Part shown: piece by piece, positions 1-64,000 of the stretch
How positions within the stretch are numbered: the stretch's first letter is position 1
Layout: each line of letters opens with the position of its first letter
NCBI GenBank assembly: GCA_038116985.1
Contig: JAYOEZ010000007.1
Location: 624-64,623, forward strand
Reading direction: 5' to 3'
From: Alphaproteobacteria bacterium
GTDB taxonomy: Bacteria; Pseudomonadota; Alphaproteobacteria; SHVP01
Length of the DNA stretch: 64,000 nt
Notes under the pieces: model-generated
Seen by the model: the letters and a program-made list of their open reading frames with translations, nothing else
What the model was told of the DNA's origin: nothing
The model's database searches: none
Made by a program: the position numbers and the translations under genes

Positions 1-28
1 CGAACAGAAGGAAGCCGCCGGGGCCTCG

Positions 29-949
29 GTGCCGGACAGCTATCTTGAGTACGAACACCGTTCCTACGGCATGGATCATGACCGCTATGACTGGTCGCTT
101 CTGGTCCGCCGCAAGCCGGTCAAATGGCCCAACGACGCCCGCATCGCGCTGTGGGTCAACGTGGCTTTCGAGTTCTTCCCGCTCGACACGCCTGCCAAGC
201 CCTTCAAGGCGCTCGGCGGCATGGTCACGTCGTATCCCGACCTGCGGCATTTCTCGTTGCGCGACTACGGTAATCGCGTCGGAATCTTCCGCGTCATGGA
301 CGCCCTTGAGGCGGCAGGAATTTCCAAGGCGACTGCGGCGTTCAACTCCAAGGTGGCGCAGCGCTACCCCTACCTCGTGGACCAGGTGAACCAGAAGGGC
401 TGGGAAGTCATGGCCTACGGCGTAGATATGGCCAAGTTGCACTACACCGGCCTACCGGCCGATCAGGAGCAGGCCCAGGTCAAGGAATCGTTCTCGGTCC
501 TGCGCGAGATGTCGGGTCAGCCCGTCAAGGGCTGGTGGTCTCCGGCACGTTCGGAGTCATGGGATACGCCGGACTACGTCGCCGCAGAGGGAGCCGAGTA
601 CTTCTGCGACTGGATCAACGACGACATGCCCTATCCGTTCCGGACGAAGTCCGGCGAGATGGTGGCCATGCCGCATCAGCATTGGATCGACGATGCGATG
701 GTGTGGTTGCACTACAAGCACAAGGAGCAGGACTTCGTCGACCAGGTGAAGGACCAGTTCGACCTACTCTACAACGAGGCGGGAAGCCAGGGCGGTCGCG
801 TTATGGCGATCACCATCCACCCCTGGATGTCCGGCCAGCCGCACCGCATCAAGTATCTCGAAGAGGCGCTCAACTACATCGGCAAGCACGACGGCGTTTG
901 GAACGCAACGGGCTACGAGATCATGCAGGAGTGGAAGAATCAGCAATAG
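29..949 (+). CDS. polysaccharide deacetylase / PuuE-like deacetylase family protein (306 aa)
   Basis: Long ORF with GTG start and GAAGGAAG upstream. Deacetylase-like strings IALWVNVAFEFF and MAITIHPWMSG. Two hairpins follow the stop. Confidence 0.7.
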   Translation: MPDSYLEYEHRSYGMDHDRYDWSLLVRRKPVKWPNDARIALWVNVAFEFFPLDTPAKPFKALGGMVTSYPDLRHFSLRDYGNRVGIFRVMDALEAAGISKATAAFNSKVAQRYPYLVDQVNQKGWEVMAYGVDMAKLHYTGLPADQEQAQVKESFSVLREMSGQPVKGWWSPARSESWDTPDYVAAEGAEYFCDWINDDMPYPFRTKSGEMVAMPHQHWIDDAMVWLHYKHKEQDFVDQVKDQFDLLYNEAGSQGGRVMAITIHPWMSGQPHRIKYLEEALNYIGKHDGVWNATGYEIMQEWKNQQ

Positions 950-977
950 AAGCCGCACGGTCGGCTTGAGATCGGTC

Positions 978-992
978 CCGCCCAAAGGGCGG
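978..992 (+). terminator. small hairpin CCGCCC-AAA-GGGCGG after the deacetylase gene
   Basis: Perfect 6-bp GC stem with a 3-nt loop, 29 nt after the stop at 949, followed by TTCC. The U-tract is weak. Confidence 0.35.
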
Positions 993-1005
993 TTCCGGAT
1001 CGCAA

Positions 1006-1040
1006 ACAAAAAAAGAAGGGCGCCCAATGGGCGCCCTTCT
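1006..1040 (-). terminator. intrinsic terminator for the minus-strand methyltransferase gene
   Basis: 11-12-bp stem AGAAGGGCGCC(C)/(G)GGCGCCCTTCT at 1014..1040. On the minus strand it is followed by the complement of AAAAAAA (1008..1014), which supplies a U-tract. It lies 20 nt past the stop at 1060. Confidence 0.7.
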
Positions 1041-1059
1041 TGTTGGTCAGGGCCCATGC

Positions 1060-2220
1060 CTACTTGGTGGCCGCGTAGATGAACCACTTCGCCGGGCTCG
1101 GGTTGTAGGTGTTCTCGTCGGTCGGACGAATACCGCCAGCCATCGTCTGAACGACGTTGCCCTTCTTGAAGCCGGCGCGCACGGCGACATCCTCGAGGTC
1201 CATGTCGTGCATGCGGCCCCAAAACGGCTCGTTGTTGTTGTGGGTATCCCAGTCCTTCATGAGCTGGTCGAACGGGTCGTCGATCATCTCGAACGGCGGT
1301 TGCTCGACATGCAGCATCAGCCCGCCCGGCTTCAGTAGCCGGTAGTTTTCCTTGACGATGTTGTGGACCGCCTTGTTCGACGTCTCATGCAGGAACATCG
1401 TCGACAGCACCATGTCGAAGGACTCGTCCTCGTACTTGGTGTGTTCGGCATTCTGCTGTGAGAACGTAACGCCGTAACCGAGGCTCTCCGCGCGCCGATG
1501 CGCATAGCGCAGGCACGGACCGCCGATGTCGATGCCGATCACCTCCGCGTCCGGCCAGGCGTCCTTGTAGGGCAGCGTGTTCGCGCCGACCGTACAGCCC
1601 TGATCTAGAATCCGCTTCGGCTTGAGATGCGGATAGTTCTCCTTGATCCAGGTTGCCACCGCGTAGCCGGCACCGTTGTTGTACTTGCCCAGCATCCCGT
1701 TCGTCGAAATGTACAGGCCGCCGAGGTCGTACATCGCGCCGGCGGCGACGTCGTCGTCGGTGAAATCGGTGAAGAAGCTGCCCGGCATCCAGTGCATGTC
1801 GAACGGCTTCTGATACTTCGGCACCTCGAAGTCGGGATCGATCTCGACGCTGCCTTTGTCCTCGCGCCGCGGCTTCGCCCGCGCGATCAGATCGTCGAGG
1901 TTGCGCTCGACGATCTTGCGGCGTTCGTCGTAGGTGTTCTCCTGCGCGAATACACGCAGCATGCTCCACATCTGGAAGTAATCCTCGTCGAGCATCGCCT
2001 TGCGCACTTCGTGGCGATTCTTGGGCGCGCGGCCGTGCGACTTGACGAAGCCGGGGACCACCTTGTTTTCGTAGAGCTTGCGGTGGCCCGGCACGATCTC
2101 GGAGTTCATGTGTCGGAAAAGGTTCATGGCGAAGTCGAGACGGGCCTCGTCGTCATGCGTCGTGTCGGACGACATGCCGTGTTTGCCGAAACCCCGGAAA
2201 GTCGCATCAGTTTGCGTCAT
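1060..2220 (-). CDS. class I SAM-dependent methyltransferase with ~190-aa N-terminal domain (paralog 1 of 3)
   Basis: 386 aa. MTase motifs ILDQGCTVG, AEVIGIDIGGP, YEDESFDMVLSTMFLHE and LLKPGGLMLH. N-terminal domain contains HWMPGSFFTDFTDDDVAAGAMYD. Clear paralog of 11772..12884 and 21805..22998. Confidence 0.85.
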   Translation of the reverse strand: MTQTDATFRGFGKHGMSSDTTHDDEARLDFAMNLFRHMNSEIVPGHRKLYENKVVPGFVKSHGRAPKNRHEVRKAMLDEDYFQMWSMLRVFAQENTYDERRKIVERNLDDLIARAKPRREDKGSVEIDPDFEVPKYQKPFDMHWMPGSFFTDFTDDDVAAGAMYDLGGLYISTNGMLGKYNNGAGYAVATWIKENYPHLKPKRILDQGCTVGANTLPYKDAWPDAEVIGIDIGGPCLRYAHRRAESLGYGVTFSQQNAEHTKYEDESFDMVLSTMFLHETSNKAVHNIVKENYRLLKPGGLMLHVEQPPFEMIDDPFDQLMKDWDTHNNNEPFWGRMHDMDLEDVAVRAGFKKGNVVQTMAGGIRPTDENTYNPSPAKWFIYAATK

Positions 2221-2348
2221 CGTCGCTGCTCCTCGGTCGAACCGATGTGGATCGTCAATATATCATGCCCCATAGGCCACCCGACCAGCCCGTTGGGGGC
2301 GCCCGGAATGTGGGCATTCCACCGGGGGCATCGGTCGCGAACCCTGAC

Positions 2349-3542
2349 CTAGGTCAATTTTCGCTGGTTCTGCGGCGCAATGTCGCGCTCGACTAGCCCT
2401 CTGATCTCCGTCTCTGAGAACCCGAATTCCTGAAGAATTTCAGTGGCTTGGGCTGCGAAGGCGGGTGGTTCCGTGGCCGGGCCCGCCGGCGTCCGGCCGA
2501 ACTTGATCGGCGGCCCGATCGTCCGAATGCGTCCGGCGTCGACGACCATGCCACGGTGCGCCGTGTGGGGGTGTTGCATTGCGTCCGGCACCGACTGGAC
2601 GGCTCCGGCCGGAATGCCGGCAGTCATCAGGCGTCTGGCCAGATCCTGACCGTCCTGCGCCGACAGAGGGCCCTCCAGCGCGTCGCGCAGCGCGTCCTGA
2701 TGGTTCAGGCGGTCGGCATTGGTCGCGAATCTTGGATCGTCGGCAATCTCAGGCTTGCCGATCTCCGCGCAAAGGCGGCGGAACTGACGGTCGTTGCCGA
2801 CGGCGAGGAACAGCTTGTGGCCGGCTGTCGGAAACAGGTCGTAGGGCGCGATGTTGGGGCTGCGGTTGCCCATCATGCGGGGCGGATTGCCCGACATGAA
2901 CCAGTTGTGGGGATACGGCAGCAGGATCGAGAGCGCGGCGTCGTAGAGCGTCACCTCGAGGAACTGTCCCTTGCCTGACCGGTGTCGTTCCTCCACTGCC
3001 ATCAGGATTCCGATGGCCATGTTGAGGCCCGTGACCATGTCAACGATGGAGACCCCTACGCGCACAGGACCGGTTTCCGGGTCGCCATTGACGCTCAGCA
3101 AACCCGACCACGCCTGAACCGCGCCGTCGTAGCCCGGCATGCCGCCGAGCGGGCCGTCGCTGCCGAAGCCGGTGATGCGCGCGTGCACGAGCCTCGGAAA
3201 GCGCGCCTGCAGGACGTCCGGCCCGATGCCCCATCTCTCCATCGTGCCGACTTTGAAGTTCTCCAACACGATGTCGGCGTTCTCGAGCATGCGCATCAGG
3301 ACTTCGCGGCCCTCGTCCTTCGAGAGGTCGAGCGCGATGCTCCGCTTGTTCCGGTTCAGGCTCGCGAAGTACGCGCTCAGACCGTGCACGAACGGCGGCC
3401 CCCATTCGCGTGTCTCGTCTCCCTGCGGCGGCTCGACCTTGACGATGTCGGCCCCGTGATCCGCCAGCATCTGGCTGCAATAGGGACCGCCCAGCACCCG
3501 CGACAAGTCGATGACCTTGAGGCCTTCGAGCGCGCGCGTCAT
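2349..3542 (-). CDS. family III CoA-transferase (CaiB/BaiF type)
   Basis: 397 aa. N-terminus LEGLKVIDLSRVLGGPYCSQMLADHGADIVKVEPP is typical of family III CoA-transferases. 4-nt overlap with the upstream gene. Confidence 0.85.
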   Translation of the reverse strand: MTRALEGLKVIDLSRVLGGPYCSQMLADHGADIVKVEPPQGDETREWGPPFVHGLSAYFASLNRNKRSIALDLSKDEGREVLMRMLENADIVLENFKVGTMERWGIGPDVLQARFPRLVHARITGFGSDGPLGGMPGYDGAVQAWSGLLSVNGDPETGPVRVGVSIVDMVTGLNMAIGILMAVEERHRSGKGQFLEVTLYDAALSILLPYPHNWFMSGNPPRMMGNRSPNIAPYDLFPTAGHKLFLAVGNDRQFRRLCAEIGKPEIADDPRFATNADRLNHQDALRDALEGPLSAQDGQDLARRLMTAGIPAGAVQSVPDAMQHPHTAHRGMVVDAGRIRTIGPPIKFGRTPAGPATEPPAFAAQATEILQEFGFSETEIRGLVERDIAPQNQRKLT

Positions 3543-4273
3543 ACCGCAACACCCAAGGTACGGCGTGCGAAGTCCGGATAGGTCATACTGATTTCCTTGC
3601 CGATGGTCCCGCGGATGAGGGAGAGGGTGGTTTCGTCGGGCGGCGGTGTATCGATCACCTCATTCTCCTCGTCGAAGTCGAAGCCCGTCGCGTCGCGGAC
3701 TTCCTCAGGCGTGGCCCCGCCGTGGACCGAAACCAGTCGAAAGCGCCCGCGATCCCGGTTGAACATGAACACTGCCTTGCCGGTCACCAGGGCGTAGGGA
3801 CCGCCGCGCCGCCACACACCCGGCGGGCTGGTTCCCGCGGCGCTGACGAAGTCTACCTTGGGGACAAGCACGCGCGGATCGTGGTCCGGCCGGAACAGGA
3901 TGATCTTGGGCACCATGTAGTAGAGAAACGCCGACCCATAGCTGCCGCCGAACCGCACCTTGGCGCGGGGATGATCGCCAATGCCCACCAGGTTGATGTT
4001 GCCCTGTCCGTCGATCTGCGCACCCGAGAAGAAGAAGGCGTCCACACGTCCCTGCGCGGCGCAATCGAACAGTTCCTTGCCGCCATCCGACCAGAACGTG
4101 TTGCTCGGATCGCCCAGGATCGACACGCGCAGCGCACCACCCGAGCGGTGCTTGGCGAGGAGGGCCGCAGACGCGGGTAGCGGCGACGAGACGCCGACGG
4201 CGATGTGCCGTGCGTCCGCCAGCATTTCAGCGATCCTGGCGATCAGCAGTTCTTCGATGCTGAACGCGCTCAA
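3539..4273 (-). CDS. class I CoA-transferase, beta-subunit-like
   Basis: 244 aa. SGAQIDGQGNINLVGIG resembles the beta-subunit signature of glutaconate/3-oxoacid CoA-transferases. 4-nt overlaps on both sides. Confidence 0.7.
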   Translation of the reverse strand: MSAFSIEELLIARIAEMLADARHIAVGVSSPLPASAALLAKHRSGGALRVSILGDPSNTFWSDGGKELFDCAAQGRVDAFFFSGAQIDGQGNINLVGIGDHPRAKVRFGGSYGSAFLYYMVPKIILFRPDHDPRVLVPKVDFVSAAGTSPPGVWRRGGPYALVTGKAVFMFNRDRGRFRLVSVHGGATPEEVRDATGFDFDEENEVIDTPPPDETTLSLIRGTIGKEISMTYPDFARRTLGVAV

Positions 4274-5136
4274 GGCCCGGTCCCGGCAAGAACGCGCTGC
4301 GCCAGATAGGTTCGGAATCCCTCTTCAGTGCGCGCGGCCGTCGCATAGGCGCGCAGCGCCTCGACGTCGCCTTCGTAGTGGCCGGCGAAACTGAGGGGCA
4401 GGCTCCCTTGCGGACAGGGAGCGATTGCAGACACGTAGAACGACGACAACGTCCCTGCCGCGAGCGCGGGGTCGGCGAACAGATTGCCGTCGTAGCGTTC
4501 CTCCACGCTCACCAATGTCGTAGCGGCGGCATGGGCCATGGTCACAAGATCGCGCTCACGACCGACCCACACGTTGCCCTCATCGTCCGCCATCTGGCAG
4601 TGAAACAACGCGATGTCGGGTGCGATGGCCGGGATCACCACCAGCGGGTCGCCGCCGTCGCCCAGCGGATTGTCGATCGTCCGCCAGTCGTGACGCACGC
4701 GTACGATGTCCGATCCCAGAATGCCGCGGAGCGGCATGAAGGGCGCACCCTTCTCGCTTGCCTGCAGCCCGGCATGAATGGCGGGGCAGGTCGCTTCCTT
4801 GATCGCGAGGCTGCCTGACGTCACGGCTGCGGCGAAACGCGGCGCGGGACCATACTCGCCGAGCGACACGCCGGAAGTCTCGAGTTCCACGGCGCAGCCG
4901 GCGCCAATCAGGAGGTCGGTCTGCATGCCGCCCGTCGGCATATTGACTAGCCGCAGATCGCGCGCCTTCCGTCGGATCAGGGCGTATGTCACCGCCATAG
5001 CGATGCCACAACCGTCGCGAATCAGGGCGACGCGCGCGCCGTCGGGGATGCGCTCGGCCAGGTCTTCAACGGTAGTCCAGATGGTCACGGCGATGATGTT
5101 GCCCAAGTCTTGTCGGAGGGCGGCAGGATAGCGCAT
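4270..5136 (-). CDS. class I CoA-transferase, alpha-subunit-like
   Basis: The ORF extends to 5241, but ATG at 5136 (MRYPAAL...) avoids overlap with the divergent gene at 5223. Strings IPDGARVAL and ELETSGVSLGEYGPAPRF are consistent with an alpha subunit. The exact start is uncertain. Confidence 0.65.
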   Translation of the reverse strand: MRYPAALRQDLGNIIAVTIWTTVEDLAERIPDGARVALIRDGCGIAMAVTYALIRRKARDLRLVNMPTGGMQTDLLIGAGCAVELETSGVSLGEYGPAPRFAAAVTSGSLAIKEATCPAIHAGLQASEKGAPFMPLRGILGSDIVRVRHDWRTIDNPLGDGGDPLVVIPAIAPDIALFHCQMADDEGNVWVGRERDLVTMAHAAATTLVSVEERYDGNLFADPALAAGTLSSFYVSAIAPCPQGSLPLSFAGHYEGDVEALRAYATAARTEEGFRTYLAQRVLAGTGP

Positions 5137-5222
5137 CGGCGCACGCTTGGCGTCCCGGCAGCCCTGAAGCGTTAACCGCCTCTTTACCTTCAGGGAGCGA
5201 GCATGGCCGCGGAGGTGCGCCC

Positions 5223-6242
5223 ATGCAAAATGCGCTGGCACATGCCGAGTCCGACCAGGACATAGCCGACATCATTCGTGCGATCCCGCAGTCGGTGGGC
5301 TATCGGCGCAAGTGCCTTGAATACGGGAATCTAGAGACGCGTTCTCTCATGCCGCGACCGGCCCTGGCGTTTCTTCACGAACTGATCGAGGTCACCGGCG
5401 CCGAATCGGTCCTCGAAATCGGGACTTACTTTGCCGGCGCCACCAAGGTGCTTGCCTCGGCCGTCCAGGGACGCGGCATAGTGTTGAGCATTGATAGCAA
5501 CAGCGCGCGCGCACCATATGTGGAGCGCGAAATCGCGAGCTGGCCCGAACCGCTACGTGAAGCGACGATGTTTCTGCCGTATAGCGCCGCCGACCTGTTC
5601 GCGACGTTCCAGCGCAAGGAAGAATTCTGGTTCGACCTCTGCATCGTCGACGGTGACCATCGTCATACCGCCGCTCTTGCCGATCTTCTCAATGCGGCGC
5701 GGTTCGCCGGTCCCAGCGCGGTCATTCTGGTGGACGATTCGACACAGCCGCCCGTGTTCAAGGCGGTGCAGGATTTTCTCCGCCTCGCCCCGGAATGGCG
5801 TGAGGTGGGCGGGGCGATTGCAGGATACGACGAGGCTGAAGCGTTGGACACGATGCGTCCTTCGTTCGACGGTTTGCCGTTCCTTGTTCTTGTCGGGCCG
5901 GACCATCCGGAAATCGGTGCGAGGCCCCATGCAGTGGGACGTGAAGTCCTCGGGCCGGTGACAGGGATGTTTCTGGATCTCGCCGAACCGGCGCCGGGCG
6001 GTCGACTGCAGACGCGAATCTCCCTGTCGTACATTGCCGACGAGAAACCCCAGCTCGTGTCGGCAGACGTCGCGATCGAGGTTCCCGCTGGCGCTCGTCG
6101 AGTCGCGGTCCTGCTCAAGGCGCCTCTCGTGCCCCAGGGACCGGGTCGTGTCGATGCCTTCCTGTTTTGGCATGGGGACATCGTTGGCACGACGTTGTCG
6201 CTGGCGTCCCCGCCGTCGATCCTGACTGCGCCGCTCAATTGA
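5223..6242 (+). CDS. class I SAM-dependent methyltransferase (O-MTase family 3 / Methyltransf_24-like) with C-terminal extension
   Basis: 339 aa. SVLEIGTYFAGATKVLA (SAM-binding loop), VLSIDSN, IVDGDHRHT and VILVDD. About 120 extra C-terminal residues are unassigned. Confidence 0.7.
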   Translation: MQNALAHAESDQDIADIIRAIPQSVGYRRKCLEYGNLETRSLMPRPALAFLHELIEVTGAESVLEIGTYFAGATKVLASAVQGRGIVLSIDSNSARAPYVEREIASWPEPLREATMFLPYSAADLFATFQRKEEFWFDLCIVDGDHRHTAALADLLNAARFAGPSAVILVDDSTQPPVFKAVQDFLRLAPEWREVGGAIAGYDEAEALDTMRPSFDGLPFLVLVGPDHPEIGARPHAVGREVLGPVTGMFLDLAEPAPGGRLQTRISLSYIADEKPQLVSADVAIEVPAGARRVAVLLKAPLVPQGPGRVDAFLFWHGDIVGTTLSLASPPSILTAPLN

Positions 6243-6264
6243 GCGGCTTCTTTGGCGGCAAGTC

Positions 6265-6762
6265 CTAGGATTCGTCCGCCGCAAGCGAATCCGGCGGTGG
6301 CCTTCGTGCCAGCCGGTGCGTGGCGATCGCCGATAGAATGACCGCGCCGGCGAAACAAATGATCCCGAGTCCTACATCGGCCCGGTTCACCAAGCTTCCC
6401 TCAAGCACCAGGATCGTGACGGCGACGACCAGAACGTCCAGCATCGACCACCGCGAAATGCGGTCGAACAGGCGGACCACGCCGGGGGCCCAGCCGTGCG
6501 CCGGTCCAACCAGCCAGGCGAACAATCCGACGGCGATCTTCAACGCCGGCAAGAGAATGGTGAACAGTCCGACGAGCAAGAACAGGAAGTAGTCGCCACT
6601 GTCAAAAAAGGCGCGGACGCCGTCGACCAGGGAGTACTCGCGCTCGAACACTGCCAGGCTGGTGACCGATATCGCGGGCATGGCCAGGCCCGCCGCCAGC
6701 AGTGGTGCGGCGGTCAGTAGGATGATCCCCGTGATCCAGTCACGTCGCATGGGCATTGTCAT
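6265..6762 (-). CDS. integral membrane protein, PqiA (paraquat-inducible A)-like
   Basis: 165 aa with 4 predicted TM segments. DGVRAFFDSGDYFLFLLVGLFTILLPALKI resembles the PqiA repeat core. The family assignment is tentative. Confidence 0.5.
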   Translation of the reverse strand: MTMPMRRDWITGIILLTAAPLLAAGLAMPAISVTSLAVFEREYSLVDGVRAFFDSGDYFLFLLVGLFTILLPALKIAVGLFAWLVGPAHGWAPGVVRLFDRISRWSMLDVLVVAVTILVLEGSLVNRADVGLGIICFAGAVILSAIATHRLARRPPPDSLAADES

Positions 6763-6809
6763 CGCGCATGATGGTGCCAGAGCGGTTGCCCGGCGTCACC
6801 GCCGCATCC

Positions 6810-8387
6810 CTAGTCAAACCCGAGCGCGCCGGGATTCATGAGATTGCGCGGATCGAGCGCCTTCTTCGCCGCGCCCAGCAGCGCGTAGGTCTCCGGGTCG
6901 CGCGTGCGCCGGTAAGGATACTGACGGGCGATCTGGAAGTGGGCCGCGCCGAACTCCGGCGCCAGTTCTGCGATGCCCTGCCGCAACGTGCGGACCGCCT
7001 CGTGCGCGTCAGGATTCGAGGCCTGAGCCGGCAGGTCGTCCAGATAGTCGCGATCGAAGAAACTGCGCCGCAGCACGTTGGGGGCATCCGGGAAGAAGAA
7101 GCAGGGTTCGATGCGCAACGCCTGGGTGCTCGCTGGCACGATGAAATTGCCCCACTCAATGCCGTGCCGGTCCAGCACATCCTGCCTGGACGCGAGGAAC
7201 GCCTCGACCGCCGCAACGAAGGCGAGCGCCCGGGAGTGCGGCACGATGGCATGCACAGGTACCCACTGCTTGCCGTCCTTGTTGAACAGTAACGTCGGGA
7301 GGGGGAACGGTCCGGCTCGCACAAGCCGCGGAATGCTTGCTTCCATCTCGCTGCCCAGGCGCCGGCAGATCTCGCGCGCTTCCTCGGCCTTGATCCGCGC
7401 TTCGGTTTCGTTGCGCCCGTCCACGGTGAAGTGAATCGAGTAGGCGATGTTCCTGAACGCGTGACGTCCGGCCAGCGCGACACGCGCTGCGTCGCGAATG
7501 CCGTCGAGCAGGTTTGCCCCCGAGCGGACGACCTGGCCCAGTTTCTTCACGTCGTCCGCGAGGCTCTGCTTGCGGATCATGTAGGCCAGGAGGAGCGCGT
7601 CGTAGCTTGAGCATTCGCTGGTCAGACCGCGCCGGGCCAGTTCACTCATTGCGCCGCACAGGCCGCCCACGTCGGGGAACGAGAACGACGCGTACTCCGT
7701 CGCCGGGGCGCGCCGAACGAGCCGGAGCGTTGCCGTTGCCTTGACGCCGAGCGCGCCGGTGTCGGCGAGAAACAAGCCCGTCAGATCCGGTCCGTAGGTG
7801 CGCAGGAAGGGCGATGGTTCGAAAGGCGTGGCGGCGGAGCCGGTGCTCATCAGCGAGCCGTCCGCCAGCGCGACCCGAAGTCCGAGGACGGAGTCCACCG
7901 CCGGGCCGTAGGTTCCCGATCCGTAGTTGATCGCGTTCTGTGACAGCGTGCCGCCGACGGTCGCGTATTTGCCGGATCCGGTCCCCCAGAACGGCGTCCT
8001 TACGCCGTGCGGGGCGAGGGCCGCGTCGAGTGCTTCCCAGGTGATCCCGCACTCGACGGTGACGAACATGTCCTCGGTGTTGATCTCGACGATCGCGTCG
8101 AGGCGGCGCGTATCCACCAGCACGGAGCCGGCGCCGCCCAGATAGCCTCGGGTGTAGGACATCCCTCCGCCGCGAGGCGCCACGGCGAGCCCGGCGGTGG
8201 TGGCGATGCCGACTGCCGCTGCCAGTTCCGTTGGGGTCCCGGGCGCAACGACCAGATCGCATGGCTCGCCTGCATAGAAAATGTCGGTCGAGAAGAACCG
8301 TCGCGTCGCCTCATCGACATGGACGTGATCGTTGCCCAGCGCTTGCCGCAGGCTATCCGCACAGCCTTCGGCCGGGGTCCGGGTCAT
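6810..8387 (-). CDS. FAD-binding oxidoreductase (PCMH-type FAD domain, GlcD/FAD-linked oxidase family)
   Basis: 525 aa. N-terminal FAD-binding region (VVAPGTPTELAAAVGIATTAGLAVAPRGGGMSY) and C-terminus ...LDPRNLMNPGALGF, typical of FAD-linked oxidases. Confidence 0.8.
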   Translation of the reverse strand: MTRTPAEGCADSLRQALGNDHVHVDEATRRFFSTDIFYAGEPCDLVVAPGTPTELAAAVGIATTAGLAVAPRGGGMSYTRGYLGGAGSVLVDTRRLDAIVEINTEDMFVTVECGITWEALDAALAPHGVRTPFWGTGSGKYATVGGTLSQNAINYGSGTYGPAVDSVLGLRVALADGSLMSTGSAATPFEPSPFLRTYGPDLTGLFLADTGALGVKATATLRLVRRAPATEYASFSFPDVGGLCGAMSELARRGLTSECSSYDALLLAYMIRKQSLADDVKKLGQVVRSGANLLDGIRDAARVALAGRHAFRNIAYSIHFTVDGRNETEARIKAEEAREICRRLGSEMEASIPRLVRAGPFPLPTLLFNKDGKQWVPVHAIVPHSRALAFVAAVEAFLASRQDVLDRHGIEWGNFIVPASTQALRIEPCFFFPDAPNVLRRSFFDRDYLDDLPAQASNPDAHEAVRTLRQGIAELAPEFGAAHFQIARQYPYRRTRDPETYALLGAAKKALDPRNLMNPGALGFD

Positions 8388-8524
8388 ATCGCCACCTGCG
8401 CACGATAAACGGGCAGTCTCACGGTGCGTTCAACCAAGGGGTTATTGAGGCGAATCAAGGATTTATTCCTCGAAAATTCGAATGATTATACCATGATGCG
8501 AGTGCGGCACATGAGGAGTTTAGT

Positions 8525-9055
8525 ATGAGCAGAAGAAATCTGCGGCGCGCGGCAGTGGCACTGTCCGCAGCAAGCCTTTTCGCGGGCGGTGCAGCGCTCG
8601 CGGCGACCTCCGGCCAGCTGACCCTGACCGGCACGGTCCAGCAGATCCTGGCTATCACGGTCACGCCGACGGCGTCCGCTTCCGGCCTCGATCTCACCGG
8701 TTCGGTGACCCAGCTCAAAGTGGCCACGGTTGTCGCCGAAGCGAACAACCCGACGGGTTATTCGGTTTCGGTCAGTTCGCTCAACCAGGGCAACAGCGAT
8801 TGCGGCTCGGCCAACGGCCCCTGCTTCCACAGCCCGACGGCGACCACCAACGATGACCTGGCGTTCAGCCTCCTTCGCAACGCGGTGGCCGTGTCCTTCA
8901 CGGGCGATACCGGCACGTTCATTTCCAGTTCTGCCCGGACAGCGGTGGGCGGCGACAGCTACGACGCCAACATCACCTACGACGGCACCTCGGCGAATCT
9001 GGATCAGGCGACGGACTACACCGAAACCCTGACCTTCACGATCTCCGAGTCCTGA
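8525..9055 (+). CDS. secreted beta-rich protein of unknown function (pilin/fimbrial-subunit-like composition)
   Basis: 176 aa. Signal peptide ...LFAGGAALAATSG, GAGGAG RBS, Thr/Ser/Val-rich alternating strands, own terminator. No chaperone or usher genes nearby. Confidence 0.6.
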   Translation: MSRRNLRRAAVALSAASLFAGGAALAATSGQLTLTGTVQQILAITVTPTASASGLDLTGSVTQLKVATVVAEANNPTGYSVSVSSLNQGNSDCGSANGPCFHSPTATTNDDLAFSLLRNAVAVSFTGDTGTFISSSARTAVGGDSYDANITYDGTSANLDQATDYTETLTFTISES

Positions 9056-9082
9056 TTTCTCGCGCCCGGCGCGGTGATCTTG

Positions 9083-9108
9083 AAGGCCCCGCTTTGGCGG
9101 GGCCTTTT
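9083..9108 (+). terminator. intrinsic terminator after the secreted-protein gene
   Basis: AAGGCCCCGC-TTTG-GCGGGGCCTT hairpin followed by TTTTC, 28 nt after the stop at 9055. Confidence 0.75.
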
Positions 9109-9115
9109 CATTTGG

Positions 9116-9433
9116 TCATCTGCTGAACTTCGTGCCGCGATCCGGGCCGAACAGACAGTCGCACTCGTTCTCGAAGGCGAAGACGCTCAAGGCCGCGACT
9201 CCGATGGCCAGCGCGATGTTACGCCGGTTGGTCGCGGTCTGCTTGTCGTAGAACGCCACGCACTCTCCGAAGATCGAGTCGTTCTCGCGATACCCCTGGC
9301 TTAGGCACTTCTGGACGCTGCTGACCCGCGGCTGCCCCATTCCGAAGGGATTGAACGAAATCTTGGTCCCACTTGTGCAAGCTGCGACGAGCAGCGCACA
9401 CAGCGCAACGATGATGAGGCGGCTGTGAAACAA
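9116..9433 (-). CDS. small Cys-containing lipoprotein
   Basis: 105 aa. Signal peptide with lipobox LLVAAC, plus 5 further cysteines. Confidence 0.6.
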   Translation of the reverse strand: MFHSRLIIVALCALLVAACTSGTKISFNPFGMGQPRVSSVQKCLSQGYRENDSIFGECVAFYDKQTATNRRNIALAIGVAALSVFAFENECDCLFGPDRGTKFSR

Positions 9434-9461
9434 GGCCGTAACCCGTGCCGGGAACGATACG

Positions 9462-10358
9462 CTACTCGAAGTTCGCCGCGTCGTACTGCGCCGCGTTCTT
9501 CAGGATATTGTCGGTTCCCAGCAGGTCGTTGATCTGCTTCAGGTCGTACATCCGGTTGCGGAAAGCATTCGTCGTGCCGTGCTTCTTCAGGCTCGCGAAG
9601 TATTCGCCCGCGAGCAGGCTGTAGGCGCGAAACAGGCCGCCCGGGAAGATAACGATCGAATAGCCCATGTCCTGCAGGTCCTGCGCCGAACCGATGGGTG
9701 TTGAGCCGCCCTCCACCATGTTCGCAAGCAGCGGCACGCGGCCCTTGAAACGCGCACACATGTCGCGCTGCTGGTCCTCGCTTTCGGGTGCCTCGATGAA
9801 CAGGATGTCAGCGCCCGCCTCGACGTAGCGCTCGGCGCGATCGAGAGCGGCTTCGTAGCCTTCGACGGCGATCGCATCGGTCCGCCCGATGATCAGAAAG
9901 TCGTCGCTCCGCCGTGCGTCGGCAGCGGCCTTGATCTTGCCGACCATCTCGCCCGCGCCAATCAGGCTCTTGCCCTTGAGGTGGCCGCAGCGCTTGGGGA
10001 ACGTCTGGTCTTCGAGCTGGATCGCGGTTGCGCCCGAGGCCTCGAACAGCTTCACCGTGCGCTGGGTGTTGATCGCATTGCCCCAGCCGGTGTCGCCGTC
10101 GACGATCAGCGGGATGTCGACCCGCTCGTCGATCAGCGAAACGGTCGTGGCCACCTCGTTCATGGACACGAGTCCGATGTCGGGCATGCCGAGCCGCGTG
10201 TAGGCGATCGAGGCGCCCGTGATGTAGCCCACGGAAAACCCGGCCTGCTGAACCATCATCGCTGAGAACGCGTCGAAGCAGCCGGGCGCAATGATGATCT
10301 CGTCGCCGGCGAGTTGTTCCTTCAGGGTGGGGTAGGGGCCGTGTCCGTTGTTGCTCAC
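9462..10358 (-). CDS. isocitrate lyase / PEP mutase superfamily lyase (methylisocitrate-lyase / oxaloacetate-decarboxylase-like)
   Basis: The ORF runs to 10853, but the conserved domain begins at GTG 10358 (VSNNGHGPY..., AGGAA RBS). Motifs DGDTGWG, QLEDQTFPKRCGH and GRTDA. The KRCGH motif indicates a lyase type rather than a PEP mutase. Confidence 0.8.
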   Translation of the reverse strand: MSNNGHGPYPTLKEQLAGDEIIIAPGCFDAFSAMMVQQAGFSVGYITGASIAYTRLGMPDIGLVSMNEVATTVSLIDERVDIPLIVDGDTGWGNAINTQRTVKLFEASGATAIQLEDQTFPKRCGHLKGKSLIGAGEMVGKIKAAADARRSDDFLIIGRTDAIAVEGYEAALDRAERYVEAGADILFIEAPESEDQQRDMCARFKGRVPLLANMVEGGSTPIGSAQDLQDMGYSIVIFPGGLFRAYSLLAGEYFASLKKHGTTNAFRNRMYDLKQINDLLGTDNILKNAAQYDAANFE

Positions 10359-10484
10359 GATGCTGAATTCCTGTCTGTTCGTCTGGATGGGCCGGGGCCG
10401 GTGGGTCAACGGCACGTGGCGGTCCGCGAGGCGGTACCATAGTGCAAGGGTCGGAGCCCCGAAAGGCCGGGAAAGGCGCGGAAC

Positions 10485-10736
10485 ATGGATGAAGGCCCAA
10501 TCATCACCTGGCGCATCGCGACGGGTCTCATCGGCGCGGGGATCGTCACCTTTGCCGTCGGCGTCGGCGGCTGGGTGTGGTTCTCGGCCGACGTCCTGCC
10601 CATCCTGCGCGACCACGGGCTCACCATCCTTATCGTACCCGGCATCGTGCTCTTCGTGATGCTGCTCGGCTTTGTTTGGTTCCAGGTGTTCTCGCTCATC
10701 CTCCGCATCCTTCGGTCCGAAGAGTACGATCCCTAG
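10485..10736 (+). CDS. possible small membrane protein (83 aa, 2-3 TM)
   Basis: Hydrophobic ORF in the gap between divergent genes. No recognisable family. Confidence 0.35.
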   Translation: MDEGPIITWRIATGLIGAGIVTFAVGVGGWVWFSADVLPILRDHGLTILIVPGIVLFVMLLGFVWFQVFSLILRILRSEEYDP

Positions 10737-10785
10737 CCCCCGCCCCGGAGGCCCTGCTAAGGTCCGCTCAAACCGGAGGAAGATA

Positions 10786-11643
10786 ATGGCCAATCTCGCC
10801 GAAACAGCACCCGACGTCGAAGCCCAGCTGCGCCCGGGCTCGGCATCCCACATGGTCCTGACCTACCTGCGCACCATGGAGGCGCGCGATCTCGACGCTG
10901 CAAAGGCGATGCTTGCGCCTGGCTTCCACATGGTGTTTCCGGGCGACTGCCACTTCGACACGCTTGAGGATTTGATCGCCTACGGTAAGGGCCGCCAAGG
11001 GACCGCCCTCAAGATCTTTGATCGCTTCGACGAGGCCGAGGTCGCCGACGGCACCGTGGTCTACGCCTGGGGTACGCTCTACGGCAAGAAGCTCGATATG
11101 AAGACTGAGTACAGCGGCATCCGCTTCATCGACCGTTTTCTCGTGCGCGACGGCAAGTTCGTGAGCCAGATGGTGTGGAACGATATGGGCGAGCACGGCT
11201 TCGGTCCGGGCGACCGTCCCATCCCGCCCAACCCGCCGCCGCGGGGCGACGAAACGGCGGAGGGCGAGGCGTCCCGGACGGTGCTCAAGTACCTGCGCAC
11301 CATGGAAGCGCGAGATCTCGATGCGGCGCGCGCGATGCTCGGGCCAGGCTTCTTCACCATCTTCATGGGCGGGCACCGGTTTACGACGCCCGAGGAACTC
11401 GTCGCGTTCCAGAAAGGCCGTCAGCAGAACACGTGGAAGGCATTCCGGCGATTCGACGAGGTCGCGGCCGATGACGGCACCGTCGTTTATTGCTATGGCA
11501 CGCTGCAGGGCGAGAGGCCCGACGGCACCAAGTACCAGAATATCCGCTACATCGACCGCTTTACCCTGCGCGACGGCAAGATCGTCGACCAGATGGTGTG
11601 GAACGACATGGCCGAGCACGGCTTCTCGCGCACGCGGGTCTAG
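10786..11643 (+). CDS. tandem-duplicated NTF2-like (SnoaL-type) protein
   Basis: 285 aa from ATG 10786 (GGAGGA RBS). Two ~130-aa halves are clearly homologous (YLRTMEARDLDAA[KR]AML..., ...IDRF.[LV]RDGK.V.QMVWNDM.EHGF). Confidence 0.8.
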   Translation: MANLAETAPDVEAQLRPGSASHMVLTYLRTMEARDLDAAKAMLAPGFHMVFPGDCHFDTLEDLIAYGKGRQGTALKIFDRFDEAEVADGTVVYAWGTLYGKKLDMKTEYSGIRFIDRFLVRDGKFVSQMVWNDMGEHGFGPGDRPIPPNPPPRGDETAEGEASRTVLKYLRTMEARDLDAARAMLGPGFFTIFMGGHRFTTPEELVAFQKGRQQNTWKAFRRFDEVAADDGTVVYCYGTLQGERPDGTKYQNIRYIDRFTLRDGKIVDQMVWNDMAEHGFSRTRV

Positions 11644-11771
11644 TCAGCGCAATTGCCGACTGGCGCCGATCCTCGGAACGGCCCGGTAGCCTTTGGTTTC
11701 TGCGCCGCTCGGCGCCATTGGCCTGCGGTCAGCCCCGGCGGTAGACTATGTCTCCCGACAAGGAGGCATAC

Positions 11772-12884
11772 ATGACCCGTCAGGCATCCCACGGCGCGTT
11801 CCCGGATATCAATCACGACGAGATGGCGCGGCAGGACTTCGCACTGCGACTTCGCGAATACGTCGCCGGCGACATTGTCGGCGGGAACGACGACGTCTAC
11901 CGCCTCGACGTTGAACCTGCTTTTGAACGCACACACGGCCGCAAGCCCGAATCGCGCAAGGAAGTCCGCCAGGCGATGGAGCGCCACCCCTATCACCAGG
12001 CGTGGGGATCGCTGAACCGCGCGACCCAGGAAATCATCTGGGATTCGGTGCAGGACTCGCTCGACCGTCAAGACGACGCGCTCAACAAGCGCATCGCCAA
12101 CACGGGCAAAGCCAAGGGCTCTCTTCGGCTGGACCCGTCGGTCAAGGCGCCCAAGTACCTGACCGCAGTGGACATCCATTGCATGCCGGGCAACTACCAC
12201 ACGGAATATACGGACGATGACGCCTACCAGGGCGCGCTCCTCGACCGCGGCGCATTCATCTACGCGCGCGGTGGCCGCGGCGCCTACCACGATTCGTTTG
12301 GTCGCGACCTGCTCGCCTACCTCGACAAGGCCCGCCCCGGATTCCAACCCAAACGCATCCTCGACATGGGTGCCGGGCCTGGCCAGGTCACATGTGTCTT
12401 TGCCGAACGCTACCCAGACGCCGAGATTCACGCGATCGACGTCGGCGCGCCGCTCCTGCGCTACGGCCACAAACGCGCCGAATCGCTTGGCTACGCGATT
12501 CACTTCTCGCAACAGGATGTCGAGCATACGGATTTTGCGGACGAGAGTTTCGACCTCATCATCTCGTGCATCATGATGCACGAAACCTCTTCGAAGGCGT
12601 TGCGCAACTACCTGAAGGAAACCCATCGCCTGCTCGCGCCGGGTGGCATGGCGCTGCACATGGATTTCCCGCACAACGAAGACAAGACGCCTTATCTGCA
12701 GGCAATGGTCGATTGGAGCACGCACTACAATGCCGAACCCTACATCGGCACGCTCGGCGACACGGACTGGGCGGAGGTCGCGGTGCAACAGGGTTTCTCC
12801 CACAACGCGGCCGCCGTCGTGCCGATGTCCAGCGTCGTGCAGCGCAACCACATGTACGTGCTCGACGCGCGCAAGCCGGAGTGA
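11772..12884 (+). CDS. class I SAM-dependent methyltransferase with N-terminal domain (paralog 2 of 3)
   Basis: 370 aa from ATG 11772 (AGGAGG RBS). ILDMGAGPG, AEIHAIDVGAP, FADESFDLIISCIMMHE and LLAPGGMALH. N-terminal domain contains HCMPGNYHTEYTDDDAYQGALLD. Confidence 0.85.
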   Translation: MTRQASHGAFPDINHDEMARQDFALRLREYVAGDIVGGNDDVYRLDVEPAFERTHGRKPESRKEVRQAMERHPYHQAWGSLNRATQEIIWDSVQDSLDRQDDALNKRIANTGKAKGSLRLDPSVKAPKYLTAVDIHCMPGNYHTEYTDDDAYQGALLDRGAFIYARGGRGAYHDSFGRDLLAYLDKARPGFQPKRILDMGAGPGQVTCVFAERYPDAEIHAIDVGAPLLRYGHKRAESLGYAIHFSQQDVEHTDFADESFDLIISCIMMHETSSKALRNYLKETHRLLAPGGMALHMDFPHNEDKTPYLQAMVDWSTHYNAEPYIGTLGDTDWAEVAVQQGFSHNAAAVVPMSSVVQRNHMYVLDARKPE

Positions 12885-12988
12885 CCGGCTAGCGTCGGCC
12901 TTGGGTTAGTTCTAGCCCGTTGCCAAACGGTTCGACGGTGAATCCTCGCTCAACGCTGGGGATTCTTGTACCGGCCTAACAAGGGGTA

Positions 12989-13008
12989 GCCGGCGGCGCG
13001 CCGCCGGC
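12989..13008. terminator. GC-rich palindrome between convergent genes (possible bidirectional terminator)
   Basis: Perfect 20-nt palindrome GCCGGCGGCGCGCCGCCGGC. There is no clear U-tract on either strand. Confidence 0.3.
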
Positions 13009-13025
13009 CGGCCAAAGTGAGACCA

Positions 13026-13418
13026 CTAACGGTCGCCCTGATCGACGAACTCGCCGGTCCAGAAACGGACCCGCGTGAACTTTCCGTCCTCGCCGAAATC
13101 GAAGAAGTTGCAGTTCTCCATGTCGAACTGCGCCCCGTCCTTGCGGTCGTTGCGATAGACGATCTCCACCGCGCAAGTGCCACGCTCGGCGTCGACAACA
13201 AAGTTCGTCACTTCGTGCACCATAGCGTCGGTGTTGGCGCATAGGTCTGTAAAGAAGGCGCGCAGTTCGTCGTGCCCTTTGAGGCGCATGTCGCTGGACT
13301 CGCACGTCAGGGTCGCGTCGCTTGCGAAGCAGGCAACAGTGCCCTCGACGTCGCCCGAGTCCATCGCGCCGAAGTACCCCTTCACCACGGCGTCGATAAA
13401 GAACTGCCGGTCGCGCAC
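13026..13418 (-). CDS. NTF2-like / SnoaL-like protein
   Basis: About 130 aa from GTG 13418, 3 nt after the TGA of the upstream lipoprotein ORF. FFIDAVVKGYFGAMDSGDVEGTVACFASDATL has typical SnoaL-like N-terminal helices. The longer ORF to 13571 overlaps the lipoprotein gene. Confidence 0.65.
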   Translation of the reverse strand: MRDRQFFIDAVVKGYFGAMDSGDVEGTVACFASDATLTCESSDMRLKGHDELRAFFTDLCANTDAMVHEVTNFVVDAERGTCAVEIVYRNDRKDGAQFDMENCNFFDFGEDGKFTRVRFWTGEFVDQGDR

Positions 13419-13420
13419 GA

Positions 13421-13654
13421 TCAGGGCAGGTTGTGGGTGGGGAACTGGCGAGTGGAGCGCGATCTGATCCGTTCCGCCTCCGCCTGCTCGGCGCGGACGC
13501 ACTCGCGATAGCCTTCCGTGCCCCTCGGATGGGCCCGATGGCAGCGCTCGGTGATGCTGAGCGTGCCGCAACCGGCGACGACCCCGCTCGCCCCGATGGC
13601 CAAGGCGACAAACAGCCCGGCAGGCAGCCGGCGCGCAATCCCCCCGCGTCGCAT
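13421..13654 (-). CDS. small lipoprotein
   Basis: 77 aa. Signal peptide with lipobox VVAGC. Directly coupled to the downstream NTF2-like gene. Confidence 0.5.
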   Translation of the reverse strand: MRRGGIARRLPAGLFVALAIGASGVVAGCGTLSITERCHRAHPRGTEGYRECVRAEQAEAERIRSRSTRQFPTHNLP

Positions 13655-13668
13655 CGCGACTCTGTCCG

Positions 13669-14244
13669 CTACTCGGCGGCCTCCGTCAGGGGGACAACCG
13701 GGCAGTTGTCCTCTTTCTCGACGAGGTCGTAGACGAAGATGAACTTCGCCATTCCCGTCAGGATGCCTGCGACCATGCCGAGTTCGAAGATCTGGGCGTC
13801 GTCGAAATGCGGCTTGAGCTCGTCATAAAGCTTCTGGTCGAGATGCCCGTTCATGTTGGTCATGACGATCTGATCGGCGACCCGCAGCACGGCGCGTTCC
13901 TTCGCATCGAAGCAGTCGGCGTCCTCGTTCATGATCCAGCGCAGTTGCTCGGATGTGACGCCCTGCTTCTGCGCGGCGTCGCGGTTGCCTTTGTTGCAAT
14001 AGGCGCACCCGTGCGTCATCGACAGCCGATAGCGCAGGATTTCCTTGAGGCGCGGCTCGACGCGCCCGCCGTAGAACAGCCGACCGTAGAACTCGTCCTT
14101 GTACCATTCCATGAGTTCCGGGGCGTTGGCGCCGACCTCGTTCATGGTGGCGTCGTCGCGCAGCGCCTTGGCGGTATCGAAGTCCGCGCGCATGCGCTCC
14201 GTCATCTCCTCGCGCGGAACGCGGCGAAGCACTGGATTCGGCAT
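13669..14244 (-). CDS. carboxymuconolactone decarboxylase (AhpD-like) family protein
   Basis: 191 aa. MTHGCAYCNKGN contains the CxxC motif of the CMD/AhpD family in an all-helical context. Confidence 0.75.
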   Translation of the reverse strand: MPNPVLRRVPREEMTERMRADFDTAKALRDDATMNEVGANAPELMEWYKDEFYGRLFYGGRVEPRLKEILRYRLSMTHGCAYCNKGNRDAAQKQGVTSEQLRWIMNEDADCFDAKERAVLRVADQIVMTNMNGHLDQKLYDELKPHFDDAQIFELGMVAGILTGMAKFIFVYDLVEKEDNCPVVPLTEAAE

Positions 14245-14314
14245 GATCTCTCTCCCTTGAAACCTCCCCCATCATCGCAGGCGCCGTGGGGGTGCCGCAA
14301 CCTCGACCGAGAAC

Positions 14315-15082
14315 CTAGCGGTGAGCCTCCAGCGCGGCGCGCAATTCCGGCCTTTCCCGCAGCACGCGCCGGGCGTAGTAGTCGAACTTGCCGTCGAAAA
14401 TCCACTGCGAGCCGAGGAATTTCTTGGACTGGCGGGCCGCGGCCTCGGGCATCGGATCCAGGGTGCCGGCTGACATCCCCCGGACCTGGACCGCAGCGGC
14501 GGCCTCAAGGACCTGCGCGGCGACCGTTGCTTCCCGCACCGTGTCGCCGACCACCACAATGCCGTGGTTCTTCAGTATGGCCGCCCGGTTGTCGCCGAGG
14601 GCTGCGGCGACGCGGTCGGTCTCGCCTTCGCCCTCGAGGAAGACGCCGTGGTGCTCGTTGAACAGGGTGATGTCCTCGAAAAAGATCGATGCCTGTTGGT
14701 CGATCATCTCAAGCGTCGCGCCGATCGACGACAATGCCATGGCGTTCAGCGCATGGGTGTGGACGATAGCGTTTACATCCGGGCGCCGTCGGTACACTGC
14801 GGCATGCACGTCGAGCGCCGGGCTGATCTCGCCGGGGCCGGAAATCACCTTCAGGTCGAGGTCGACCTCGTGTAACTCATCCGGCATCGCCTCGTCGAAT
14901 CCTAACCCGAATCGGTTCGACCAGAAGGTCGACGCGCCCGGCATGCGCGCCGTGATATGCCCGGCGATGTCGAGCGCCTGGCCCTCGCGATCGAGGATGT
15001 GGTGCGCCAGAACCAGGTCGCGCTGGAGGCTTTGTAGATCGCTGCGCGGTTCGTTCGCGAAGAGCTTGATGACAGTCGACAT
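14315..15082 (-). CDS. class II aldolase / adducin-domain protein
   Basis: 255 aa from ATG 15082 (GGAGG RBS). IAGHITAR, VHTHALNAMALS and NHGIVVVG motifs. The upstream ORF extension to 15880 has non-protein-like Arg/Pro composition. Confidence 0.8.
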   Translation of the reverse strand: MSTVIKLFANEPRSDLQSLQRDLVLAHHILDREGQALDIAGHITARMPGASTFWSNRFGLGFDEAMPDELHEVDLDLKVISGPGEISPALDVHAAVYRRRPDVNAIVHTHALNAMALSSIGATLEMIDQQASIFFEDITLFNEHHGVFLEGEGETDRVAAALGDNRAAILKNHGIVVVGDTVREATVAAQVLEAAAAVQVRGMSAGTLDPMPEAAARQSKKFLGSQWIFDGKFDYYARRVLRERPELRAALEAHR

Positions 15083-15144
15083 GTTCGGACCTCCCTGAGT
15101 CGCGTCGATTCTCCACACCCGCAACGGGTGGGCAAGGTGTGGCG

Positions 15145-16104
15145 TCAAGTCGCTCGCGCGATCGCCTCGGCGCTGTCCGACACCTTCTCCACAGGCAGCG
15201 TTGCCAGGTCGGCCTCTTGCAGCACCCTCACCGAACTGCCGCGTGGCCGGGTCTGTTCCGGCACCGATGCCGCCGAGAAGAGCACGACCGAGGGGCAATT
15301 CACCGCGGCAATGATGTGCATTGGACCGGTGTCGTTGCCGATCGCGACGCGGGCGTGGCGTGCCAGTTCGGCGATCGCGCCGAGCGAAGTGTTCCCGCAA
15401 AGGTCCACCGTACCGGGTGCGCCGGCGACGATACGCGTAATCTCCGCGCGCTCCGCGTCGGCACCGATCGCGACTGGAGTGATCCCGGCCTTGTGTAGCG
15501 CCTGTGCGAGGGCGGCGTAGTGCTCTGCCGGCCAGCGCTTGTCCGGCCGGTGCGCGGCGCCACCCGGCACGAGTAGTGCGTAAGGGCCTTGGGGCTGCAG
15601 CTCGGCGACATCGTCGGTCAGCCATGACAGGTCCGGCGCCGGTGTTGCCGCGATTCCGGCATCCGCCAGTTGCTCGGCGAGACGCTCCAGCGTGTGCATG
15701 TGGTTGCGCTGCGGATTGGCGTGCGGGTGCGAGCAGCCGGCAGCGATTCCGGACCATTCCGGCGGATTGCGCCCGAAAAAGCGGAAGTAGGCATGCGTGC
15801 GGTCGGTGTGCTGCAGGTCGTAGATTCTCTCGAACCCGCTGCCGACGATGAAGCGGCGCAGTTTGAGCCATTTCCCCCACTGCAGTGCACCGGGCTTCGG
15901 ATCGATCTCGATCGCATCGAACAACCTGCTTGCCTGCGCCATCGCTGCAAACGGTGCGGTCGTCAGGAGCGTGATGTGCGCGCCTCTGTGGTGCTCGCGG
16001 ATCGCCTGGAAAGCCCCTTGCGCCAGGATGAAGTCGCCCAGTGCGCTGTGCTTGATGACCAGGATGCGGCGGTGCCGAGGCAAGGTTTCCTGCATGACAC
16101 GCAT
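15145..16104 (-). CDS. glycosyltransferase family 9 (heptosyltransferase-like)
   Basis: About 319 aa from ATG 16104 or 16095. ILVIKHSALGDFILAQGAF, LVPGGAAHRPDKRWP and IGNDTGPMHIIAA are GT9 hallmarks. Confidence 0.8.
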   Translation of the reverse strand: MRVMQETLPRHRRILVIKHSALGDFILAQGAFQAIREHHRGAHITLLTTAPFAAMAQASRLFDAIEIDPKPGALQWGKWLKLRRFIVGSGFERIYDLQHTDRTHAYFRFFGRNPPEWSGIAAGCSHPHANPQRNHMHTLERLAEQLADAGIAATPAPDLSWLTDDVAELQPQGPYALLVPGGAAHRPDKRWPAEHYAALAQALHKAGITPVAIGADAERAEITRIVAGAPGTVDLCGNTSLGAIAELARHARVAIGNDTGPMHIIAAVNCPSVVLFSAASVPEQTRPRGSSVRVLQEADLATLPVEKVSDSAEAIARAT

Positions 16105-16179
16105 TAATACCCCGCGCCGCAGCCCGGCGCGAAGCCCGAAGGACTTGACCGCGCAGCCTGCGACCGGTTCCATCGGCGG

Positions 16180-17016
16180 ATGGTCGATTTCAAACGCCCC
16201 GCTCTCGTCGAAGAAATCCGTGTACCGCGGCTGCGCATCAGCTACCTCGACTGGCCGGGCGATGCGCCGCCGATCGTGCTGCTCCACCCCAACCGCACCA
16301 ATGCGCGGGTCTGGGACTTCGTAGTCGACGCCAGCACGCTTCCAAACCGCTTCATTGCGCCGGACGCCCGCGGCCACGGCTTCAGCGACTACCCGGAACG
16401 CGACTACGTGCTCCAGGAATATGTCTGGGACCTGATGGAGTTTCTGGACGAATTGCAGGTTCCGCAAGCCGTTCTCGTCGGCGCCGCCACGGGCGGCAAC
16501 ATCGCGCTGCTCACCGCGTCGCAGCACCCCGGCCGTATCGCGGCACTGATCGTCGCCGATCCCGGTCTGTCGCTCGACAAGAAGATCAGCGCCGACGTGA
16601 AGGACGAGATCGTCAGCAAGGCGCGGTTCCCCGATTTCGAGACCGCCAAGGCCGAGATGCCGTTCTCCAGCCTTTGGTCCCAGGACATGAAGGACCACTT
16701 TGCGGAACACAGCTTCCGCCGCCTCGATTCAGGTGAAGTCGAGTGGCGCTATTACCCGCAAGGCGCCCAGTACACCGAAGGCGTTCTCGAGAACGACATG
16801 TGGGACGACATCAAGGTGACCTGCCCGACGCTGATGATGCGCGGCGACCGCTCAGAGGTCTTCCCGGCCCACAACATGGAACGCCTGCAGTCGCTGATCC
16901 CGGAGTCGGAAGCGCAGGACGTGTCGGGCTGCGATCACCGCATCAGCCAGGACCAGCCTGAACGCATGGCCGAATTGGTCGACGACTTCCTTCGCCGTCG
17001 CCTCTTTTCGGCCTAG
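16180..17016 (+). CDS. alpha/beta-fold protein with atypical elbow G-A-A-T-G-G
   Basis: 278 aa. IVLLHPN, PDARGHGFSD, LVGAATGGNIALL where GxSxGG is expected, MRGDRSEVF (acid) and GCDHRISQDQP (His). Its stop shares CTAG with the convergent gene. Confidence 0.8.
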   Translation: MVDFKRPALVEEIRVPRLRISYLDWPGDAPPIVLLHPNRTNARVWDFVVDASTLPNRFIAPDARGHGFSDYPERDYVLQEYVWDLMEFLDELQVPQAVLVGAATGGNIALLTASQHPGRIAALIVADPGLSLDKKISADVKDEIVSKARFPDFETAKAEMPFSSLWSQDMKDHFAEHSFRRLDSGEVEWRYYPQGAQYTEGVLENDMWDDIKVTCPTLMMRGDRSEVFPAHNMERLQSLIPESEAQDVSGCDHRISQDQPERMAELVDDFLRRRLFSA

Positions 17017-18683
17017 GCGTCGAGGAAGCGCCGCAGCGGCACTGCTCGGTCTACCGCCGCGATCGGAACGACGCTGGTGTCCGAGCCTTCCACGAGCTTC
17101 GCGCTAGCTTCCCGAAATGCCGCAAACGGATCGTTCTCAGCGGCGCAGACGAGCGTCGGTCCCTGGATCGAGGACAGGCGACTGGCGAGATCGTCCCCCA
17201 GCAATGTGCGCCACGTATCCGCATAGTTCGCGCGTTGCTTGAGTACGCCGATCAGGCGCGTGGTCAGGCGAACGGGCTCGACATCGGGTTCGATGTCTCT
17301 CACCGCCGAAAGCGATTCGTCGTACCAGGGCCAGTACAGCTGTTCGTTACGCAGCGCGTGCCACAGTTTCAGGAGATGCCCGCCCTCGGGTTCGAGCGCA
17401 ATGGGGGCGGCGTAGCGGGGCAGAAGCGTCTCGCGCATGTCCGCGTCCGGCGTCACCGCACCGTCGAGGATCAGCTTGCCAACCGTGTCGGGTGATCGTT
17501 GTGCAAGGGCCGCGGCGACTGTCCCGCCGCCGCCGTGCCCGTAAATGTCGGCACGGTCGATGCCGAGCGCCGCCAAGACCTCCCGAACGGCGTCCGCCTG
17601 CGCGTCGATGGACAGCACGCGGTCGAGATCTGAATCGCCGTTGCCCGGCGGATCGATCGCGATAACGCGTCGGCGCCGCGCCATAGCGCGCATGAGCGCC
17701 TCGTAGCTCTCGCTCGATCCGGGGATGTGCGGCAATATGACAAGCGGACGGCCATCGGGATCGCCGGTTTCGCGTACCAGAATCTCTCCATCCTGCCATG
17801 CGACGAAGCGGCGGGAGATCCGGCCCTTCGCGGTTGTCGTTTCGGGCGGCGCTGATGCCGATTCATCCGGAAGATGGTCGGCAATGATCTCGGCATAACG
17901 CCGCGCCGCTGCGCCGTCGTCGGCAGGCAACGTTTCCGTCCACGCGCAATCGGGCAGGGCGCCAAGCTGTCGCAGCGATTCGTTCAGCGAATCCTCAGCC
18001 CGACCTGCAAAGCACGTCGGAACCTGGAGATCGCGCACGACCTCGATTTCGGGATAGCGGAACACCGCGGCATAGCCCTTGGCATAACCGGCCCCGGCCA
18101 TGAAGCCGGCCAGCGTCATCCGGTGGAGCATGTCGAGGTCGCGCGCCCCGGCCGCGGCCCGTGTTGACTTGCGCCGGTCGTACCACGGCCAATAGATGCT
18201 CATTTCCCGGTAGCGCAGCCAGAAGTCGACGAGGTGCAGGCCGGTCCACACCGGTTGCCAGGGCGGTAGGTACTCGCGCTCCATTTCGGCGCGCTCGTGG
18301 TCCGGCCAGGCCGGATAGCCGTCGAACAGGGCGACCGACACGCGCTCGGGGTAGCGGCGCGCGAACTCGATCGCGATGGTTGCGCCGGTATGCGAGCCGA
18401 ACAGCGCGCAGCGCCCGATTCCCAGCGCGTCGAGCGTGTCGGCCAACGCCTCGGCGTAGTCGCCGATCTCCGGCGCGGCGACGGGCAGAGGATCGGACAG
18501 GCCATAGCCCGGCGTGTCCAGAGCGATGGCCGCGTAGTTTTGCCCGAAGGTCTCGACGAAGGTCGTTAGCGCCCAGGAGGAACTCGGACTGGCGTGCAGC
18601 AGCACGACAGGTGGGCCGTCGCCGGCGCGCCGGTAGTGGACCTGGCGGTCGCCGACCGAAACGAAGTGCCGCGTGATCGTCAC
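17013..18683 (-). CDS. tandem two-domain alpha/beta-fold protein A (elbows G-S-H-T-G and G-H-G-G-G)
   Basis: 556 aa from GTG 18683, which forms a GTGA overlap with the stop of the upstream paralog. Domain 1 has VVLLHASPSS, DTPGYGLSD and LFGSHTGATIAIEFA. Domain 2 has DPPGNGDSD and IYGHGGGGTVAAALA. Confidence 0.8.
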   Translation of the reverse strand: MTITRHFVSVGDRQVHYRRAGDGPPVVLLHASPSSSWALTTFVETFGQNYAAIALDTPGYGLSDPLPVAAPEIGDYAEALADTLDALGIGRCALFGSHTGATIAIEFARRYPERVSVALFDGYPAWPDHERAEMEREYLPPWQPVWTGLHLVDFWLRYREMSIYWPWYDRRKSTRAAAGARDLDMLHRMTLAGFMAGAGYAKGYAAVFRYPEIEVVRDLQVPTCFAGRAEDSLNESLRQLGALPDCAWTETLPADDGAAARRYAEIIADHLPDESASAPPETTTAKGRISRRFVAWQDGEILVRETGDPDGRPLVILPHIPGSSESYEALMRAMARRRRVIAIDPPGNGDSDLDRVLSIDAQADAVREVLAALGIDRADIYGHGGGGTVAAALAQRSPDTVGKLILDGAVTPDADMRETLLPRYAAPIALEPEGGHLLKLWHALRNEQLYWPWYDESLSAVRDIEPDVEPVRLTTRLIGVLKQRANYADTWRTLLGDDLASRLSSIQGPTLVCAAENDPFAAFREASAKLVEGSDTSVVPIAAVDRAVPLRRFLDA

Positions 18684-20377
18684 GATACGCCCTTGATGAA
18701 GGCGTCGACGCCCTTGGCGATGGCCTCGTTCTTGAAGTCGAGAATCTGATACTCCCCGTCCGGCACCATGGCGGCCGCTTCCGGTGCGAACCTGTGGAAC
18801 GGATCGTCCTCGATCGATGCGACCAGTGTGCGGACCGGTACCATCTGCAAGTTGTCGCGCACCGGATAGTCGAAGACCGCGCGCCACACTTTGTCGTAGT
18901 TGCGGTAGTGCTTGAGAATGCCGGTGATCTTGCGCTCGAGAAGCTTGGGGTCGATCTCCGGCTCGATCTTGCGTACCGCCTGGATCGACTCGTTGTACCA
19001 GGGCCAGAACAGCTGTTCGTTGCGCAGCGCGAACCACAGGCTGATCAGGTGCGTGCCGTCCCACTTCGGTTCGATCGGCGGGGCGTAGTTCGGGGCCAGC
19101 GCGTGGCGCAGTTCGTCGGGCATGGCGAGCGGCGCAAACAGGATCAGGTTGCGCACCCGGTCGCGACGGTCGCGCACGTACTCGACCGCAACCGATGCGC
19201 CGCCCCAATGACCGGCGAGATCGATCTTGTCGAAGCCCAGCGCGTCCAGCGCCTCGCCGAGAACTGCCGCATAGTTGGGAATCGTGTGGGGAAGGGACCA
19301 GTCGTCGGAATCGCCGTTACCGGGCATGTCCAGTGCGACGACGCGATGCCCCAGTTTGCCGAGCTCCATCATGAAACCCGCATCCAGACCGACGTCGCCG
19401 GGAATCTGCGGCAGCAGCACGAGCGGAATGCCATCTTCGGGCCCGGCGCTGGCCACCGCCATCTGTCCATAGCTGAGATCGACGTAGCTGCGGTTCAGCT
19501 TGCCCGCAATCGCGGCCGGCGGCGGCGGCAGCGGCGCGTCCTGCGGCGCCGGATGCTCTTCGAGAATCTCGCGGTAGCGCAGCGCCGCCTCGCCGATGTC
19601 GCGCGGCAGCTCCTCCGTCCAGGAGCCATCGGCCTTGCGGTCCTCGATGAGGGGAAAGCCTTTGATCAGCGAATCGCCCGTGCGCGCGCCGAAACACGTC
19701 GGCACCTTGAGCTTCGCGATCGGTTCGAGGCCGGCATAGCGGAAGACCGCGCCGTAGCCCACGTTGTAGGCCTCGCCGGTGATGAAGCGCGGCAGCACCA
19801 TGTCCTGCATCGGACCCGGCGGCGGCGGTGCCGCGGTCGTCGTGCGGTTCTCCTTGTGCCACCGGAAGGTCGGCGAAAAGATGAACTGTTCGCGGAACTT
19901 GTGCCACTGGTACATCAGGTGCGAACCGTCCCATTTGGGCGTGTAGGGCGGCAGGTAGTACTTCGTCATGTCCTCGCGGTAGGCGTCCTCGTAGGCCGGA
20001 TAGCCGTCGATAACGAATACCGTGATGCGCTCCGGATAGCGCACCGCGAATTCCATCGAGATCGACGCACCGGTATGCGACCCCCACAGCCCGCACTTAT
20101 CGATGCCGAGCGCGTCGAGCGTGTCCTTCAGCGCTTCGGCGAAGTCGGGGATCTCCGGCTTCTCGATGTCGAGCAAATCGGAATGACCGTAGCCCGGCGT
20201 GTCGAGCGCGATCGCCGTGAACTTCTCGGCGAAGACGCGGGTGAACGGGTCGATCCCCTTCGCCCAACTGGGCGAAGGATGCAGCATCACGACGGGAGGG
20301 CCCGATCCGGCTCGGCGATAGTGGACGCGCCTTGAACCGACCGTGACGAAGTGACTGCGAATGGTGGTGTTGCCCAT
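18680..20377 (-). CDS. tandem two-domain alpha/beta-fold protein B (elbows G-S-H-T-G and G-H-W-G-G)
   Basis: 565 aa. Domain 1 has VVMLHPSPS, DTPGYGHSD and LWGSHTGASISMEFA. Domain 2 has DMPGNGDSD and LAGHWGGASVAVEYV. Paralog of 17013..18683. Confidence 0.85.
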   Translation of the reverse strand: MGNTTIRSHFVTVGSRRVHYRRAGSGPPVVMLHPSPSWAKGIDPFTRVFAEKFTAIALDTPGYGHSDLLDIEKPEIPDFAEALKDTLDALGIDKCGLWGSHTGASISMEFAVRYPERITVFVIDGYPAYEDAYREDMTKYYLPPYTPKWDGSHLMYQWHKFREQFIFSPTFRWHKENRTTTAAPPPPGPMQDMVLPRFITGEAYNVGYGAVFRYAGLEPIAKLKVPTCFGARTGDSLIKGFPLIEDRKADGSWTEELPRDIGEAALRYREILEEHPAPQDAPLPPPPAAIAGKLNRSYVDLSYGQMAVASAGPEDGIPLVLLPQIPGDVGLDAGFMMELGKLGHRVVALDMPGNGDSDDWSLPHTIPNYAAVLGEALDALGFDKIDLAGHWGGASVAVEYVRDRRDRVRNLILFAPLAMPDELRHALAPNYAPPIEPKWDGTHLISLWFALRNEQLFWPWYNESIQAVRKIEPEIDPKLLERKITGILKHYRNYDKVWRAVFDYPVRDNLQMVPVRTLVASIEDDPFHRFAPEAAAMVPDGEYQILDFKNEAIAKGVDAFIKGVS

Positions 20378-20476
20378 GGTGACCTCCCCTGATTTGCCGC
20401 ATCATAGCTGCCACAATGGCGCGGCGCTTCATCGCCGAGGCCTGCGCCCGCGGATTGCGCGAACATGGAGGACGCA

Positions 20477-21457
20477 ATGAACCGGACCGGACCGCTCGAA
20501 CGAGCTTCGATCTTTGTTCGCGATACGGAGCGTTCGCTCGCCTTCTACCGCGACATCCTCCGCCTCGATGTGGTCGAGACCCGCGATCTCGAAGGCCCGG
20601 TCATTGCCAGCATGATCGGGCTCGACGACTGCAAGATCAGGGTGACCTACCTCACGGCCGAGAACAGTGAACGGGCGCGGCTGGGGCTGTTCGAAGTCTA
20701 CGATCCGCGCCCGCCCGAACTGCCTCGTCCGCCGACCGCGTCGATCAATCTGGGCCAGCCCGCGCTCGTGTTCGACAGCCCGTTCATTGCCGACATCCAT
20801 GCCGATCTAAAGGCGGCTGGCGACTACACCTTTCTGTGTGAGCCTTTCGAGATGCCCGACAACCAGGGCGGTATCTATACCGAGATGATCGTGTTCGACC
20901 CTGATGGCGTCGCAGTTGACGTGATGCGCTACACGTTGGGCGACGGAGCCGAGGTCAGCGATGTTGTCAACCGCACTCGCGGCGAAATGCCCGGCGGCAC
21001 GAACCGAACCTCTCCGATCATGCGCGGCTCGATCATGACGCGCGATACCGCCAAGGCGCTGGCTATTTATTGTGACGTTCTAGGTCTCACCGTCGTTCAA
21101 GAACGTACGCTCAGCGGCCCGGCGATTGGAGACATCTTGGGCCTCGGCGAATGCGAAGTCAGGACTACCTACCTGACAGCGGCAGACAGTGAGGTCGGTC
21201 TGATCGGCCTGATCGAGATCACCAAGGGCCGCCCGACTGAACTGCCGCGCCCGGAGGCGCGCATTCACTGCGGCCAGCCCGCCTTCGTCTTCGCGACCCA
21301 GGAGAACCACGCGATCTCGGCCGAGTTGAAGAAGGCCGGGGCGACGTTCATCTGCGAGCCGGTAGACTTCACCAGCCCGCGCGGGACCTATATCGAGACG
21401 ATCTTCCTCGATGCCGACGGCATCCCCGTCAGCATCATTCAGTTCACGCCGGCCTGA
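20477..21457 (+). CDS. tandem-domain VOC (glyoxalase/bleomycin-resistance/dioxygenase) family protein
   Basis: 326 aa from ATG 20477 (GGAGGA RBS; alternative ATG at 20465). Two homologous halves (SIFVRDTERSLAFYRDILRL... and SIMTRDTAKALAIYCDVLGL...). Confidence 0.8.
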   Translation: MNRTGPLERASIFVRDTERSLAFYRDILRLDVVETRDLEGPVIASMIGLDDCKIRVTYLTAENSERARLGLFEVYDPRPPELPRPPTASINLGQPALVFDSPFIADIHADLKAAGDYTFLCEPFEMPDNQGGIYTEMIVFDPDGVAVDVMRYTLGDGAEVSDVVNRTRGEMPGGTNRTSPIMRGSIMTRDTAKALAIYCDVLGLTVVQERTLSGPAIGDILGLGECEVRTTYLTAADSEVGLIGLIEITKGRPTELPRPEARIHCGQPAFVFATQENHAISAELKKAGATFICEPVDFTSPRGTYIETIFLDADGIPVSIIQFTPA

Positions 21458-21460
21458 CGG

Positions 21461-21808
21461 TTAGGGCTCCTTGGGCGGCGCCGGTTCGTCGGGATCGGCG
21501 GCGAGGCCTTCGACCCGTTCGCGCAGGACGAAGAAGATCCGGTCGATAAAGGCCTGGCTCTCGGCGTCCATCTTGGCGCGCTGCGCAGGTGTGACCTTCA
21601 AGCCGTCCAGCTCCTTCTGGGTGAACAGCTTCTTCTTGGTCGCGAGCGATTCGTACGCGGCAAGGCGTTCCTTCACCACCCACAGCTCCTGGGCCAGGGC
21701 CATGGTGATCGATACCAGTTCGTCGACGCCCTCGGCCGAAAAGAACTGGGACTGCTTGCCGCGAACGCTGTAGCGCAACGGCTTCTTGCCGTCGCTCGCG
21801 CTCGTCAT
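21461..21808 (-). CDS. 115-aa helical protein of unknown function, coupled to methyltransferase paralog 3
   Basis: ATG 21808 overlaps the methyltransferase stop (ATGA). Protein-like composition (…LVSITMALAQELWVVKERLAAYESL…). The longer ORF to 21982 overlaps the methyltransferase gene. Confidence 0.6.
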   Translation of the reverse strand: MTSASDGKKPLRYSVRGKQSQFFSAEGVDELVSITMALAQELWVVKERLAAYESLATKKKLFTQKELDGLKVTPAQRAKMDAESQAFIDRIFFVLRERVEGLAADPDEPAPPKEP

Positions 21809-22998
21809 TTCCAGGCTCCGAAGCAGTACCAGTGGATTCCGGCCGCGAAGCGTCCGGTTTGGTCGTCGGCCTTGCCGGTCTGCTGCTTGACCGAATCCTT
21901 GACCGCCTTCTCGCCATACTGGCCTAGGCTCGGGATGATGTACTGGACGAACTTGCTCTTCGCGAAGCCGGCCTCGGCGCACACCGCGCGCGGGTCGGCG
22001 TCTCGGAACAGCTTATAGAAGGGCTCCTTGTTGTAGTAGGAGTCCCAGTCCAGGTAGAACTGGTCATAAGGCCCCAGCATCTTGTTGGGCGGCAGTTCCA
22101 TGTGAAGCATCAGCCCACCCGGTTTCAGCAGGCGACGCGCCTCCTTGAACACCTTCTTGATGCCCTTCTTGGGCACTTCATGCAGGAACATCGACGAGAA
22201 GATCAGGTCGAAGCTTTCGTCCTCGAACGTGGTCTCCTCGGCGTTCTGCTGGTGGAAGTGAACGCTCACACCTTCTGACTGGGCGCGCGCGTTGCCGTAG
22301 CGCACGACGGGCCCGCCGACGTCGATCGCGTGTACTTCCGCCTTCGGGTAGGTCTTGGCCCAGGGCACCGTGTTGTGGCCGATGGTGCAGCCCATGTCGA
22401 GAATGCGCGCCGGCTTGAACTTCGGATACCTGTTCTTGATGAACAACGAGATCGAACTGCCGATGTCGTCCAGGTTGTCGCCGAAGAAGCCCATGCTGAA
22501 CACGGAGATGCCGTTGTCGTAGACCGCACCCTGGGTCACGTCGTCGGGGCCGTATTCGGTGTCGTAGTTGCCCGGCATCAGATGCACGTCGATCGCTGCG
22601 ACGCTGCGCGGTACCTCGAAATTCGGATCGGTCTGGACGCTGCCCTTGGCCTTCTTCGACCTGCTGAGCGTCTTGGCCTTCTTGTTCAGGGCGTCCTGAT
22701 TGCGCTCTACCGTCGGCAGGATCGATCGGAACACCATTTCCTGCACGTTGCAGCGCATCGACGAATAGAACTTGAACGTGGTGTCGTTCTTGAGCGCCCG
22801 GTGCACCTCGACGCCGTCCTTGGGTGCGCGGCGGTTCTTGCGCTTGAAGTCGGGCTCGACGGCGTTCTCGTAAACCGTTCGCATGCCGTTCGCCATGTCG
22901 TGCAGCACGTAGAGCCGCATGCTCGACATGAACGCCTGGCGCGCCGCCTCCTCGGGCGTCGGGTCGATCTTCAGGTCATGGTGGACGTATTTGGTCAT
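21805..22998 (-). CDS. class I SAM-dependent methyltransferase with N-terminal domain (paralog 3 of 3)
   Basis: 397 aa from ATG 22998 (GAGAGG RBS; MTKYVHH...). ILDMGCTIG, AEVHAIDVGGP, FEDESFDLIFSSMFLHE and LLKPGGLMLH. N-terminal domain contains HLMPGNYDTEYGPDDVTQGAVYD. Confidence 0.85.
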   Translation of the reverse strand: MTKYVHHDLKIDPTPEEAARQAFMSSMRLYVLHDMANGMRTVYENAVEPDFKRKNRRAPKDGVEVHRALKNDTTFKFYSSMRCNVQEMVFRSILPTVERNQDALNKKAKTLSRSKKAKGSVQTDPNFEVPRSVAAIDVHLMPGNYDTEYGPDDVTQGAVYDNGISVFSMGFFGDNLDDIGSSISLFIKNRYPKFKPARILDMGCTIGHNTVPWAKTYPKAEVHAIDVGGPVVRYGNARAQSEGVSVHFHQQNAEETTFEDESFDLIFSSMFLHEVPKKGIKKVFKEARRLLKPGGLMLHMELPPNKMLGPYDQFYLDWDSYYNKEPFYKLFRDADPRAVCAEAGFAKSKFVQYIIPSLGQYGEKAVKDSVKQQTGKADDQTGRFAAGIHWYCFGAWK

Positions 22999-23080
22999 GA
23001 TCCGGCCTCTCATCCGCGAAACTGCAACGCGTTCGCAGTATGGTGGTTCGGGCCGCGCTTGGAAAGCGCCGGTCCGGACG

Positions 23081-24178
23081 CTATGGCTTGATGCCCAGCC
23101 GTTCGTTGACGCGCGGCATCACGTTCCTGGCAAGTAGTTCCATCGAGCGGAACCAGCCGTCGCGCGCGCCGGGATCGGCATAGTCGAAACCGATCTGCAG
23201 CAGCACGCCGAACCCGCCGGTCTGTTCGTGCTGGTCGACGATCTGGTCGACCACCTTGTCGGGGTTACCGACGAACCACGTGCCGTGGTCGACGAGGTAG
23301 GCGGCGTCGACCTTCGCGTCGGCAGGTGCGCCGTCGCGCCGGAACATGTCGGCAATGCCGAGGCGTTCCGCGATGATGCTGAAATAGCCGTTCCAGAACC
23401 GCCCGGCGAAACCGTCTACGACGGCCTTGCGTGCCTCGGCGTCGGTGTCGGCGACGAAAATCTCTCTGATCTGGCGCCAGTTCTGTCGTGATGGCGTGCG
23501 TCCCGAACGTGCCGCGCCTTCTTCGATTGACGGCCAGTGCACCGAGACGTGCTGCGGCGCCACGTTGAAGCTCATGGGGATGTAGCCCTTTTCGCCCGCG
23601 ATCATCAGCGAGCCCGACTTCGGCATGAACCCGGCAAACGCGATGCGCGGTTCCGCCGGCGCGAAGGGCTTGAGATGCCAGTAGTAGCGGTCGTTGTAGT
23701 CGGGCCGCCGCGTCGTCCAGAACTCGCCGTCGAAGTCGCCCGGGCCTTCTGGCGACCACGCCTGCAGAATGATCTCGATGGCCTCGCGCGAGCGCAGGCC
23801 GTTTTCGCCCTTGGCGAAGTCGAGGCCGTAGAGTTGCCCGTCTGTCACCGTGCCGCCGGCGCCGAACCCGAACATCAATCGCCCGCGGCACATGTGGTCG
23901 AGCTGCAGGAGCTCGGCCGCGAGCCGCAGCGGGTGCTGCTGGTACAGCACCTCCACTCCGGTGCCGAGTCGGATGTCCCGGGTGCGGCCGGCCGCACCGG
24001 CAATGATCTGCTGCGGCGAGGGCAGGGGTTCCCATGGCGTGGTGATGTGCTGTCCCACCCAGGCCTCGGCGTAGCCGAGCGCGTCGGCGCGCGCGATCAT
24101 CTCGATGTTCCAGTCGATGACGTCGGCGAGCGGCCGCTGCGGGTCGCTCGCCGGCATGAGAAACAGGCCCAGTTCCAT
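23081..24178 (-). CDS. LLM-class (luciferase-like) flavin-dependent oxidoreductase
   Basis: 365 aa. MELGLFLMP..., ADALGYAEAWVGQH, IRLGTGV and LMFGFGAGG are typical of the luciferase-like monooxygenase family. Confidence 0.8.
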   Translation of the reverse strand: MELGLFLMPASDPQRPLADVIDWNIEMIARADALGYAEAWVGQHITTPWEPLPSPQQIIAGAAGRTRDIRLGTGVEVLYQQHPLRLAAELLQLDHMCRGRLMFGFGAGGTVTDGQLYGLDFAKGENGLRSREAIEIILQAWSPEGPGDFDGEFWTTRRPDYNDRYYWHLKPFAPAEPRIAFAGFMPKSGSLMIAGEKGYIPMSFNVAPQHVSVHWPSIEEGAARSGRTPSRQNWRQIREIFVADTDAEARKAVVDGFAGRFWNGYFSIIAERLGIADMFRRDGAPADAKVDAAYLVDHGTWFVGNPDKVVDQIVDQHEQTGGFGVLLQIGFDYADPGARDGWFRSMELLARNVMPRVNERLGIKP

Positions 24179-24228
24179 GCGCCGGTTCTAGTGGATGCGG
24201 CGCGCCGATGGAACCCGCCGGGCGGTCT

Positions 24229-25143
24229 TCAGCGCGGCAGGTAGCCCGGTGCGACGTTGCGCGACCGGCGTCGCTCGGGGTCGCCCTGCAGCGAGGAGCC
24301 GGATTCGCCCGATGCCATCGCCTGCAGCCGGGCGATCCGGTTGGCCGTCGACGGATGGGTCGAGAACAGGTTGTCGCGCTTGTGCGCGTGCAACGGGTTG
24401 ATGATGAAAAGGTGGGCCGTCGCCGGATTGTTTTCCGCCGCGACGTTGTCGATGCGCGCAGCGCCGGCGGAAATCTTGTCCAGCGCCGAGGCCAGCCACA
24501 GCGGGTTGCCCGCAATCTCGGCGCCGATCCGGTCGGCCTCGTATTCGCGCGAGCGGCTGATCGCCATCTGCACCAGCATCGCCGCCAGTGGGGCCATGAT
24601 CATCACGGCGATCGTGCCGACCAGGCCGAGCGGGCTGTCGCGCCGCCCGCCGAAGAACAGCGCGAAGTTCGCCAGCATGCTCAGCGCGCCGGCGAGCGTC
24701 GCCGTGATCGTCATGATCAGCGTGTCTCGGTTCTTGATGTGGGCCAGTTCGTGCCCGACGACACCCGCCAGTTCGGCCTCGCTCAACTGGCGCATCAGGC
24801 CGGTCGTCACCGCGACAGCCGCATGCGACGGGTTGCGGCCGGTTGCAAACGCGTTGGGCTGCGCGTTCTCCATGACGTAGACCTTGGGCATCGGTAGGTC
24901 GCCGCGGCTCGCAAGCCGTTCGACCATCGCGACCAATTGAGGATGGCTATCGCGCGACACTTCCTTGGCGCCATGCAGCCGCAGCATCAAACCATCGGAA
25001 TTCCAATAGGCGAACAGGTTCATGCCCGCCGCGACGATCAGCGCGATGATGAGCCCGCCCTCGCCGCCGAGCAGGAAACCTGCGGCGAGGAAGAGGGCGG
25101 TAAGGCCCGCGAGGAGAATGGCGGTCTTGGCGTAGCCGGTCAT
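24229..25143 (-). CDS. htpX: zinc metalloprotease HtpX (M48 family)
   Basis: 304 aa. N-terminal TM helices, [12 protein letters not shown] zinc motif, and C-terminal [14 protein letters not shown]. Confidence 0.9.
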
Positions 25144-25260
25144 CTGCGTTTCCCATAGGTCCCATGTTTCAGGGCATGTTTTCAGATGGTGGGATCAGGT
25201 CGTATTTCAAGCTTCGGTGTGCCCTTGCCTCCACGGGCGGCGTCCGGCTTACTGGCGCCC

Positions 25261-25467
25261 ATGAGCACCGAACGGCCGCGCTTCAATATCTGGCTCAATC
25301 TCTTCATCCTCGCAGGGATCGCTGCCGTCGCGGTCGTGCAGTCGCGCGGCTGGTTGCCCGAGGACAACGTCGTCGTCACCGGTATCGCCTACTTCGCTGG
25401 CGGCGCGGTCGGCGCACTGCTCTACGCCGGTCTGAGCGACCTTCGCCACCGCCTGGTCGGCAAATAG
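25261..25467 (+). CDS. possible small membrane protein (68 aa, 2 TM)
   Basis: ATG 25261. MSTERPRFNIWLNLFILAGIAAVAVV... and ...GIAYFAGGAVGALLYAG. No family recognised. Confidence 0.4.
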   Translation: MSTERPRFNIWLNLFILAGIAAVAVVQSRGWLPEDNVVVTGIAYFAGGAVGALLYAGLSDLRHRLVGK

Positions 25468-27180
25468 CTATTCGTCGACGAAATCTCGGATCAACGCGGC
25501 GATCTCTTCGGTGCGCGTGTCCATCATGCCGTGGCCGAATCCCGGCATGTCATGCACCCGGCCCTTCTGGATCAGGTCGGCTGCCCGTTTCGACTGTTCA
25601 TAGAGGTCGTCTTCGGGGTTGAGCACCAGCACCGGCGAGGTGACCTGCTTGAGGCGCTTGGCCATGGGATAGGCGAACGCCGCCCGGTGGCCCCACGAAT
25701 AGGCCGGACCCCAGCGCAGCGTCTCGTTGAAGGCATCGGCATAGTTCTCGATCGTCTGTCCGGGGCCGAGCCATTTCCAGAACGCCTGCCAGCGCATCAC
25801 GTTGTGCATGCCGTTCTCGTCGAACTCGATGGGCGTATAGGCGTCGCGAAAGCGAACCAGGTCTTCTTCGGAGAATAGTGGCGCGGAGTACATGATGATG
25901 TGGGCGATCATCTTCGGCATCCGGTGCCACAACTCGGTCGCGATCTCGCTGCCGGTGTGGAAGCCGAACAGATCGACGCTGTCGAAGTCCTGTTTCATGA
26001 TGAACTCTGCCATCACGTCGGCGAAATCGCCGATCTCGACAGGTTCCGGCGGCGGCTCGCTCTCGCCGAAGCCTGGCGTGTCCGGCGCCAGCACGATCCG
26101 GTCCCTGCCGATCACCGGCATCAGGTTGATGTAGGCGCGTCCGGAACGTGGGCTGGCATGCAGGCAGATCAGCGGCCGTTGCGTACGGTCGGCCTCGGGC
26201 GGCCGCACCGCGCGGTAGTGGAGTTGTCCCCAGCGGCTGTCGGTGAACGCGCGTCGCACGAAACTCGCACCTGTGGAAGGCGAAGCGATCGCCTTCTTCT
26301 TGGCGTCGTCCGGGTCGACGACGTCGGTGTCGGGCTCGCCGTCGTCCAGGAAATCGCGGACGATCTGCGCCACGTCTTCCGTATGGGTTACGAACATGCC
26401 ATGGCCGAACGTTTCCTTGGGCAGGTCCAGCACGCGGCCGTTGCGCAACAACGGCGCCGCGCGGCGCGTCTGTTCGACGAGGTCGTCTTCGGGGTTCAGC
26501 ACCAGAACCGGCTGCGCGGTCTCGGCAAGCCGCTCGCCGAACGGATAGTTGAACGCGGCGCGATGGCCCCAGGCGTAGTGCGATCCGTCGCCGCGCAGCA
26601 CTTCGGCGATTGTGAACTGATTGAGATTCGCATCGACCCCCGGCCCGCGCCACTTCCAGTGGCCGGCCCAATGCCGTTTCAGGTGGCTCCCGTCCTCGGC
26701 CAGCGCGATGCCCTTGTAGTGATTGCGGAACTCGGTGAGTTCCTCGTCAGTAAAAATGGGCGCGGAGACGATGACGACGCGCCGGACCTGGTCCGGGCGT
26801 TGGCGCGCGATCTCGATGGCGATTTCGGAACCGGTGTGGATGCCCAGGACGTCGACCGTGCCGATGCCGAGACCGTCGAGCACTTCGCCGGCGCAGGTGG
26901 CGAAGTCCTCTATTTCCTTAGGTTCCGGTGGCGTCGTGCTTTCGCCGAACCCGATCGTGTCGGGCGCGACCGCCACCCGATCATGGCCCATCTCCTGGAT
27001 GAACTGGGCGAACATGCGCCCCGAGCTCGGACTCAGGTGAAAGCACATGAGCGGAACACGCGTCGGGTCCTTGGGCCGCGCGATCCTGTAGTGGACCTGT
27101 CCGACCTGGCAGTCAGCGAAGCCCCGCCGCACACCCTCGGGTGTGCGCCACGGTTTCATGGCGTCGTCGCGGTTTGGCAT
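25468..27180 (-). CDS. tandem two-domain alpha/beta-fold protein C (both elbows G-x-H-T-G)
   Basis: 570 aa. Domain 1 has CFHLSPSSG, APDTIGFGES, VLGIHTGSEIAIEIA, NPEDDL and FGHGM. Domain 2 has CLHASPRSG, APDTPGFGES, LFGFHTGSEIATELW, NPEDDL and FGHGM. The start lies 1 nt after the stop of the upstream paralog. Confidence 0.85.
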   Translation of the reverse strand: MPNRDDAMKPWRTPEGVRRGFADCQVGQVHYRIARPKDPTRVPLMCFHLSPSSGRMFAQFIQEMGHDRVAVAPDTIGFGESTTPPEPKEIEDFATCAGEVLDGLGIGTVDVLGIHTGSEIAIEIARQRPDQVRRVVIVSAPIFTDEELTEFRNHYKGIALAEDGSHLKRHWAGHWKWRGPGVDANLNQFTIAEVLRGDGSHYAWGHRAAFNYPFGERLAETAQPVLVLNPEDDLVEQTRRAAPLLRNGRVLDLPKETFGHGMFVTHTEDVAQIVRDFLDDGEPDTDVVDPDDAKKKAIASPSTGASFVRRAFTDSRWGQLHYRAVRPPEADRTQRPLICLHASPRSGRAYINLMPVIGRDRIVLAPDTPGFGESEPPPEPVEIGDFADVMAEFIMKQDFDSVDLFGFHTGSEIATELWHRMPKMIAHIIMYSAPLFSEEDLVRFRDAYTPIEFDENGMHNVMRWQAFWKWLGPGQTIENYADAFNETLRWGPAYSWGHRAAFAYPMAKRLKQVTSPVLVLNPEDDLYEQSKRAADLIQKGRVHDMPGFGHGMMDTRTEEIAALIRDFVDE

Positions 27181-27181
27181 C

Positions 27182-28903
27182 TCAGACCTCTGGGGCGTCC
27201 AGGAAGTTGCGCAGGATCGCGCCGAACTCAGCCGTCATCGTGTCGATGAAGCCGTGACCACGATCCTTGATCTCGTGCATGCGCCCGTTCTGCAGCAGAG
27301 GCAGGCCGCGAGGCGTCTGCACGACCAGGTCGTCGTTCGGATTGATGACCAGAATCGGCTGCGTGACCTTGGGCAGCGCGGCTGCCAGGTCGTAGTTGAA
27401 TGCGGCCCGGTGGCCCCAGTGCGTCGCCGGTCCGCCGCGTAGGCCTTCGGCGAAGTTCCTCGCCAGGACCCGGCGCGGCACCATCGCGCCGTAGAAGGGC
27501 AACATGAACGTCCACTTCTCGACGAGGTGGCTGCCGTCTTCGTTGATCGCCGCAGCCTTGGCCGTCGCACGAAGCGATCGGCGCAGGTCGCCCAGTTCCT
27601 CGTCGGTGAATAGCGGGCAGGAGATCTGCACGATCCGGCGCACGAGGTCGGGCCGTTGCAGCGCCAATTCGACACAGGTGTCCGAGCCCGTGTGGTAGCC
27701 CATCACGTCGATCTGCTTCAGCCCCAGCGTGTCGACGACATGGGCGACGGTCCGTGCGTAGTCGGCGATTTCCGGTGGTTCGGCGGGTGCGTCAGATTCG
27801 CCGAAACCCGGCGTGTCGGGTGCGACGGCCAACCGGTCGTGTCCCATCTCTTCGAGAATCGCCTCGTAGATGCGGCCCGAGTTCGGGCTCATGTGCAGGC
27901 ATACCAGTGGCGTTCTGTCGGTCGATTGCCCTGCGGTGCGATAATGGATCTGGCCGTAGGGTCCGTCGATGAAGGCGCGGCGGACGGGACGCGGGACAGC
28001 CTTCGGCGGGCTCGGCGTCTCCTTCGCCTGCGTCTTGCCGATATCGTCAGCCGGCCCGTCGAGGAAGTCGCGCACCACGGCCGCGACGTCCCCGGTGTGG
28101 ACATCGAGCATCCCATGCGAATAGTCCGGCAATTCGTGCAGCCGGCCGTTCTGCAAATAATCCGTCGCCCGCAACGTCGGTTCGCGCAGATCGTCGTTCG
28201 GGCACAGGATCAGCACCGGCTGCTTCACCTTGGGCAGGTTGTCGGCGTGCTGTAGTCGGAATGCCGCCTGATGTCCCCACCAAGCGGTTTCGCCGCCGCG
28301 CAGCGCCTCGGCGACCTCACGATGCACGAACACCAGCGGCGCGTCCTTGTCCTTCCAGCGAAGGTGCCCGTCCCACTTCTTCTGTAGGTGACTGCCGTCC
28401 TCGGTCGTCTCGTCGGCGGCCGGCGTGCCCATCGTCTTGAACTGGATTTCGAGTTCTTCCTTGGTGTAGATCGGCGCTGACACCAGCACGATGCGCCGAA
28501 CCTGATCGGGACGCTGTTGCGCAATCTCGACGCAGGTGCGCGAGCCCGTGTGGTAGCCCATCACGTCGACCTGATCGAAGCCGAGTTCGTCGATCAGGTC
28601 GCCCATCGTTGCCGCATAGTCGGCGATCTCCGGCGCGCTGGACGGCGGGTCGGATTCGCCGAACCCGGGCGTGTCCGGCGCCACCGCAATCCGATCCTTG
28701 CCCATCTCCGCCAGCCACAGCCCGTAGACGCGGCCCGAGTTCGGGCTGAGGTGGAAACAGATCAGCGGCGTCTTGCCCGAATTGGTCTCCGGTTCGGCGA
28801 TCCGGTAGTGCAACTGGCCGAAGCGGCCGTCGGTGTAGGCGCGGCGGACGCCGGGCGGCGTACGCCAAAGGCGCATCTGTTCTTCCAGTTCCTGATCCGG
28901 CAT
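27182..28903 (-). CDS. tandem two-domain alpha/beta-fold protein D (both elbows G-Y-H-T-G)
   Basis: 573 aa from ATG 28903 (GGAGAC RBS; MPDQELEEQMRLWRTPPG parallels the N-terminus of protein C). VMGYHTGSRTCVEIA and VMGYHTGSDTCVELA. CPNDDL/NPNDDL and YSHGM/RGHGF. Confidence 0.85.
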   Translation of the reverse strand: MPDQELEEQMRLWRTPPGVRRAYTDGRFGQLHYRIAEPETNSGKTPLICFHLSPNSGRVYGLWLAEMGKDRIAVAPDTPGFGESDPPSSAPEIADYAATMGDLIDELGFDQVDVMGYHTGSRTCVEIAQQRPDQVRRIVLVSAPIYTKEELEIQFKTMGTPAADETTEDGSHLQKKWDGHLRWKDKDAPLVFVHREVAEALRGGETAWWGHQAAFRLQHADNLPKVKQPVLILCPNDDLREPTLRATDYLQNGRLHELPDYSHGMLDVHTGDVAAVVRDFLDGPADDIGKTQAKETPSPPKAVPRPVRRAFIDGPYGQIHYRTAGQSTDRTPLVCLHMSPNSGRIYEAILEEMGHDRLAVAPDTPGFGESDAPAEPPEIADYARTVAHVVDTLGLKQIDVMGYHTGSDTCVELALQRPDLVRRIVQISCPLFTDEELGDLRRSLRATAKAAAINEDGSHLVEKWTFMLPFYGAMVPRRVLARNFAEGLRGGPATHWGHRAAFNYDLAAALPKVTQPILVINPNDDLVVQTPRGLPLLQNGRMHEIKDRGHGFIDTMTAEFGAILRNFLDAPEV

Positions 28904-29008
28904 GCCTTGTCTCCCCAACCCCTATTTGGCCCGACCGGCGGCGTCGGGCGCAAGCGCGAGCGTCCGCTGGCCTACGAGAGGCGCTGAAACGTTGGGATTT
29001 CGGGGAAT

Positions 29009-29839
29009 CTAGTTGTCTTCGACGCTCTGGAAGGTAATGCCCTCGAAGGCATCTTCCATGTCCGCCGATCCGGCGATCTCTTCGGCCGGGAACATCAAGC
29101 CTGCCGCTTCGAAGCCACCGTCGACGTTCAGCACGTGGCCGGTCGTGTAGGACGCGTCCTCGCTGGCCAGGAACCGGACCGCCGCGCCGACCGCTTCCGG
29201 CGTACCGTAGCGTTTCATCGGGATGCGGCCCAGGTAGCCCTCGACCGTGCCAGGGCTGTGGTTGGTGATCGCGGTTTCGACCGGTCCCGGCGCCACGGCG
29301 TTGACGCGGATGTTCTTCTCCGCGAACTCCACCGCCATGATCTTGGTCAGTTGGATGATGCCGGCCTTGGACACGCCGTAGGCGCTGCGACCCGTGGAGC
29401 CGCGCTGGCCGGAGATCGATGCAATGTTGACGATCGCCCCGCCGCCGACCTGCTCCATCATCGGAACGGCCGCTTTCGAACAGAGGAACGTGCCGGTCAA
29501 ATTCGTGCGCAGCACCTGGTCCCACTCTTCGAGCGATTGATCCATGATCAGGCGGTTCGGCGCCACACCGGCATTGTTCACCAGCACGTCGAGCCGGCCG
29601 AACTTCTCCTGTGTCTTGGCGAATGCCTCAGCCACGGATTCGGGATTGCTGATATCGGCGAACATCGCCATAGCATCGGCGCCGGTGCCGCGGATCTCAT
29701 CCGCGGATTCTTCGACGATGTCTGCGAGAAGATCGACGACGACGAGGGAGGCGCCTTCACGCGCCAGCGCTAGTGCCGCTGCGCGCCCGAGGCCCCGCGC
29801 GCCGCCTGTGACCAGCGCCGTCTTGCCTGACAGCTTCAT
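29009..29839 (-). CDS. SDR family oxidoreductase (FabG-like) with short acidic C-terminal tail
   Basis: 276 aa from ATG 29839. TALVTGGARGLG, NNAG, and YGVSKAG (YxxxK). Confidence 0.85.
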   Translation of the reverse strand: MKLSGKTALVTGGARGLGRAAALALAREGASLVVVDLLADIVEESADEIRGTGADAMAMFADISNPESVAEAFAKTQEKFGRLDVLVNNAGVAPNRLIMDQSLEEWDQVLRTNLTGTFLCSKAAVPMMEQVGGGAIVNIASISGQRGSTGRSAYGVSKAGIIQLTKIMAVEFAEKNIRVNAVAPGPVETAITNHSPGTVEGYLGRIPMKRYGTPEAVGAAVRFLASEDASYTTGHVLNVDGGFEAAGLMFPAEEIAGSADMEDAFEGITFQSVEDN

Positions 29840-29957
29840 ACCGGACCTCAGCATTTCCTACGCAACTACAGGTTCTACCAAAATTACTTAGTCGTGGAGG
29901 ATTACCGGATTACACTCCGATTACTAGGAAAAAACGCTTTAGGGGCGGAAATCGGCC

Positions 29958-30626
29958 ATGGATTGGACTTCTTTCTTCATCTTCGTCCACGTTCTTCTGA
30001 TGGCCTTTTGGCTTGGCGCGGACATGGGCACCTACTACTCGGCCCAGTTGATCCTCAACCGCGACTACACGCCGCCCCAGCGCGCGGTGCTCGCGCGCGT
30101 GCTCCAGGGGGTCGACATGTTTCCGCGCGTGGCGATGACGCTCATCGTGCCGACGGGCCTGACGATCGCCTACAACAAGGGCTGGGCCCCGGTCGGCATG
30201 GCGGGGCTCCTGATCGTTTGGGTGGTCTCGCTGGCCTGGACCTGGCTGGTATGGAACGTCCATCGTCCCACCGCACCGGAGTGGGGCAAGAAGCTCCAGC
30301 GCGTCGAGGATATCTGGAACTACGTTCTGCTCGCGATCGTGATCGTGACCCTGATCGTATCGCTGTCATCCGGCGACCTGTTTCCGGAGAACTGGCTGCG
30401 CCTCAAGATCGCTCTCTACGGGCTGACCGTCGTGATCCTGATCGTCGTGAACTTCATGTTCAAACCATTCGGGCCTGCGTTCGGGCGCCTGATGAGCGAA
30501 GGTTCTACCCCTGAGATCGAGGACACGATCGCGGCGCTCATCAATCGCGGCAAGCCGTGGATCTGGGCGATCTGGGGCATTGTCGTGATCAACACCGCGC
30601 TCGCGATCTTCAAGCCCGTCTTCTAG
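29958..30626 (+). CDS. integral membrane protein of unknown function (~6 TM)
   Basis: 222 aa, strongly hydrophobic periodicity. Its stop shares CTAG with the convergent nitrilase-family gene. Confidence 0.6.
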   Translation: MDWTSFFIFVHVLLMAFWLGADMGTYYSAQLILNRDYTPPQRAVLARVLQGVDMFPRVAMTLIVPTGLTIAYNKGWAPVGMAGLLIVWVVSLAWTWLVWNVHRPTAPEWGKKLQRVEDIWNYVLLAIVIVTLIVSLSSGDLFPENWLRLKIALYGLTVVILIVVNFMFKPFGPAFGRLMSEGSTPEIEDTIAALINRGKPWIWAIWGIVVINTALAIFKPVF

Positions 30627-32335
30627 TCCCCGCCGGCGAGCGTCGGGTCGACCAGTGGCCCGAGCAGTTTCCATGGCCGGCTGTCGACGACGTCGGTCTT
30701 CAGCGTGACCGTGCGGTTCCCGGCCGTCGATGGGTCGACGACGGCGTAGGTAAAGGCTTGGCCGGCCTCCGCCAGCGTCAGGTTGGGGTAGTTGATGTCG
30801 CCGTTGAACGGACGCGACCAGTCGGTCCACAGCGTGAAGTCCTTGTCCGGCGCGGCAATCATGCCGACGCCGCCTTTGCCGGCGCGCGACCCGGCGACGA
30901 CCGTCATCCGGTTCTCTGCGGCACGCTCGGCGAGGCCGAATTCGTTCTCCCAGGACTCCAGGACCGCGGTCGGCACGGCGACGACCTCAGCGTCCTGCAA
31001 GGCAGCGAGCCGAAAGGCTTCGGGGTAAACCGAATCGCCGCCGCACAGCACCGCCAGACGTCCCCACGGCAGGTCGAGCACAGAGACGCCGTCGCCGCCC
31101 GGCGTGGCCCAGGGGTGACGTCCGCAGGCGTGCAGCTGCGGCTGGCGCAGCAGAACGCCGTCAGCGCCGATGGCGACACCGGTATGCAGGAAGCCGTTGC
31201 CGCTAGCCTCGACCACGCTCGTCACCACGATTGTCTCCGAACCGGCCAGCGCCGTGCGAATGACCTCGATCGTCTTTTCGCCAAGCGCCGCGGCGCTGCC
31301 GGCGTCGCTGACGTCCGGCGTGCCGAGCAGCTCCGGCAGGACGACGAGCGCCGCGCCCTCGCGGAGACCGGCGAGCGCGGTCGCGAAGGCGCCCGTTTCG
31401 TCGCTGTCGCCGACAGGTTGGTAGGCCGCGACAAGTAGCTCCGAGGACTTCGGCGTGTAGTGCCGCTCGCCCGGCGCCTGCGCGATCGGCGCGTACAGGT
31501 CGGGACGCCGCGAACGATAGACGTGGGTCCCGTCCGGTCGCAGCTTGAGGTCCGCGTCGCCGACGTCGATGTCGGCTACGACGACGGCTTCGCCGGTCTC
31601 CGGTGCCCGTGCGAGCACCGTCCCGTCGGGCGCGACGATCTGGCTCTCGCCCGCGCCGTCGAGGCGCTCGGGCGCAATCTTCAGTTTCGCGGCGACCGTC
31701 CCGGTGAGGTCCGGCGGCACCAGCGGGCCGACCTTGTTGGCGGCGACGACAAACGAGCGGTTCTCGGCGGCGCGCACCGGAATGTGCAGCGAGGCCTCGT
31801 CGTTGGCGAACGAGTTGAGCGTGTTGCACATGATCTGGGCGCCGAGCAGGCCGACGCAGCGGGGGGTCTCGTTCATGACGCCGTCCATGCACGAAAACAT
31901 GCCGAGCTTGCCGATGTCGGTGTCGACGATCGGACCGAGTTCAGTGGCCCGTTCCAGCCAGTTGTTCTCGCCGCCCATGAGGACCTGCTTGTCGGAATCG
32001 GCCAGGCGCTTTCCGTCCGGTCCAAAAAGGATGTTGGTGCTCGTCACGGCGTTGTTGCGCCGCCGCACCGTGCAGTTGATGACGATGTAGCAGCTGTGCT
32101 CGCGCGCCTTGGCCGCGATGGCGTTCGTAAAGGTCCCGTCCAGCGGGACGGCGACCTTGTAGCAATGGGTGTTGTCTTCGTACCAGGAGCAGTGATTGAC
32201 GAATTCCGGCAGCACCATGAGGTCGGGCTTGTGCTTGGCGGCTTCGTCGATCATGCGCAGACAGGTGGCGAGATTCTCCTCGGTATCGATGCCTGCCCCA
32301 AGCTGAACTGCGGCGACCCGCACCTTGTCCTTCAT
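30623..32335 (-). CDS. two-domain carbon-nitrogen hydrolase (nitrilase superfamily) protein
   Basis: 570 aa. Domain 1 has VAAVQL, LMVLPEF and GMFSCMDG. Domain 2 has LVVLPELLG and LAVLCGGDSVYPE. Glu and Cys motifs are present in both halves. Confidence 0.75.
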   Translation of the reverse strand: MKDKVRVAAVQLGAGIDTEENLATCLRMIDEAAKHKPDLMVLPEFVNHCSWYEDNTHCYKVAVPLDGTFTNAIAAKAREHSCYIVINCTVRRRNNAVTSTNILFGPDGKRLADSDKQVLMGGENNWLERATELGPIVDTDIGKLGMFSCMDGVMNETPRCVGLLGAQIMCNTLNSFANDEASLHIPVRAAENRSFVVAANKVGPLVPPDLTGTVAAKLKIAPERLDGAGESQIVAPDGTVLARAPETGEAVVVADIDVGDADLKLRPDGTHVYRSRRPDLYAPIAQAPGERHYTPKSSELLVAAYQPVGDSDETGAFATALAGLREGAALVVLPELLGTPDVSDAGSAAALGEKTIEVIRTALAGSETIVVTSVVEASGNGFLHTGVAIGADGVLLRQPQLHACGRHPWATPGGDGVSVLDLPWGRLAVLCGGDSVYPEAFRLAALQDAEVVAVPTAVLESWENEFGLAERAAENRMTVVAGSRAGKGGVGMIAAPDKDFTLWTDWSRPFNGDINYPNLTLAEAGQAFTYAVVDPSTAGNRTVTLKTDVVDSRPWKLLGPLVDPTLAGGD

Positions 32336-32515
32336 TTCGCTGCTCCCTCGTCCTTTTCCAAACCCTACCTAGAGGCCTCGGCCCCGCTTGGCCAGTCGGC
32401 CCGACCGCCGGGTGTGCGCGATGGGCGGCGTAAGTGTTCGTACGGGTGTCACTACGGTGTCCCCGGACTGTAAGGTCCGCATGATTGAAAGTCTGAAAAG
32501 ACCAGCGGGGAACCC

Positions 32516-33793
32516 ATGACCAACGGACGAATTCCGATGCTGCGCAGCGCTTTGGCCGCTGGCGCGCTCACCCTGACCTTGACTGGACAAGCCTGGGCCC
32601 AAAGCGAGGCCGACCGGATCAAGGCGCTGGAAGACCTCATTCGCAAGCAGCAGCAGCAGATCGAGGCCCAGCAGAAGGCGCTCGATACGATGCAGGCCGA
32701 GCTCAAGACCATCAAGGAATCGGGCGGCGTCACCCAACCCGGGCGCAATCGCGTCGTTCTGTCGCGCGACAACGACGTCGAACTGACGATCGAGGGCCAG
32801 GTCAACCGCGCATTGCTCTACTACGATGACGGCAACGCCCAGGACGTCCGTCACGTCGACAACGACGCTTCCTCGACGCGACTTGCCTTCAAGGGCAGCG
32901 TCAAGGCGACCGACGACCTCAAGATCGGTACCAACATCGAGGTCCAGTTCGAATCGAACTCCACGGCGGACGTCAACCAGGCCGACAACACCGCCGGCGG
33001 CACCAACAACTTTACGGAACGCAAGCTCGAGCTCTATGCGTCGAGCAAGCGCTTCGGCACGCTGACGCTCGGCCAGGGCTCGACGGCATCCGACGGCATG
33101 TCGGAGGCGGACCTGTCCGGGACGGACCTCGTCGGCTACTCGGCGGTTGCCGACTCGGCAAGCGGTCTGTCGTTCGCTACGACAGGAACCGGCGCCATCA
33201 CGGGCAATCCGACGATCGGCGGCGCGTTCAGCAACCTCGACGGTCTGAGCCGCGACGATCGTCTGCGCTTCGATACGCCGAACTGGAAGGGCATCACCTT
33301 GTCCACTTCGGTGGTCGATGGAGGCGAGTGGGACCTGGCCGCCGCGTATTCGGCGACCTACGACAGCTTCGAGGTCGACAGCAAGATCGGCTTTGCCAAC
33401 CAGTCGGGCACGCGGACCTTCCCGGAGACCATCTTGGGCGGTTCGGTGTCGGTGTTGCACGACAGCGGCATCAATCTGACGGCCGCTGCGGCCCAGGGCG
33501 ACGACGACGATTCGACGCGCGATTCCCAGAACTTCTGGTACGGCAAGCTCGGCTATATCACCGAGGCCATCTTCCCGATCGGTCAGTCGCGTTTCTCGGT
33601 CGACTACGGGCAATACGACGACGTCGCCGCCAACAACGACGAGGCGTCGACCTACGGCCTGCAGTTCGTCCAGTCGATCAGCCAGTGGGGCACAGAGCTC
33701 TATGCCGGCTACCGTCGCTATGAACTGGACCGCCCGGCGGCGACGTTTGACGATGTCGACATCGTGCTGGCCGGTGCCCGCGTGAAGTTCTGA
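32516..33793 (+). CDS. outer-membrane porin with N-terminal coiled-coil segment
   Basis: 425 aa. Signal peptide ...LTGQAWAQS, coiled coil IKALEDLIRKQQQQIEAQQKALDTMQAELK, then alternating beta-strand pattern and terminal ...GARVKF. Confidence 0.75.
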   Translation: MTNGRIPMLRSALAAGALTLTLTGQAWAQSEADRIKALEDLIRKQQQQIEAQQKALDTMQAELKTIKESGGVTQPGRNRVVLSRDNDVELTIEGQVNRALLYYDDGNAQDVRHVDNDASSTRLAFKGSVKATDDLKIGTNIEVQFESNSTADVNQADNTAGGTNNFTERKLELYASSKRFGTLTLGQGSTASDGMSEADLSGTDLVGYSAVADSASGLSFATTGTGAITGNPTIGGAFSNLDGLSRDDRLRFDTPNWKGITLSTSVVDGGEWDLAAAYSATYDSFEVDSKIGFANQSGTRTFPETILGGSVSVLHDSGINLTAAAAQGDDDDSTRDSQNFWYGKLGYITEAIFPIGQSRFSVDYGQYDDVAANNDEASTYGLQFVQSISQWGTELYAGYRRYELDRPAATFDDVDIVLAGARVKF

Positions 33794-33942
33794 TGCGCCT
33801 GCGCGCGCTCGCCCTCGTCCTGACGGTGGCTGCGGCGCTCGCCGCCTGCGGCACGCCGCGCGAGCGTCACCCTGTGGGTGAGATTCCGGACGGTCCCGGT
33901 CTGCTTACGGGCGAGAAGGGCGGCGTCAAGATCACCCGCTGA
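33793..33942 (+). CDS. 49-aa lipoprotein (not in the supplied ORF track)
   Basis: Hand translation gives MRLRALALVLTVAAALAACGTPRERHPVGEIPDGPGLLTGEKGGVKITR. Lipobox LAAC. The ATG overlaps the porin stop (TGATG). Confidence 0.5.
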   Translation: MRLRALALVLTVAAALAACGTPRERHPVGEIPDGPGLLTGEKGGVKITR

Positions 33943-34002
33943 CACGCTGCCGCTTCCCGCGTCGGCCCGCTATGCTGGCCGCCGGACATAGGGGAGGTGC
34001 AG

Positions 34003-34911
34003 ATGGCGAATGGTTTTGGGGCAGGGCCGGTTCTCGCGGCGACGGTGACGGTCGCCGATCTGGACGCGGCCAAGGCGCGCTACGCGGCAACGGTGGGCTA
34101 CCTCGCGGATGCGTCGGGCACGGTGAGCCCGGAGCAGGCCGCCTCGTGGGGCGCGCCCGCCATGGCGGGACGGCGCTGGCAACTCATGCGGCCGGAAAGC
34201 GGCGAGCCCGGCTGGGTGCGGCTTGTCGAAGGCACGCGGCCGGCGGATTACCGCCCGCTCGCTCACCACGGCTGGTCGGCCATCGAGATTCTGCTGCGCG
34301 ACACCGATGCCATGCATGAGCGCATGAAGGGCAGCGAGTTCACCATCATCGGCGAGCCGCACCCGCTGCGCTCGTCGCCCGATATCAAGGCCATGCAGGT
34401 CATCGGTCCGGACGGCGAGGCGCTGTACCTGACCAACGTGCCCAAGGGCGCCAGTCCTTCGCACCAGCTGCCCCAGCCCAAGAGCGACATCGACCGCATC
34501 TTCATCATGGTGCTCGGCGTGCCCGACTTCGACGCCACTCACGAAGATCTGCTGGCGCGCTTCGGCCTGGAAAAGACGACGAACCGGACGCGCGGCATCA
34601 ACTTCGTGGGCGAGGGCTATGGTCTTGAAGATTCCGGTCAGGCACTCCCGATGTCGACCGTCCAGCTTGACGGCCGCAGCGTCATCCAGGTCGACGGCAT
34701 GCAGCCGACGGCGACGCCTCGGCCTTGCGCCGAGGGCGAATTGCCGCCGGGTGTCGCTCTGGTGACGCTGGCCCGCGCCGAGCATGGCGCGCTGGCCCAA
34801 TCCGCGCTCGGGCCGGCCTACGCGAGCGACGATGCCTGGCCCTATCGCGGCGGTTCCGCCGTGACGGTGCGCGGGGCGGGCGGTGAGCTTTACGAGGTCG
34901 TCGTCCCCTAG
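34003..34911 (+). CDS. VOC/glyoxalase-like two-domain protein (tentative)
   Basis: About 302 aa from ATG 34003 (GGGGAGG RBS; GTG at 33997 is also possible). VTVADLDAAKARY and GWSAIEILLRDTDAMHERM are beta-alpha-beta-like modules. The family call is tentative. Confidence 0.55.
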   Translation: MANGFGAGPVLAATVTVADLDAAKARYAATVGYLADASGTVSPEQAASWGAPAMAGRRWQLMRPESGEPGWVRLVEGTRPADYRPLAHHGWSAIEILLRDTDAMHERMKGSEFTIIGEPHPLRSSPDIKAMQVIGPDGEALYLTNVPKGASPSHQLPQPKSDIDRIFIMVLGVPDFDATHEDLLARFGLEKTTNRTRGINFVGEGYGLEDSGQALPMSTVQLDGRSVIQVDGMQPTATPRPCAEGELPPGVALVTLARAEHGALAQSALGPAYASDDAWPYRGGSAVTVRGAGGELYEVVVP

Positions 34912-35891
34912 GCCGAGCCGACAGCCTCGCGGCCATGCGGCGAATCAAGGTCGACCAGCGGCCCCTTCGGCACGATGCCAAGCGGATTGCGGTCCTCGCT
35001 CATCGAGTAGTACCCGGCTTTGTAGATGTCGGTGTCCACTGTCTCGGCGACGCCCGGTAGCTGGTAGAGTTCGCGGGTGTAGCCCGCCAGGTTCGGGTAG
35101 TCGCGGATCATCTTCTTGTTGCACTTGAATGCGCCGTAGTAGGCGACGTCGAAGCGCACCAGCGTCGGCAGGGCGCGCAAGTCCGCCTCGGTCAGCGTGT
35201 CGCCGGCGATGTAGCGATGATCCGCCAGATGCGCGTCGAGATCGTCCAACAAAGCGAAGACGTCGTCATAGGCTTTCTCGTAGGCTTCCTGCGACCGCGA
35301 GAACCCTGCGCGGTACACGCCGTTGTTCAGGTTGGCGTAGATGCGTTCGTTCCAGGCGTCGATCACCGGTCGCAGGTTGTGCGGATAGTAGTCGTGCGAC
35401 GTGTCGGCCCAGGCGTTGAACGCCGTGTTGAGCATGCGGATGATCTCGGAAGACTCGTTGCTGACGATCACGTCCCGCTGCTTGTCGTAGAGGACCGGCA
35501 CGGTCACCCGGCCCGTGTAGTCGGGATGTGAGCGCGTATAGATTTCGTGCAGGTAGGTTGCGCCGAACAGGTCGTCCGGATAGCCGCCGGTCGCGTCGAA
35601 CATCCAGCCTTCGGCGCCGCGGCCGGGCTTCACGATGGACATTGAGATCGCGTCCTCGAGCTTCTTGAGCTTGCGCATGATCATCGTCCGGTGCGCCCAG
35701 GGGCAGTTGATCGCAACGTAAAGGTGATAGCGCCCTGCCTCGGCGGCAAACCCGCCGTCGCCGCTCGGTCCGGGGCTGCCGTCCGCGGTCACCCAGTTAC
35801 GCAGAACCGAATCCTGCCGCTGGAATGCGCCATCCTTGGACGTCGTCGGTGGATCGTTCTCGGTCCAGGTGCCGTTGACCAGTTTTCCCAT
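34908..35891 (-). CDS. yqjG: glutathionyl-hydroquinone reductase (Xi-class GST, YqjG/ECM4 family)
   Basis: 327 aa. RYHLYVAINCPWAHRTMI carries the diagnostic CPWAHR motif. The remainder is GST-like. Confidence 0.85.
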   Translation of the reverse strand: MGKLVNGTWTENDPPTTSKDGAFQRQDSVLRNWVTADGSPGPSGDGGFAAEAGRYHLYVAINCPWAHRTMIMRKLKKLEDAISMSIVKPGRGAEGWMFDATGGYPDDLFGATYLHEIYTRSHPDYTGRVTVPVLYDKQRDVIVSNESSEIIRMLNTAFNAWADTSHDYYPHNLRPVIDAWNERIYANLNNGVYRAGFSRSQEAYEKAYDDVFALLDDLDAHLADHRYIAGDTLTEADLRALPTLVRFDVAYYGAFKCNKKMIRDYPNLAGYTRELYQLPGVAETVDTDIYKAGYYSMSEDRNPLGIVPKGPLVDLDSPHGREAVGSA

Positions 35892-36152
35892 GCTTGCCTC
35901 CGCCGGTGAGCCGCGACGTTAACAAAAACCTGTGCACGCTGCGTCTCACCATCGCGCCAGCCTCGATGTCGCGGGGACAGGCAGATTTGAACGGTCGGGG
36001 GGTGGCCCCCCGGTTTCGCCGTCGCTATCTGTGCGCTGGTCCGTGCCGTGGCCGCGGCATCCGTGGCCGGTTGGCGCGACCGCCCACGTGCGGCAGACTC
36101 CAGCAATTATGCGGGAGTTGGCTTCGTTTCGGCGAAAAGGGGCAAAGAACGC

Positions 36153-37352
36153 ATGGCCGTACCTGAACGCGTTTTGATAGCGGGCGCCGGGCCCATCGGG
36201 CTGATCTGCGCCCATCGTCTGTCGTTGCTGGGCATCACGGTCGAGGTCTTCGACAAGTCGACCGAGATTCCGACCGACCTGCGGGCGTCGACCTGGCACC
36301 CCGCGACCCTCGACATGCTCGAGGAGATCGGCGTGACGGACGAAATCCTCGCCAAGGGTGCCAAGTGTCCGTCCTGGCAGTACCGGTTTCAGAGCACCGG
36401 CGAACGCGCCGTGTTCGACCTCAGGGTTCTGGAAGGCGAGACCAGGCACCCCTACCGCGTGCAGTGCGAACAGTTTCATGTGGTCCGCCACCTGGTGAAC
36501 CTGCTGTCCGGCCGCGACAACGTCGCGATTCACTGGGGCGCGGAGGTCGTCGGCGTCTCCCAAAGCGAGGATCGTGCCGCCCTGACCGTCCGGCGCGACG
36601 GCCAGGAAGAGGTGCACGAGGCGCCCTTCGTCATCGGCGCCGACGGCGGGCACTCGACCGTGCGCCAGTCGCTCGGCCTCGGCTTCGACGGCAAGACCTA
36701 CCCGATCTTCACCATGGTCGCGATCACCGACTTCCCCTTCGAGGAGCACTACGAGGGCCTGTCGAACGTCAGCTACGTGTGGACCGACGACGGCAACTTC
36801 TCGCTCCTGCGCGTGCCCGACCGCTGGCGTTCCGGCATCACGCCGCAGCCCGATCAGACGCCCGAGGAGGCGTTGTCGGACGACAACATCAACGCCCACT
36901 TCCAGCGCATCGTGCCGCGCGACGCGCGTTACGACATCCTCGCGCGCGGCAGCTATCGCACCCATATGCGCGTCACCGAGACATTCAATGTCGGACGCAT
37001 CCTGCTGGCGGGCGATGCGGCGCATCTCAACACGCCGAACGGCGGCCTTGGCCTGAACTGCGGCGTGCACGACGCCATGAACCTGACGGGCAAGATTCAT
37101 GACGTGTGGCACGGCAACGCCGATATGTCGGTCTTCGACCGCTACACCAGACAGAGAAAGACCATCGCGACGGACTACGTCCACAAGATGTCGGATGCCA
37201 ACCACCATCGCATGCGCGAGCGCGATCCAGACAAGCGCCGCGCCATCATGGACGACATGAAGCGGATCACCGCCGACGACTCCCTGATGAAGGACTGGCT
37301 GATGAATTCGTCGATGATCAACGCCGTCCGCCACGCCGAAACCATCGCCTAG
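36153..37352 (+). CDS. FAD-dependent aromatic-ring monooxygenase family protein
   Basis: 399 aa from ATG 36153. VLIAGAGPIGLICAHRL (GxGxxG), GADGGHSTVR, and LLAGDAAHLNTPNGGLGLN. Confidence 0.85.
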   Translation: MAVPERVLIAGAGPIGLICAHRLSLLGITVEVFDKSTEIPTDLRASTWHPATLDMLEEIGVTDEILAKGAKCPSWQYRFQSTGERAVFDLRVLEGETRHPYRVQCEQFHVVRHLVNLLSGRDNVAIHWGAEVVGVSQSEDRAALTVRRDGQEEVHEAPFVIGADGGHSTVRQSLGLGFDGKTYPIFTMVAITDFPFEEHYEGLSNVSYVWTDDGNFSLLRVPDRWRSGITPQPDQTPEEALSDDNINAHFQRIVPRDARYDILARGSYRTHMRVTETFNVGRILLAGDAAHLNTPNGGLGLNCGVHDAMNLTGKIHDVWHGNADMSVFDRYTRQRKTIATDYVHKMSDANHHRMRERDPDKRRAIMDDMKRITADDSLMKDWLMNSSMINAVRHAETIA

Positions 37353-37477
37353 CCCGCTTGTGGCGGCTGACCGCCGTGCGAATCCGCAGGATTCGGGCGA
37401 TTCGGCTTGGGTTGCCAAATGCGGCACGCCCCCTAGGATACGGCGTCTTCTGGGAGGAAAACGAAAGGGAATCCCTC

Positions 37478-38509
37478 ATGCGTAGTATCGCCAAGACTTG
37501 CCTGGCGGCGGTGATCGCCGGCTCCGTCACTTTTGGTGCCGCCGCGGTCGCCAATGCCGACGAAATCAAGGTCGGCTCGTTCGTTTCCGAGCGCGGCTTC
37601 GGCAGCCGCTTCGTCATCGCGCCGTGGATCGAGCGCGCGAACAAGTCGCTGCAGGAAATCGGTTCCGACTTCAGCATCAAGGCCTATTGGGGCGGCACGC
37701 TCGGCAAGAGCCCGTTCCAGCAGTACGACCTCGTCAAGGCCGGCGTCGCCGACGTCGCCTGGGTGATGTCCGCCTACACGCCGGGCCAGTTCCCGGAAAT
37801 GGAAATCGTCGAACTCCCGTTCTTCTTCCGCGACGCCAAGGAAGCCTCGGTCGTCGGCTGGAAGCTCTATGAAATGGGCCTGTTCTCCGGTTTCGAAGAT
37901 ACGCACCTCGTCGGCTTCTTCGCCGGTGAGCCGGCGTCGATCTTCTCCGCCGACCCGATCGAACGCCTCGAAGACCTCAAGAACAAGAAGGTCCGCAGCG
38001 TCGGTCAGACCCAGGCTCGCTGGCTCGAAATGATCGGTGCCGTGCCGGAGTCCGCAGGGTCGACTGAAATGAACGACAAGCTCAACCGTGGCACGTTGTC
38101 TGCCGCGATCCAGGGTTGGTCGGGCATGAAGACCTTCAAGACCTTCCCACTGGTCACGCATACCGTCGATGTGCCGGTCGGCACCCTGGGTTTCATGCTG
38201 CTGATGAACAAGGACACCTGGGAAGACCTGAGCGACGCCGAAAAGAAGGCGCTGCAGGACAATGGTGGCATCCACATCGCCAACGACTCAGCTGAAGCCT
38301 ATGCCAAGGCCGGCGTCGACATCCGTGCCGAGATCAAGGAAGCCGGCGAACACACCATGGTCAACTTCTCCGAGGCGGAACTTGCTCGTTACGAATCAGA
38401 GGCCAAGGAGATCTGGGAATGGTGGGCAGACCAGACGCCCGGCAACCGCAAGGTCTTCGATGCGGCTGTGAAGCTGCTCAAGGAGATGCGCAGCGATTCG
38501 TCGAGCTAG
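37478..38509 (+). CDS. TRAP transporter substrate-binding protein (DctP type)
   Basis: 343 aa from ATG 37478. Signal peptide ...GAAAVANADE. Followed by genes for the small and large TRAP permeases. Confidence 0.8.
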   Translation: MRSIAKTCLAAVIAGSVTFGAAAVANADEIKVGSFVSERGFGSRFVIAPWIERANKSLQEIGSDFSIKAYWGGTLGKSPFQQYDLVKAGVADVAWVMSAYTPGQFPEMEIVELPFFFRDAKEASVVGWKLYEMGLFSGFEDTHLVGFFAGEPASIFSADPIERLEDLKNKKVRSVGQTQARWLEMIGAVPESAGSTEMNDKLNRGTLSAAIQGWSGMKTFKTFPLVTHTVDVPVGTLGFMLLMNKDTWEDLSDAEKKALQDNGGIHIANDSAEAYAKAGVDIRAEIKEAGEHTMVNFSEAELARYESEAKEIWEWWADQTPGNRKVFDAAVKLLKEMRSDSSS

Positions 38510-38534
38510 GCTCGACGACCTGCGGAGTTAGGAC

Positions 38535-39062
38535 GTGAGTCCTGCGCTCGAAAACCTGCAGAGGTGGATGGACCGGCTGTGCCGGGCCCTTGCCTCTGTC
38601 GGTTTCGTCGTGCTGGTTGGGATGTCGTTCCTGACCATGTTCGACGCCGTCATGCGATGGATGATCTGGCCCAGCATCCCCGGCTTCGGGGACTGGGGCC
38701 GGATCATGTTTCCGATCATCATCTGCTCTGTGTTTCCGGCGGTGCTGCTCTACCGCCGCAATGTCAGCATCGGTTTTCTCGGTGCGGGCCTGGGCCCGAG
38801 TTGGCGGCGCGTGCTGGAACTCTTTGGCGCCATCTGCACGATCTTCTTTTTCGTCCTGATCTCCTGGCAGTTCTTCGATCTTGGGATCGATCTCACGGTG
38901 AACAACCGGGTGACGCCGACGCAGAAGATTCCGGTCGCCTTTTGGTGGTGGATCGCGACGGCGCTCGTGATCTTCTGTCTGCCGGTACAGACCTGGATGA
39001 TCTACAAGAACATCTTGTCCATTCGGCAGGGCGTCGACATCGACCCGCCGGAAGGTCATTAG
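38535..39062 (+). CDS. TRAP transporter small permease (DctQ type)
   Basis: 175 aa with 4 TM. Positioned between DctP-like and DctM-like genes. Confidence 0.8.
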   Translation: MSPALENLQRWMDRLCRALASVGFVVLVGMSFLTMFDAVMRWMIWPSIPGFGDWGRIMFPIIICSVFPAVLLYRRNVSIGFLGAGLGPSWRRVLELFGAICTIFFFVLISWQFFDLGIDLTVNNRVTPTQKIPVAFWWWIATALVIFCLPVQTWMIYKNILSIRQGVDIDPPEGH

Positions 39063-39094
39063 GCGTGCTTTTCTGAAATAGGGACAAGACCGGT

Positions 39095-40402
39095 ATGTCG
39101 GCTGTTGTAATCGGCGCCCTTGGGCTCGCCCTTCTTTTCGTCCTGATCATCCTGCACGTCCCCATCGGCGTCTCGATGGGTCTGACGGGCTTTTTCACGA
39201 TCGGCTATCTCATCGGCTTCGGGCCGGCCATCGGCCTGTTCGGCGCCGAGGGTAGGGAAGTCGTTTCCAGCGAAGGTCTTGCGACCGTTGCGACATTCAT
39301 CCTCATGGGGGCGTTCGCCAACCTCAGTGGCCTTGCCCAGGATCTCTACCGATTGGCCTACGCCTTCCTCGGCCACATGCGCGGGGGCCTGGCGCTGGCC
39401 ACGGTCGGCGCCTGCGGCGGCTTCGGCTCGGTCAGCGGTTCGTCCGTTGCAACGACCGCCACCATGACCCGCATCGCATTGCCCGAGATGGCCGAACGCG
39501 GCTATTCGACGACCTTGTCGACAGGCAGCATCGCCGCCGGCGGTACGCTCGGCATGCTGATTCCGCCGTCGATCGTCATGATCATCTACGGCATCCTGAC
39601 CGAACAGTTCGTCATCGCGCTGTTCGCCGCGGCGCTGATTCCGGGCGTGTTGTCCGTGATCATCTATTTCATCGCCATTCGTGTCTTGGTCTTTTTCAAC
39701 CCAGAGTCGGGCCCGGCCGGCCCCAGAGTGCCCTGGCCCGAGCGCTTCAAGGTTCTTGGACAGTCCTGGGGCGTGATTTTCCTCGCCGCCGTCGTGTCTG
39801 GCGGTCTCTACACGGGCGTGTTCAGCCCGGCCGAGTCGGCATCCGTCGGTGTCTCGGTCGCGTTCTTGTTTGCCCTTTTCCGCGGCAAGATCAATTGGCG
39901 ATCGTTCTTCGACACGCTGCTTGAGGCGGCGGCGACCACCGGCATGATCTATGTGATCATTATCGGTGCTCATATATTCTCTTTCTTCATGACGCTTTCG
40001 GGTCTGCCGGAGGAAATCGTCGGCTCAATCGAGGCCACAGGACTGTCCAGGTGGACGATCCTGATCATGCTCTTCGCGATGTTTCTGGTGTTGGGGAGCA
40101 TCTTCGACACGATTGCGGCAATGGTCATTACCTTGCCCTTCGTTTTCCCACTGATCCTCAGCCTCGGCTTCGATCCGATCTGGTGGGGCGTCATCATGGT
40201 CATCGTAATGGAAATCGGCATGATCACCCCGCCCATCGGCATGAATGTGTTCATCATGCATGGCATGGCGCGAGACATACCGCTCTTAACAATATTCAAG
40301 GGCATCGCACCGTTCGTGGTGGCCGACTTGGTGCGTCTGGCGCTCGTTACGGTGTTCCCAGCCCTGGCTCTGTGGCTGCCGGTCGCCTGGGGCTATCTCT
40401 AG
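39095..40402 (+). CDS. TRAP transporter large permease (DctM type)
   Basis: 435 aa, polytopic. Typical DctM strings GFGSVSGSSVATTATM and PPIGMNVF. Confidence 0.9.
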   Translation: MSAVVIGALGLALLFVLIILHVPIGVSMGLTGFFTIGYLIGFGPAIGLFGAEGREVVSSEGLATVATFILMGAFANLSGLAQDLYRLAYAFLGHMRGGLALATVGACGGFGSVSGSSVATTATMTRIALPEMAERGYSTTLSTGSIAAGGTLGMLIPPSIVMIIYGILTEQFVIALFAAALIPGVLSVIIYFIAIRVLVFFNPESGPAGPRVPWPERFKVLGQSWGVIFLAAVVSGGLYTGVFSPAESASVGVSVAFLFALFRGKINWRSFFDTLLEAAATTGMIYVIIIGAHIFSFFMTLSGLPEEIVGSIEATGLSRWTILIMLFAMFLVLGSIFDTIAAMVITLPFVFPLILSLGFDPIWWGVIMVIVMEIGMITPPIGMNVFIMHGMARDIPLLTIFKGIAPFVVADLVRLALVTVFPALALWLPVAWGYL

Positions 40403-40529
40403 AAAGTCCGAGCCCGCGGGTTTGTTCGCCCTCCGGAGTCCGTGAACCTGCGCCGTCGTTGGTCGTGATACCGTTTTCCAACGGAATTCACGCGCGACGA
40501 CCGTGGATTCGGGTGACAGGAGGCATTCG

Positions 40530-41990
40530 ATGACCCGCACGCCCAGGCTCCCGATCAAGATCGATTCCACCTCGAATGGCGAATACGCGCCGCTGCCGGT
40601 CGGCAAGCGCATCAGCGCGGCCCAGCATGAGGCGCAACGCCTTCTGGACGATAATGCAAGGCGCACCGGGCAGAGCCGCCGCGCCTTCATGGCGTCCATG
40701 GCTGGCGCCGCGACGTCGCTCTTCGCGCTCGACACGGCGCTGGCGGTTCCGGGCTCGCGCGGTGGCTTCTACGATGTGTCGCGGGAGGCCGGCCTCGATG
40801 CCGAACTTGCCCAGGCGGCCGTCGGCGGCGACGAGTTCATTTTCGACGTGCAGTGCCACATGGTCGATCCCGACGGTCCCTGGCGACGCAATGCGGGCCG
40901 CGGCTTCGTCGGTGCGTTGCGGCGTTTCCCGCAAGGATCGTGCGGCGAGGCCGATGCGGCGGACTGCTACTCCGCCGACATGTTCATCAAGGAAGTGTTC
41001 ATGGATTCGGACACCGACCTTGCGGTGATGAGCTTCGTGCCCTCGCCGCCGGAGACGAATCCCCTGTCCCTGCGCGAGGCGGCGCGTGCCGCGCGCTTGG
41101 TTGAGCAACTAGACGGCACGCACCGGCTGCTGCTCCACGCCATGGTCATGCCAAACCTGCCCAACCGCACGCTCCAACTGGAACGCATGCAGCAGGCGGC
41201 GGAGGAATACGAGATTGCCGCCTGGAAGTGCTACACGCAGTGGGGCCCGAACGGTGTCGGCTGGTGGCTTGACGATCCCGACGTCGGCATCCCGTTCATC
41301 GAACAGGCGCGCCGCCTCGGCATCAAGACGATCGCGATCCACAAGGGGTTGTCGTTCGGCGGGCAGCAAGCGCGCTTCGCGTCGTGCGTCGACGTCGGCC
41401 GCGCGGCCAAACTGTTTCCGGACGTCAACTTCCTGATCTACCACTCCGGCTTCGAGACACGGCGGTGCGAGGGCCCGTACGACGCGGCCAATGCCGCGGC
41501 GGGCGTCGACAGTCTGGTGAAATCGGTGCTCGACAACGACATCACGCCCAACAGCAACGTCTACGCCGAACTCGGCAGCACCTGGCGCATCCTGATGCGC
41601 AATCCCGACATGGGCGCGCATGTCCTCGGAAAGCTCTTCAAATACATCGGCGATCGCAACGTCCTGTGGGGGACCGATTCGATCTGGTACGGCTCGCCCC
41701 AGGATCAGATCGCGGCCTTCCGAGCCTTCAGAATCTCCGAACAGTTGCAGGCGCAGCACGGCTATCCGGCGATGACGCCCGAACTGCGCCGCGCCGTCTT
41801 CGGCATGAACGGCGCGCGCGTCTACGGCCTCGATCCGTCGCTGGTCCGCCGCAAGGCGTCGGCCGACCCGGTCGGCCGCGCCAAAGAGGAATACGCCGCG
41901 GCGCCCGATCCGACCTTGCGGACCTACGGACCGCGCACCATCGACGAGTTCCGTGTGCTTGAGGCGATGCACGGTGGCTGGCCGGGCTAG
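40530..41990 (+). CDS. amidohydrolase-family (TIM-barrel metal hydrolase) protein with Tat-like signal after a ~45-aa N-terminal leader
   Basis: 486 aa from ATG 40530 (AGGAGG RBS). QSRRAFMASMAGAATSLFALDTALA is a twin-arginine-type signal. Amidohydrolase_2-like core follows (IAIHKG, LIYHSGF, WGTDS). Confidence 0.7.
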   Translation: MTRTPRLPIKIDSTSNGEYAPLPVGKRISAAQHEAQRLLDDNARRTGQSRRAFMASMAGAATSLFALDTALAVPGSRGGFYDVSREAGLDAELAQAAVGGDEFIFDVQCHMVDPDGPWRRNAGRGFVGALRRFPQGSCGEADAADCYSADMFIKEVFMDSDTDLAVMSFVPSPPETNPLSLREAARAARLVEQLDGTHRLLLHAMVMPNLPNRTLQLERMQQAAEEYEIAAWKCYTQWGPNGVGWWLDDPDVGIPFIEQARRLGIKTIAIHKGLSFGGQQARFASCVDVGRAAKLFPDVNFLIYHSGFETRRCEGPYDAANAAAGVDSLVKSVLDNDITPNSNVYAELGSTWRILMRNPDMGAHVLGKLFKYIGDRNVLWGTDSIWYGSPQDQIAAFRAFRISEQLQAQHGYPAMTPELRRAVFGMNGARVYGLDPSLVRRKASADPVGRAKEEYAAAPDPTLRTYGPRTIDEFRVLEAMHGGWPG

Positions 41991-42604
41991 GGCCAGAACA
42001 GCACGAGATTGATCGCGAAGTGTGCGGCGATCGCCGGCACCAGCGAACCGCCGGCGCGGGTCAGCCACATCAGCAACACGCCAACCACGCCGGCGCCGAT
42101 GATGGTGCCGATGCCGTTCGACCAATGCACGGCGGCGAAGATCGTCGCCGACAGCAGATAGATCGCCACCGGTGACAGCCGCGCGCCGACCTAGTCCAGG
42201 AACGCGCCGCGAAACACCGCTTCCTCGGTGACCGCAGTCAGCAGCAGACCGAACGTGAGGTCGAAGACCAGGAGCCCGGACTGCTCGATGGGATAGAACG
42301 ACTGCAGCGCGGTCCACCCGTCGAGCCCGGTCCGGTCTAGACCCTCAAGAACGGCGATCGACACTACCGACACTACGAGGGCCGCCATGCCGAAGCGCAA
42401 CCAGGAGACCGACGCGACGCATCTGTCAAGAAACGAGCGGCGCAGGGTGGGCGTGCCGAGGATCGCGGCGATGACCAACAGTTTCGAGCCGTAGTCGACC
42501 GTCAACCAACCGGCGACGTCGTTGGCCAGGATCAGTCCGATGTCGTTCGCGGCAAATGGGAGAACGAGCAGCCAGAAGGCCAGGGGGCTGAAACGCGCGG
42601 TCAT
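41987..42604 (-). pseudogene. CPBP (CAAX/Abi) intramembrane protease interrupted by one in-frame TAG
   Basis: ORFs 42191..42604 and 41987..42169 are in the same frame, separated only by TAG at 42191..42193. Motifs EEAVFRG (before the stop) and FAAVH, HFAIN (after it) are all intact. Confidence 0.7.
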
Positions 42605-42685
42605 GCGGGGCTCCACGACGCAAGTGCCGCAGCATTGCCGCTGCGGTTGCCGGGGTAAAGGCCCGCAGGCCACAATCGCCGGTCC

Positions 42686-43147
42686 ATGACGGAGACGACT
42701 TCAGAACCGGCAAGCGCGACGGCAGCGATTACCCGCGGCGCGGTACGCCTCCTCTACGATCTCGGCTACGACGCGGTCACCGAGTTCAGCTTCAGGACGG
42801 GCCGCCGCGCCGACATTCTCGCGCTCAATCGCGGCGGCGAGATCATCGTCGTCGAGGTGAAGTCGTCGCTCGCGGACTACCGCGCCGATGGGAAATGGCA
42901 CGAGTATCTCGAATGGTGCGACGGCCTGTTCTTCGCCGTCGATGCCGACTTTCCATCCGACGTCCTGCCACAGGATCAGGGCTGGATGATCTGCGATGTC
43001 TATGGCGGCGAGATCATGCGTGATGCGCCGCGCAGCAAGCTGCCTGCCGCCCGCCGGAAAATGATGACGCTCAGGTTCGGCCTCGTCGCGGCGCGACGCC
43101 TGCAGGGGCTGCTCGACGAGACGTACGAGCGGACGTCGGTCTGGTAA
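42686..43147 (+). CDS. mmcB: MmcB-family DNA repair protein (PD-(D/E)xK-like)
   Basis: 153 aa. RADILALNRGGEIIVVEVKSSLADYRAD...KWHEYLEWCDGLFFAV matches the MmcB family pattern as I remember it. Confidence 0.7.
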   Translation: MTETTSEPASATAAITRGAVRLLYDLGYDAVTEFSFRTGRRADILALNRGGEIIVVEVKSSLADYRADGKWHEYLEWCDGLFFAVDADFPSDVLPQDQGWMICDVYGGEIMRDAPRSKLPAARRKMMTLRFGLVAARRLQGLLDETYERTSVW

Positions 43148-43221
43148 CAATTGCTTAACCCTGTTCGATCCATGCTGCAGACGCGTTGAAAAGGATTCCG
43201 CACCGCGGCACTGTAGGACGA

Positions 43222-43953
43222 ATGAAGATTCCCGCCATAGCGTTGGCGCTGACGCTTGCCCTCGGCGCCACGGCATTCGCCCAGGAGGCCGCCACCTTCG
43301 AGGATGGTCGCGTTGCGGCGGAGACCTTACGGTATGATCGCGCGCGCGACATCTGGGCGCGGCTCTCGGCTGCCGGCGATGCCGAGTCCCAGAATGCGCT
43401 GGGGTTTATCTACCAAAAAGGCCTCGGCGTGCTTCGTGACTATCGCCGCGCCTTCGACCTCTACACCGCTGCGGCCGAGCAGGGCCACGCCAACGCCGCC
43501 AACAATCTCGGCGTGATGTACACGCAAGGGCAGGGCGTACCGCGCGACTACGTCCGCGCTTACAGCTGGTACAGCCTGGCGGCGATCCAGGGCGAAGATG
43601 CCGCGATCCGCAATCGCAGCATCTTGGGCCGTGCGATGAGCTACCAGGATCTCGAAGCCGCGAACGAGTTGTCGGTAAAGGCGATCGCCCGTATCGCCAA
43701 GCGGATGTCGCCGGAGCAGATCGCGCGCGCCCGCGATCGGGCCGAGCGGTTCCTGTCCCAGCGCCAGGGCGCGGCGGCGCAAAATGCCGCAATCGCCACC
43801 GTCCCGCGAACCCGGCTCGAAGGGGCGCCGAAAGGCCTCGTCGAGGTGCCTGACGATTCCCCCACGGCGGTCGTCGGTGCGCCGAAGCCGGAGGCTGAAG
43901 AAGAGGATTCCGGGCCGAAGCTGCCGGGCCTCACGCCGATCGGCGGACAGTAG
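43222..43953 (+). CDS. secreted Sel1-repeat (TPR-like) protein
   Basis: 243 aa from ATG 43222. Signal peptide ...GATAFAQE. Three Sel1 repeats (AESQNALGFIYQKGLGV.RDY..A...Y..AA.QG). Ala/Pro/Glu-rich tail. Confidence 0.8.
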   Translation: MKIPAIALALTLALGATAFAQEAATFEDGRVAAETLRYDRARDIWARLSAAGDAESQNALGFIYQKGLGVLRDYRRAFDLYTAAAEQGHANAANNLGVMYTQGQGVPRDYVRAYSWYSLAAIQGEDAAIRNRSILGRAMSYQDLEAANELSVKAIARIAKRMSPEQIARARDRAERFLSQRQGAAAQNAAIATVPRTRLEGAPKGLVEVPDDSPTAVVGAPKPEAEEEDSGPKLPGLTPIGGQ

Positions 43954-44032
43954 TCACGATTTCTTGCTGCCGGTTCTCCGTCGCCGGCGCTTCGTCTACG
44001 TTGTGAACGGCTTCATCAGACGGACATTGACC

Positions 44033-45157
44033 ATGCGTGTAGCGTTCGCCTTCCTGACCGCGTTCTCTCTGCTGACATCGGTCGTCGCACAGGCGCAACC
44101 GGCGCTCACATTCGAGCCGGCCTTGGGCAGCGAGCGGTTTGAACGTCCCGTCGCCATGAAACAGGCGCCCGGCGGCAGTGGCGTTCACGTCGTTGAGCAA
44201 CCGGGCCGTGTCGTCGCGCTTGAGCTGGACGGGTCGCAGCGCCGCGTCGTACTCGACATCGAGGACCGCGTCGGGGACGGACCCAACGAAGCCGGGCTGC
44301 TTGGGCTTGCTTTCCATCCGCGGTTTGCCGACACACAAACGCTCTATCTTTCCTACACGCGCCGTGCCAGCGGACGTACGCTCGAGTCGGTCATCGCCGC
44401 CTATAGAATGAACGATGACGGCGCGATCGACCGGGATTCGGAGAAGGTCGTCCTCGCGCTGCGACAGCCCTTCGGCAACCACAACGGCGGCGACATCGCC
44501 TTCGGTCCCGACGGCTACCTCTACATCGGGTTCGGCGACGGCGGGGCAGGGGGTGATCCTCTGAACAGCGGCCAGGACCTCGGTACGTTGCTGGGGGCGA
44601 TCCTGCGGATCGACGTCGACAGCGGCGATCCCTATACCATTCCACGCGACAATCCGTTCCGCACGCAACGCGACGCTAGGCCCGAGATCTATGCCTACGG
44701 ACTGCGCAATCCTTGGCGGTTCAGCTTTGACCGGGAGACCGGCGAATTGTGGGCAGGCGACGTCGGCCAGAACCGGTTGGAGGAAATCGACCTGATTCGT
44801 GCCGGCGGCAACTACGGCTGGAACATCAGGGAGGCGTCGCGCTCCTTCAAGGACCAGGGCCGCAACGCCTCGGGACTGATCGCACCAGTCGCCGAATACG
44901 GTCGCGAACTCGGCTGCTCCGTCACCGGCGGCTACGTCTATCGCGGCAGCGAGATCGTGGACCTGCAGGGTACCTATCTCTTCGGCGACTATTGCAGCGG
45001 TCGCATCTGGGGTGTGACCAGGGACGCCGAAGGCCGGTCGCACGTGTCGCAGCTCTTGCGTACCGATGCGCGGATCGCATCGTTCGCCGAGATCGCGGAC
45101 GGTACGATCTTCGTGCTCGATCTGACCGGGCCGGTCTACAGGATCGGTGCCAGGTAG
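44033..45157 (+). CDS. PQQ-dependent sugar dehydrogenase (soluble glucose/sorbosone dehydrogenase, YliI-like)
   Basis: 374 aa from ATG 44033. Signal peptide, then GLLGLAFHP, NHNGGDIAFGPDGYLYIGFGDGG, and YGLRNPWRFSFD. Confidence 0.85.
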   Translation: MRVAFAFLTAFSLLTSVVAQAQPALTFEPALGSERFERPVAMKQAPGGSGVHVVEQPGRVVALELDGSQRRVVLDIEDRVGDGPNEAGLLGLAFHPRFADTQTLYLSYTRRASGRTLESVIAAYRMNDDGAIDRDSEKVVLALRQPFGNHNGGDIAFGPDGYLYIGFGDGGAGGDPLNSGQDLGTLLGAILRIDVDSGDPYTIPRDNPFRTQRDARPEIYAYGLRNPWRFSFDRETGELWAGDVGQNRLEEIDLIRAGGNYGWNIREASRSFKDQGRNASGLIAPVAEYGRELGCSVTGGYVYRGSEIVDLQGTYLFGDYCSGRIWGVTRDAEGRSHVSQLLRTDARIASFAEIADGTIFVLDLTGPVYRIGAR

Positions 45158-45343
45158 TCAGGACGTCGGTACTGGTCGACGATCCTCCGGACACCGTATC
45201 CGCCGAATTCGGATATCGACACCGTCCACGGTCACCGTTTCGACGACCGGATGGCAGCCGCGCGGGATCGGTGTCGAAGAGCCCTCGTGGGCGAGCGCGG
45301 GCATCGCCGCGAGAAGGAAAATCGACAGAGCAAGCCACCTCAT
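45158..45343 (-). CDS. 61-aa secreted protein, coupled to the FemAB-like gene
   Basis: ATG 45343 overlaps the upstream stop (ATGA). MRWLALSIFLLAAMPALA-HEG... has a signal peptide, and the mature part has 2 Cys. Confidence 0.45.
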   Translation of the reverse strand: MRWLALSIFLLAAMPALAHEGSSTPIPRGCHPVVETVTVDGVDIRIRRIRCPEDRRPVPTS

Positions 45344-46272
45344 TGGTAGCCGCCGGCAAGGGTGAACACCTCGCCGCCCATGCCGAGCTTGAAGCGCGCG
45401 ACGCCCGCGGCGGTCGTCGTGTCGATTCCGCCGAGGTCGAACCAACGCACCTCGCGCTTTTTCAGTGTTTGCATCGCACGCCATAGTACGGCGTTCTGCG
45501 CGCTCACGGCACGCCCCTCCGGTCCCGACCAGCCCGCGTAATAGGTGGCGCTCTGTCCATGGCGGATCACAAGGGCGGCGGCGAGCAACGCCTTGGCGCG
45601 ATAGGCGCTCACCACCATCACGTCCTCGCGCACGCCGGTGCCCTCGGCCACGGCCTGGATGAACTTGCCGTCCGGACCGCGGTAGCGCCGCTTGCGTCGG
45701 TAGCCGTCGGCATGCTCCAGCAGCGAGTCGAGATCCTGACCGCCGTGGGAAAGGCGGATCGACAGACCGGCGCCTTCGGCCGCCCGCAGCTTGCTGCGCC
45801 ACCGTGCCGTCATCGCCGCGCGCAATCTGTCTTCGTCCGCCGACAGATCGATCCATGCCGAGTGATACCCGGTCACGACGCGCCGTGACCCGGTCTGCCG
45901 CATGGCGCCGCGCGCGTCGCTGCCTTCGAGAAGTTCCGGCGTCCAATATAGAAAGCGCAACCGGACGCCGGCGTACCGCTTGCGAAGATGAATGAGGATC
46001 GGCTGTTTCGCCGCGTGGTCCACTCCGGCAACCCAGAGCGGCCCCCGAACGATCTGCGTCACCGTCGCGACGCCGAGGAAGCGCCGCGTGAATGCCTGAA
46101 CCAGTCCGATGCGACGATCCGTGTCGACGACGACGCCGCGTTCGACCGTGAATCGATTCCGTTCGGAAGCAACGCCGTAGCCCCAACTCTGCTCCAGGCT
46201 CGACTTGCCGCACGCGGACAGAATGTCTCGCCACTCGGCTTCCGAGGCCTGATTCCAGAGGATTTCCGTCAT
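45340..46272 (-). CDS. FemAB-like / BioF2-like GNAT acyl(aminoacyl)transferase
   Basis: 310 aa from ATG 46272. SLEQSWGYG, RGPLW, ATYYAGWS, FDLGG...FKLGMGG fit the FemAB-family fold pattern. The extension to 46692 is not protein-like. Confidence 0.65.
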   Translation of the reverse strand: MTEILWNQASEAEWRDILSACGKSSLEQSWGYGVASERNRFTVERGVVVDTDRRIGLVQAFTRRFLGVATVTQIVRGPLWVAGVDHAAKQPILIHLRKRYAGVRLRFLYWTPELLEGSDARGAMRQTGSRRVVTGYHSAWIDLSADEDRLRAAMTARWRSKLRAAEGAGLSIRLSHGGQDLDSLLEHADGYRRKRRYRGPDGKFIQAVAEGTGVREDVMVVSAYRAKALLAAALVIRHGQSATYYAGWSGPEGRAVSAQNAVLWRAMQTLKKREVRWFDLGGIDTTTAAGVARFKLGMGGEVFTLAGGYQ

Positions 46273-46299
46273 CGTGCGCGGCTGGGCTCCACATCGACG

Positions 46300-46518
46300 A
46301 TGGGATACCGTCACGGGATGCAGTTGTTCCGCAAGTCCCGCCCGGTCAGTGGATACGATCTTCCCGGGCGCAGGTTCACCATCTGGGCGCTCTACTACTT
46401 TCTTGTGTACTTCGCCCTGCCGCTGATGGCTACTGCGCTTGTTCTGGACGGTCTGCTCTATGCGTTCTTCAAGTACTACTACGAAGTCTGCTTCGGCGTT
46501 TTCTGCGTGTTCGAGTGA
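46300..46518 (+). CDS. 72-aa membrane protein (Tyr/Phe-rich hairpin)
   Basis: MGYRHGMQLF...TIWALYYFLVYFALPLMATALVLDGLLYAFFKYYYEVCFGVFCVFE. Its stop overlaps the GTG of the next gene (GTGA). Confidence 0.45.
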   Translation: MGYRHGMQLFRKSRPVSGYDLPGRRFTIWALYYFLVYFALPLMATALVLDGLLYAFFKYYYEVCFGVFCVFE

Positions 46519-47183
46519 GGCGTGACGTGACGTGTTTTGTCGGCAGAACGGCCATCGTGACGGGCGCGCACACCCCGGTCGGGGCGGCCTGCGTCGAGCG
46601 TCTTGCCGGGGAAGGCGCAACCGTGATCGCGGCCGGTTCGAAAGCGATCCCTGCTGCGGCGATCTCCCTCGAACACGACGGCACAGAGGCATCTTGGCAG
46701 GCGTTGGTCGCGGAATCGGAACGACGCGGCGGCCTGCATGTCCTCGTCAATGCCGAAGCTGCCCCGCTCCAACGAGCGTTTCTCGATACCGGGCTCGAAG
46801 AGGTGCGAACCTTGAGCCGGACCAACGCGGTGTCGGCGTGGTTGGGCATGAGGACCGCGGTCCCGGCGCTGCGTGCGGGCAGTGGCGGCTATATCGTGAA
46901 CGTGGTGCCGAATGCCTCGCGTGCGTCGGATCCGGACTCCCCCGTGTATTCGGCATTGGCGGGAGGACTTCGGATCGCCACCAAATCGGCGGCGCTTGAG
47001 TTCGCAGCGCAGGAACCCCGCGTGGTGGTCAACGCCGTGCTGTTCGGCGCGACGCCGGCAGGCGATCTTGTCCCGGAGGACGTCGCTGCCGCCGTTGCCC
47101 AGCTGGCTTGTGACGAATCGGCCTATGTGACGGGCATGGAGGTCGTCGTCGACGGCGGCGCCAGCATCGGTGTGACACGATGA
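46515..47183 (+). CDS. atypical short SDR lacking the catalytic Lys
   Basis: 222 aa. TAIVTGAHTPVG (degenerate Gly motif). VYSALAGGL occupies the place of YxxxK, so Lys is replaced by Ala. ATGA overlap with the next SDR. Confidence 0.7.
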   Translation: MRRDVTCFVGRTAIVTGAHTPVGAACVERLAGEGATVIAAGSKAIPAAAISLEHDGTEASWQALVAESERRGGLHVLVNAEAAPLQRAFLDTGLEEVRTLSRTNAVSAWLGMRTAVPALRAGSGGYIVNVVPNASRASDPDSPVYSALAGGLRIATKSAALEFAAQEPRVVVNAVLFGATPAGDLVPEDVAAAVAQLACDESAYVTGMEVVVDGGASIGVTR

Positions 47184-47968
47184 GCGGGCGTCTCGACGGA
47201 AAAGTAGCGATTGTCACCGGCGGCACCGGCGCCCTCGGACGAACCTTCGCCCGTGCCTTTGCCGCAGAAGGCGCGCGCGTCGTGGCGACGGGACGCAATA
47301 CGGCGCGTGGCGAAGAAACGGTGCGCCTGATTCAGGATGCCGGCGGCGAGGCCGTGTTCATGCCGCACGACGTCACCGAGGAATCCGACTGGCGCCGCGT
47401 CGTCGATGCCACGACGGAGTCGTCGGGGCGCATCGACGTGTTGATGAACAATGCGGGCGATGCGGTGTTCAAACCGATCGAGGCGCTCACCCTCGATGAC
47501 GTCGACTATCTCATGAAGCTCAACTTTGAGGGGCCGCTTCTAGGGATGCAGGCTGTTATTCCGCGCATGCCCAATGGCGGTGCGATTATCAACATCACGG
47601 TGCTGACGGCCATCGTCGGCGGCGCCGCGAGCACGGCCTACAGCCTTGCAAAGGGAAGTCTCGCGCAGCTTACGCGCGCCGTGGCGCTCGACTGCGCTCG
47701 CCGCGGTACCGGTGTCCGGGTCAACACGATCGTGCCCGGTGTTCTCTTCGAGGGCGGCGTGGTCTCGCCGGGCGCGACGCGGGTACACGGCGGACCGGAC
47801 GGCGCCCGGCGCTTCCAGGAGCGAATCATTGCGAAGACGCCCTTGGGCCGGATCGGCAAGCCCGAGGATGCGGCGCGGGCCGCGGTCTATCTTGCATCCG
47901 ACGCCGCGCGCCACGTGACCGGCATGGACTTCGTCGTCGACGGCGGCCGATTGGCCGGTGGTAACTGA
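47180..47968 (+). CDS. classical SDR family oxidoreductase
   Basis: 262 aa. VAIVTGGTGALG, NNAG, and AYSLAKGSL (YxxxK). Confidence 0.85.
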   Translation: MSGRLDGKVAIVTGGTGALGRTFARAFAAEGARVVATGRNTARGEETVRLIQDAGGEAVFMPHDVTEESDWRRVVDATTESSGRIDVLMNNAGDAVFKPIEALTLDDVDYLMKLNFEGPLLGMQAVIPRMPNGGAIINITVLTAIVGGAASTAYSLAKGSLAQLTRAVALDCARRGTGVRVNTIVPGVLFEGGVVSPGATRVHGGPDGARRFQERIIAKTPLGRIGKPEDAARAAVYLASDAARHVTGMDFVVDGGRLAGGN

Positions 47969-48009
47969 GTGCCGCGTGCTCGCCGCGTAGTGCCCGCGTC
48001 GGGAACGCC

Positions 48010-49245
48010 ATGAGCCGACCGAGTATCGCCGAGGTGCGTGGCCTCGCGGGCACGCGCATGTTCGTGGCCGGCCTCGTCGCGACGACGTCCGTCGGCCCCA
48101 TGGCGATGCAGCTCTTCGTACCGTCGCTGCCCTTCATGGCGAACGATCTGGCTGCGCCCATCGACGTGGCCCAGCTTGCGCTGAGTTTGTCGATGGCCGT
48201 GATCGCTTTCGCCAACCTCGTCTATGGGCCGCTCTCGGACCGCTTCGGGCGGCGCCCGCTGCTCCTCGTGGGCCTTGCGCTGTTCCTCGTCGGGACGGTG
48301 GTCGCGGCGCTCGCGCAAAGCGTCGAAATGCTCATTGTCGGCCGCATTATCCAGGCCGGAGGCAGTGCATCCGGCATGGTTCTCAGCCGGGCCATGGTTC
48401 GCGACGTGTATGGCCCCGAACGCGCCGCCTCGATGATCGCCTACCTCACCGTGGCGATGCTCGCCGCGCCTTATGTCGCCTTGATCATCGGCGGCGCGCT
48501 GACCGACAACGTCGGCTGGCGCGCGGCGTTGTGGTTCGCATTCGTCGTCGGCGCGCTCGTAACGGCGCTGGCCTTCAGGACCCTTGCCGAGACCCACCAC
48601 GGAGAATGCGTCGGCATTTCGCCGGTCGTTCTCGCGCGCAACTACAGGCGTCTCTTTGCGTCGCTCGATTTCAGCAGCTACGTCCTGCACACCGCGTTCG
48701 CCGCCGGCACGTTCTTCGCGTTCATGGCGGGTGCGCCCTACCTCATGGTCGACGTTCTGGGCCGGCCGGCGATCGAGTTCAGCCTGTGGTTCGCACTGCT
48801 TACCTTCACGTTCATGGCGGCTAACTATGTCGCCGGAAAGGTGTCGAGCCGCATCGGCCTCGATCGCATGGTCATGGTGGGAAGCGCCTTCTCGCTCTCC
48901 GGCGGAATCCTGTTTCTGGTCATGGTGGGGTCGTTCGGTCTTTCGCCGCTGACGCTGTTCCTCCCGAATGCGCTGGTCGGCATCGGGCAAGGGATCTCGA
49001 TGCCGAACGCCCAGGCGGGCGCGATCAACATTGATCCCAAGCTTGCAGGCACCGCATCCGGCCTGCTGGCGTTCGCCACCATGGGTATGGGCGCGGTGTT
49101 CTCGCAGATCGTCGGCGAACTCGCCGATGGGACCGCGGCGCCGCTGGCCTGGGCCATCCTGGCCGGCGCCGTCGCGGCGGTCGTGTTCGGCGCCCTGCCC
49201 GCGTGGCGTCGCCGCGGAGCGGTCGGCCTGAATGAGATTTCTTAG
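48010..49245 (+). CDS. MFS transporter (Bcr/CflA drug-resistance subfamily-like)
   Basis: 411 aa with 12 TM. GPLSDRFGRRPLLL is MFS motif A. Confidence 0.85.
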   Translation: MSRPSIAEVRGLAGTRMFVAGLVATTSVGPMAMQLFVPSLPFMANDLAAPIDVAQLALSLSMAVIAFANLVYGPLSDRFGRRPLLLVGLALFLVGTVVAALAQSVEMLIVGRIIQAGGSASGMVLSRAMVRDVYGPERAASMIAYLTVAMLAAPYVALIIGGALTDNVGWRAALWFAFVVGALVTALAFRTLAETHHGECVGISPVVLARNYRRLFASLDFSSYVLHTAFAAGTFFAFMAGAPYLMVDVLGRPAIEFSLWFALLTFTFMAANYVAGKVSSRIGLDRMVMVGSAFSLSGGILFLVMVGSFGLSPLTLFLPNALVGIGQGISMPNAQAGAINIDPKLAGTASGLLAFATMGMGAVFSQIVGELADGTAAPLAWAILAGAVAAVVFGALPAWRRRGAVGLNEIS

Positions 49246-49372
49246 TGATTTCAGTTGGTTAGAGAAAGGAAACCCCTGAGGATTCGGGGAATCGACAGAG
49301 CTCCGGGGCGGCAATAGAGTCGCTCAATAACCACTAAAGATTGAAAAGAAACAAGAAGCTTCGCGTCGAGTA

Positions 49373-50086
49373 ATGGCATCCAGGGTCGATCGTAAGCGCA
49401 ATCCGGTGATCGAGGACGGGTTCCGTCGGGAGGATTTTACCGAGGAACGGATCGAACAGATTCGTCGTTCGATCCCGATTCCGGCCGGCTTCGAGATTCT
49501 GGATCAGGAGACACGCGAAGCCAGCCGGCTGTCCGCGCTGTCCGAGATTGCCGACGGAGAGAGCATCTGGGTATTCGGCTACGGCTCCCTGATGTGGAAC
49601 CCGGCCTTTCACTACGCCGAGCGGCTGCCGGGCACGATCTACGGCTGGCACCGGAGCTTCTGCCTTTCCGCGCCGGTCGGTCGCGGCAGCGAAGATCGAC
49701 CCGGTTTGATGCTGGCGCTCGATCGCGGCGGCTCCTGTCGCGGTTTCGCGTTCCGGATCGTTCCTGACGAGGTCAAGAGCGAAACCCGCATCCTGTGGCG
49801 CCGGGAGATGATCTCCGGCGGCTATGTGCCGCGCTGGGTGCATGCGCGTACCGGGACGCGCACGATCAGAGCGCTCACCTTCACCGCCAACCGGCAGCAC
49901 CCGCGCTATGTCGGGCGTCTGCCGTTGAACGATGCGGTGCGGGCGCTTGCCACCGCCGAAGGGCCCCTCGGGCGTGCCCGCGACTATCTCCACAACACCG
50001 TGGTGCACATGGACGAGCTTGGCGTCGCCGACGGCCACCTGCACCGGCTTCTGGATCTGGTCGAGTCGTTTCCGCACGACGCCTAG
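49373..50086 (+). CDS. chaC: gamma-glutamylcyclotransferase, ChaC family
   Basis: 237 aa. VFGYGSLMWNP and WHRSFC are ChaC/GGCT hallmarks. About 65-aa N-terminal extension. Confidence 0.75.
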   Translation: MASRVDRKRNPVIEDGFRREDFTEERIEQIRRSIPIPAGFEILDQETREASRLSALSEIADGESIWVFGYGSLMWNPAFHYAERLPGTIYGWHRSFCLSAPVGRGSEDRPGLMLALDRGGSCRGFAFRIVPDEVKSETRILWRREMISGGYVPRWVHARTGTRTIRALTFTANRQHPRYVGRLPLNDAVRALATAEGPLGRARDYLHNTVVHMDELGVADGHLHRLLDLVESFPHDA

Positions 50087-50162
50087 CGAGGCGCGGTAGA
50101 CCGGCAGCATGCTAGGCTGCCGCCATGTTTGACCGGTTTCGCTCCCACATGTTGCGCGTGCC

Positions 50163-51311
50163 ATGACCGAGAAGGTTGATGTCGTCGTCATCGGCGGCGG
50201 AATCCTCGGCGTTGCGACGGCCTTCGAACTCGCGGCGCTGGACCGTTCCGTGATCTTGCTGGAGGGCAGCAGGCTCGCGTCGGGAACGACCGGCGCCAGC
50301 TTCGCTTGGCTCAACGCCACGGCAAAGGCCGATGACGCGCACTACCACCGGCTCAATGCCGCGGGGCTCCAGCGACACCTGGAACTCGCCGCTCGCTGGG
50401 GAGAACGTCCGGCCGGTCTGGCCGGCGCGGGTTCACTCCACTGGAGCCATCCCGGTGCCGACGACGGCGGACCCGAAGAGGTGCTCGCGCGGGCGACGAC
50501 GCTGGCGGACTGGAACTATCCGGTCGTCCCGTTGGAACGGCGCGAACTCGCGGCGCTCGAACCCTATATCGACTTCCCCGAGGGAAGCGCCGGTTTCCTC
50601 GCGCCGCGCGATCGCTGGCTCGATGCGCCGGCATTCGTGCGCCGCATGGCGGATGAGGCCGCCATGCAGGGCGCCGACATCCGCGAGAGCGCGGCCGTCA
50701 CCGAGTTCGTGTTCGAAGGTGATCGCGTCATCGGAGTCGAGGCGCCGCCGTTTCGCATCATCGCGCAGCATGTGGTGGTGACGGCAGGCACCGCGCTACC
50801 GTCACTCGTGGCGCTGGCGCGTCGCAGCCTGAAGCGCACCCTGTCGTTCCAGGCCGTGCCGGGACTGCTGGTTGACACGGAACCGCAAGAACGCGAATGG
50901 CTTCGGCACGTCGTCTACTTCCCCGACGGCGCCGGCTTTCACATGCGGCCCGCAGGGCGCGGCGCGTTGTCCCTCGGCGCCGACGACATCGACGCCCGGC
51001 ATGGCCGCGAGAGCGCCGATCTGACCGTCGGCGTGACTGCCCTTCTGCAGCGGGCGTCCGTGTTCATGCCCGGCTTTCCGGCGCTCAGGCTCGTCGCCGG
51101 TGTCCATTCGCGGATCGGCGTTCGGCCCATGCCGGGCGACGGCCTGCCCATCGTTGGACCGCTGCCCGACGTACCCGACGTTTATGTTGCGGCGACCCAC
51201 TCGGGCATTACCCTTGGGCCCTACCTCGGGCAGCTGATCGCGCGCGAGATCGCCCTCGGTGAATCGGCCGACGAACTCGCACCTTATCGCCCGGCCCGTT
51301 TTGAGGATTGA
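50163..51311 (+). CDS. FAD-dependent oxidoreductase (DAO / amino-acid or sarcosine oxidase beta-like)
   Basis: 382 aa. VVVIGGGILGVATAFEL (GxGxxG) and the DAO-family C-terminal pattern HSGITLGP. Confidence 0.8.
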   Translation: MTEKVDVVVIGGGILGVATAFELAALDRSVILLEGSRLASGTTGASFAWLNATAKADDAHYHRLNAAGLQRHLELAARWGERPAGLAGAGSLHWSHPGADDGGPEEVLARATTLADWNYPVVPLERRELAALEPYIDFPEGSAGFLAPRDRWLDAPAFVRRMADEAAMQGADIRESAAVTEFVFEGDRVIGVEAPPFRIIAQHVVVTAGTALPSLVALARRSLKRTLSFQAVPGLLVDTEPQEREWLRHVVYFPDGAGFHMRPAGRGALSLGADDIDARHGRESADLTVGVTALLQRASVFMPGFPALRLVAGVHSRIGVRPMPGDGLPIVGPLPDVPDVYVAATHSGITLGPYLGQLIAREIALGESADELAPYRPARFED

Positions 51312-51329
51312 ACCGCGCGGAGGCGCCTT

Positions 51330-52127
51330 GTGAACGATGCAACGAACGAACCCGTCCTGCTCCGGGAGTCCCTCGGTGACGGAATTCTCCGGCTGACGCT
51401 CAACCGGCCGAGGGCGGCCAACAGCCTGAGCCACGAACTGGTGGGCGCGTTGCACGATGCCTTCACGCAGGTCGCCCATGACCGGGACGTCCGTGTCGTG
51501 ATCCTGGCGGGTGCCGGGAAGAACTTCTGTGCCGGCCACGACCTGAACGAGTCGATCGCTGCGGCCAAGGATCCCGCCAGCAAGCGTGCCGCCAACATCG
51601 AGGCGAGCGCGATGATCATGGCCATGCGGCACTGCCCAAAGCCGATCATCGCCCGGGTACATGGCGTGGCGACCGCGGCCGGCTGCCAGCTGGCCGCGAG
51701 TTGCGACCTGGTCTTCGCCACCGCGGACGCGCGTTTTGCGACTCCGGGTGTCAACATCGGCCTGTGGTGTCTCGCGCCCCAGGTCGCGGTCAGCCGTTCC
51801 ATCGCGCCCAAGCACGCGATGCAGATGCTGCTCACCGGAAAGATGATCGACGCCGAAGCCGCGGTGCGTTTCGGCCTTGTGAACGAAGCCGTCGCCGCCG
51901 AGTCCCTGGATGATCGCATCATGGAGATTGCGCGCGAGGTGGCGTCCAAGTCCACCCACGCCGTCGCCATGGGCAAGGACAGCTTCTATCGGCAGCTCGA
52001 AATGGATGAAGTCGATGCCTACGCGATGGTGGACGAACTGATTTACCGCGCCATTCAGTCTGAGGACGCGCAAGAAGGGATTGCCGCGTTCCTCGAAAAG
52101 AGAAGCCCTGCATGGAAGGATCGTTAG
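51330..52127 (+). CDS. enoyl-CoA hydratase/isomerase (crotonase) family protein
   Basis: 265 aa with GTG start. LTLNRPRAANSL, VILAGAGKNFCAGHDL, and GVATAAGCQLAASCDL. Confidence 0.85.
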   Translation: MNDATNEPVLLRESLGDGILRLTLNRPRAANSLSHELVGALHDAFTQVAHDRDVRVVILAGAGKNFCAGHDLNESIAAAKDPASKRAANIEASAMIMAMRHCPKPIIARVHGVATAAGCQLAASCDLVFATADARFATPGVNIGLWCLAPQVAVSRSIAPKHAMQMLLTGKMIDAEAAVRFGLVNEAVAAESLDDRIMEIAREVASKSTHAVAMGKDSFYRQLEMDEVDAYAMVDELIYRAIQSEDAQEGIAAFLEKRSPAWKDR

Positions 52128-52131
52128 AGCG

Positions 52132-52995
52132 ATGACCCAGATCGACGCCACGCCGGAGGTGACCTTCCGTCGTCCTGCCGCCGGCAACTTCCTCGACAAT
52201 CCGCGCGGCTTCTGCCAGCACTATCTGGACTGGTCCGGGAGCGAGCCGCCGATCGTCCTGCTCCACCCCAAGCGCAGCAACGCCCGCCACTGGGATCACA
52301 TGGTCGACGCCCTGGCGTCGCCCAACCGCGTACTCGCGCCCGACGCCCGCGGGCACGGGCTCAGCGACTATCCCGACAGCGGTTATCGCGTGCCCGAACT
52401 TGCCGAGGACGTCGTCGCGTTCCTCGACACCGCGGGCATTGCCCGTGCGGTCTTCGTCGGCGGCGCGACGGGCGGCAACCTGTGCATCTGGCTGGCCGCC
52501 AACCGGCCGGACCGGGTCGCCGGCATCTGCGTCGTCGATCCCGGCATGTCCGTACCAAAGGAGATCGCCGACGAAGTCATTCGCCAGACCCGCGAAGAGC
52601 ACGACTTCCCGGACTTCGCCACCGCCAAGGCGTCGATGCATTTCCAGGACCTGTGGAGCCCGGAGGTGCGCGACCACTACGCCGCGCACAGCTTCCGCGA
52701 GCGCGACGACGGGCGCTGGGCATGGCGCTATGCGGCCGCGCCGGCGCGCACGATCGCGGCCTCGCTCGACGAGGATTCGGTCTGGGACATGGCGGCAGAC
52801 GTGAAGTGCCCCACGGTGCTGGTGCGCGGCGCCACCTCGGCGGTGTTCACCGACGCGCATATGGCGCGTCTCGTCGGGCTGGTCCCGCACGCGCGCGTGG
52901 TTCATCTCGACAAGGCCGAACATACGCCGGCCCAGGAGAACCCGGCCGGCATGGCGGCGGTGGTGGACGACCTCGTTTCTTCGATTGCCGGCTAG
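52132..52995 (+). CDS. alpha/beta-fold protein with atypical elbow G-G-A-T-G-G
   Basis: 287 aa from ATG 52132. IVLLHPKRSNARHW, PDARGHGLSD, FVGGATGGNLCIWLA, VRGATSAVF and KAEHTPAQENP. Paralog of 16180..17016. Confidence 0.8.
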   Translation: MTQIDATPEVTFRRPAAGNFLDNPRGFCQHYLDWSGSEPPIVLLHPKRSNARHWDHMVDALASPNRVLAPDARGHGLSDYPDSGYRVPELAEDVVAFLDTAGIARAVFVGGATGGNLCIWLAANRPDRVAGICVVDPGMSVPKEIADEVIRQTREEHDFPDFATAKASMHFQDLWSPEVRDHYAAHSFRERDDGRWAWRYAAAPARTIAASLDEDSVWDMAADVKCPTVLVRGATSAVFTDAHMARLVGLVPHARVVHLDKAEHTPAQENPAGMAAVVDDLVSSIAG

Positions 52996-53097
52996 TTCAC
53001 GCAACGGGCGCGCGGGACACGCACGCCTGACAATCCGGCTGCGTTGTGGCGCTCTAGGCGCAGCGATGCCTCGCTCAATGAAAGAAGGGAACTCGGC

Positions 53098-53850
53098 ATG
53101 ACGGACGTCCTCGGCTACCGCGCCAAGATCGGCTTGATGGTGCCGTTCACCAACACCAGCGTGCAGCCGGAATTCGAGGCCATCACGCCGGTCGGCGTGA
53201 CCAACCACACGGCGCGCATTCCCAACCGGCCGCGGCCGACCCACAGCGACGAAGCCTATGCCAAGGTGCTGGAGGAGGGGGCGGTCGGCACCGAAGAGGT
53301 GATCGACCGGCTGACCCCGGCCGAGCCCCAGGCCATCATTCTCGGCCACTCCATCGATTCGTTTCGCGGTGGGCTCGAAGGCGGCACAGCCCTGCAGGAA
53401 CGCCTGACGAAACACGCCAGGATCTGCCCCGTGATCGTGCCTTCGCTTGCCCTCAAGAAAGCCGTCGAGGTGCTGGCCGCGCCCGGCTGCCGGGTCTCGG
53501 TCATCACGCCCTACATGACGCCCGGCGGCGACCAGGCCTGCGGCTTCATGGAGAGCGCAGGCTTCAAGCTGATGCGGCGAAAGGACTTCAAGTGCCAGTC
53601 GGCGATCGCGATCGCCGAGGTCACCGAAGACGAGAGCCGTGACGCCATTCGCGAGGTCGACGGCGACGATGTCGACGCCATCGTTCAGTGCGGCACCAAC
53701 CTCGCGTTCCAGCGTGTCGCCGCGGAAGCCGAGCTCTTCCTGCGCAAGCCGGTGCTGTCGATCAACACCGCGACCTACTGGGCCACGCTCCGCCATCTCG
53801 GCATCGACGACAAGCTCAAGGGCTTCGGCACCCTTCTCGAGAAGCACTGA
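53098..53850 (+). CDS. Asp/Glu-racemase superfamily protein (maleate isomerase / arylmalonate decarboxylase-like), single catalytic Cys
   Basis: 250 aa from ATG 53098. IGLMVPFTNTSVQPE and VQCGTNL. The position of the first catalytic Cys of isomerases and racemases appears to read GHSIDS. Confidence 0.65.
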   Translation: MTDVLGYRAKIGLMVPFTNTSVQPEFEAITPVGVTNHTARIPNRPRPTHSDEAYAKVLEEGAVGTEEVIDRLTPAEPQAIILGHSIDSFRGGLEGGTALQERLTKHARICPVIVPSLALKKAVEVLAAPGCRVSVITPYMTPGGDQACGFMESAGFKLMRRKDFKCQSAIAIAEVTEDESRDAIREVDGDDVDAIVQCGTNLAFQRVAAEAELFLRKPVLSINTATYWATLRHLGIDDKLKGFGTLLEKH

Positions 53851-54710
53851 TGACGACCGGGCGCGGCGGTTACGTCGCGACGCGGCACGGGCAAGTTCAC
53901 TTTCGCGAGCTCGGCACGGGCGCGCCGCTCGTTCTCCTGCACGCCACCCCGCGCTCTTCGCGCGTCTATCGCCGGCTCGCGCCGCACCTGGCCGCGCGCC
54001 ACCGCGTCGTGATGCCCGACAATCTCGGTTTCGGGGAATCCGGTCCGCTGCCGCCCGGCGCAACGATGGAAATGCTGGCGGAAGCGATCGCCGACCTGAT
54101 CGACGACCTCGGCATCGGCCCGGTGCCGGTGTTCGGGCTCCACACCGGCAACAAGATCGGCGCGTCGCTGGCCGCCGACTGCCCCGACCGCGTATCGCGC
54201 TTCATCTGCTGCGGCATGACCCACAGCATCGTGGTCGACCGCGCCAAGCGCGATGCCGCGATCCGCGACATCGTCGAAAAGTACTTCGCCAAGGAAGAGG
54301 AATCCGCTGACGGCGCGCACCTACTGCGCGGCTGGGCCAGAACCTTCGAGGGCGTCTCGCGCACCTGGTGGTCGCCTGACGTGACCGACGCGGCGCCCCT
54401 GACCGAGGCCGCGCTCGAGTACGCGGCAGACGAGGTGCTCGACCGCATTCAGGCCCGGGCGTCCTTCGATGCGGTGTACCGTGCCAATTTCGCCTTCGAC
54501 CTGGCCGACGCACTGGGACGCGTTATTGCGCCCACGCTCATCCTTGAACTTGCGACGCCCGGCGAGGCGCATCTCGGGGCCCAGGCCGACGCCTGCGCCG
54601 CGCTCATGCGCGATGCCGCGACCCTCGTTCTCGAAGCCTCAGATCGGGACGTGCTCGAGCGCCACCCCGAACGCCTGGCCACGGCGATCCTCGACTTCCT
54701 CGCGTCATAG
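53850..54710 (+). CDS. single-domain alpha/beta-fold protein with G-L-H-T-G elbow
   Basis: 286 aa. The ATG overlaps the upstream stop (TGATG). LVLLHATPRSS, MPDNLGFGES and VFGLHTGNKIGASLA. Same family as the tandem-domain proteins at 17-29 kb. Confidence 0.8.
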   Translation: MTTGRGGYVATRHGQVHFRELGTGAPLVLLHATPRSSRVYRRLAPHLAARHRVVMPDNLGFGESGPLPPGATMEMLAEAIADLIDDLGIGPVPVFGLHTGNKIGASLAADCPDRVSRFICCGMTHSIVVDRAKRDAAIRDIVEKYFAKEEESADGAHLLRGWARTFEGVSRTWWSPDVTDAAPLTEAALEYAADEVLDRIQARASFDAVYRANFAFDLADALGRVIAPTLILELATPGEAHLGAQADACAALMRDAATLVLEASDRDVLERHPERLATAILDFLAS

Positions 54711-54796
54711 CCGCGCCGACCGGACCTCCCAAGACCACGCCACGATCGGCCCGCCACCATGTTGGCGAGCCCGCGCCCGTCGGGTAGGTTCCCCGC

Positions 54797-54873
54797 GGGC
54801 CCGTAGTTCAATTGGTTAGAACCCGCCGCTCATAACGGTGAAGTTGCAGGTTCGAGTCCTGCCGGGCCCACCA
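54797..54873 (+). tRNA. tRNA-Met (anticodon CAT; elongator type, lysidine-Ile2 not excluded)
   Basis: Hand-folded cloverleaf: acceptor GGGCCCG/CGGGCCC, D arm GTTC-AATTGGTTA-GAAC, anticodon arm CGCCG-CTCATAA-CGGTG (CAT at 54831..54833), T arm GCAGG-TTCGAGT-CCTGC, discriminator A, encoded CCA. The G1-C72 pair argues against an initiator. Confidence 0.9.
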
Positions 54874-54904
54874 ACCAGTCTGCCGATCACGATTATTCCG
54901 GCCT

Positions 54905-55051
54905 CAGCGCTGCAAAGAGGTCGCGTGGCACGACGATGCGCCTGAGGGAAAACTTGACCTGCTGGTCACGCTCGACTTCCGCATGTCGACGACCTGTGTG
55001 TACTCCGACATCGTTCTGCCGACGGCGACCTGGTACGAGAAGAACGATCTC
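54905..55051 (+). pseudogene. internal fragment of a respiratory nitrate reductase alpha subunit (NarG-like molybdopterin oxidoreductase)
   Basis: Reads ...[44 protein letters not shown], close to the conserved NarG segment ...[31 protein letters not shown]. Only ~45 codons with no gene context. Confidence 0.65.
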
Positions 55052-55117
55052 AGATTCCTTCTGTCGAATTACTGCCGTCGTGAGCCGCAGGGGCAAGAAA
55101 CTAGCGCATGTGACGAC

Positions 55118-55300
55118 TTGGAATGGCACTACATCGCTCCGGGCAAGTCGATGCAGAACGGCTTCGTCGAGTCGTTGAGCGGTCGGCTGTAACGAGTGCC
55201 TCAACGAGCATCTGCTCCCGACTCTGCGCCGGGCACGCCCGCTCGTCGACGCGTGGAGGGTCGAGTACAATCTGAACCGAACGCGTTGTCCGTTGGCTTT
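55118..55300 (+). mobile_element. C-terminal fragment of an IS3-family transposase (OrfB integrase core), frameshifted
   Basis: [24 protein letters not shown] then, after a frameshift, ECLNEHLLPTLRRARPLVDAWRVEYNLNR. This is the typical IS3 OrfB C-terminus (PGKP.QNGF.ESFNGR.RDECLNEH...W...YN..RPH). No DDE N-terminal part and no inverted repeats seen. Confidence 0.7.
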
Positions 55301-55368
55301 CCTAGCCGCGAGAAGTCGAGCTCGAAGCCACGCTGATGGGTCCACAGGTCGAGGTCGCGAGAGAGGAA

Positions 55369-56904
55369 TTAGCGCGCCAAAGACGCAGCTTCGCGGCGTT
55401 GATCGGCGAGCGCGCTCAACCGCGCACCTTCCTTGATAGCAACCTTGAACGAACCGAAATAGAAGGACGCTCCCGGTGTTGAGACTTCGTCGAATGACTG
55501 CCGGATGTCAGCATCCAGTGCCCGGCCCTCGGCGCCGTTCTCAAGGATGTGCGCACCTCCACGGCTGACACTCCAGCGATCCATGTCGACTGCGCGGTCG
55601 AGCGGCAGGTGCCGGCCAAGGACTGCGTCGAGTACCTGAGCGCAAGTCGTGGTCTGGCTGATGCCCCCGGGTGAGCAGCATGCCAGGACTTCGTCGGTCC
55701 CGCCGGTGACGATCAGGGGGTTGAGCGTGTGGAATGGCCGGCGCCGGCGCGCGGGCGTGTTGGCGCCGTCGGGATCGAAACACAGCATTCGGTTGTTCAG
55801 GAGAATGCCAGTACCCGGGTCGCAGACTCTGCTGCCGAAAGGCTGGAAGATGCTTTGAAGCAGGCTGGCTGCCTGTCCATCGGACATGACAATCGCAATC
55901 CCTGCGGTATCGCCGCCCTTCGAGGCATGGCGGTTGCCGACCGGTTCTACCGTGCCCTGCAGCACGGCGGCAGCGCGGTTACGAATGTCGTCCGGGCTCG
56001 CGCCGTCGGCCCAGACGTCACGGATTTCACCGCTCCAGCGCTCGAACACCCGGCGTGCCAGCGCCGGATGCTGGACGAACCGGCGCGCCATCGGATCCGC
56101 AGTCCTGTCGTCCTCGCCCAATGCCTTCAACTGGAGGAGACCGAGAAGCCCGACAAACGGCGGCGGCATCGCTGCAATGCGCCAGTCACCATAGGGGCCG
56201 AACAGTGCAGGGACGCGTGCGGCATGGAAGTCGGTGAAGTCGGATTCGGGGACGTCGCGGCCAAGCCTCTTGAGAAAGCGTCTCAGCGAAACGGCCGGCT
56301 TTCCTTCGTAGAACGTGCGCAAGGTCCCCGCTGCCAAACCCTCCAGCGTAGCGGCTAGGGCCGGTTGTGGGATGCGACTGGTGGTGCTGCTGACGCCGTC
56401 GAACATAGTGCCGAAAAACTGTTCGGCGGCGAAATCGTTGCGCCGATCGACCAGATACTTGCGCAGTTCCTTGCCGAGAGGGACCCCGGTCTTCGCGATG
56501 CCGATTGCGGGGGCGAGCAGCGCGCTGAGGTCGCGCCGGCCGTAATCCTCCAGAGCAAGTCGCCACAGATCGACGAGGCCCGGCACCACGCAAGAGCCCG
56601 GGCCTTTTGCGAACGCGGCGGCGTCGTAGGTATTGGACTCCTCACCCATCGCCCAGCCAGCACCGTCGTAGGCGTCGATTGTGCCGTCGCGCCGACGCAC
56701 CAGCATGGCGCCATCGCCGCCCAGAGTGGTCGCCTGCGGGGATACGACGGTGAGAACGGCTGAGGCGGCGACGATCGCCTCGACCAGCGTGGCCCCGTCC
56801 GCGAGCAAGGCATCCGCCGTCTCGGCGGCCAGCGGATGGCCCGCGGCGATAGCCCACTTGCGCCCGGTCGCCGGGGCGCGGGTGGTGTAGTCGGCAAGAG
56901 CCAT
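55369..56904 (-). CDS. gamma-glutamyltransferase-family protein without signal peptide
   Basis: 511 aa. GGDTAGIAIV (Thr nucleophile context), FQPFGS, GILLNNRM, and RRRPFHTLNPLIV. No N-terminal signal sequence. TGATG overlap with the upstream gene. Confidence 0.75.
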   Translation of the reverse strand: MALADYTTRAPATGRKWAIAAGHPLAAETADALLADGATLVEAIVAASAVLTVVSPQATTLGGDGAMLVRRRDGTIDAYDGAGWAMGEESNTYDAAAFAKGPGSCVVPGLVDLWRLALEDYGRRDLSALLAPAIGIAKTGVPLGKELRKYLVDRRNDFAAEQFFGTMFDGVSSTTSRIPQPALAATLEGLAAGTLRTFYEGKPAVSLRRFLKRLGRDVPESDFTDFHAARVPALFGPYGDWRIAAMPPPFVGLLGLLQLKALGEDDRTADPMARRFVQHPALARRVFERWSGEIRDVWADGASPDDIRNRAAAVLQGTVEPVGNRHASKGGDTAGIAIVMSDGQAASLLQSIFQPFGSRVCDPGTGILLNNRMLCFDPDGANTPARRRRPFHTLNPLIVTGGTDEVLACCSPGGISQTTTCAQVLDAVLGRHLPLDRAVDMDRWSVSRGGAHILENGAEGRALDADIRQSFDEVSTPGASFYFGSFKVAIKEGARLSALADQRREAASLAR

Positions 56905-58058
56905 CAGGAGTGGCTCGCGCCAACCTCGATGCCGGCGATGGCGAGGCCGTGGTCGGCGATCCGCATCCGCCTATTCAGTTGTGGAAACGTGCGAAAGGCC
57001 CAGATGATCGGATCGCGCAGCATCCACAATTGCTGCGGCCACTGACGGCTGAAGTAGTCATAGCGCAGCGCCCAGCGCTGGGTGTGGTCCGCAATGAAGC
57101 GGACACCGCGTTCCCACGCCTCCAGCGCTGTTGGCACGTCGGGCTCTCGGTCGAGGAAGTGCACCAGCGAGCGGCCGTCAATGATCGTGATGCCAGCCCC
57201 CTGGCCCAGTGTCGGCGGCATCCCGTGGGCGGCATCACCGATCAGAACGATCCGCCCATGTGCCCATTTGTCGCAGCTAACGACCGAGTAGGGTGCCTGG
57301 AGGACCTCGGCCTCGGCGAACTTCTCGAAGGCCCGGGTCAGGCGTGGAAAGGCGCGGCTCCAATCGTCAATGTCGTTCGGTAGGGCAGCGGCAGTAGAAT
57401 CGTTTGCGGGACAGACCTGATAGACGTAGGTCTCGTTGGCGCCACAGGGAGTGATGCCGATACGGCGACGGCCCGACCAGTTTTCCAGGGTGATGCCGGG
57501 TTCCACGAGTTCCTGGTCCGGCAGCAGGTAGCGATTGATCAGCGTCCCGAGGGTGCGATAGGTCGCCTGGGGCGCGACGCTCCTGCGCACGGCTGAATGG
57601 ACGCCGTCCGCGCCGACGATCAGATCGCCGCGTTCCTGCCCGCCTCCCTGAAGGCGCAGCGTTCCGTCCGTGCCGGCGCCTTCGACTTCGACTCCGGTGT
57701 TGATCTCGACACCGGCCTCGTCCGCAGCCGCCCTAAGACTGTCGACCAGCGCCTGCCGGGGAAAGACGTAGACCCGGTTCTTGCCTGAGTGGTTGTCCCG
57801 GATCTGAAGGACGTTGCCGTCCGCATCCACGACACGCGCGTATTGCAGCGCGGCGCCAAGGGGTTTCAGGCGGTCGAAGACACCCATTTCCTCGAACACT
57901 TCGATGCTGTTGTTCTTGATGTAAATTCCCGCGCCGATTTCGCGAATCACTGGAGAGCGTTCGAACAGCCTGACGTGCCAGTCGCGTTGGGCAAGCAGTG
58001 TGGCCGCAGTCAGTCCGCCGATTCCGCCTCCAGCAACTAGGGCGAGGCGCCCGCTCAT
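56904..58058 (-). CDS. FAD-dependent monooxygenase (salicylate/3-hydroxybenzoate hydroxylase-like)
   Basis: 384 aa from ATG 58058 (ATGA overlap with the RidA-like stop). LALVAGGGIGGLTAA, GADGVHSAVR, and LIGDAAHGMPPTLGQGAG. Confidence 0.85.
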   Translation of the reverse strand: MSGRLALVAGGGIGGLTAATLLAQRDWHVRLFERSPVIREIGAGIYIKNNSIEVFEEMGVFDRLKPLGAALQYARVVDADGNVLQIRDNHSGKNRVYVFPRQALVDSLRAAADEAGVEINTGVEVEGAGTDGTLRLQGGGQERGDLIVGADGVHSAVRRSVAPQATYRTLGTLINRYLLPDQELVEPGITLENWSGRRRIGITPCGANETYVYQVCPANDSTAAALPNDIDDWSRAFPRLTRAFEKFAEAEVLQAPYSVVSCDKWAHGRIVLIGDAAHGMPPTLGQGAGITIIDGRSLVHFLDREPDVPTALEAWERGVRFIADHTQRWALRYDYFSRQWPQQLWMLRDPIIWAFRTFPQLNRRMRIADHGLAIAGIEVGASHS

Positions 58059-58450
58059 CTTGCGGCCTTGGTGCAGTGGGCGACGCACTCGATCTCCAGC
58101 ATCATTCCGTCGATCCCGAGGTCGGTTACCAAGGTCGTACGGCTCGGATAGGGCGCGACGAAGTGTTCCCTGTAGAGGCGGTTCATCGGCTCGAACTGGT
58201 CGCGTTTGGTCAGGATGACCGTGGTCTTGATCACGCGGTCGATCGACGAGCCTCCGGCCTCGAGGACGGCTGTCAAATTTTTCATAACCTGTTTGAACTG
58301 CGCCTCGAAGTCGCCCGGTACGAATGTGCGCTCTTCGTAGTAGGGCGGCATTCCCGAGACGAAGAGCAGGTCGCCGACACGGGTCGCGTGCGACAGCGGC
58401 GAGCGGATGATCGGCAGTTCGTCAGAATGGACGCGGTAGAATTCCGTCAC
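58055..58450 (-). CDS. RidA/YjgF/TdcF-family (enamine/imine deaminase-like) protein
   Basis: 131 aa. LLFVSGMPP, IDRVIKTTVILT, PSRTT..., and MMLEIECVA. Confidence 0.8.
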   Translation of the reverse strand: MTEFYRVHSDELPIIRSPLSHATRVGDLLFVSGMPPYYEERTFVPGDFEAQFKQVMKNLTAVLEAGGSSIDRVIKTTVILTKRDQFEPMNRLYREHFVAPYPSRTTLVTDLGIDGMMLEIECVAHCTKAAR

Positions 58451-58464
58451 GGCAAGTCCTGTTT

Positions 58465-59544
58465 CTAGTATGTCATTCCCTGCAAGGCACGCACTGCGCC
58501 CGAAGCCAGCAACGGATGCCCCCCGTGCTTGTCCCGGAGGGTGTCGCCGTCGAGCGTAGCAAGCGCCGCGGCGGCTTCGGCGCCGATGCCGTAGTCGGTG
58601 GCAAAGGCTTGCGGGTCGGTGCGGTATCGCTCTCGCGCCTCCTCGAAATTACGCAAGGCAAACAGCGCCCGATTCAGCGCGGCGTTCTCGGCGCGAATGG
58701 GCGGGTAGTAGTCCCGCCCGGCAAGGGCGTCGGTTGACTCCTCGTCCTTGGTCCAGCAGACAGCCGCATAGGTATGGTGCCAGTTGTCCTCGAAGGCCGC
58801 GATCCGTTCAGTACCGTTCCCGAATAGCCCCGCCAGCATGGCCCACGACCTGAGCTCGACATTGCCGGTCTGCTCGGCGCCGGCGCCGTCAAGCCAGGTT
58901 GCATAACGTGGCCCGTGGCGTCGCACGCCGTCGAAAAAACTGCGGTCGAAGTCCAGGTCCGGTCCGGGTTTCGCGTAGCGCGCAGTGCCGGGGTAGTGCG
59001 ACAGGCCGCCGCTCGCGATGACCGCTGCCTTGAGTTCCATACGCTGCAGGACGCCTTCCAGCGCGCGTCCGAATGTCGCGCAGCGCTGAAGGGTCGGCTG
59101 GGGCGGCATGTAACTGTTGATCAGAATCGGTAAGGCCGGGATCTCCTGAGGCAATTCTAGAAATGCGATCGGAATCGAGACATACGTGCCCAAACTGACA
59201 TCGCTGCCAAATGCTGGATCGCAATCGGCCTCGTACAGGCCCGCCACGATGTTCAATGCGCGGTCGCCCATCAACGGCCACGCGAAGTCGGTCAGCCGGT
59301 TGCCTTCTTCGAACCGGTTGCCACAATGAACGTAAAATGGTGGGACGACAGTCGTGGCAAAGTTGTCGCCGTGGTCGTTGCACAAGACAACCAGCACATC
59401 TACGTCAGCCTCAGCGACCAGTTTGCCGATCGTTCTGTAGGCTTCCTTGACGCGCTCGACCTGATTGGCGTCCTCCGAATCCGGAACCGAAAGGAGTTGC
59501 GGTGCGTGGGGCACCGCAGCGGCGACAGGAACAGTGACGGGCAT
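58465..59544 (-). CDS. class III extradiol ring-cleavage dioxygenase, LigB-like catalytic domain fused to a LigA-like C-terminal domain
   Basis: 359 aa. VPHAPQL, VLCNDHGDNF, and ASGGLSHYPG (LigB family). The C-terminal ~90 aa (NRALFALRNFEEARERYRTDPQAFATDYGI...) resembles the small LigA subunit, as in gallate-dioxygenase-type fusions. Confidence 0.75.
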   Translation of the reverse strand: MPVTVPVAAAVPHAPQLLSVPDSEDANQVERVKEAYRTIGKLVAEADVDVLVVLCNDHGDNFATTVVPPFYVHCGNRFEEGNRLTDFAWPLMGDRALNIVAGLYEADCDPAFGSDVSLGTYVSIPIAFLELPQEIPALPILINSYMPPQPTLQRCATFGRALEGVLQRMELKAAVIASGGLSHYPGTARYAKPGPDLDFDRSFFDGVRRHGPRYATWLDGAGAEQTGNVELRSWAMLAGLFGNGTERIAAFEDNWHHTYAAVCWTKDEESTDALAGRDYYPPIRAENAALNRALFALRNFEEARERYRTDPQAFATDYGIGAEAAAALATLDGDTLRDKHGGHPLLASGAVRALQGMTY

Positions 59545-59691
59545 CGCGGTGTAGGGTCCTGGGTTGGGGAGCCGGTCTAGGCGGCGGCTGGGGCCGCGCC
59601 TCGGTCATCATTCTAACCGGAATCATCCGAGTAGCTACCTGCGGGCGGAATAGTCACGACCATCTGCGGCTTCTTCCCGAGGCTCCGCCTA

Positions 59692-59716
59692 ATTTGCAAG
59701 TCCGCTTATTTGCAAG
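59692..59716. repeat. direct repeat ATTTGCAAG-N7-ATTTGCAAG upstream of the dioxygenase operon
   Basis: ATTTGCAAG at 59692..59700 and 59708..59716, each containing the palindrome TTGCAA. About 150-170 bp upstream of the ATG at 59544. A similar pair occurs at 62995..63018. Confidence 0.5.
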
Positions 59717-59974
59717 AAGCGCTGTGCGCAGAATCCACCATGCGCGTGTACATGTCGACAACTCATCTCTGTACTGGGCAATGGCAGTTGTCGTTGTAGC
59801 GGCTCCGGGCCTTGGGTGATGTACCCACAAAAACTCCTCATTCGTTCCGATCTCCTCTTCCGGGTCGATCAGCTGTGGCTCTCCTGCCCGCGGAACAGGT
59901 CAGAACCCTCATGCTGCCGACTAGTGTGCGTTCGCCGGACGCTTACGAAATGCCGAGGAATACCCTGAACTGCC

Positions 59975-59997
59975 GTTCGTTCGTTCGTTCCCTGTTC
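59975..59997. repeat. (GTTC)4 microsatellite followed by CCT-GTTC
   Basis: GTTCGTTCGTTCGTTCCCTGTTC read directly from the sequence. Confidence 0.8.
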
Positions 59998-60029
59998 GGG
60001 GCTTTCCGGTTCGCTGATACCGTCGTCAA

Positions 60030-60057
60030 AATTCCCTGTTGAGGGTAGCAGGGAATT
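60030..60057. repeat. perfect 9-bp inverted repeat AATTCCCTG-N10-CAGGGAATT
   Basis: Read directly. Shares the TTCCCTGTT core with 59988..59996 and 60130..60138. Confidence 0.8.
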
Positions 60058-60129
60058 CGCCGCTAAAGCACTGAAATTGGAGCCGTATTGGGGCACAACG
60101 CGTTCTCAGAGACCCAAGATCTGCTGCAA

Positions 60130-60159
60130 TTCCCTGTTAATTCGCTGATAAACAGGGAA
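60130..60159. repeat. inverted repeat TTCCCTGTT-N12-AACAGGGAA enclosing TTCGCTGATA
   Basis: Read directly. The inner TTCGCTGATA (60141..60150) also occurs at 60010..60019. Confidence 0.8.
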
Positions 60160-60241
60160 CAGCTACCAGAGACTGGTTCGATCCAGACTGCAAGCACCAC
60201 CACAATGCGTCGCAAGTTGAGGCGGGAGGGAGCGTCAACGA

Positions 60242-60880
60242 ATGACGATCAAGATCCAAGTCGTCTCGGACTACGTCTGTCCGTACTGCTTCCTGGCCGA
60301 GGGCCCCCTCGACGAGGCGGTCAGGGAAGTGGATGCCGACGTCTCCGTCGAATGGATGCCGTTCGAACTGCGGCCGCACCCGACGCCGACGCTGCGCCCG
60401 GAAGGCGACTACCTGCAGAACGGCTGGCGCGACTCGGTCTATCCGCTTGCCGAGAGGATGGGCGTCAGGATCGTGCTGCCGCGTGTGTCGCCCCAGCCCT
60501 ACACGCGGCTCGCCTTCGAAGGCGCGTTGTTCGCGCGGGACCACGGCAAGGCGGCCGACTACAACCACCGCATGTTCACCGCGTTCTTCCAGGACGAACG
60601 CGATATCGGCAAGCCCGAGGTGCTGGCCCAGTGCGCCGAAGAGGTCGGCCTGGACGCCGCGCAGTTCCGCGCCGCGCTCGACCAGGGCGCCTATCGCGTG
60701 GAATGCGGCAACCTGCTGCATTTCACCCGCGAGGTTTGGGGCGTGAATTCGGTCCCCACCTTCGTCCTCAACGGGCGCACTGCAATCCCCGGCATGCTTC
60801 CCAAGGAAGCCCTGGTTCAGGTGCTTCGCGAACAAGCGGCCACGGCCGGGGTCAGTCCGGAAGTTACGGGAGAGCCCTAA
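60242..60880 (+). CDS. DsbA-family thiol:disulfide oxidoreductase (FrnE / 2-hydroxychromene-2-carboxylate-isomerase-like)
   Basis: 212 aa with GGGAGGGA RBS. VSDYVCPYCFLA (CPYC active site) and GVNSVPTFVLNG. Confidence 0.8.
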   Translation: MTIKIQVVSDYVCPYCFLAEGPLDEAVREVDADVSVEWMPFELRPHPTPTLRPEGDYLQNGWRDSVYPLAERMGVRIVLPRVSPQPYTRLAFEGALFARDHGKAADYNHRMFTAFFQDERDIGKPEVLAQCAEEVGLDAAQFRAALDQGAYRVECGNLLHFTREVWGVNSVPTFVLNGRTAIPGMLPKEALVQVLREQAATAGVSPEVTGEP

Positions 60881-60926
60881 CCGTCCGTCCGGGTGCCGCT
60901 GCGCACCCGAACGCCGCCGTCTTCGT

Positions 60927-61160
60927 CTACCCGCGCTCGGTATCTGGCAGTTCGGCGCGCAGGACGTCGTAGAGCCGATGAACCACGTCCATGCGGACGT
61001 CGGGCGGCGACGCATCCGAGGTGTCCTGCTTGTCGGCGAGGATGCGCGCCATCTCGAGTTCGGCCGCCGTTGCGCCTGCGGCCAGGATCGTTTCGATCTG
61101 GTCCTCGTCGATGTGTCCGACCGCATCGACGATCTGCGCGCGGGTCAGGGCGTCGTCCAC
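60927..61160 (-). CDS. 77-aa acidic hypothetical protein
   Basis: ORF 18 nt downstream of the lipoprotein gene on the same strand. No family recognised. Confidence 0.4.
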   Translation of the reverse strand: MDDALTRAQIVDAVGHIDEDQIETILAAGATAAELEMARILADKQDTSDASPPDVRMDVVHRLYDVLRAELPDTERG

Positions 61161-61178
61161 GTTCTCAACCTCCGTCGG

Positions 61179-61649
61179 CTAGCGCGACACGACTTCCCAG
61201 GAGCCGTCGGCGCGGCGGCAGGCGGTGCCGTAGGCTTCCTCTTCCCGGTTGCCGACCATGACCGTCTGGCGGTACTCGCGGCATTGCTCGCCGGCCCGGC
61301 TCTGATACGTCCGTGTCGGCGTCACCGTGCCCGAATGACCGCTGTCGGGGTTGCGCCATGTGCTCGCGGTGCCGGTCGGCGCGGTCTCGAGCGTCGACTG
61401 CGTGGTCTGTTCCATCGCCAAGCGGTCGGCCCGGTCCAGGGACTTGCCGATCTCGCTGCCGGCGAGCGCGCCGAGCAGCGTGCCGGCCGCCGTGGCCGCC
61501 AGCTGGCCTTTGCCCTTGCCGACTTGTGCGCCGATGACGGCCCCGGCGGCGGCGCCGACCACGGTGCCGATCTGCTCCTTGGGACCGGCGCCTTCGCAGC
61601 CGGTCAGGATCAACGCGCCGGCCACCACAATTGCGAAGCGGTATCTCAT
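61179..61649 (-). CDS. outer-membrane lipoprotein, glycine-zipper / 17-kDa surface antigen family
   Basis: 156 aa from ATG 61649 (AGGAGG RBS). Lipobox LILTGC, glycine zipper GTVVGAAAGAVIGAQVGKG...AAGTLLGALAGSEIG, and a C-terminal Cys-containing domain. Confidence 0.8.
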   Translation of the reverse strand: MRYRFAIVVAGALILTGCEGAGPKEQIGTVVGAAAGAVIGAQVGKGKGQLAATAAGTLLGALAGSEIGKSLDRADRLAMEQTTQSTLETAPTGTASTWRNPDSGHSGTVTPTRTYQSRAGEQCREYRQTVMVGNREEEAYGTACRRADGSWEVVSR

Positions 61650-61819
61650 GAGATCCTCCTTCAAGTGCGGACTCGGTTGGGTTCTGGATATTTCCCAACC
61701 GGTACCCCCGCCGCGCCCGCGAGTCGTTGCGTGCGATCAATCGGCGGTCGCCGGATTTGGTGTGGCTGGGCAGCGCGCGCGGTTCGGAGCGGCTAGACTT
61801 CTACCTGAGGAGACGCTCC

Positions 61820-62302
61820 ATGCCGCCTGCCGTTGCCCCGCTCGAAACCTCGTTCCTGACTCACTTCGTCATCGAAGCGATGCCGGGCCTGGAAATCGGC
61901 AAGCCGCCGGCCGGCTGGCGGCGGGTCGATCGCATCCTGAAGGGGACGTTCGAAGGGCCGCGGCTGTCTGGCGAGATCGTCACCGGGACCGATCCCGTTC
62001 TGGTCATGCGCGACGATTCGGCCCGGCTCGACGTCCGCATGGTGCTGCGCACGACCGACGACGTCCTCATCCAGATGACCTATGACGGCATCGTCGCCGG
62101 ATCGCGCGACGTCATGAAGCGTATCGGCCGCCGCGAGGCGGTGGACGCAAGCGAGTACTACCTGCGCACCGCCGTCGCCTTTGAGGCCGCCGATCCGCGC
62201 TATGAATGGCTCAACGGCGCGCTCGCCGTGGCGACGGGACGCCTGCTAGTGTTCCCGAACGGCGCCTTCGGCGATCACTACAACGTCTACCTCGTGCACT
62301 AG
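61820..62302 (+). CDS. DUF3237-like beta-barrel protein (copy 1)
   Basis: 160 aa from ATG 61820 (GAGGAG RBS). GKPPAGWRRVDRILKGTFEGPRLSGEIV...ARLDVRMVLRTTDDVLIQMTYDG. Confidence 0.65.
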   Translation: MPPAVAPLETSFLTHFVIEAMPGLEIGKPPAGWRRVDRILKGTFEGPRLSGEIVTGTDPVLVMRDDSARLDVRMVLRTTDDVLIQMTYDGIVAGSRDVMKRIGRREAVDASEYYLRTAVAFEAADPRYEWLNGALAVATGRLLVFPNGAFGDHYNVYLVH

Positions 62303-62313
62303 GAGGCATTGTG

Positions 62314-62799
62314 ATGGATGACCGGCAAGCGCCGTTGGCGAGCGAATATCTGATGACCTTGGACATGCAGGCGATGCCGGGTCTCGACATCGGCAAGACA
62401 CCGCGCGGTTGGCGCCGCATCGACCGGATCGCGCAAGGCACGGTCGAGGGACCGAAACTGCGCGGCACCGTCGTCACGGCGACCGACCACCTCCTGGTGC
62501 ACCGCGACGATTCGGCCCACCCCGACGTGCGCCTCGTCCTCGAAACCGACGACGGCGCCCTGATCCAGGTGACCTACAAGGGCGTCGTGACCGGCCCCAC
62601 GGAGGTGATGAAGGCGCTCGGTCGCCGCGAGGACGTGTCGGGCGAGGCCTACTACATGCGCAACGCGCTCTTCTTCGAGGTCGCGATGGACAGTCCCTAC
62701 GCCTGGCTCAACAACGTTCTTGCCGTCGGGCGCGGCGCGGTGCGCATTCTCGATGGTGGGGCCTTCGGCGTCCGCTATGAGGTGTTCCGCATCCTCTAG
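62314..62799 (+). CDS. DUF3237-like beta-barrel protein (copy 2)
   Basis: 161 aa from ATG 62314 (AGGAGG RBS, 11 nt after the previous stop). GKTPRGWRRIDRIAQGTVEGPKLRGTVV...AHPDVRLVLETDDGALIQVTYKG. Confidence 0.65.
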   Translation: MDDRQAPLASEYLMTLDMQAMPGLDIGKTPRGWRRIDRIAQGTVEGPKLRGTVVTATDHLLVHRDDSAHPDVRLVLETDDGALIQVTYKGVVTGPTEVMKALGRREDVSGEAYYMRNALFFEVAMDSPYAWLNNVLAVGRGAVRILDGGAFGVRYEVFRIL

Positions 62800-62994
62800 G
62801 CAATCCGTGCCTGAACCTACGGCCGGTCCGGGTTTCTCACGTGTCGCGGATGGCGGCGAAGTCGCGTGCGCGCTGGACCCGAAAATATCGAAGAGTGCTC
62901 TAGGGTGCTGCAAACAATAGAAAAAAAGTAAAACATTGAAGTTCCCCAGAAAATCAACTAGTATGATTTTCAGCAACTGCTTCGTCGAAAGAAG

Positions 62995-63018
62995 ATTTGC
63001 TTAGGCTTTATTTGCAAA
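62995..63018. repeat. ATTTGC-N9-ATTTGC direct repeat in an AT-rich patch
   Basis: ATTTGCTTAGGCTTTATTTGCAAAG. Same half-site and similar spacing as 59692..59716. Confidence 0.45.
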
Positions 63019-63206
63019 GCCAAGTAGTTGCTTCAAGAAAGCGAGAGTTAATGCCTTTCCGCGATTGGTTCGCCGCGCGAAGCGATGCGGCCAACGACAA
63101 TGCTGCGCGTGTCCCTGCCTTAGCTGTCCAGATGGCCAAGGTGCCGTCGGAGACGATGGCCCGGCTGAAGCGCGAGTGGCGTTGACGGCCTGGCGCTGCG
63201 GGCACC

Positions 63207-63422
63207 GTGCAGTTTCGTAGCGGCACGCGCGTGGCAACGAAGTTCAAGGTCGGTCAATTGGTCCGCCTGCGGCCCAGCCCGTTTCTGCGCACGGCTTCGT
63301 CAGGCGAATACAAGGTCGTCAGGCTTCTCCCCGACGTTGGCCAGGAGCAGCAATACCGCATCAAGAGCGTTCATGAGCCGCACGAGCGGGTGGTTCCTGG
63401 CAAGGACCTTGAACGGGCCTGA
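63207..63422 (+). CDS. small conserved-looking hypothetical protein (~65-71 aa)
   Basis: FKVGQLVRLRP...GEYKVVRLLPDVGQEQQYRIKSVHEPHERVVPGKDLE is protein-like and resembles small proteins I recall from Rhizobiales. The start (GTG 63207 or a downstream GTG) is uncertain. Confidence 0.5.
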   Translation: MQFRSGTRVATKFKVGQLVRLRPSPFLRTASSGEYKVVRLLPDVGQEQQYRIKSVHEPHERVVPGKDLERA

Positions 63423-63513
63423 GCGCACTGCCCGTCGGCACATGCAAGCCGACGTATCGAGGGTCGCTCGCGAACCGTGACCCAAGTACGAAATCGAGAT
63501 TCACAGGAGAACA

Positions 63514-63864
63514 ATGATGACGCTTCAGGTACTCAAGCCGCTTGCGACGGGAGCCATTATCGGCGCGATTGCATTGGCGGTCGTGGGATTTGGATGGGGC
63601 GGTTGGATGACGGCCAGCACCGCCGAACAGAAGGCTTCGGTCGAGGCGGACATGCAGGTAGCTGCCGCTTTGCTGCCATTTTGTCTTCGGCAATCGGCTG
63701 ACGATCCGGCATCCAGCGCGAGAATCGACGAACTGAAGTCGGCTGGCCGGTTCCAACGCGTGGACATCATCATCAAGAACGGCTGGGCGACGGTTCCCGG
63801 TACCGAGGACCCGCATCGCGGCTTGGCGAGCGCCTGCCTCGACGCTTTGTCGGAACGCTTCTGA
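63514..63864 (+). CDS. membrane-anchored protein of unknown function
   Basis: 116 aa with AGGAGA RBS. N-terminal TM helix GAIIGAIALAVVGFGWGGW, then a soluble domain with 2 Cys. Confidence 0.6.
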   Translation: MMTLQVLKPLATGAIIGAIALAVVGFGWGGWMTASTAEQKASVEADMQVAAALLPFCLRQSADDPASSARIDELKSAGRFQRVDIIIKNGWATVPGTEDPHRGLASACLDALSERF

Positions 63865-64000
63865 TCGAAGCGCGCGCGCCGGCGACCGTGTAGGCCGGCC
63901 GCGCAACAGCTGACATCAGTCGTGGTTAGCTGCGCACCACCATGACTGAACAACTGGCGTGGCGCACAACGCGCGCCGCGTTGGGGCCGAGCAGGTAGTC

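Follow-up and report, generated by a model that had tools for sequence, protein, structure and literature searches.

The fold of alpha/beta hydrolases (ABH) is among the most studied enzyme scaffolds, and its diversity of reactions is usually explained by one catalytic machine composed of a Ser, Cys or Asp nucleophile, a His and an acid. Five neighbouring ABH-fold genes in the window analysed here, a stretch of 64,000 nucleotides from an alphaproteobacterial assembly (GCA_038116985.1, contig JAYOEZ010000007.1), raise the question of what such proteins do when the nucleophile is missing. A first-pass annotation of the letters alone reported nine domains without serine at the nucleophile elbow and considered a His/Asp dyad acting without Ser. 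Which residue occupies the elbow, what is conserved around it, and which chemistry would fit are addressed in turn.

Organization of the ABH genes

All five open reading frames lie where the first-pass annotation placed them and carry the motifs it quoted. Gene E (16180-17016, + strand) encodes a single-domain ABH protein of a separate clade, with Ala103 at the elbow (codon 16486-16488), and is convergent with gene A, which it overlaps by 4 nt. Gene A (17013-18683, - strand) encodes a tandem ABH protein, the first domain (A1) being of type II, as described below, with elbow His98 (18390-18392), and the second (A2) degenerate, with Gly384 (17532-17534). Gene B (18680-20377, - strand) is likewise tandem, comprising a type II first domain with elbow His101 (20075-20077) and a degenerate second domain with Trp391 (19205-19207). 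Genes C (25468-27180, - strand) and D (27182-28918, - strand) encode tandem proteins with both domains of type I, bearing His115 (26836-26838) and His408 (25957-25959) in C, and His123 (28550-28552) and His409 (27692-27694) in the two complete domains of D.

The couplings described for these genes are real: the GTG start of A lies over the TGA stop of B in a GTGA overlap, C begins 1 nt past the stop codon of D, and an SDR oxidoreductase gene (29009-29854, - strand) stands directly upstream of D and C. Translation of D most likely begins at the ATG at 28903; a GGGGAG Shine-Dalgarno sequence accompanies it, and the resulting protein of 573 aa matches P0001. A Luciferase-like (LLM) flavin monooxygenase gene (23081-24178, - strand) sits between the two ABH pairs, and a class I SAM methyltransferase of about 390 aa with an N-terminal extension of about 190 aa is encoded at 21805-23013 (- strand), with further methyltransferase copies at 1060-2127 (- strand) and 11748-12884 (+ strand).

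Two more members lie outside the 16180-28918 region described earlier. One is a single-domain ABH gene with an elbow His (53850-54710, + strand; G-L-H-T-G-N, His98), which is type II-like, and the other a second E-like gene (52132-52995, + strand; G-G-A-T-G-G-N), with Ala112 at the elbow.

Fold assignment and the residue at the elbow

All five proteins exceed the gathering score of two Pfam models, Abhydrolase_1 and Abhydrolase_6, with two matches in each of A to D. AlphaFold models of D and B reach pLDDT values of 96 and 95.4, and Foldseek searches with them return hundreds of ABH structures at a probability of 1.0, the TM-scores normalised to the target (TMt) rising to about 0.8. Within this fold, the nine domains carry neither Ser, Asp nor Cys at the elbow, in line with the original observation; the position is His in six, and Gly, Trp and Ala in one each.

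The register is consistent across methods. With phmmer, the elbow His pairs with Ser in AidH (GWSLG) and in BphD (GNSMG), and with Asp in a dehalogenase (HDWG); a profile of seven window domains places G-l-H-T-G on GvSMG of Est1 and GhDWG of haloalkane dehalogenases. In the AlphaFold models, just one residue separates strand beta5 from helix C: His123 and His409 in the two domains of D, His101 and Trp391 in those of B. A one-residue shift bringing Thr to the elbow, an option raised in the first-pass annotation, is not supported by the alignments or by the secondary structure of the two models, since phmmer, the profile and the AlphaFold models all put His there.

Canonical serine hydrolases of the Abhydrolase_1/6 type (Est1 8V16/6EB3, the C-C hydrolases BphD/HsaD, the lactonase AidH, 3-oxoadipate enol-lactonase) have the fold in common with these proteins over a full-length profile alignment, including matching positions for the elbow, the acid after beta7 and the His after beta8, a D-x-P-G-x-G-x-S loop and a helical cap. 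The differences are the replacement of Ser by an invariant His, a loop His that is dispensable in half of the family, and H-x-S-P-x-S in place of the HGxP oxyanion motif; this last substitution, also noted earlier, is borne out in the non-redundant set, with His in 94%, Pro in 89% and Ser61 in 87%.

Assignment to a curated family was rejected, as no NCBIfam model reaches its cutoff, every match being far below, and Pfam yields generic ABH only. Likewise, only generic ABH proteins, at 15-24% identity, emerge when the PDB is searched by sequence or profile and when both models are submitted to Foldseek. Literature searches on His at the ABH nucleophile elbow and on tandem ABH proteins found nothing describing G-x-H-T-G, and the part consulted of an ABH classification (PMC11878206) lists no His-elbow cluster. 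With no curated family, close structure or publication found, the early impression that G-x-H-T-G is an undescribed signature holds.

Conservation and spread of the family

Conservation of H-T-G among homologs had been proposed as a check, and the alignments show it. G-x-H-T-G is present in both domains of 108 of the 120 D homologs, down to 43% identity, and tandem as well as single-domain proteins keep it at identities as low as about 37-43%. This conservation is far beyond chance, and the motif is not decay. Among 964 domains the elbow is Ser in six, Asp in three and Cys in none, and the architectures in the pool are His/His (205), His/other (170) and single His (100). The family comprises 1,938 clusters (50% identity) at E<=1e-30 and 20,309 at E<=1e-10, and its hosts are uncultured Alpha- and Gammaproteobacteria together with cultured Novosphingobium, Variovorax and Rhodococcus. 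Current labels include 'alpha/beta hydrolase', 'pimeloyl-ACP methyl ester carboxylesterase' and 'tropinesterase'; the cultured members, located in catabolic operons, are annotated solely as "alpha/beta (fold) hydrolase". Paralogs are expanded, with family genes at 8 places on the Novosphingobium plasmid pSA1 and in at least 5 loci of one MAG. Domains A1, B1, C1, C2, D1 and D2 and the 53850 protein belong to a large unnamed ABH-fold clade with an invariant elbow His.

E and the 52132 protein form a second nucleophile-less clade, apart from the His-elbow family, with Ala at the elbow and the loop His kept. All 120 E homologs have an invariant G-A-A-T-G-G-N motif, Ala103 and loop His253, along with the H-P-N-R-T-N loop and His-Arg-x-x-Gln-Asp, and the acid position is variable.

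Putative active-site residues and two site types

Examining which residues travel with the elbow His separates its likely functional partners from the structural background. Sets made non-redundant at 60% identity, comprising 231 domains with an elbow His and 176 without, were compared. Thr at Nu+1 occurs in 89% of the former vs 27% of the latter, the cap Tyr/His, about 93 residues after the elbow, in 82% vs 26%, and the post-beta7 Asp242 in 87% vs 33%. Since these residues accompany the elbow His, the functional core appears to be the elbow His and not the classical His. Cap residues His177 and Trp182, conversely, reach 87-95% in both sets. The cap motif D-G-x-H-L-x-x-x-W was evaluated as a catalytic hallmark and rejected; it is not diagnostic, because degenerate domains conserve it equally.

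Two configurations of the site are distinguished. Type I, found in C and D, has the elbow His, Thr at +1, a cap His, Asp-Asp after beta7 and a loop His-Gly. Type II, found in A1, B1 and the 53850 protein, has no loop His and a cap Tyr, the acid in the first domain of B being Asp235. Across the family, the loop His is associated with the cap His and Asp243, and its absence with the cap Tyr.

These patterns bear on the model put forward in the first-pass annotation, in which the proteins are cofactor-independent oxygenases or lyases operating through the classical loop-His/Asp dyad, with the elbow residue incidental. C and D do retain the post-beta7 Asp and loop His-Gly, in alignment with the His and Asp that Est1 and AidH use for catalysis, and the neighbourhoods are rich in oxidoreductases. 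The acid and His motifs said to persist in C, D and E are thus kept in C and D, but the Asp of 'MRGDRSEVF' in E is not conserved in the family of E. The canonical loop His, moreover, is present in 28% of the non-redundant His-elbow domains and deleted in 47%, and is absent from both domains of A and of B, so a dyad without Ser is not supported as a general model and the idea fits C and D only. The reaction types in question are familiar: HOD/QDO, MenH, hydroxynitrile lyases and methylketone synthase carry out proton abstraction or lyase chemistry without an acyl-enzyme, via an oxyanion hole and a base, and most such non-hydrolytic ABH proteins keep the elbow Ser, methylketone synthase having Ala. 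As far as is known, all of these enzymes depend on the loop His, which in the HOD/QDO type belongs to an essential loop-His/Asp dyad beside a retained elbow Ser, in contrast to an elbow His with an optional loop His here. PDB and family searches turn up nothing specifically similar to HOD/QDO, MenH or hydroxynitrile lyases. With the loop His lacking in about 70% of non-redundant His-elbow domains and the elbow His as the defining invariant, the dyad model is most unlikely to account for the family.

The abundance of His in type I also raises the option of a metal-dependent ABH protein. Its elbow His and cap His, together with the loop His or cap Tyr and the post-beta7 Asp, would build a 3-His or 2-His-1-carboxylate Fe, Zn or Ni site serving an oxygenase, hydratase or hydrolase. 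Four to five conserved His residues and an Asp surround the predicted type I pocket, the loop and cap His change or vanish together, and VOC-fold and cupin metalloenzymes are found among the neighbours. Type II, however, retains just the elbow His, cap His177 and Asp, and cap His177 looks structural, being equally conserved in degenerate domains without the elbow His. To our knowledge, no ABH protein has a catalytic metal. Overall, such a site is very unlikely.

For A, B and D, the best neighbours in both sequence and structure are Asp-class ABH proteins, namely epoxide hydrolases (Cif, Cfl1/2, CorEH), haloalkane dehalogenases and the fluoroacetate dehalogenase RPA1163. The spacing of the cap Tyr/His recalls the substrate-polarising pair of epoxide hydrolases (Tyr/Tyr or His/Tyr), to which it may correspond, and in sequence the cap aligns poorly. 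Fluoroacetate dehalogenase is a dimer with half-of-sites behaviour, recalling the paired domains here. Unlike the Asp class, however, the family has its elbow His aligned with the Asp of H-D-W-G and is essentially without the Asp nucleophile of the sm-x-D-x-sm motif (3 of 964 domains), and type II lacks the His/acid relay needed for hydrolysis of an alkyl-enzyme.

Degenerate second domains of A and B

A2 and its counterpart in B (B2) show a different pattern: elbow His, Thr, cap Tyr/His and Asp have all disappeared jointly, yet the fold prediction is a highly confident one. Their family consensus is G-H-N-G-G, resembling the Asp-class G-H-D-W-G with Asp changed to Asn; the elbow is Gly384 in A, Trp391 in B and Asn in most homologs. 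B2 has neither the HxSP His nor the loop His, and retains cap His443 and Trp448. Loss of catalytic residues with retention of the fold, the mark of a pseudoenzyme, is found in A2 and B2 only. A2 and B2 are pseudo-domains, each joined to a complete domain, and the residue set supports the earlier description of A and B as one complete plus one degenerate domain.

Nucleophile-less ABH pseudoenzymes are well known, and the whole family could by this analogy consist of non-catalytic ligand receptors, scaffolds or co-activators resembling ABHD5/CGI-58, NDRG or the strigolactone and gibberellin receptors, the His pocket only binding a small molecule or partner. ABHD5, one such pseudoenzyme, has Asn at its elbow (PMC9694394), which the A2/B2 consensus mimics, and weak Ndr-family Pfam matches and obligate gene pairing point the same way. 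ABHD5/CGI-58 and NDRG share a non-nucleophilic elbow with A2 and B2, which also lack the loop His and are kept as partners of a complete domain. There is, however, no specific sequence relation, the Ndr matches being at or below cutoff, and the other six window domains, unlike pseudoenzymes, keep a co-varying polar site at catalytic positions, in two configurations typical of active sites. Strong paralog expansion within catabolic gene clusters (pSA1 and the MAG) and the placing of family genes amid rows of enzyme and transporter genes further argue against a purely non-catalytic family, which we consider improbable.

Gene pairing and neighbourhoods

Nearly all family genes are joined by translational coupling or by fusion. 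They form coupled pairs, fusions, or coupled pairs in which each gene is itself a fusion, and where two family genes are adjacent, they share a 4-nt overlap or have no more than 7 nt between them in about 25 of 33 cases. Neighbouring genes, called by a dynamic-programming caller, were clustered over 84 loci. The commonest recurring neighbour of His-elbow ABH genes is the methyltransferase of about 390 aa (20), followed by SDR (18), FAD_binding_2 (15), HtpX (14) and Zn-ADH (13), with a 229-aa protein without a Pfam match (8) and ACAD-like proteins (7) recurring more rarely. In the loci examined, family genes stand in rows of enzyme and transporter genes. The order of SDR followed by tandem ABH is shared by three loci (L004, L006 and L010), and LLM genes also lie beside family genes on pSA1. 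In the window, the 53850 gene directly follows an arylmalonate-decarboxylase-like gene in an operon-like row of ChaC-like, DAO, enoyl-CoA hydratase, 52132, Amdase-like and His-elbow ABH genes.

A single conserved operon naming the substrate was sought and rejected, the 84 loci showing many arrangements and much synteny among related MAGs. Because the neighbourhoods are heterogeneous and partly reflect this synteny, any substrate class is a guess.

Proposed role of the elbow histidine

The His-elbow genes probably use chemistry so far undescribed for the ABH fold. That His is a fourth catalytic elbow residue after Ser, Cys and Asp, the catalytic His having in effect shifted from the beta8 loop to the elbow, whether in a relocated dyad with the beta7 Asp or as a covalent nucleophile, has in our judgement an even chance of being correct. 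Precedent for chemistry without an acyl-enzyme in the ABH fold is described in PMC11878206. The best explanation, with a rough probability of 0.45 judged from sequence and predicted structure, is that the unnamed His-elbow clade comprises enzymes in which the elbow His acts as a general base or acid with no covalent intermediate. Its members would accordingly be active enzymes and not dead relics. The post-beta7 Asp may polarise the elbow His, in type II directly and in type I via or beside the loop His; the contacts of the elbow His with Asp, loop His and cap Tyr/His are those expected from ABH topology. Placed beside the backbone oxyanion hole, the elbow His would activate water or take a proton in one step, with no acyl- or alkyl-enzyme formed, and the cap Tyr/His would supply the substrate's oxygen or its leaving group with a hydrogen bond or a proton. 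Coupled and fused domains would assemble into hetero-oligomers, the degenerate domains acting as structural or regulatory partners. Likely substrates would be esters, lactones, epoxides or enolisable carboxylates or thioesters, produced by the oxidoreductases (SDR, Zn-ADH, FAD, LLM and ACAD-like) that neighbour the family in catabolic islands.

Several features weigh against the general base/acid reading. The His-rich type I pocket, with elbow, loop and cap His and Asp, might just as well bind a metal; Thr at Nu+1, which is conserved, and Ser61 are remaining candidate nucleophiles; and a His at a helix N-terminus near the oxyanion hole could carry a covalent phosphoryl or acyl group. In this last case the elbow His would itself be the nucleophile, forming phospho-, acyl- or alkyl-His, to which the helix-C dipole and oxyanion hole would lend stability and which the loop His/Asp or the cap residues would then resolve. 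It occupies the exact nucleophile position, and the helix after it starts with small residues, H-T-G-[SA], which we take to resemble the G-H-A-G-A phosphohistidine loop of succinyl-CoA synthetase; additionally, Arg or Lys is frequent at position 63, where it could bind an anion, and an APH-type kinase gene lies between family genes on pSA1. Against this, half of the family is without the loop His that normally resolves the intermediate, the link to kinase or phospho-metabolite genes is inconsistent, and we know of no precedent for covalent elbow-His catalysis in the ABH fold. Covalent catalysis by the elbow His is rated unlikely, and general base/acid catalysis is retained as the preferred reading.

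Significance

The His-elbow clade would represent either a new catalytic solution on the ABH scaffold or ligand-binding pseudoenzymes forming a class of very large size, and either outcome alters the annotation of such genes. The series of coupled genes, fused tandems and paired tandems, with its degenerate second domains, provides a clean case of the recruitment of pseudo-domains as partners. Cultivable members in Novosphingobium, Variovorax and Rhodococcus make the question directly testable, and the wealth of paralogs that uncultured Alphaproteobacteria carry suggests a part in the degradation of environmental organic matter. If His is indeed a fourth catalytic elbow residue, thousands of enzymes would be invisible to serine-hydrolase probes and motif-based annotation, and Proteobacteria that are abundant but uncultured in fresh water and the sea would have, in their catabolic islands, obligate hetero-oligomers of active and pseudo-domains at work.

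Fold and organisation of the five genes

The five alpha/beta-hydrolase (ABH) open reading frames lie where the first-pass annotation had placed them: the single-domain gene E at 16180-17016 (+), and the tandem two-domain genes A at 17013-18683 (-), B at 18680-20377 (-), C at 25468-27180 (-) and D at 27182-28918 (-). The proposed fold was borne out, with all five products matching Pfam Abhydrolase_1 and Abhydrolase_6 above the gathering score and A, B, C and D giving two matches each; in an NCBIfam search every model was far from its cutoff. The GTGA overlap of B with A and the 1-nt gap between D and C are both present in the sequence. The true start of D is more likely the ATG at 28903, which follows a GGGGAG Shine-Dalgarno and yields the 573-aa protein found at NCBI. 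E and A are convergent and their stop codons share 4 nt (17013-17016), leaving no space for a terminator between them.

Residue at the nucleophile elbow

The elbow peptides reported earlier were recovered in all five proteins. The nucleophile position (Nu) is occupied by Ala103 in E (codon 16486-16488), His98 and Gly384 in the first and second domains of A (18390-18392 and 17532-17534), His101 and Trp391 in those of B (20075-20077 and 19205-19207), His115 and His408 in those of C (26836-26838 and 25957-25959), and His123 and His409 in those of D (28550-28552 and 27692-27694). The claim of nine nucleophile-less domains in five genes thus stands, and it extends to two further genes of the window, both outside the span first described. 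These are an E-type paralog with G-G-A-T-G-G-N (52132-52995, +) and a single-domain ABH gene with G-L-H-T-G-N (53850-54710, +). They belong to a same-strand row of six genes, comprising a ChaC-like gene (49373-50086, +), a DAO oxidoreductase (50163-51311, +), an enoyl-CoA hydratase (51330-52127, +), the E paralog, an Amdase-like gene (53044-53850, +) and the His-elbow gene, with the E paralog two genes ahead of the last.

In phmmer alignments with PDB sequences, G-Y-H-T-G of D falls on G-W-S-L-G of AidH, and G-S-H-T-G of B on G-N-S-M-G of BphD and also on the dehalogenase H-D-W-G. A profile built from seven window domains matches Est1 along its full length, with G-l-H-T-G opposite G-v-S-M-G, 'DD' opposite the Est1 acid and 'GHG' opposite the Est1 catalytic His; in haloalkane dehalogenases the counterpart of G-l-H-T-G is G-h-D-W-G. 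AlphaFold models of D (pLDDT 96.0, pTM 0.94) and B (pLDDT 95.4, pTM 0.93) put the same residue between a strand and a helix: strand 117-122, His123, helix 124-135 and strand 403-408, His409, helix 410-421 in D; strand 95-100, His101, helix 102-113 and strand 385-390, Trp391, helix 392-403 in B. Because the phmmer, profile and AlphaFold evidence agree, a one-residue register shift that would bring Thr to the elbow, as had been considered, is unsupported.

Size and distribution of the His-elbow family

Conservation of H-T-G across homologs, raised as a question by the first-pass annotation, is seen in the family of D. Its 617 homologs are mostly 560-aa tandem proteins, and among the matches listed two G-x-H-T-G copies occur in 108 of 120, down to 43% identity. 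The 363 homologs of B carry G-[SR]-H-T-G-A in domain 1 and mostly G-H-N-G-G-A in domain 2, where Gln, Gly, His, Trp or Met are the variants. Run against 1.84 billion representative proteins, the seven-domain profile retrieved 1,938 clusters at E<=1e-30, rising to 20,309 when the limit is E<=1e-10, with tandem proteins making up most of the best 150 matches. A scan of GTDB genomes gave 80 loci, mostly from metagenome-assembled Alphaproteobacteria (Rhodospirillales-like, of lake and sea origin) and Gammaproteobacteria (Steroidobacteraceae, Nevskiaceae), together with Sphingomonas and Nocardioides; a single genome often contributes several loci. Cultured hosts are represented in a plasmid collection, where members come from Novosphingobium, Variovorax, Rhodococcus, Streptomyces and others, including eight places on pSA1 of N. 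resinovorum. Reading of Variovorax, Rhodococcus and Novosphingobium genes confirmed G-S-H-T-G, G-H-H-T-G, G-T-H-T-G and G-F-H-T-G, and PGAP labels the Variovorax and Rhodococcus members just 'alpha/beta (fold) hydrolase'. Cultured-host members include WP_162595584.1 of Variovorax sp. PBL-E5 and WP_075836275.1 of Rhodococcus sp. YL-1. Judged from these sequences, G-x-H-T-G is a family signature and not decay.

Active-site anatomy

All retrieved proteins and loci together provided 964 domains for alignment to the profile. The elbow is His in 713, Asn in 87, Gly in 66 and Gln in 21, and canonical nucleophiles are rare (Ser 6, Asp 3, Cys 0). Co-variation was examined in sets non-redundant at 60% identity, with 231 domains having the elbow His and 176 lacking it. 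Thr at Nu+1 is found in 89% of the former versus 27% of the latter, the cap Tyr/His (D position 216) in 82% versus 26%, the Asp after beta7 (D position 242) in 87% versus 33%, and the His of H-x-S-P in 95% versus 71%. Cap His177 (87% versus 94%) and cap Trp182 (95% versus 94%) are retained with and without the elbow His, so the cap motif D-G-x-H-L-x-x-x-W is probably structural. The classical loop His after beta8 (position 268) is present in 28% of domains with the elbow His and deleted in 47%, versus 2% present in those without it.

Where the loop His is present it is accompanied by a cap His and Asp-Asp, and where it is absent by a cap Tyr, which therefore points to two co-evolving configurations. 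Type I sites (loop His, cap His, Asp-Asp) occur in both domains of C and D, and type II sites (cap Tyr, loop His absent) in the first domains of A and B and in the gene at 53850-54710. The second domains of A and B have lost the entire residue set and are predicted pseudo-domains, despite being modelled confidently (for B, by AlphaFold). The co-variation pattern favours a functional site built around the elbow His and speaks against the classical His/Asp dyad as a common core; the original interpretation is thus upheld in part, for the nucleophile-less ABH domains, and unsupported for a shared dyad.

Gene E and its clade

By its sequence, E is assigned to a clade distinct from the His-elbow family. 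The counterpart of Ala103 is Ser in esterase 5EGN and in 3P2M, and that of His253 is the catalytic His in both. G-A-A-T-G-G-N, H-P-N-R-T-N after beta3 and His253-Arg-x-x-Gln-Asp are each kept in 120 of 120 E homologs; at the 'acid' position, Asp223 of E, most of them have Ala, Ser or Thr. E-like genes also follow the A/B-type pair in loci L004, L006 and L010.

Gene organisation and neighbours

Across 84 loci, about 25 of 33 adjacent same-strand pairs of family genes overlap by 4 nt or are separated by at most 7 nt, a spacing common to pairs of ~270-aa single-domain genes and of ~560-aa tandem genes. Within the pool, His/His architectures number 205, His/other 170, single His 100 and other/His 29. 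The coupled single-gene pairs, the fusions and the coupled tandem pairs suggest that family members may form obligate hetero-oligomers.

L004 and L010 retain the window order (E-like, A, B, [VOC], small ORF, methyltransferase, LLM, HtpX, small ORF, C, D, SDR), and L006 and L016 retain part of it. A class I SAM methyltransferase of ~390 aa, extended at its N-terminus by ~190 aa, is the commonest neighbour; it occurs in 20 of 84 loci and in many differing arrangements. The window has three such paralogs of ~355-402 aa (1060-2127, -; 11748-12884, +; 21805-23013, -), the Novosphingobium pSA1 copy shares 37% identity over 342 aa (E=3e-83), and a search for a specific family name for these proteins found none. 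Also recurrent are SDR, FAD_binding_2 oxidoreductase, Zn-ADH, ACAD-like flavoproteins, LLM monooxygenases, CoA-transferase III, enoyl-CoA hydratase, MFS/TTT/ABC transport proteins and a 229-aa protein lacking a Pfam match. The surroundings look like catabolic islands, from which a single pathway does not emerge.

Several other genes accompany the ABH pairs. A 115-aa protein lacking a Pfam match (21461-21808, -) shares 4 nt with the stop of the methyltransferase gene upstream of it, a pairing retained in five loci (neighbour cluster c24). A 330-aa protein of two glyoxalase/VOC-fold halves (20465-21457, +) is encoded between genes A/B and the methyltransferase gene; it was a singleton in the locus clustering, and an NCBIfam search matched it to no family. 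The ABH pairs are separated by an HtpX-type membrane protease (24229-25143, -) and a small membrane protein (25186-25467, +); HtpX adjoins family genes in 14 loci, probably because related genomes share synteny and not through a functional link. Tandem duplication of an enzyme fold is seen again nearby in a 570-aa protein (30623-32335, -), which has two carbon-nitrogen hydrolase (nitrilase-fold) domains in a row and is conserved in L004, L006 and L010. The window also holds a PEP-mutase/isocitrate-lyase-family gene (9462-10415, -), a family III CoA-transferase (2349-3542, -) and an FAD-linked oxidase (6810-8387, -), the last two of which have relatives near His-elbow family genes in a few other loci (c76, c103).

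Absent from the window is the ~229-aa protein (c11), which stands directly beside single-domain His-elbow genes in L059, L065, L069, L073, L078 and others, frequently in the order ABH, c11, methyltransferase. On pSA1, whose record is almost free of annotation, one locus (L084, 1101123-1119932) has single-domain His-elbow genes at 6711-7610 and about 9000-9819 on either side of an MFS_2 transporter gene. Its neighbours are an APH-type kinase, a second MFS transporter, a secreted Ser-type ABH, the pSA1 copy of the methyltransferase, two LLM monooxygenases, an M24 peptidase-fold protein and a ureidoglycolate-lyase-fold protein.

Proposed mechanism and relation to known systems

The elbow imidazole would sit at the N-terminus of helix C, next to the two oxyanion-hole backbone NH groups. 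A His side chain is ~3 A longer than that of Ser, so its ring should reach roughly the classical His site, in range of the beta7 Asp. Such relocation of the catalytic dyad to the elbow His would account for the domains in which the loop His is deleted. Rival explanations are covalent catalysis through a phospho-, acyl- or alkyl-His, a metal site formed by the His-rich pocket, and a purely ligand-binding role. We infer that one-step general-base or general-acid catalysis by the elbow His, with no covalent intermediate, is the most economical reading. The elbow His would activate water or abstract a proton, the oxyanion hole would stabilise an oxyanion or enolate, and the cap Tyr/His would donate a hydrogen bond or proton. 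Substrates could be esters, lactones, epoxides, enolisable acids or thioesters from the neighbouring oxidoreductases.

The closest structures are generic ABH proteins at 15-24% identity: Cif and Cif-like epoxide hydrolases, fluoroacetate dehalogenase and haloalkane dehalogenases, as well as Pseudomonas esterases, non-haem haloperoxidases and enol-lactonase. Since its elbow residue is His, the family lies outside the Ser, Cys and Asp classes, which are defined by their nucleophile. HOD/QDO-type oxygenases retain the Ser and need the loop His, unlike the His-elbow family. The consensus G-H-N-G-G of the second domains of A and B resembles the epoxide-hydrolase G-H-D-W-G with Asp replaced by Asn, and parallels ABHD5/CGI-58, where Asn replaces the elbow Ser (PMC9694394). 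We could not find an earlier description of His as an elbow residue type, the literature searched yielding neither a His at the ABH elbow nor a GXHXG motif. The accessible portion of one ABH classification lists Asp-substituted and triad-less clusters, and no His-elbow cluster was found there (PMC11878206). The His-elbow family is a large, unnamed and real variant of a very well-known fold, and its cultured hosts offer a clear route to experiment.

Follow-up and report, generated by a model that had tools for sequence, protein, structure and literature searches.

Within the window, that is, the whole stretch of 64,000 nucleotides that was analysed, four minus-strand genes were found to form a real operon (Table 1). 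Its junctions are those described in the earlier note: a 14-nt gap (58451-58464) between the dioxygenase and Rid genes, an ATGA overlap (58055-58058) and a TGATG overlap (56902-56906). The gene families named there were borne out by Pfam matches to LigB (E 3e-20), Ribonuc_L-PSP (E 1e-21; Rid stays under the NCBIfam cut-offs), FAD_binding_3 and G_glu_transpept (E 2e-66). As judged from gene context, which also suggests the substrate, the four genes look like the conserved core of an apparently undescribed bacterial pyridine-ring-opening route of the picolinic/quinolinic-acid type; no description of such a four-gene route was found in the open literature searched.

Table 1. Operon genes and adjoining features, in positions of the window.
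Feature	Position	Strand	Details
LigB-type extradiol dioxygenase	58465..59544	minus	359 aa, ORF
Rid (YjgF/RidA) family enamine/imine deaminase	58055..58450	minus	131 aa, GTG start
Group A flavoprotein monooxygenase, MHPCO-like clade	56904..58058	minus	384 aa, coding start ATG 58058
Cytoplasmic GGT-fold Ntn amidohydrolase, HpxW/YwrD type	55369..56904	minus	511 aa
tRNA, CAT anticodon	54797..54873	plus	ARAGORN call Met
Scar between tRNA and operon	54874..55368	.	narG fragment fused to frameshifted integrase-core (rve_3) remnant

The tRNA, in our view, resembles a lysidine-type tRNA-Ile2. In the scar, the narG fragment (about 54910-55050, E 4e-22) and the rve_3 remnant (E 2e-6 and 7e-5) were accompanied by a weak minus-strand IS3 match (E 0.11), and the scar gave a 91% DNA match to another contig of the same genome. 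The probable island proposed for this site was upheld in part: the tRNA and scar adjoin the block, the operon GC3 is 0.74-0.82 versus 0.79-0.89 in eight flanking genes, and the flanks of the block are not the same in two same-genus genomes (G004, G007) and at a further locus (L089). However, no integrase gene was seen within 46-64 kb, the tRNA end was not found repeated on the contig, and overall GC is barely shifted.

A search for the four-gene block in other genomes revealed the identical order in two of seven same-genus genomes, G004 and G007, at 58/76-77/77-79/52-55% identity to the window. Among 80 dioxygenase-anchored loci, many of them kin or duplicates (seven are Pigmentiphaga-type, and L037 equals L127), the flavoprotein was present in 16, GGT in 30, Rid in 26 and a molybdenum (Mo) hydroxylase in 33, with all four operon gene types sharing a locus in 12. 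For slot analysis, the loci with both dioxygenase and flavoprotein that span at least 11 kb, 26 in number, were considered; the Mo hydroxylase occurred in 24 of them, GGT in 20 and a deaminase in 24. The deaminase slot was filled by three mutually exclusive kinds, namely RidA-like (16), a second YjgF type (5) and CnbZ (3, exceeding the NCBIfam cut-off). In a class-wide survey, with profiles built with the window's own proteins included, the dioxygenase family was found in 9 of 401 genomes. The cluster-GGT profile exceeded 500 bits in six genomes from only two families (next score 441), all within these nine, as were the five best flavoprotein genomes; three of the nine had no cluster-type GGT.

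From sequence and model, the dioxygenase is predicted to be a type II (LigB-type) extradiol enzyme with a fused LigA-like C-terminal domain and DesB-like architecture, belonging to an uncharacterised subfamily. The LigA part is weak in the window's protein (E 0.011, residues 290-336), but at E<=1 it was detected in 36 of the 51 family members, reaching 7.5e-8 at best, and the model aligned over its full length with the LigB-LigA fusion DesB as the top fold (Z 29). With Z 23 for AmnB versus 28-29 for DesB/LigB, an aminophenol-type placement is disfavoured. H13, H58, H183 and E230 are invariant in 51/51 homologs, and the last three align with LigB H61, H195 and E242, which we take to mark the Fe ligands and the base. 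The fold and these positions are thus shared with LigAB and DesB, whereas structural identity is just 17-19%, the His of the DHG motif is absent from all 51 homologs, and a new W255-H256-H257 motif is invariant. Since the family lacks the DHG His, chemistry of the catechol type cannot be taken for granted. According to an MhpB alignment, the site of this His is position 120, where 8 of the 51 have Tyr, as presumably also AmnB.

The flavoprotein is closest in fold and sequence to MHPCO of vitamin B6 degradation and to the pyridine hydroxylases KnmB1/CaeB6. MHPCO was the top PDB match (E 3e-46; next family 1.5e-22), with a Foldseek TM of 0.81 but only 33% identity. R176, R199, Y211 and Y257 align with MHPCO R181, R211, Y223 and Y270, whereas the MHPCO Y82 position is variable (R in 27 and Y in 7 of 52 homologs) and three basic positions are extra, K48 (K/R in 52/52) and R87 and R95 (52/52). 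Because R176, R199 and Y211 are kept also in MHPCO-like proteins without a neighbouring dioxygenase, they mark the clade and not the reaction; 20 of the clade's 56 loci show no dioxygenase, some being long enough to show one. MHPCO is reported to open the pyridine ring, while its relative KnmB1 (45%) forms the 5,6-diol from a 5-hydroxypicolinyl ring, which stays closed (PMC9838390). Genes of the B6 pathway were not among the conserved cluster neighbours.

In Rid, R104, the Arg of P[SA]R with a presumed role in imino-acid hydrolysis, is kept in 24/24 members of its cluster. 2-Aminomuconate deaminase (E 1.3e-9) is not a nearer match for the protein than generic Rid proteins are (best 9e-23). The GGT-like enzyme appears signal-less, as its N-terminus reads without a hydrophobic stretch, and its predicted nucleophile is T334 (Thr in 32/32 aligned cluster GGTs). 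The top match of its small subunit was 5hft_B (E 1.3e-13; next 1.4e-8), the oxamate amidohydrolase HpxW (PMC12360370). It carries the QS, NR and RPFHTLNP motifs of HpxW and not NNE..DF/RPLSSM of the aligned Bacillus GGT; with the glutamate-binding motifs missing, the initial de-glutamylation previously assigned to it is not supported. The resemblance to HpxW/YwrD-type enzymes covers the missing signal stretch, the Thr nucleophile and the motifs, but overall similarity is low (small subunit E 1e-13), the cluster has no purine-catabolic neighbours, and HpxW acts on oxamate, whereas an N-substituted oxamate is proposed here.

The conserved neighbours point towards pyridine carboxylates. In the fuller clusters, quinoline 2-oxidoreductase was the top PDB match of the Mo large subunit. 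In a FastTree phylogeny, this subunit is sister to a group in which two pic-type clusters are represented by their Mo subunits (44-45% identity), and the joint clade has a support of 1.0, suggesting a sister of picolinate dehydrogenase. The pic genes of Alcaligenes faecalis JQ135 convert picolinate via 3,6-dihydroxypicolinate and 2,5-dihydroxypyridine (10.1101/530550). Likeness to that cluster lies in this Mo hydroxylase with CoxG and in five Stellaceae-type loci, where PicB1/B2 orthologs (67-72% and 54-60%) immediately precede the dioxygenase and take the flavoprotein's place. By contrast, PicC, PicD (NicX), PicE, PicF and PicG are missing from the block, and hhalign comparison with PicD (probability 0.1%) shows the dioxygenase to be unrelated. 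Plain picolinate is made less likely by two genomes that carry both cluster types. Dioxygenases linked to PicB lie on a branch of their own, with deaminase or GGT in 0/5 loci. PicB makes a 3,6-diol, an observation that speaks against a 5,6-diol reading.

Phthalate-type upper enzymes in some cluster variants provide a likeness to protocatechuate/phthalate systems. Two Achromobacter-type loci (L075/L077) encode a phthalate-4,5-dioxygenase-like Rieske protein, identified by searching the representative of its protein cluster, and a 4,5-dihydroxyphthalate-dehydrogenase-like protein (E 2e-94), while neither a Mo gene nor the flavoprotein was seen there. This implies that one dihydroxylation replaces the Mo and FAD steps, with a vicinal diol as product. 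Neither of two conserved Rieske oxygenases was present in any of 16 flavoprotein loci. A 4,5-dihydroxyphthalate-decarboxylase-like gene (E 2e-99) was found in 7 dioxygenase loci and UbiD in 7/80; on chemical grounds, 5,6-dihydroxyquinolinate would be the exact aza-analogue of 4,5-dihydroxyphthalate.

The best explanation, to which we give about an even chance, is meta-cleavage of an aza-protocatechuate. Acting on a picolinate-type acid that already bears a hydroxyl, most likely 6-hydroxyquinolinate or 6-hydroxypicolinate, the MHPCO-like flavoprotein would add a second one beside it to give the 5,6-diol; 6-hydroxy-2,5-pyridinedicarboxylate with CO2 loss, or 5-hydroxypicolinate, would lead to the same kind of diol. 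The fused dioxygenase would cut C4-C5, the position cleaved by LigAB in protocatechuate, to N-oxalyl-2-amino-4-oxo-butenoate, from which the HpxW-like hydrolase would take off oxalate, and Rid would turn the 2-imino acid into a 2,4-dioxo acid (formylpyruvate type) and ammonia. In fuller clusters, the PicA-related Mo hydroxylase may supply the 6-hydroxyl, with cleavage of the dioxo acid probably falling to a FAH-family protein. Actinobacterial loci add an aldehyde dehydrogenase and, in 2/80 loci, an aspartate-dehydrogenase-like gene, which fits an iminoaspartate end product. Protocatechuate 4,5-cleavage differs in continuing by a lactone route, where the cluster has amidohydrolase and deaminase, and the cluster additionally has the Mo hydroxylase. 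A pyridine-type ring of any kind is highly probable, while quinolinate as the specific entry compound is possible at best. This genome, G004 and G007 have no ortholog of the cluster Mo subunit (best 33-36% versus 47-68% among cluster orthologs), this genome has no ortholog of PicA1, PicB1 or PicD, and transporter, regulator and FAH genes are missing from the window's block, which leaves any entry substrate for this genome tentative.

The general logic of the earlier note, hydroxylation, extradiol cleavage and enamine deamination, is kept, but the route is probably not of the aniline type. A route that starts by de-glutamylating a gamma-glutamyl arylamine, proceeds by hydroxylation to an aminophenol and ends with meta-cleavage and deamination of the aminomuconate is very unlikely, even though aminophenol dioxygenases of the LigB type are known, together with aminomuconate deaminases of the Rid or CnbZ type, as in 2-aminophenol meta-cleavage (AmnAB, AmnD, CnbZ), and CnbZ in three loci and Tyr120 would fit. 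In aniline-type gamma-glutamylation (AtdA/NpaA), the synthase is reported to be GS-like and the hydrolase GAT-like, not GGT (PMC11335346). The cluster has neither, and G004 (99% complete) and G007 (100%) each have only one gene of the GS family, located on a different contig, and no extra GS-like partner. The HpxW-type motifs, the frequent Mo hydroxylase, a closest fold other than AmnB, and the fact that most proteobacterial clusters with the flavoprotein lack a semialdehyde dehydrogenase (one lies nearby in L081) also stand against it; unlike AmnAB, the dioxygenase is a single fused protein.

Among pyridine routes, it is unlikely that a PicB-like flavoprotein makes 3,6-dihydroxypicolinate, possibly from 6-hydroxyquinolinate with CO2 loss, for C2-C3 cleavage to N-oxalylmaleamate, the dioxygenase replacing PicC and PicD and the GGT-like enzyme removing oxalate. 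No enamine would arise, leaving the deaminase slot unexplained, and a vicinal diol is implied by the loci with a cis-diol dehydrogenase. The divergent active site and the PicB-linked loci would fit: in four such genomes tested, neither PicC nor PicD had a close counterpart (PicC at best 43-50%, where a pic genome gave 75%; PicD at best 46% and unmatched in two), and one had a cluster-type GGT elsewhere, yet the route may apply to their separate branch only. Kynurenate degradation proceeds via a 7,8-diol, and quinoline catabolism begins with a Mo enzyme, continues with either Rieske plus dehydrogenase or FAD, and then reaches extradiol cleavage. This order and the quinoline 2-oxidoreductase match would suit a bicyclic N-heterocycle (quinaldate/kynurenate/xanthurenate or 2-oxoquinoline type), whose benzene-ring diol would be cut by the dioxygenase, after which the amidohydrolase would open the pyridone that is left and deamination would follow. 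However, the Mo subunit is nearer to pic-type subunits than to that match, the extra side-chain enzymes needed are missing from complete clusters, and PicB orthologs and dihydroxyphthalate-type decarboxylases are linked to the dioxygenase, so that this is improbable. A similarly slim chance is given to direct opening of a 3-hydroxypyridine (di)carboxylate, e.g. 3-hydroxydipicolinate, by the flavoprotein to an N-acyl enamine, which the GGT-like enzyme and Rid would convert to oxalate, a 2-oxo acid and ammonia, the dioxygenase serving a parallel substrate. MHPCO, a ring opener, is by far the nearest solved structure, and dioxygenase-free loci exist, but identity is low and Y82 is not conserved. 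Moreover, Rieske systems can replace the flavoprotein while dioxygenase and GGT stay together, which indicates a hydroxylase upstream of the dioxygenase.

Reading the open reading frames and junctions from the sequence revealed four minus-strand genes with three tight junctions, exactly as the earlier note had described them, and Pfam confirmed the families it had named (LigB, Rid, FAD_binding_3 and GGT); the NCBIfam cut-off of a named function was reached by none of the four proteins. In the window's own genome, an assembly that is 88.5% complete, all four genes are single-copy, and the paralogs that three of them have are distant. A sigma-70 scan of the block returned no promoter-like site against 0.8 expected, and three terminator-like sites against 3.7 expected. 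The operon had also been placed in a probable island beside the tRNA. An acquired origin is suggested by narG and integrase-core fragments, left as a scar between tRNA and operon, by flanks that vary between relatives and by a slightly low GC3, but neither an integrase gene (46-64 kb) nor an att repeat (on the contig) was found; the block looks acquired without being part of an intact island.

Coordinates of the four-gene block and of further features (window positions unless a contig is named)
Feature	Position	Strand	Remark
GGT-like gene	55369-56904	−	
Flavoprotein gene	56904-58058	−	
Rid gene	58055-58450	−	
Dioxygenase gene	58465-59544	−	
CAT-anticodon tRNA	54797-54873		called Met by ARAGORN; sequence presumably resembles tRNA-Ile2
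narG piece with integrase-core remnant	54874-55368		in-frame with each other, remnant frameshifted; immediately behind the tRNA
IS3-like piece	54874-55368	opposite to scar	weaker
Stretch of ~150 bases upstream of operon	60048-60203		resembles non-coding DNA of two other contigs (71-77% identity); possibly a repeat or the end of a mobile element
Tandem DUF3237 gene pair	61727-62799		DNA 69% alike
DAO-type oxidoreductase, enoyl-CoA hydratase, two alpha/beta hydrolases, arylmalonate-decarboxylase/maleate-isomerase-like gene	50163-54710	+	across the tRNA from the block; absent from its conserved neighbours
Three tandem Mo-hydroxylase large subunits	C1:173521-180688 (own genome)		repeated in the same-genus genomes G004 and G007
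Locus L176, Mo-hydroxylase cluster	G046:C4:203000-222900		uncharacterised; akin to PicA

The LigB fold of the dioxygenase was evident from a Pfam match above cut-off and from a predicted model (pLDDT 92) that superposed on LigB with a Z of 28 and an rmsd of 3.0 over 263 residues; its end-to-end match was the LigB-LigA fusion DesB, followed by LigB and MhpB and then by aminophenol dioxygenases. Residues H13, H58, H183 and E230 are invariant in all 51 homologs, and three of them (H58, H183 and E230) aligned to LigB. We take H13, H58 and E230 to be the His-His-Glu metal triad and H183 the catalytic His of type II extradiol enzymes. With fold and metal/base positions fitting, the protein is a member of the type II (LigB) extradiol family, and Fe(II)-dependent ring cleavage is its predicted activity. 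No cut-off of a curated NCBIfam subfamily (LigAB/DesB/GalA/MhpB/AmnB) was reached, the best score being 63.5 versus 290, and that for gallate dioxygenase 34 versus 412. The second-sphere histidine of the DHG motif of LigAB, DesB and MhpB, whose site falls at position 118 or 120 depending on which of two PDB alignments is used, is absent from 51 of 51 homologs (118 being L/I/V and 120 T/Y/S). This absence, together with a W-H-H motif invariant across the same aligned homologs (n = 51), sets the protein apart as a separate subfamily. Kinship with NicX/PicD was rejected, these being unrelated.

Group A flavoprotein motifs are present in the flavoprotein, the closest structure of which, in sequence and in fold, is MHPCO, the ring-opening hydroxypyridine oxygenase of vitamin B6 degradation that we take to be EC 1.14.13.242. 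The positions equal to MHPCO R181, R211, Y223 and Y270 are retained; among 52 homologs, R176 and Y211 are invariant, R199 occurs in 51 and Y257 in 46. Y82 of MHPCO, which like these four residues presumably belongs to the substrate site, corresponds to Y73 in the window flavoprotein and to R in 27 and Y in seven of the 52 homologs. K48, R87 and R95 are additional basic sites relative to MHPCO. The residues shared with MHPCO are found as well in MHPCO-like proteins that have no dioxygenase next to them, and B6 degradation genes, the setting of MHPCO, are missing from the annotated conserved clusters. The MHPCO relative KnmB1 hydroxylates a 5-hydroxypicolinyl ring, giving the 5,6-diol, and leaves the ring closed (PMC9838390).

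The GGT-like protein did not reach the cut-off of canonical gamma-glutamyltransferase (174.7 versus 357.85 bits), and it has NNRMLCF and RPFHTL instead of the glutamate-binding motifs NNE..DF/RPLSSM. Its small subunit matched most closely 5HFT, which is the oxamate amidohydrolase HpxW (PMC12360370). HpxW/YwrD-type features were found throughout, namely a predicted Thr nucleophile and the QS, NR, FHTLNP and GG..Q motifs, by which the protein is an HpxW/YwrD-type Ntn amidohydrolase with oxamate hydrolysis and autoprocessing as predicted activities. The Rid protein has the family fold and the conserved Arg; it showed no particular closeness to 2-aminomuconate deaminase.

The four-gene block, which was to be sought in other genomes, recurs. 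A strong dioxygenase match was obtained in two of seven same-genus genomes (G004 and G007) and in none of nine other genomes of the family, and both carry all four genes in identical order at 52-79% identity. A GTDB scan yielded 329 dioxygenase relatives, and the best 80 of these were retained as loci, where tblastn-based counts were 16 for the flavoprotein, 30 for GGT (at a threshold of 45 bits, so that distant lineages are included), 26 for Rid and 33 for a Mo hydroxylase, with flavoprotein, GGT and Rid jointly present in 12. In metagenome loci anchored on the flavoprotein and extending 2.6 kb or more upstream of it, the dioxygenase was present in 15 of the 24 whose identity was at least 45% and in none of the nine below that value. 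The dioxygenase family occurs in nine of 401 genomes of the class, which include the top five flavoprotein genomes and all six genomes with a cluster-type GGT above 500 bits; these six represent two families only, and three of the nine are without that GGT. Kin and duplicates enter all of these counts, and the window's own proteins are part of the profiles. Where the dioxygenase is solitary, the flavoprotein profile found nothing in five of five genomes, in a search run without a positive control.

Fuller clusters were evident in Alcaligenaceae and Ralstonia records, in the order Rid, TctC, Mo L-M-S, dioxygenase, flavoprotein, CoxG, GGT and FAH, with variations. Across the 26 loci that span 11 kb or more and hold both dioxygenase and flavoprotein (tblastn-based), the Mo enzyme was present in 24, GGT in 20, and exactly one deaminase in 24 (16 RidA-like, five of a second YjgF type and three CnbZ). 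Trees were calculated with FastTree and midpoint-rooted, without characterised reference sequences; in roughly a dozen low-GC loci most genes escaped the gene caller, whose settings favoured high-GC codon use, and these loci are scored as misses in the dioxygenase tree. The closest lineage to the cluster Mo subunit, its sister group, includes two clusters labelled as pic by gene content, after 10.1101/530550. Since both of those genomes also hold the present cluster, an analogue of picolinate, and not picolinate itself, is the probable substrate.

Gene content varied further. In two loci of Achromobacter type, a Rieske protein resembling phthalate 4,5-dioxygenase occurs with a protein resembling 4,5-dihydroxyphthalate dehydrogenase, in L075 also with the reductase, and neither locus showed Mo or flavoprotein genes; none of the 16 flavoprotein loci has either conserved Rieske oxygenase, and the flavoprotein 5 kb off in the Rieske locus L010 is unrelated. 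A 4,5-dihydroxyphthalate-decarboxylase-like gene occurs in seven loci and UbiD in seven of 80. Actinobacterial loci add an aldehyde dehydrogenase and, in some, an aspartate-dehydrogenase-like gene; in marine loci a class II aldolase-like gene, PhtC-like but under the PhtC cut-off, adjoins the dioxygenase. For the TPP enzyme of two loci, oxalyl-CoA decarboxylase was ruled out by NCBIfam.

We propose that a vicinal diol would be formed by the Mo enzyme at the carbon next to N and then by the flavoprotein in ortho position or, alternatively, by Rieske dihydroxylation followed by a dehydrogenase. From a pyridine-2-carboxylate, the 5,6-diol would be the aza-analogue of protocatechuate; from quinolinate, it would be the aza-analogue of 4,5-dihydroxyphthalate. 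MHPCO attacks the carbon that lies ortho to the OH and para to the carboxylate, a geometry that C5 of a 6-hydroxypicolinate would share, and a second carboxylate would suit the extra basic residues of the flavoprotein. Cleavage between C4 and C5 would give an N-oxalyl enamino acid. Such a product would explain the oxamate-amidohydrolase-like enzyme and the obligatory imino-acid deaminase. It would also account for the downstream genes, either FAH, which would split formylpyruvate into formate and pyruvate, or an aldehyde dehydrogenase together with an aspartate dehydrogenase. Against the route, no ortholog of the cluster Mo enzyme was found in the genus (own genome, G004 and G007), nor a transporter, regulator or FAH gene in the block; the pathway here would therefore have to begin with an acid that carries a hydroxyl group from the outset, or to borrow a general Mo enzyme. 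Pyridine-type catabolism in some form is considered likely, and for C4-C5 cleavage via the 5,6-diol, a mechanism we infer, the balance is about even. Somewhat more tentatively, the loci may represent a widespread undescribed funnel, in which pyridine mono- and dicarboxylates (quinolinate, 2,5-pyridinedicarboxylate and picolinate) would converge on 5,6-dihydroxypicolinate-type diols, ring opening would fall to the new LigB-LigA fusion subfamily, a GGT-fold amidohydrolase would act on the N-oxalyl product, and interchangeable deaminases would release ammonia. This would resemble the convergence of phthalates on protocatechuate, with LigB-type pyridine cleavage independent of the maleamate pathway.

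Cleavage of 3,6-dihydroxypicolinate by the dioxygenase here as well is an unlikely alternative, though it draws on five loci where the dioxygenase follows PicB orthologs (67-72%), the product of characterised PicB being the 3,6-diol; these loci are without deaminase and GGT, and their dioxygenases, which may indeed cleave that diol, branch apart. Orthologs of PicA, PicB, PicC and PicD were not found in the window's genome (88.5% complete), where the best matches were 31-33% to PicA1, 27% full-length to PicB1 (43% over 210 aa) and 26% to PicC, with none to PicD. According to 10.1101/530550, the pic route has 2,5-dihydroxypyridine and maleamate as intermediates, and some picolinate degraders lack pic genes; for the dip cluster (dipA-M, dipicolinate, A. 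faecalis JQ135), PMC11472048 describes a route needing no Mo cofactor.

Direct ring opening by the flavoprotein, which would match what its closest structural relative does, is doubtful, and a bicyclic substrate is equally so. Most improbable is the de-glutamylation of a gamma-glutamyl arylamine put forward in the earlier note, as the aniline system requires a GS-like synthase and a GAT-like hydrolase (PMC11335346), whereas G004 and G007 each have a single GS-family gene, located on another contig, and the GGT-like protein has HpxW-type motifs. The lack of a GS match in the window's own assembly is uninformative at 88.5% completeness; a motif-based search for GS also gave no match, and across the 160 loci the annotation covered the commoner neighbour clusters.

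No description of this four-gene set was found in the open literature, subscription papers lying largely outside the coverage; publications on quinolinate and 2,5-pyridinedicarboxylate gene clusters reportedly exist and did not surface in the search. The system is provisionally regarded as undescribed: all parts belong to known superfamilies, and the combination and proposed chemistry appear new. If correct, C4-C5 cleavage would be a second ring-opening route beside pic and would give a function to three unannotated families, namely the dioxygenase subfamily, the MHPCO-like flavoprotein clade and the HpxW-like GGT clade, currently annotated gamma-glutamyltransferase. It would also matter for what becomes, in water and soil, of the quinolinate and picolinate that derive from tryptophan and NAD, and for the biodegradation of pyridine-dicarboxylate plastic monomers. 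The reading is directly testable, as the full cluster is carried by the cultured strains Pigmentiphaga kullae K24, Verticiella sediminum DSM 27279 and Paracandidimonas soli DSM 100048.

Several loci showed other arrangements. PicB1/B2 orthologs are followed by the dioxygenase in L051, L052, L074, L083 and L087 and, where the contig continues (the latter four), by a 4,5-dihydroxyphthalate-decarboxylase-like gene; close PicC/PicD were found in none of four PicB-linked genomes tested, and these loci are a possible second new picolinate route. A variant in L010, L011, L013, L014 and L020 has FrsA-like and dienelactone hydrolases and a different, lone Mo large subunit adjoining the dioxygenase, with a phthalate-type Rieske protein in all but the shorter L020. 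In marine Rhodospirillaceae-type loci (L040, L046, L049 and L063), a solitary dioxygenase has ssb/gyrA on one side and uvrA on the other, as named from their sequences, and both genomes tested (L049 and L063) have a cluster-type GGT elsewhere, adjoining an amidohydrolase and a D-serine-dehydratase-like gene. L176 comprises a TPP enzyme, aldehyde dehydrogenase, hydantoinase/oxoprolinase A/B, Rid, TctC, Mo L-M-S and CoxG, and in L179 and L181 the PicA-related Mo large subunits are flanked by an amidohydrolase gene and a gene for AllG, a subunit of oxamate carbamoyltransferase.
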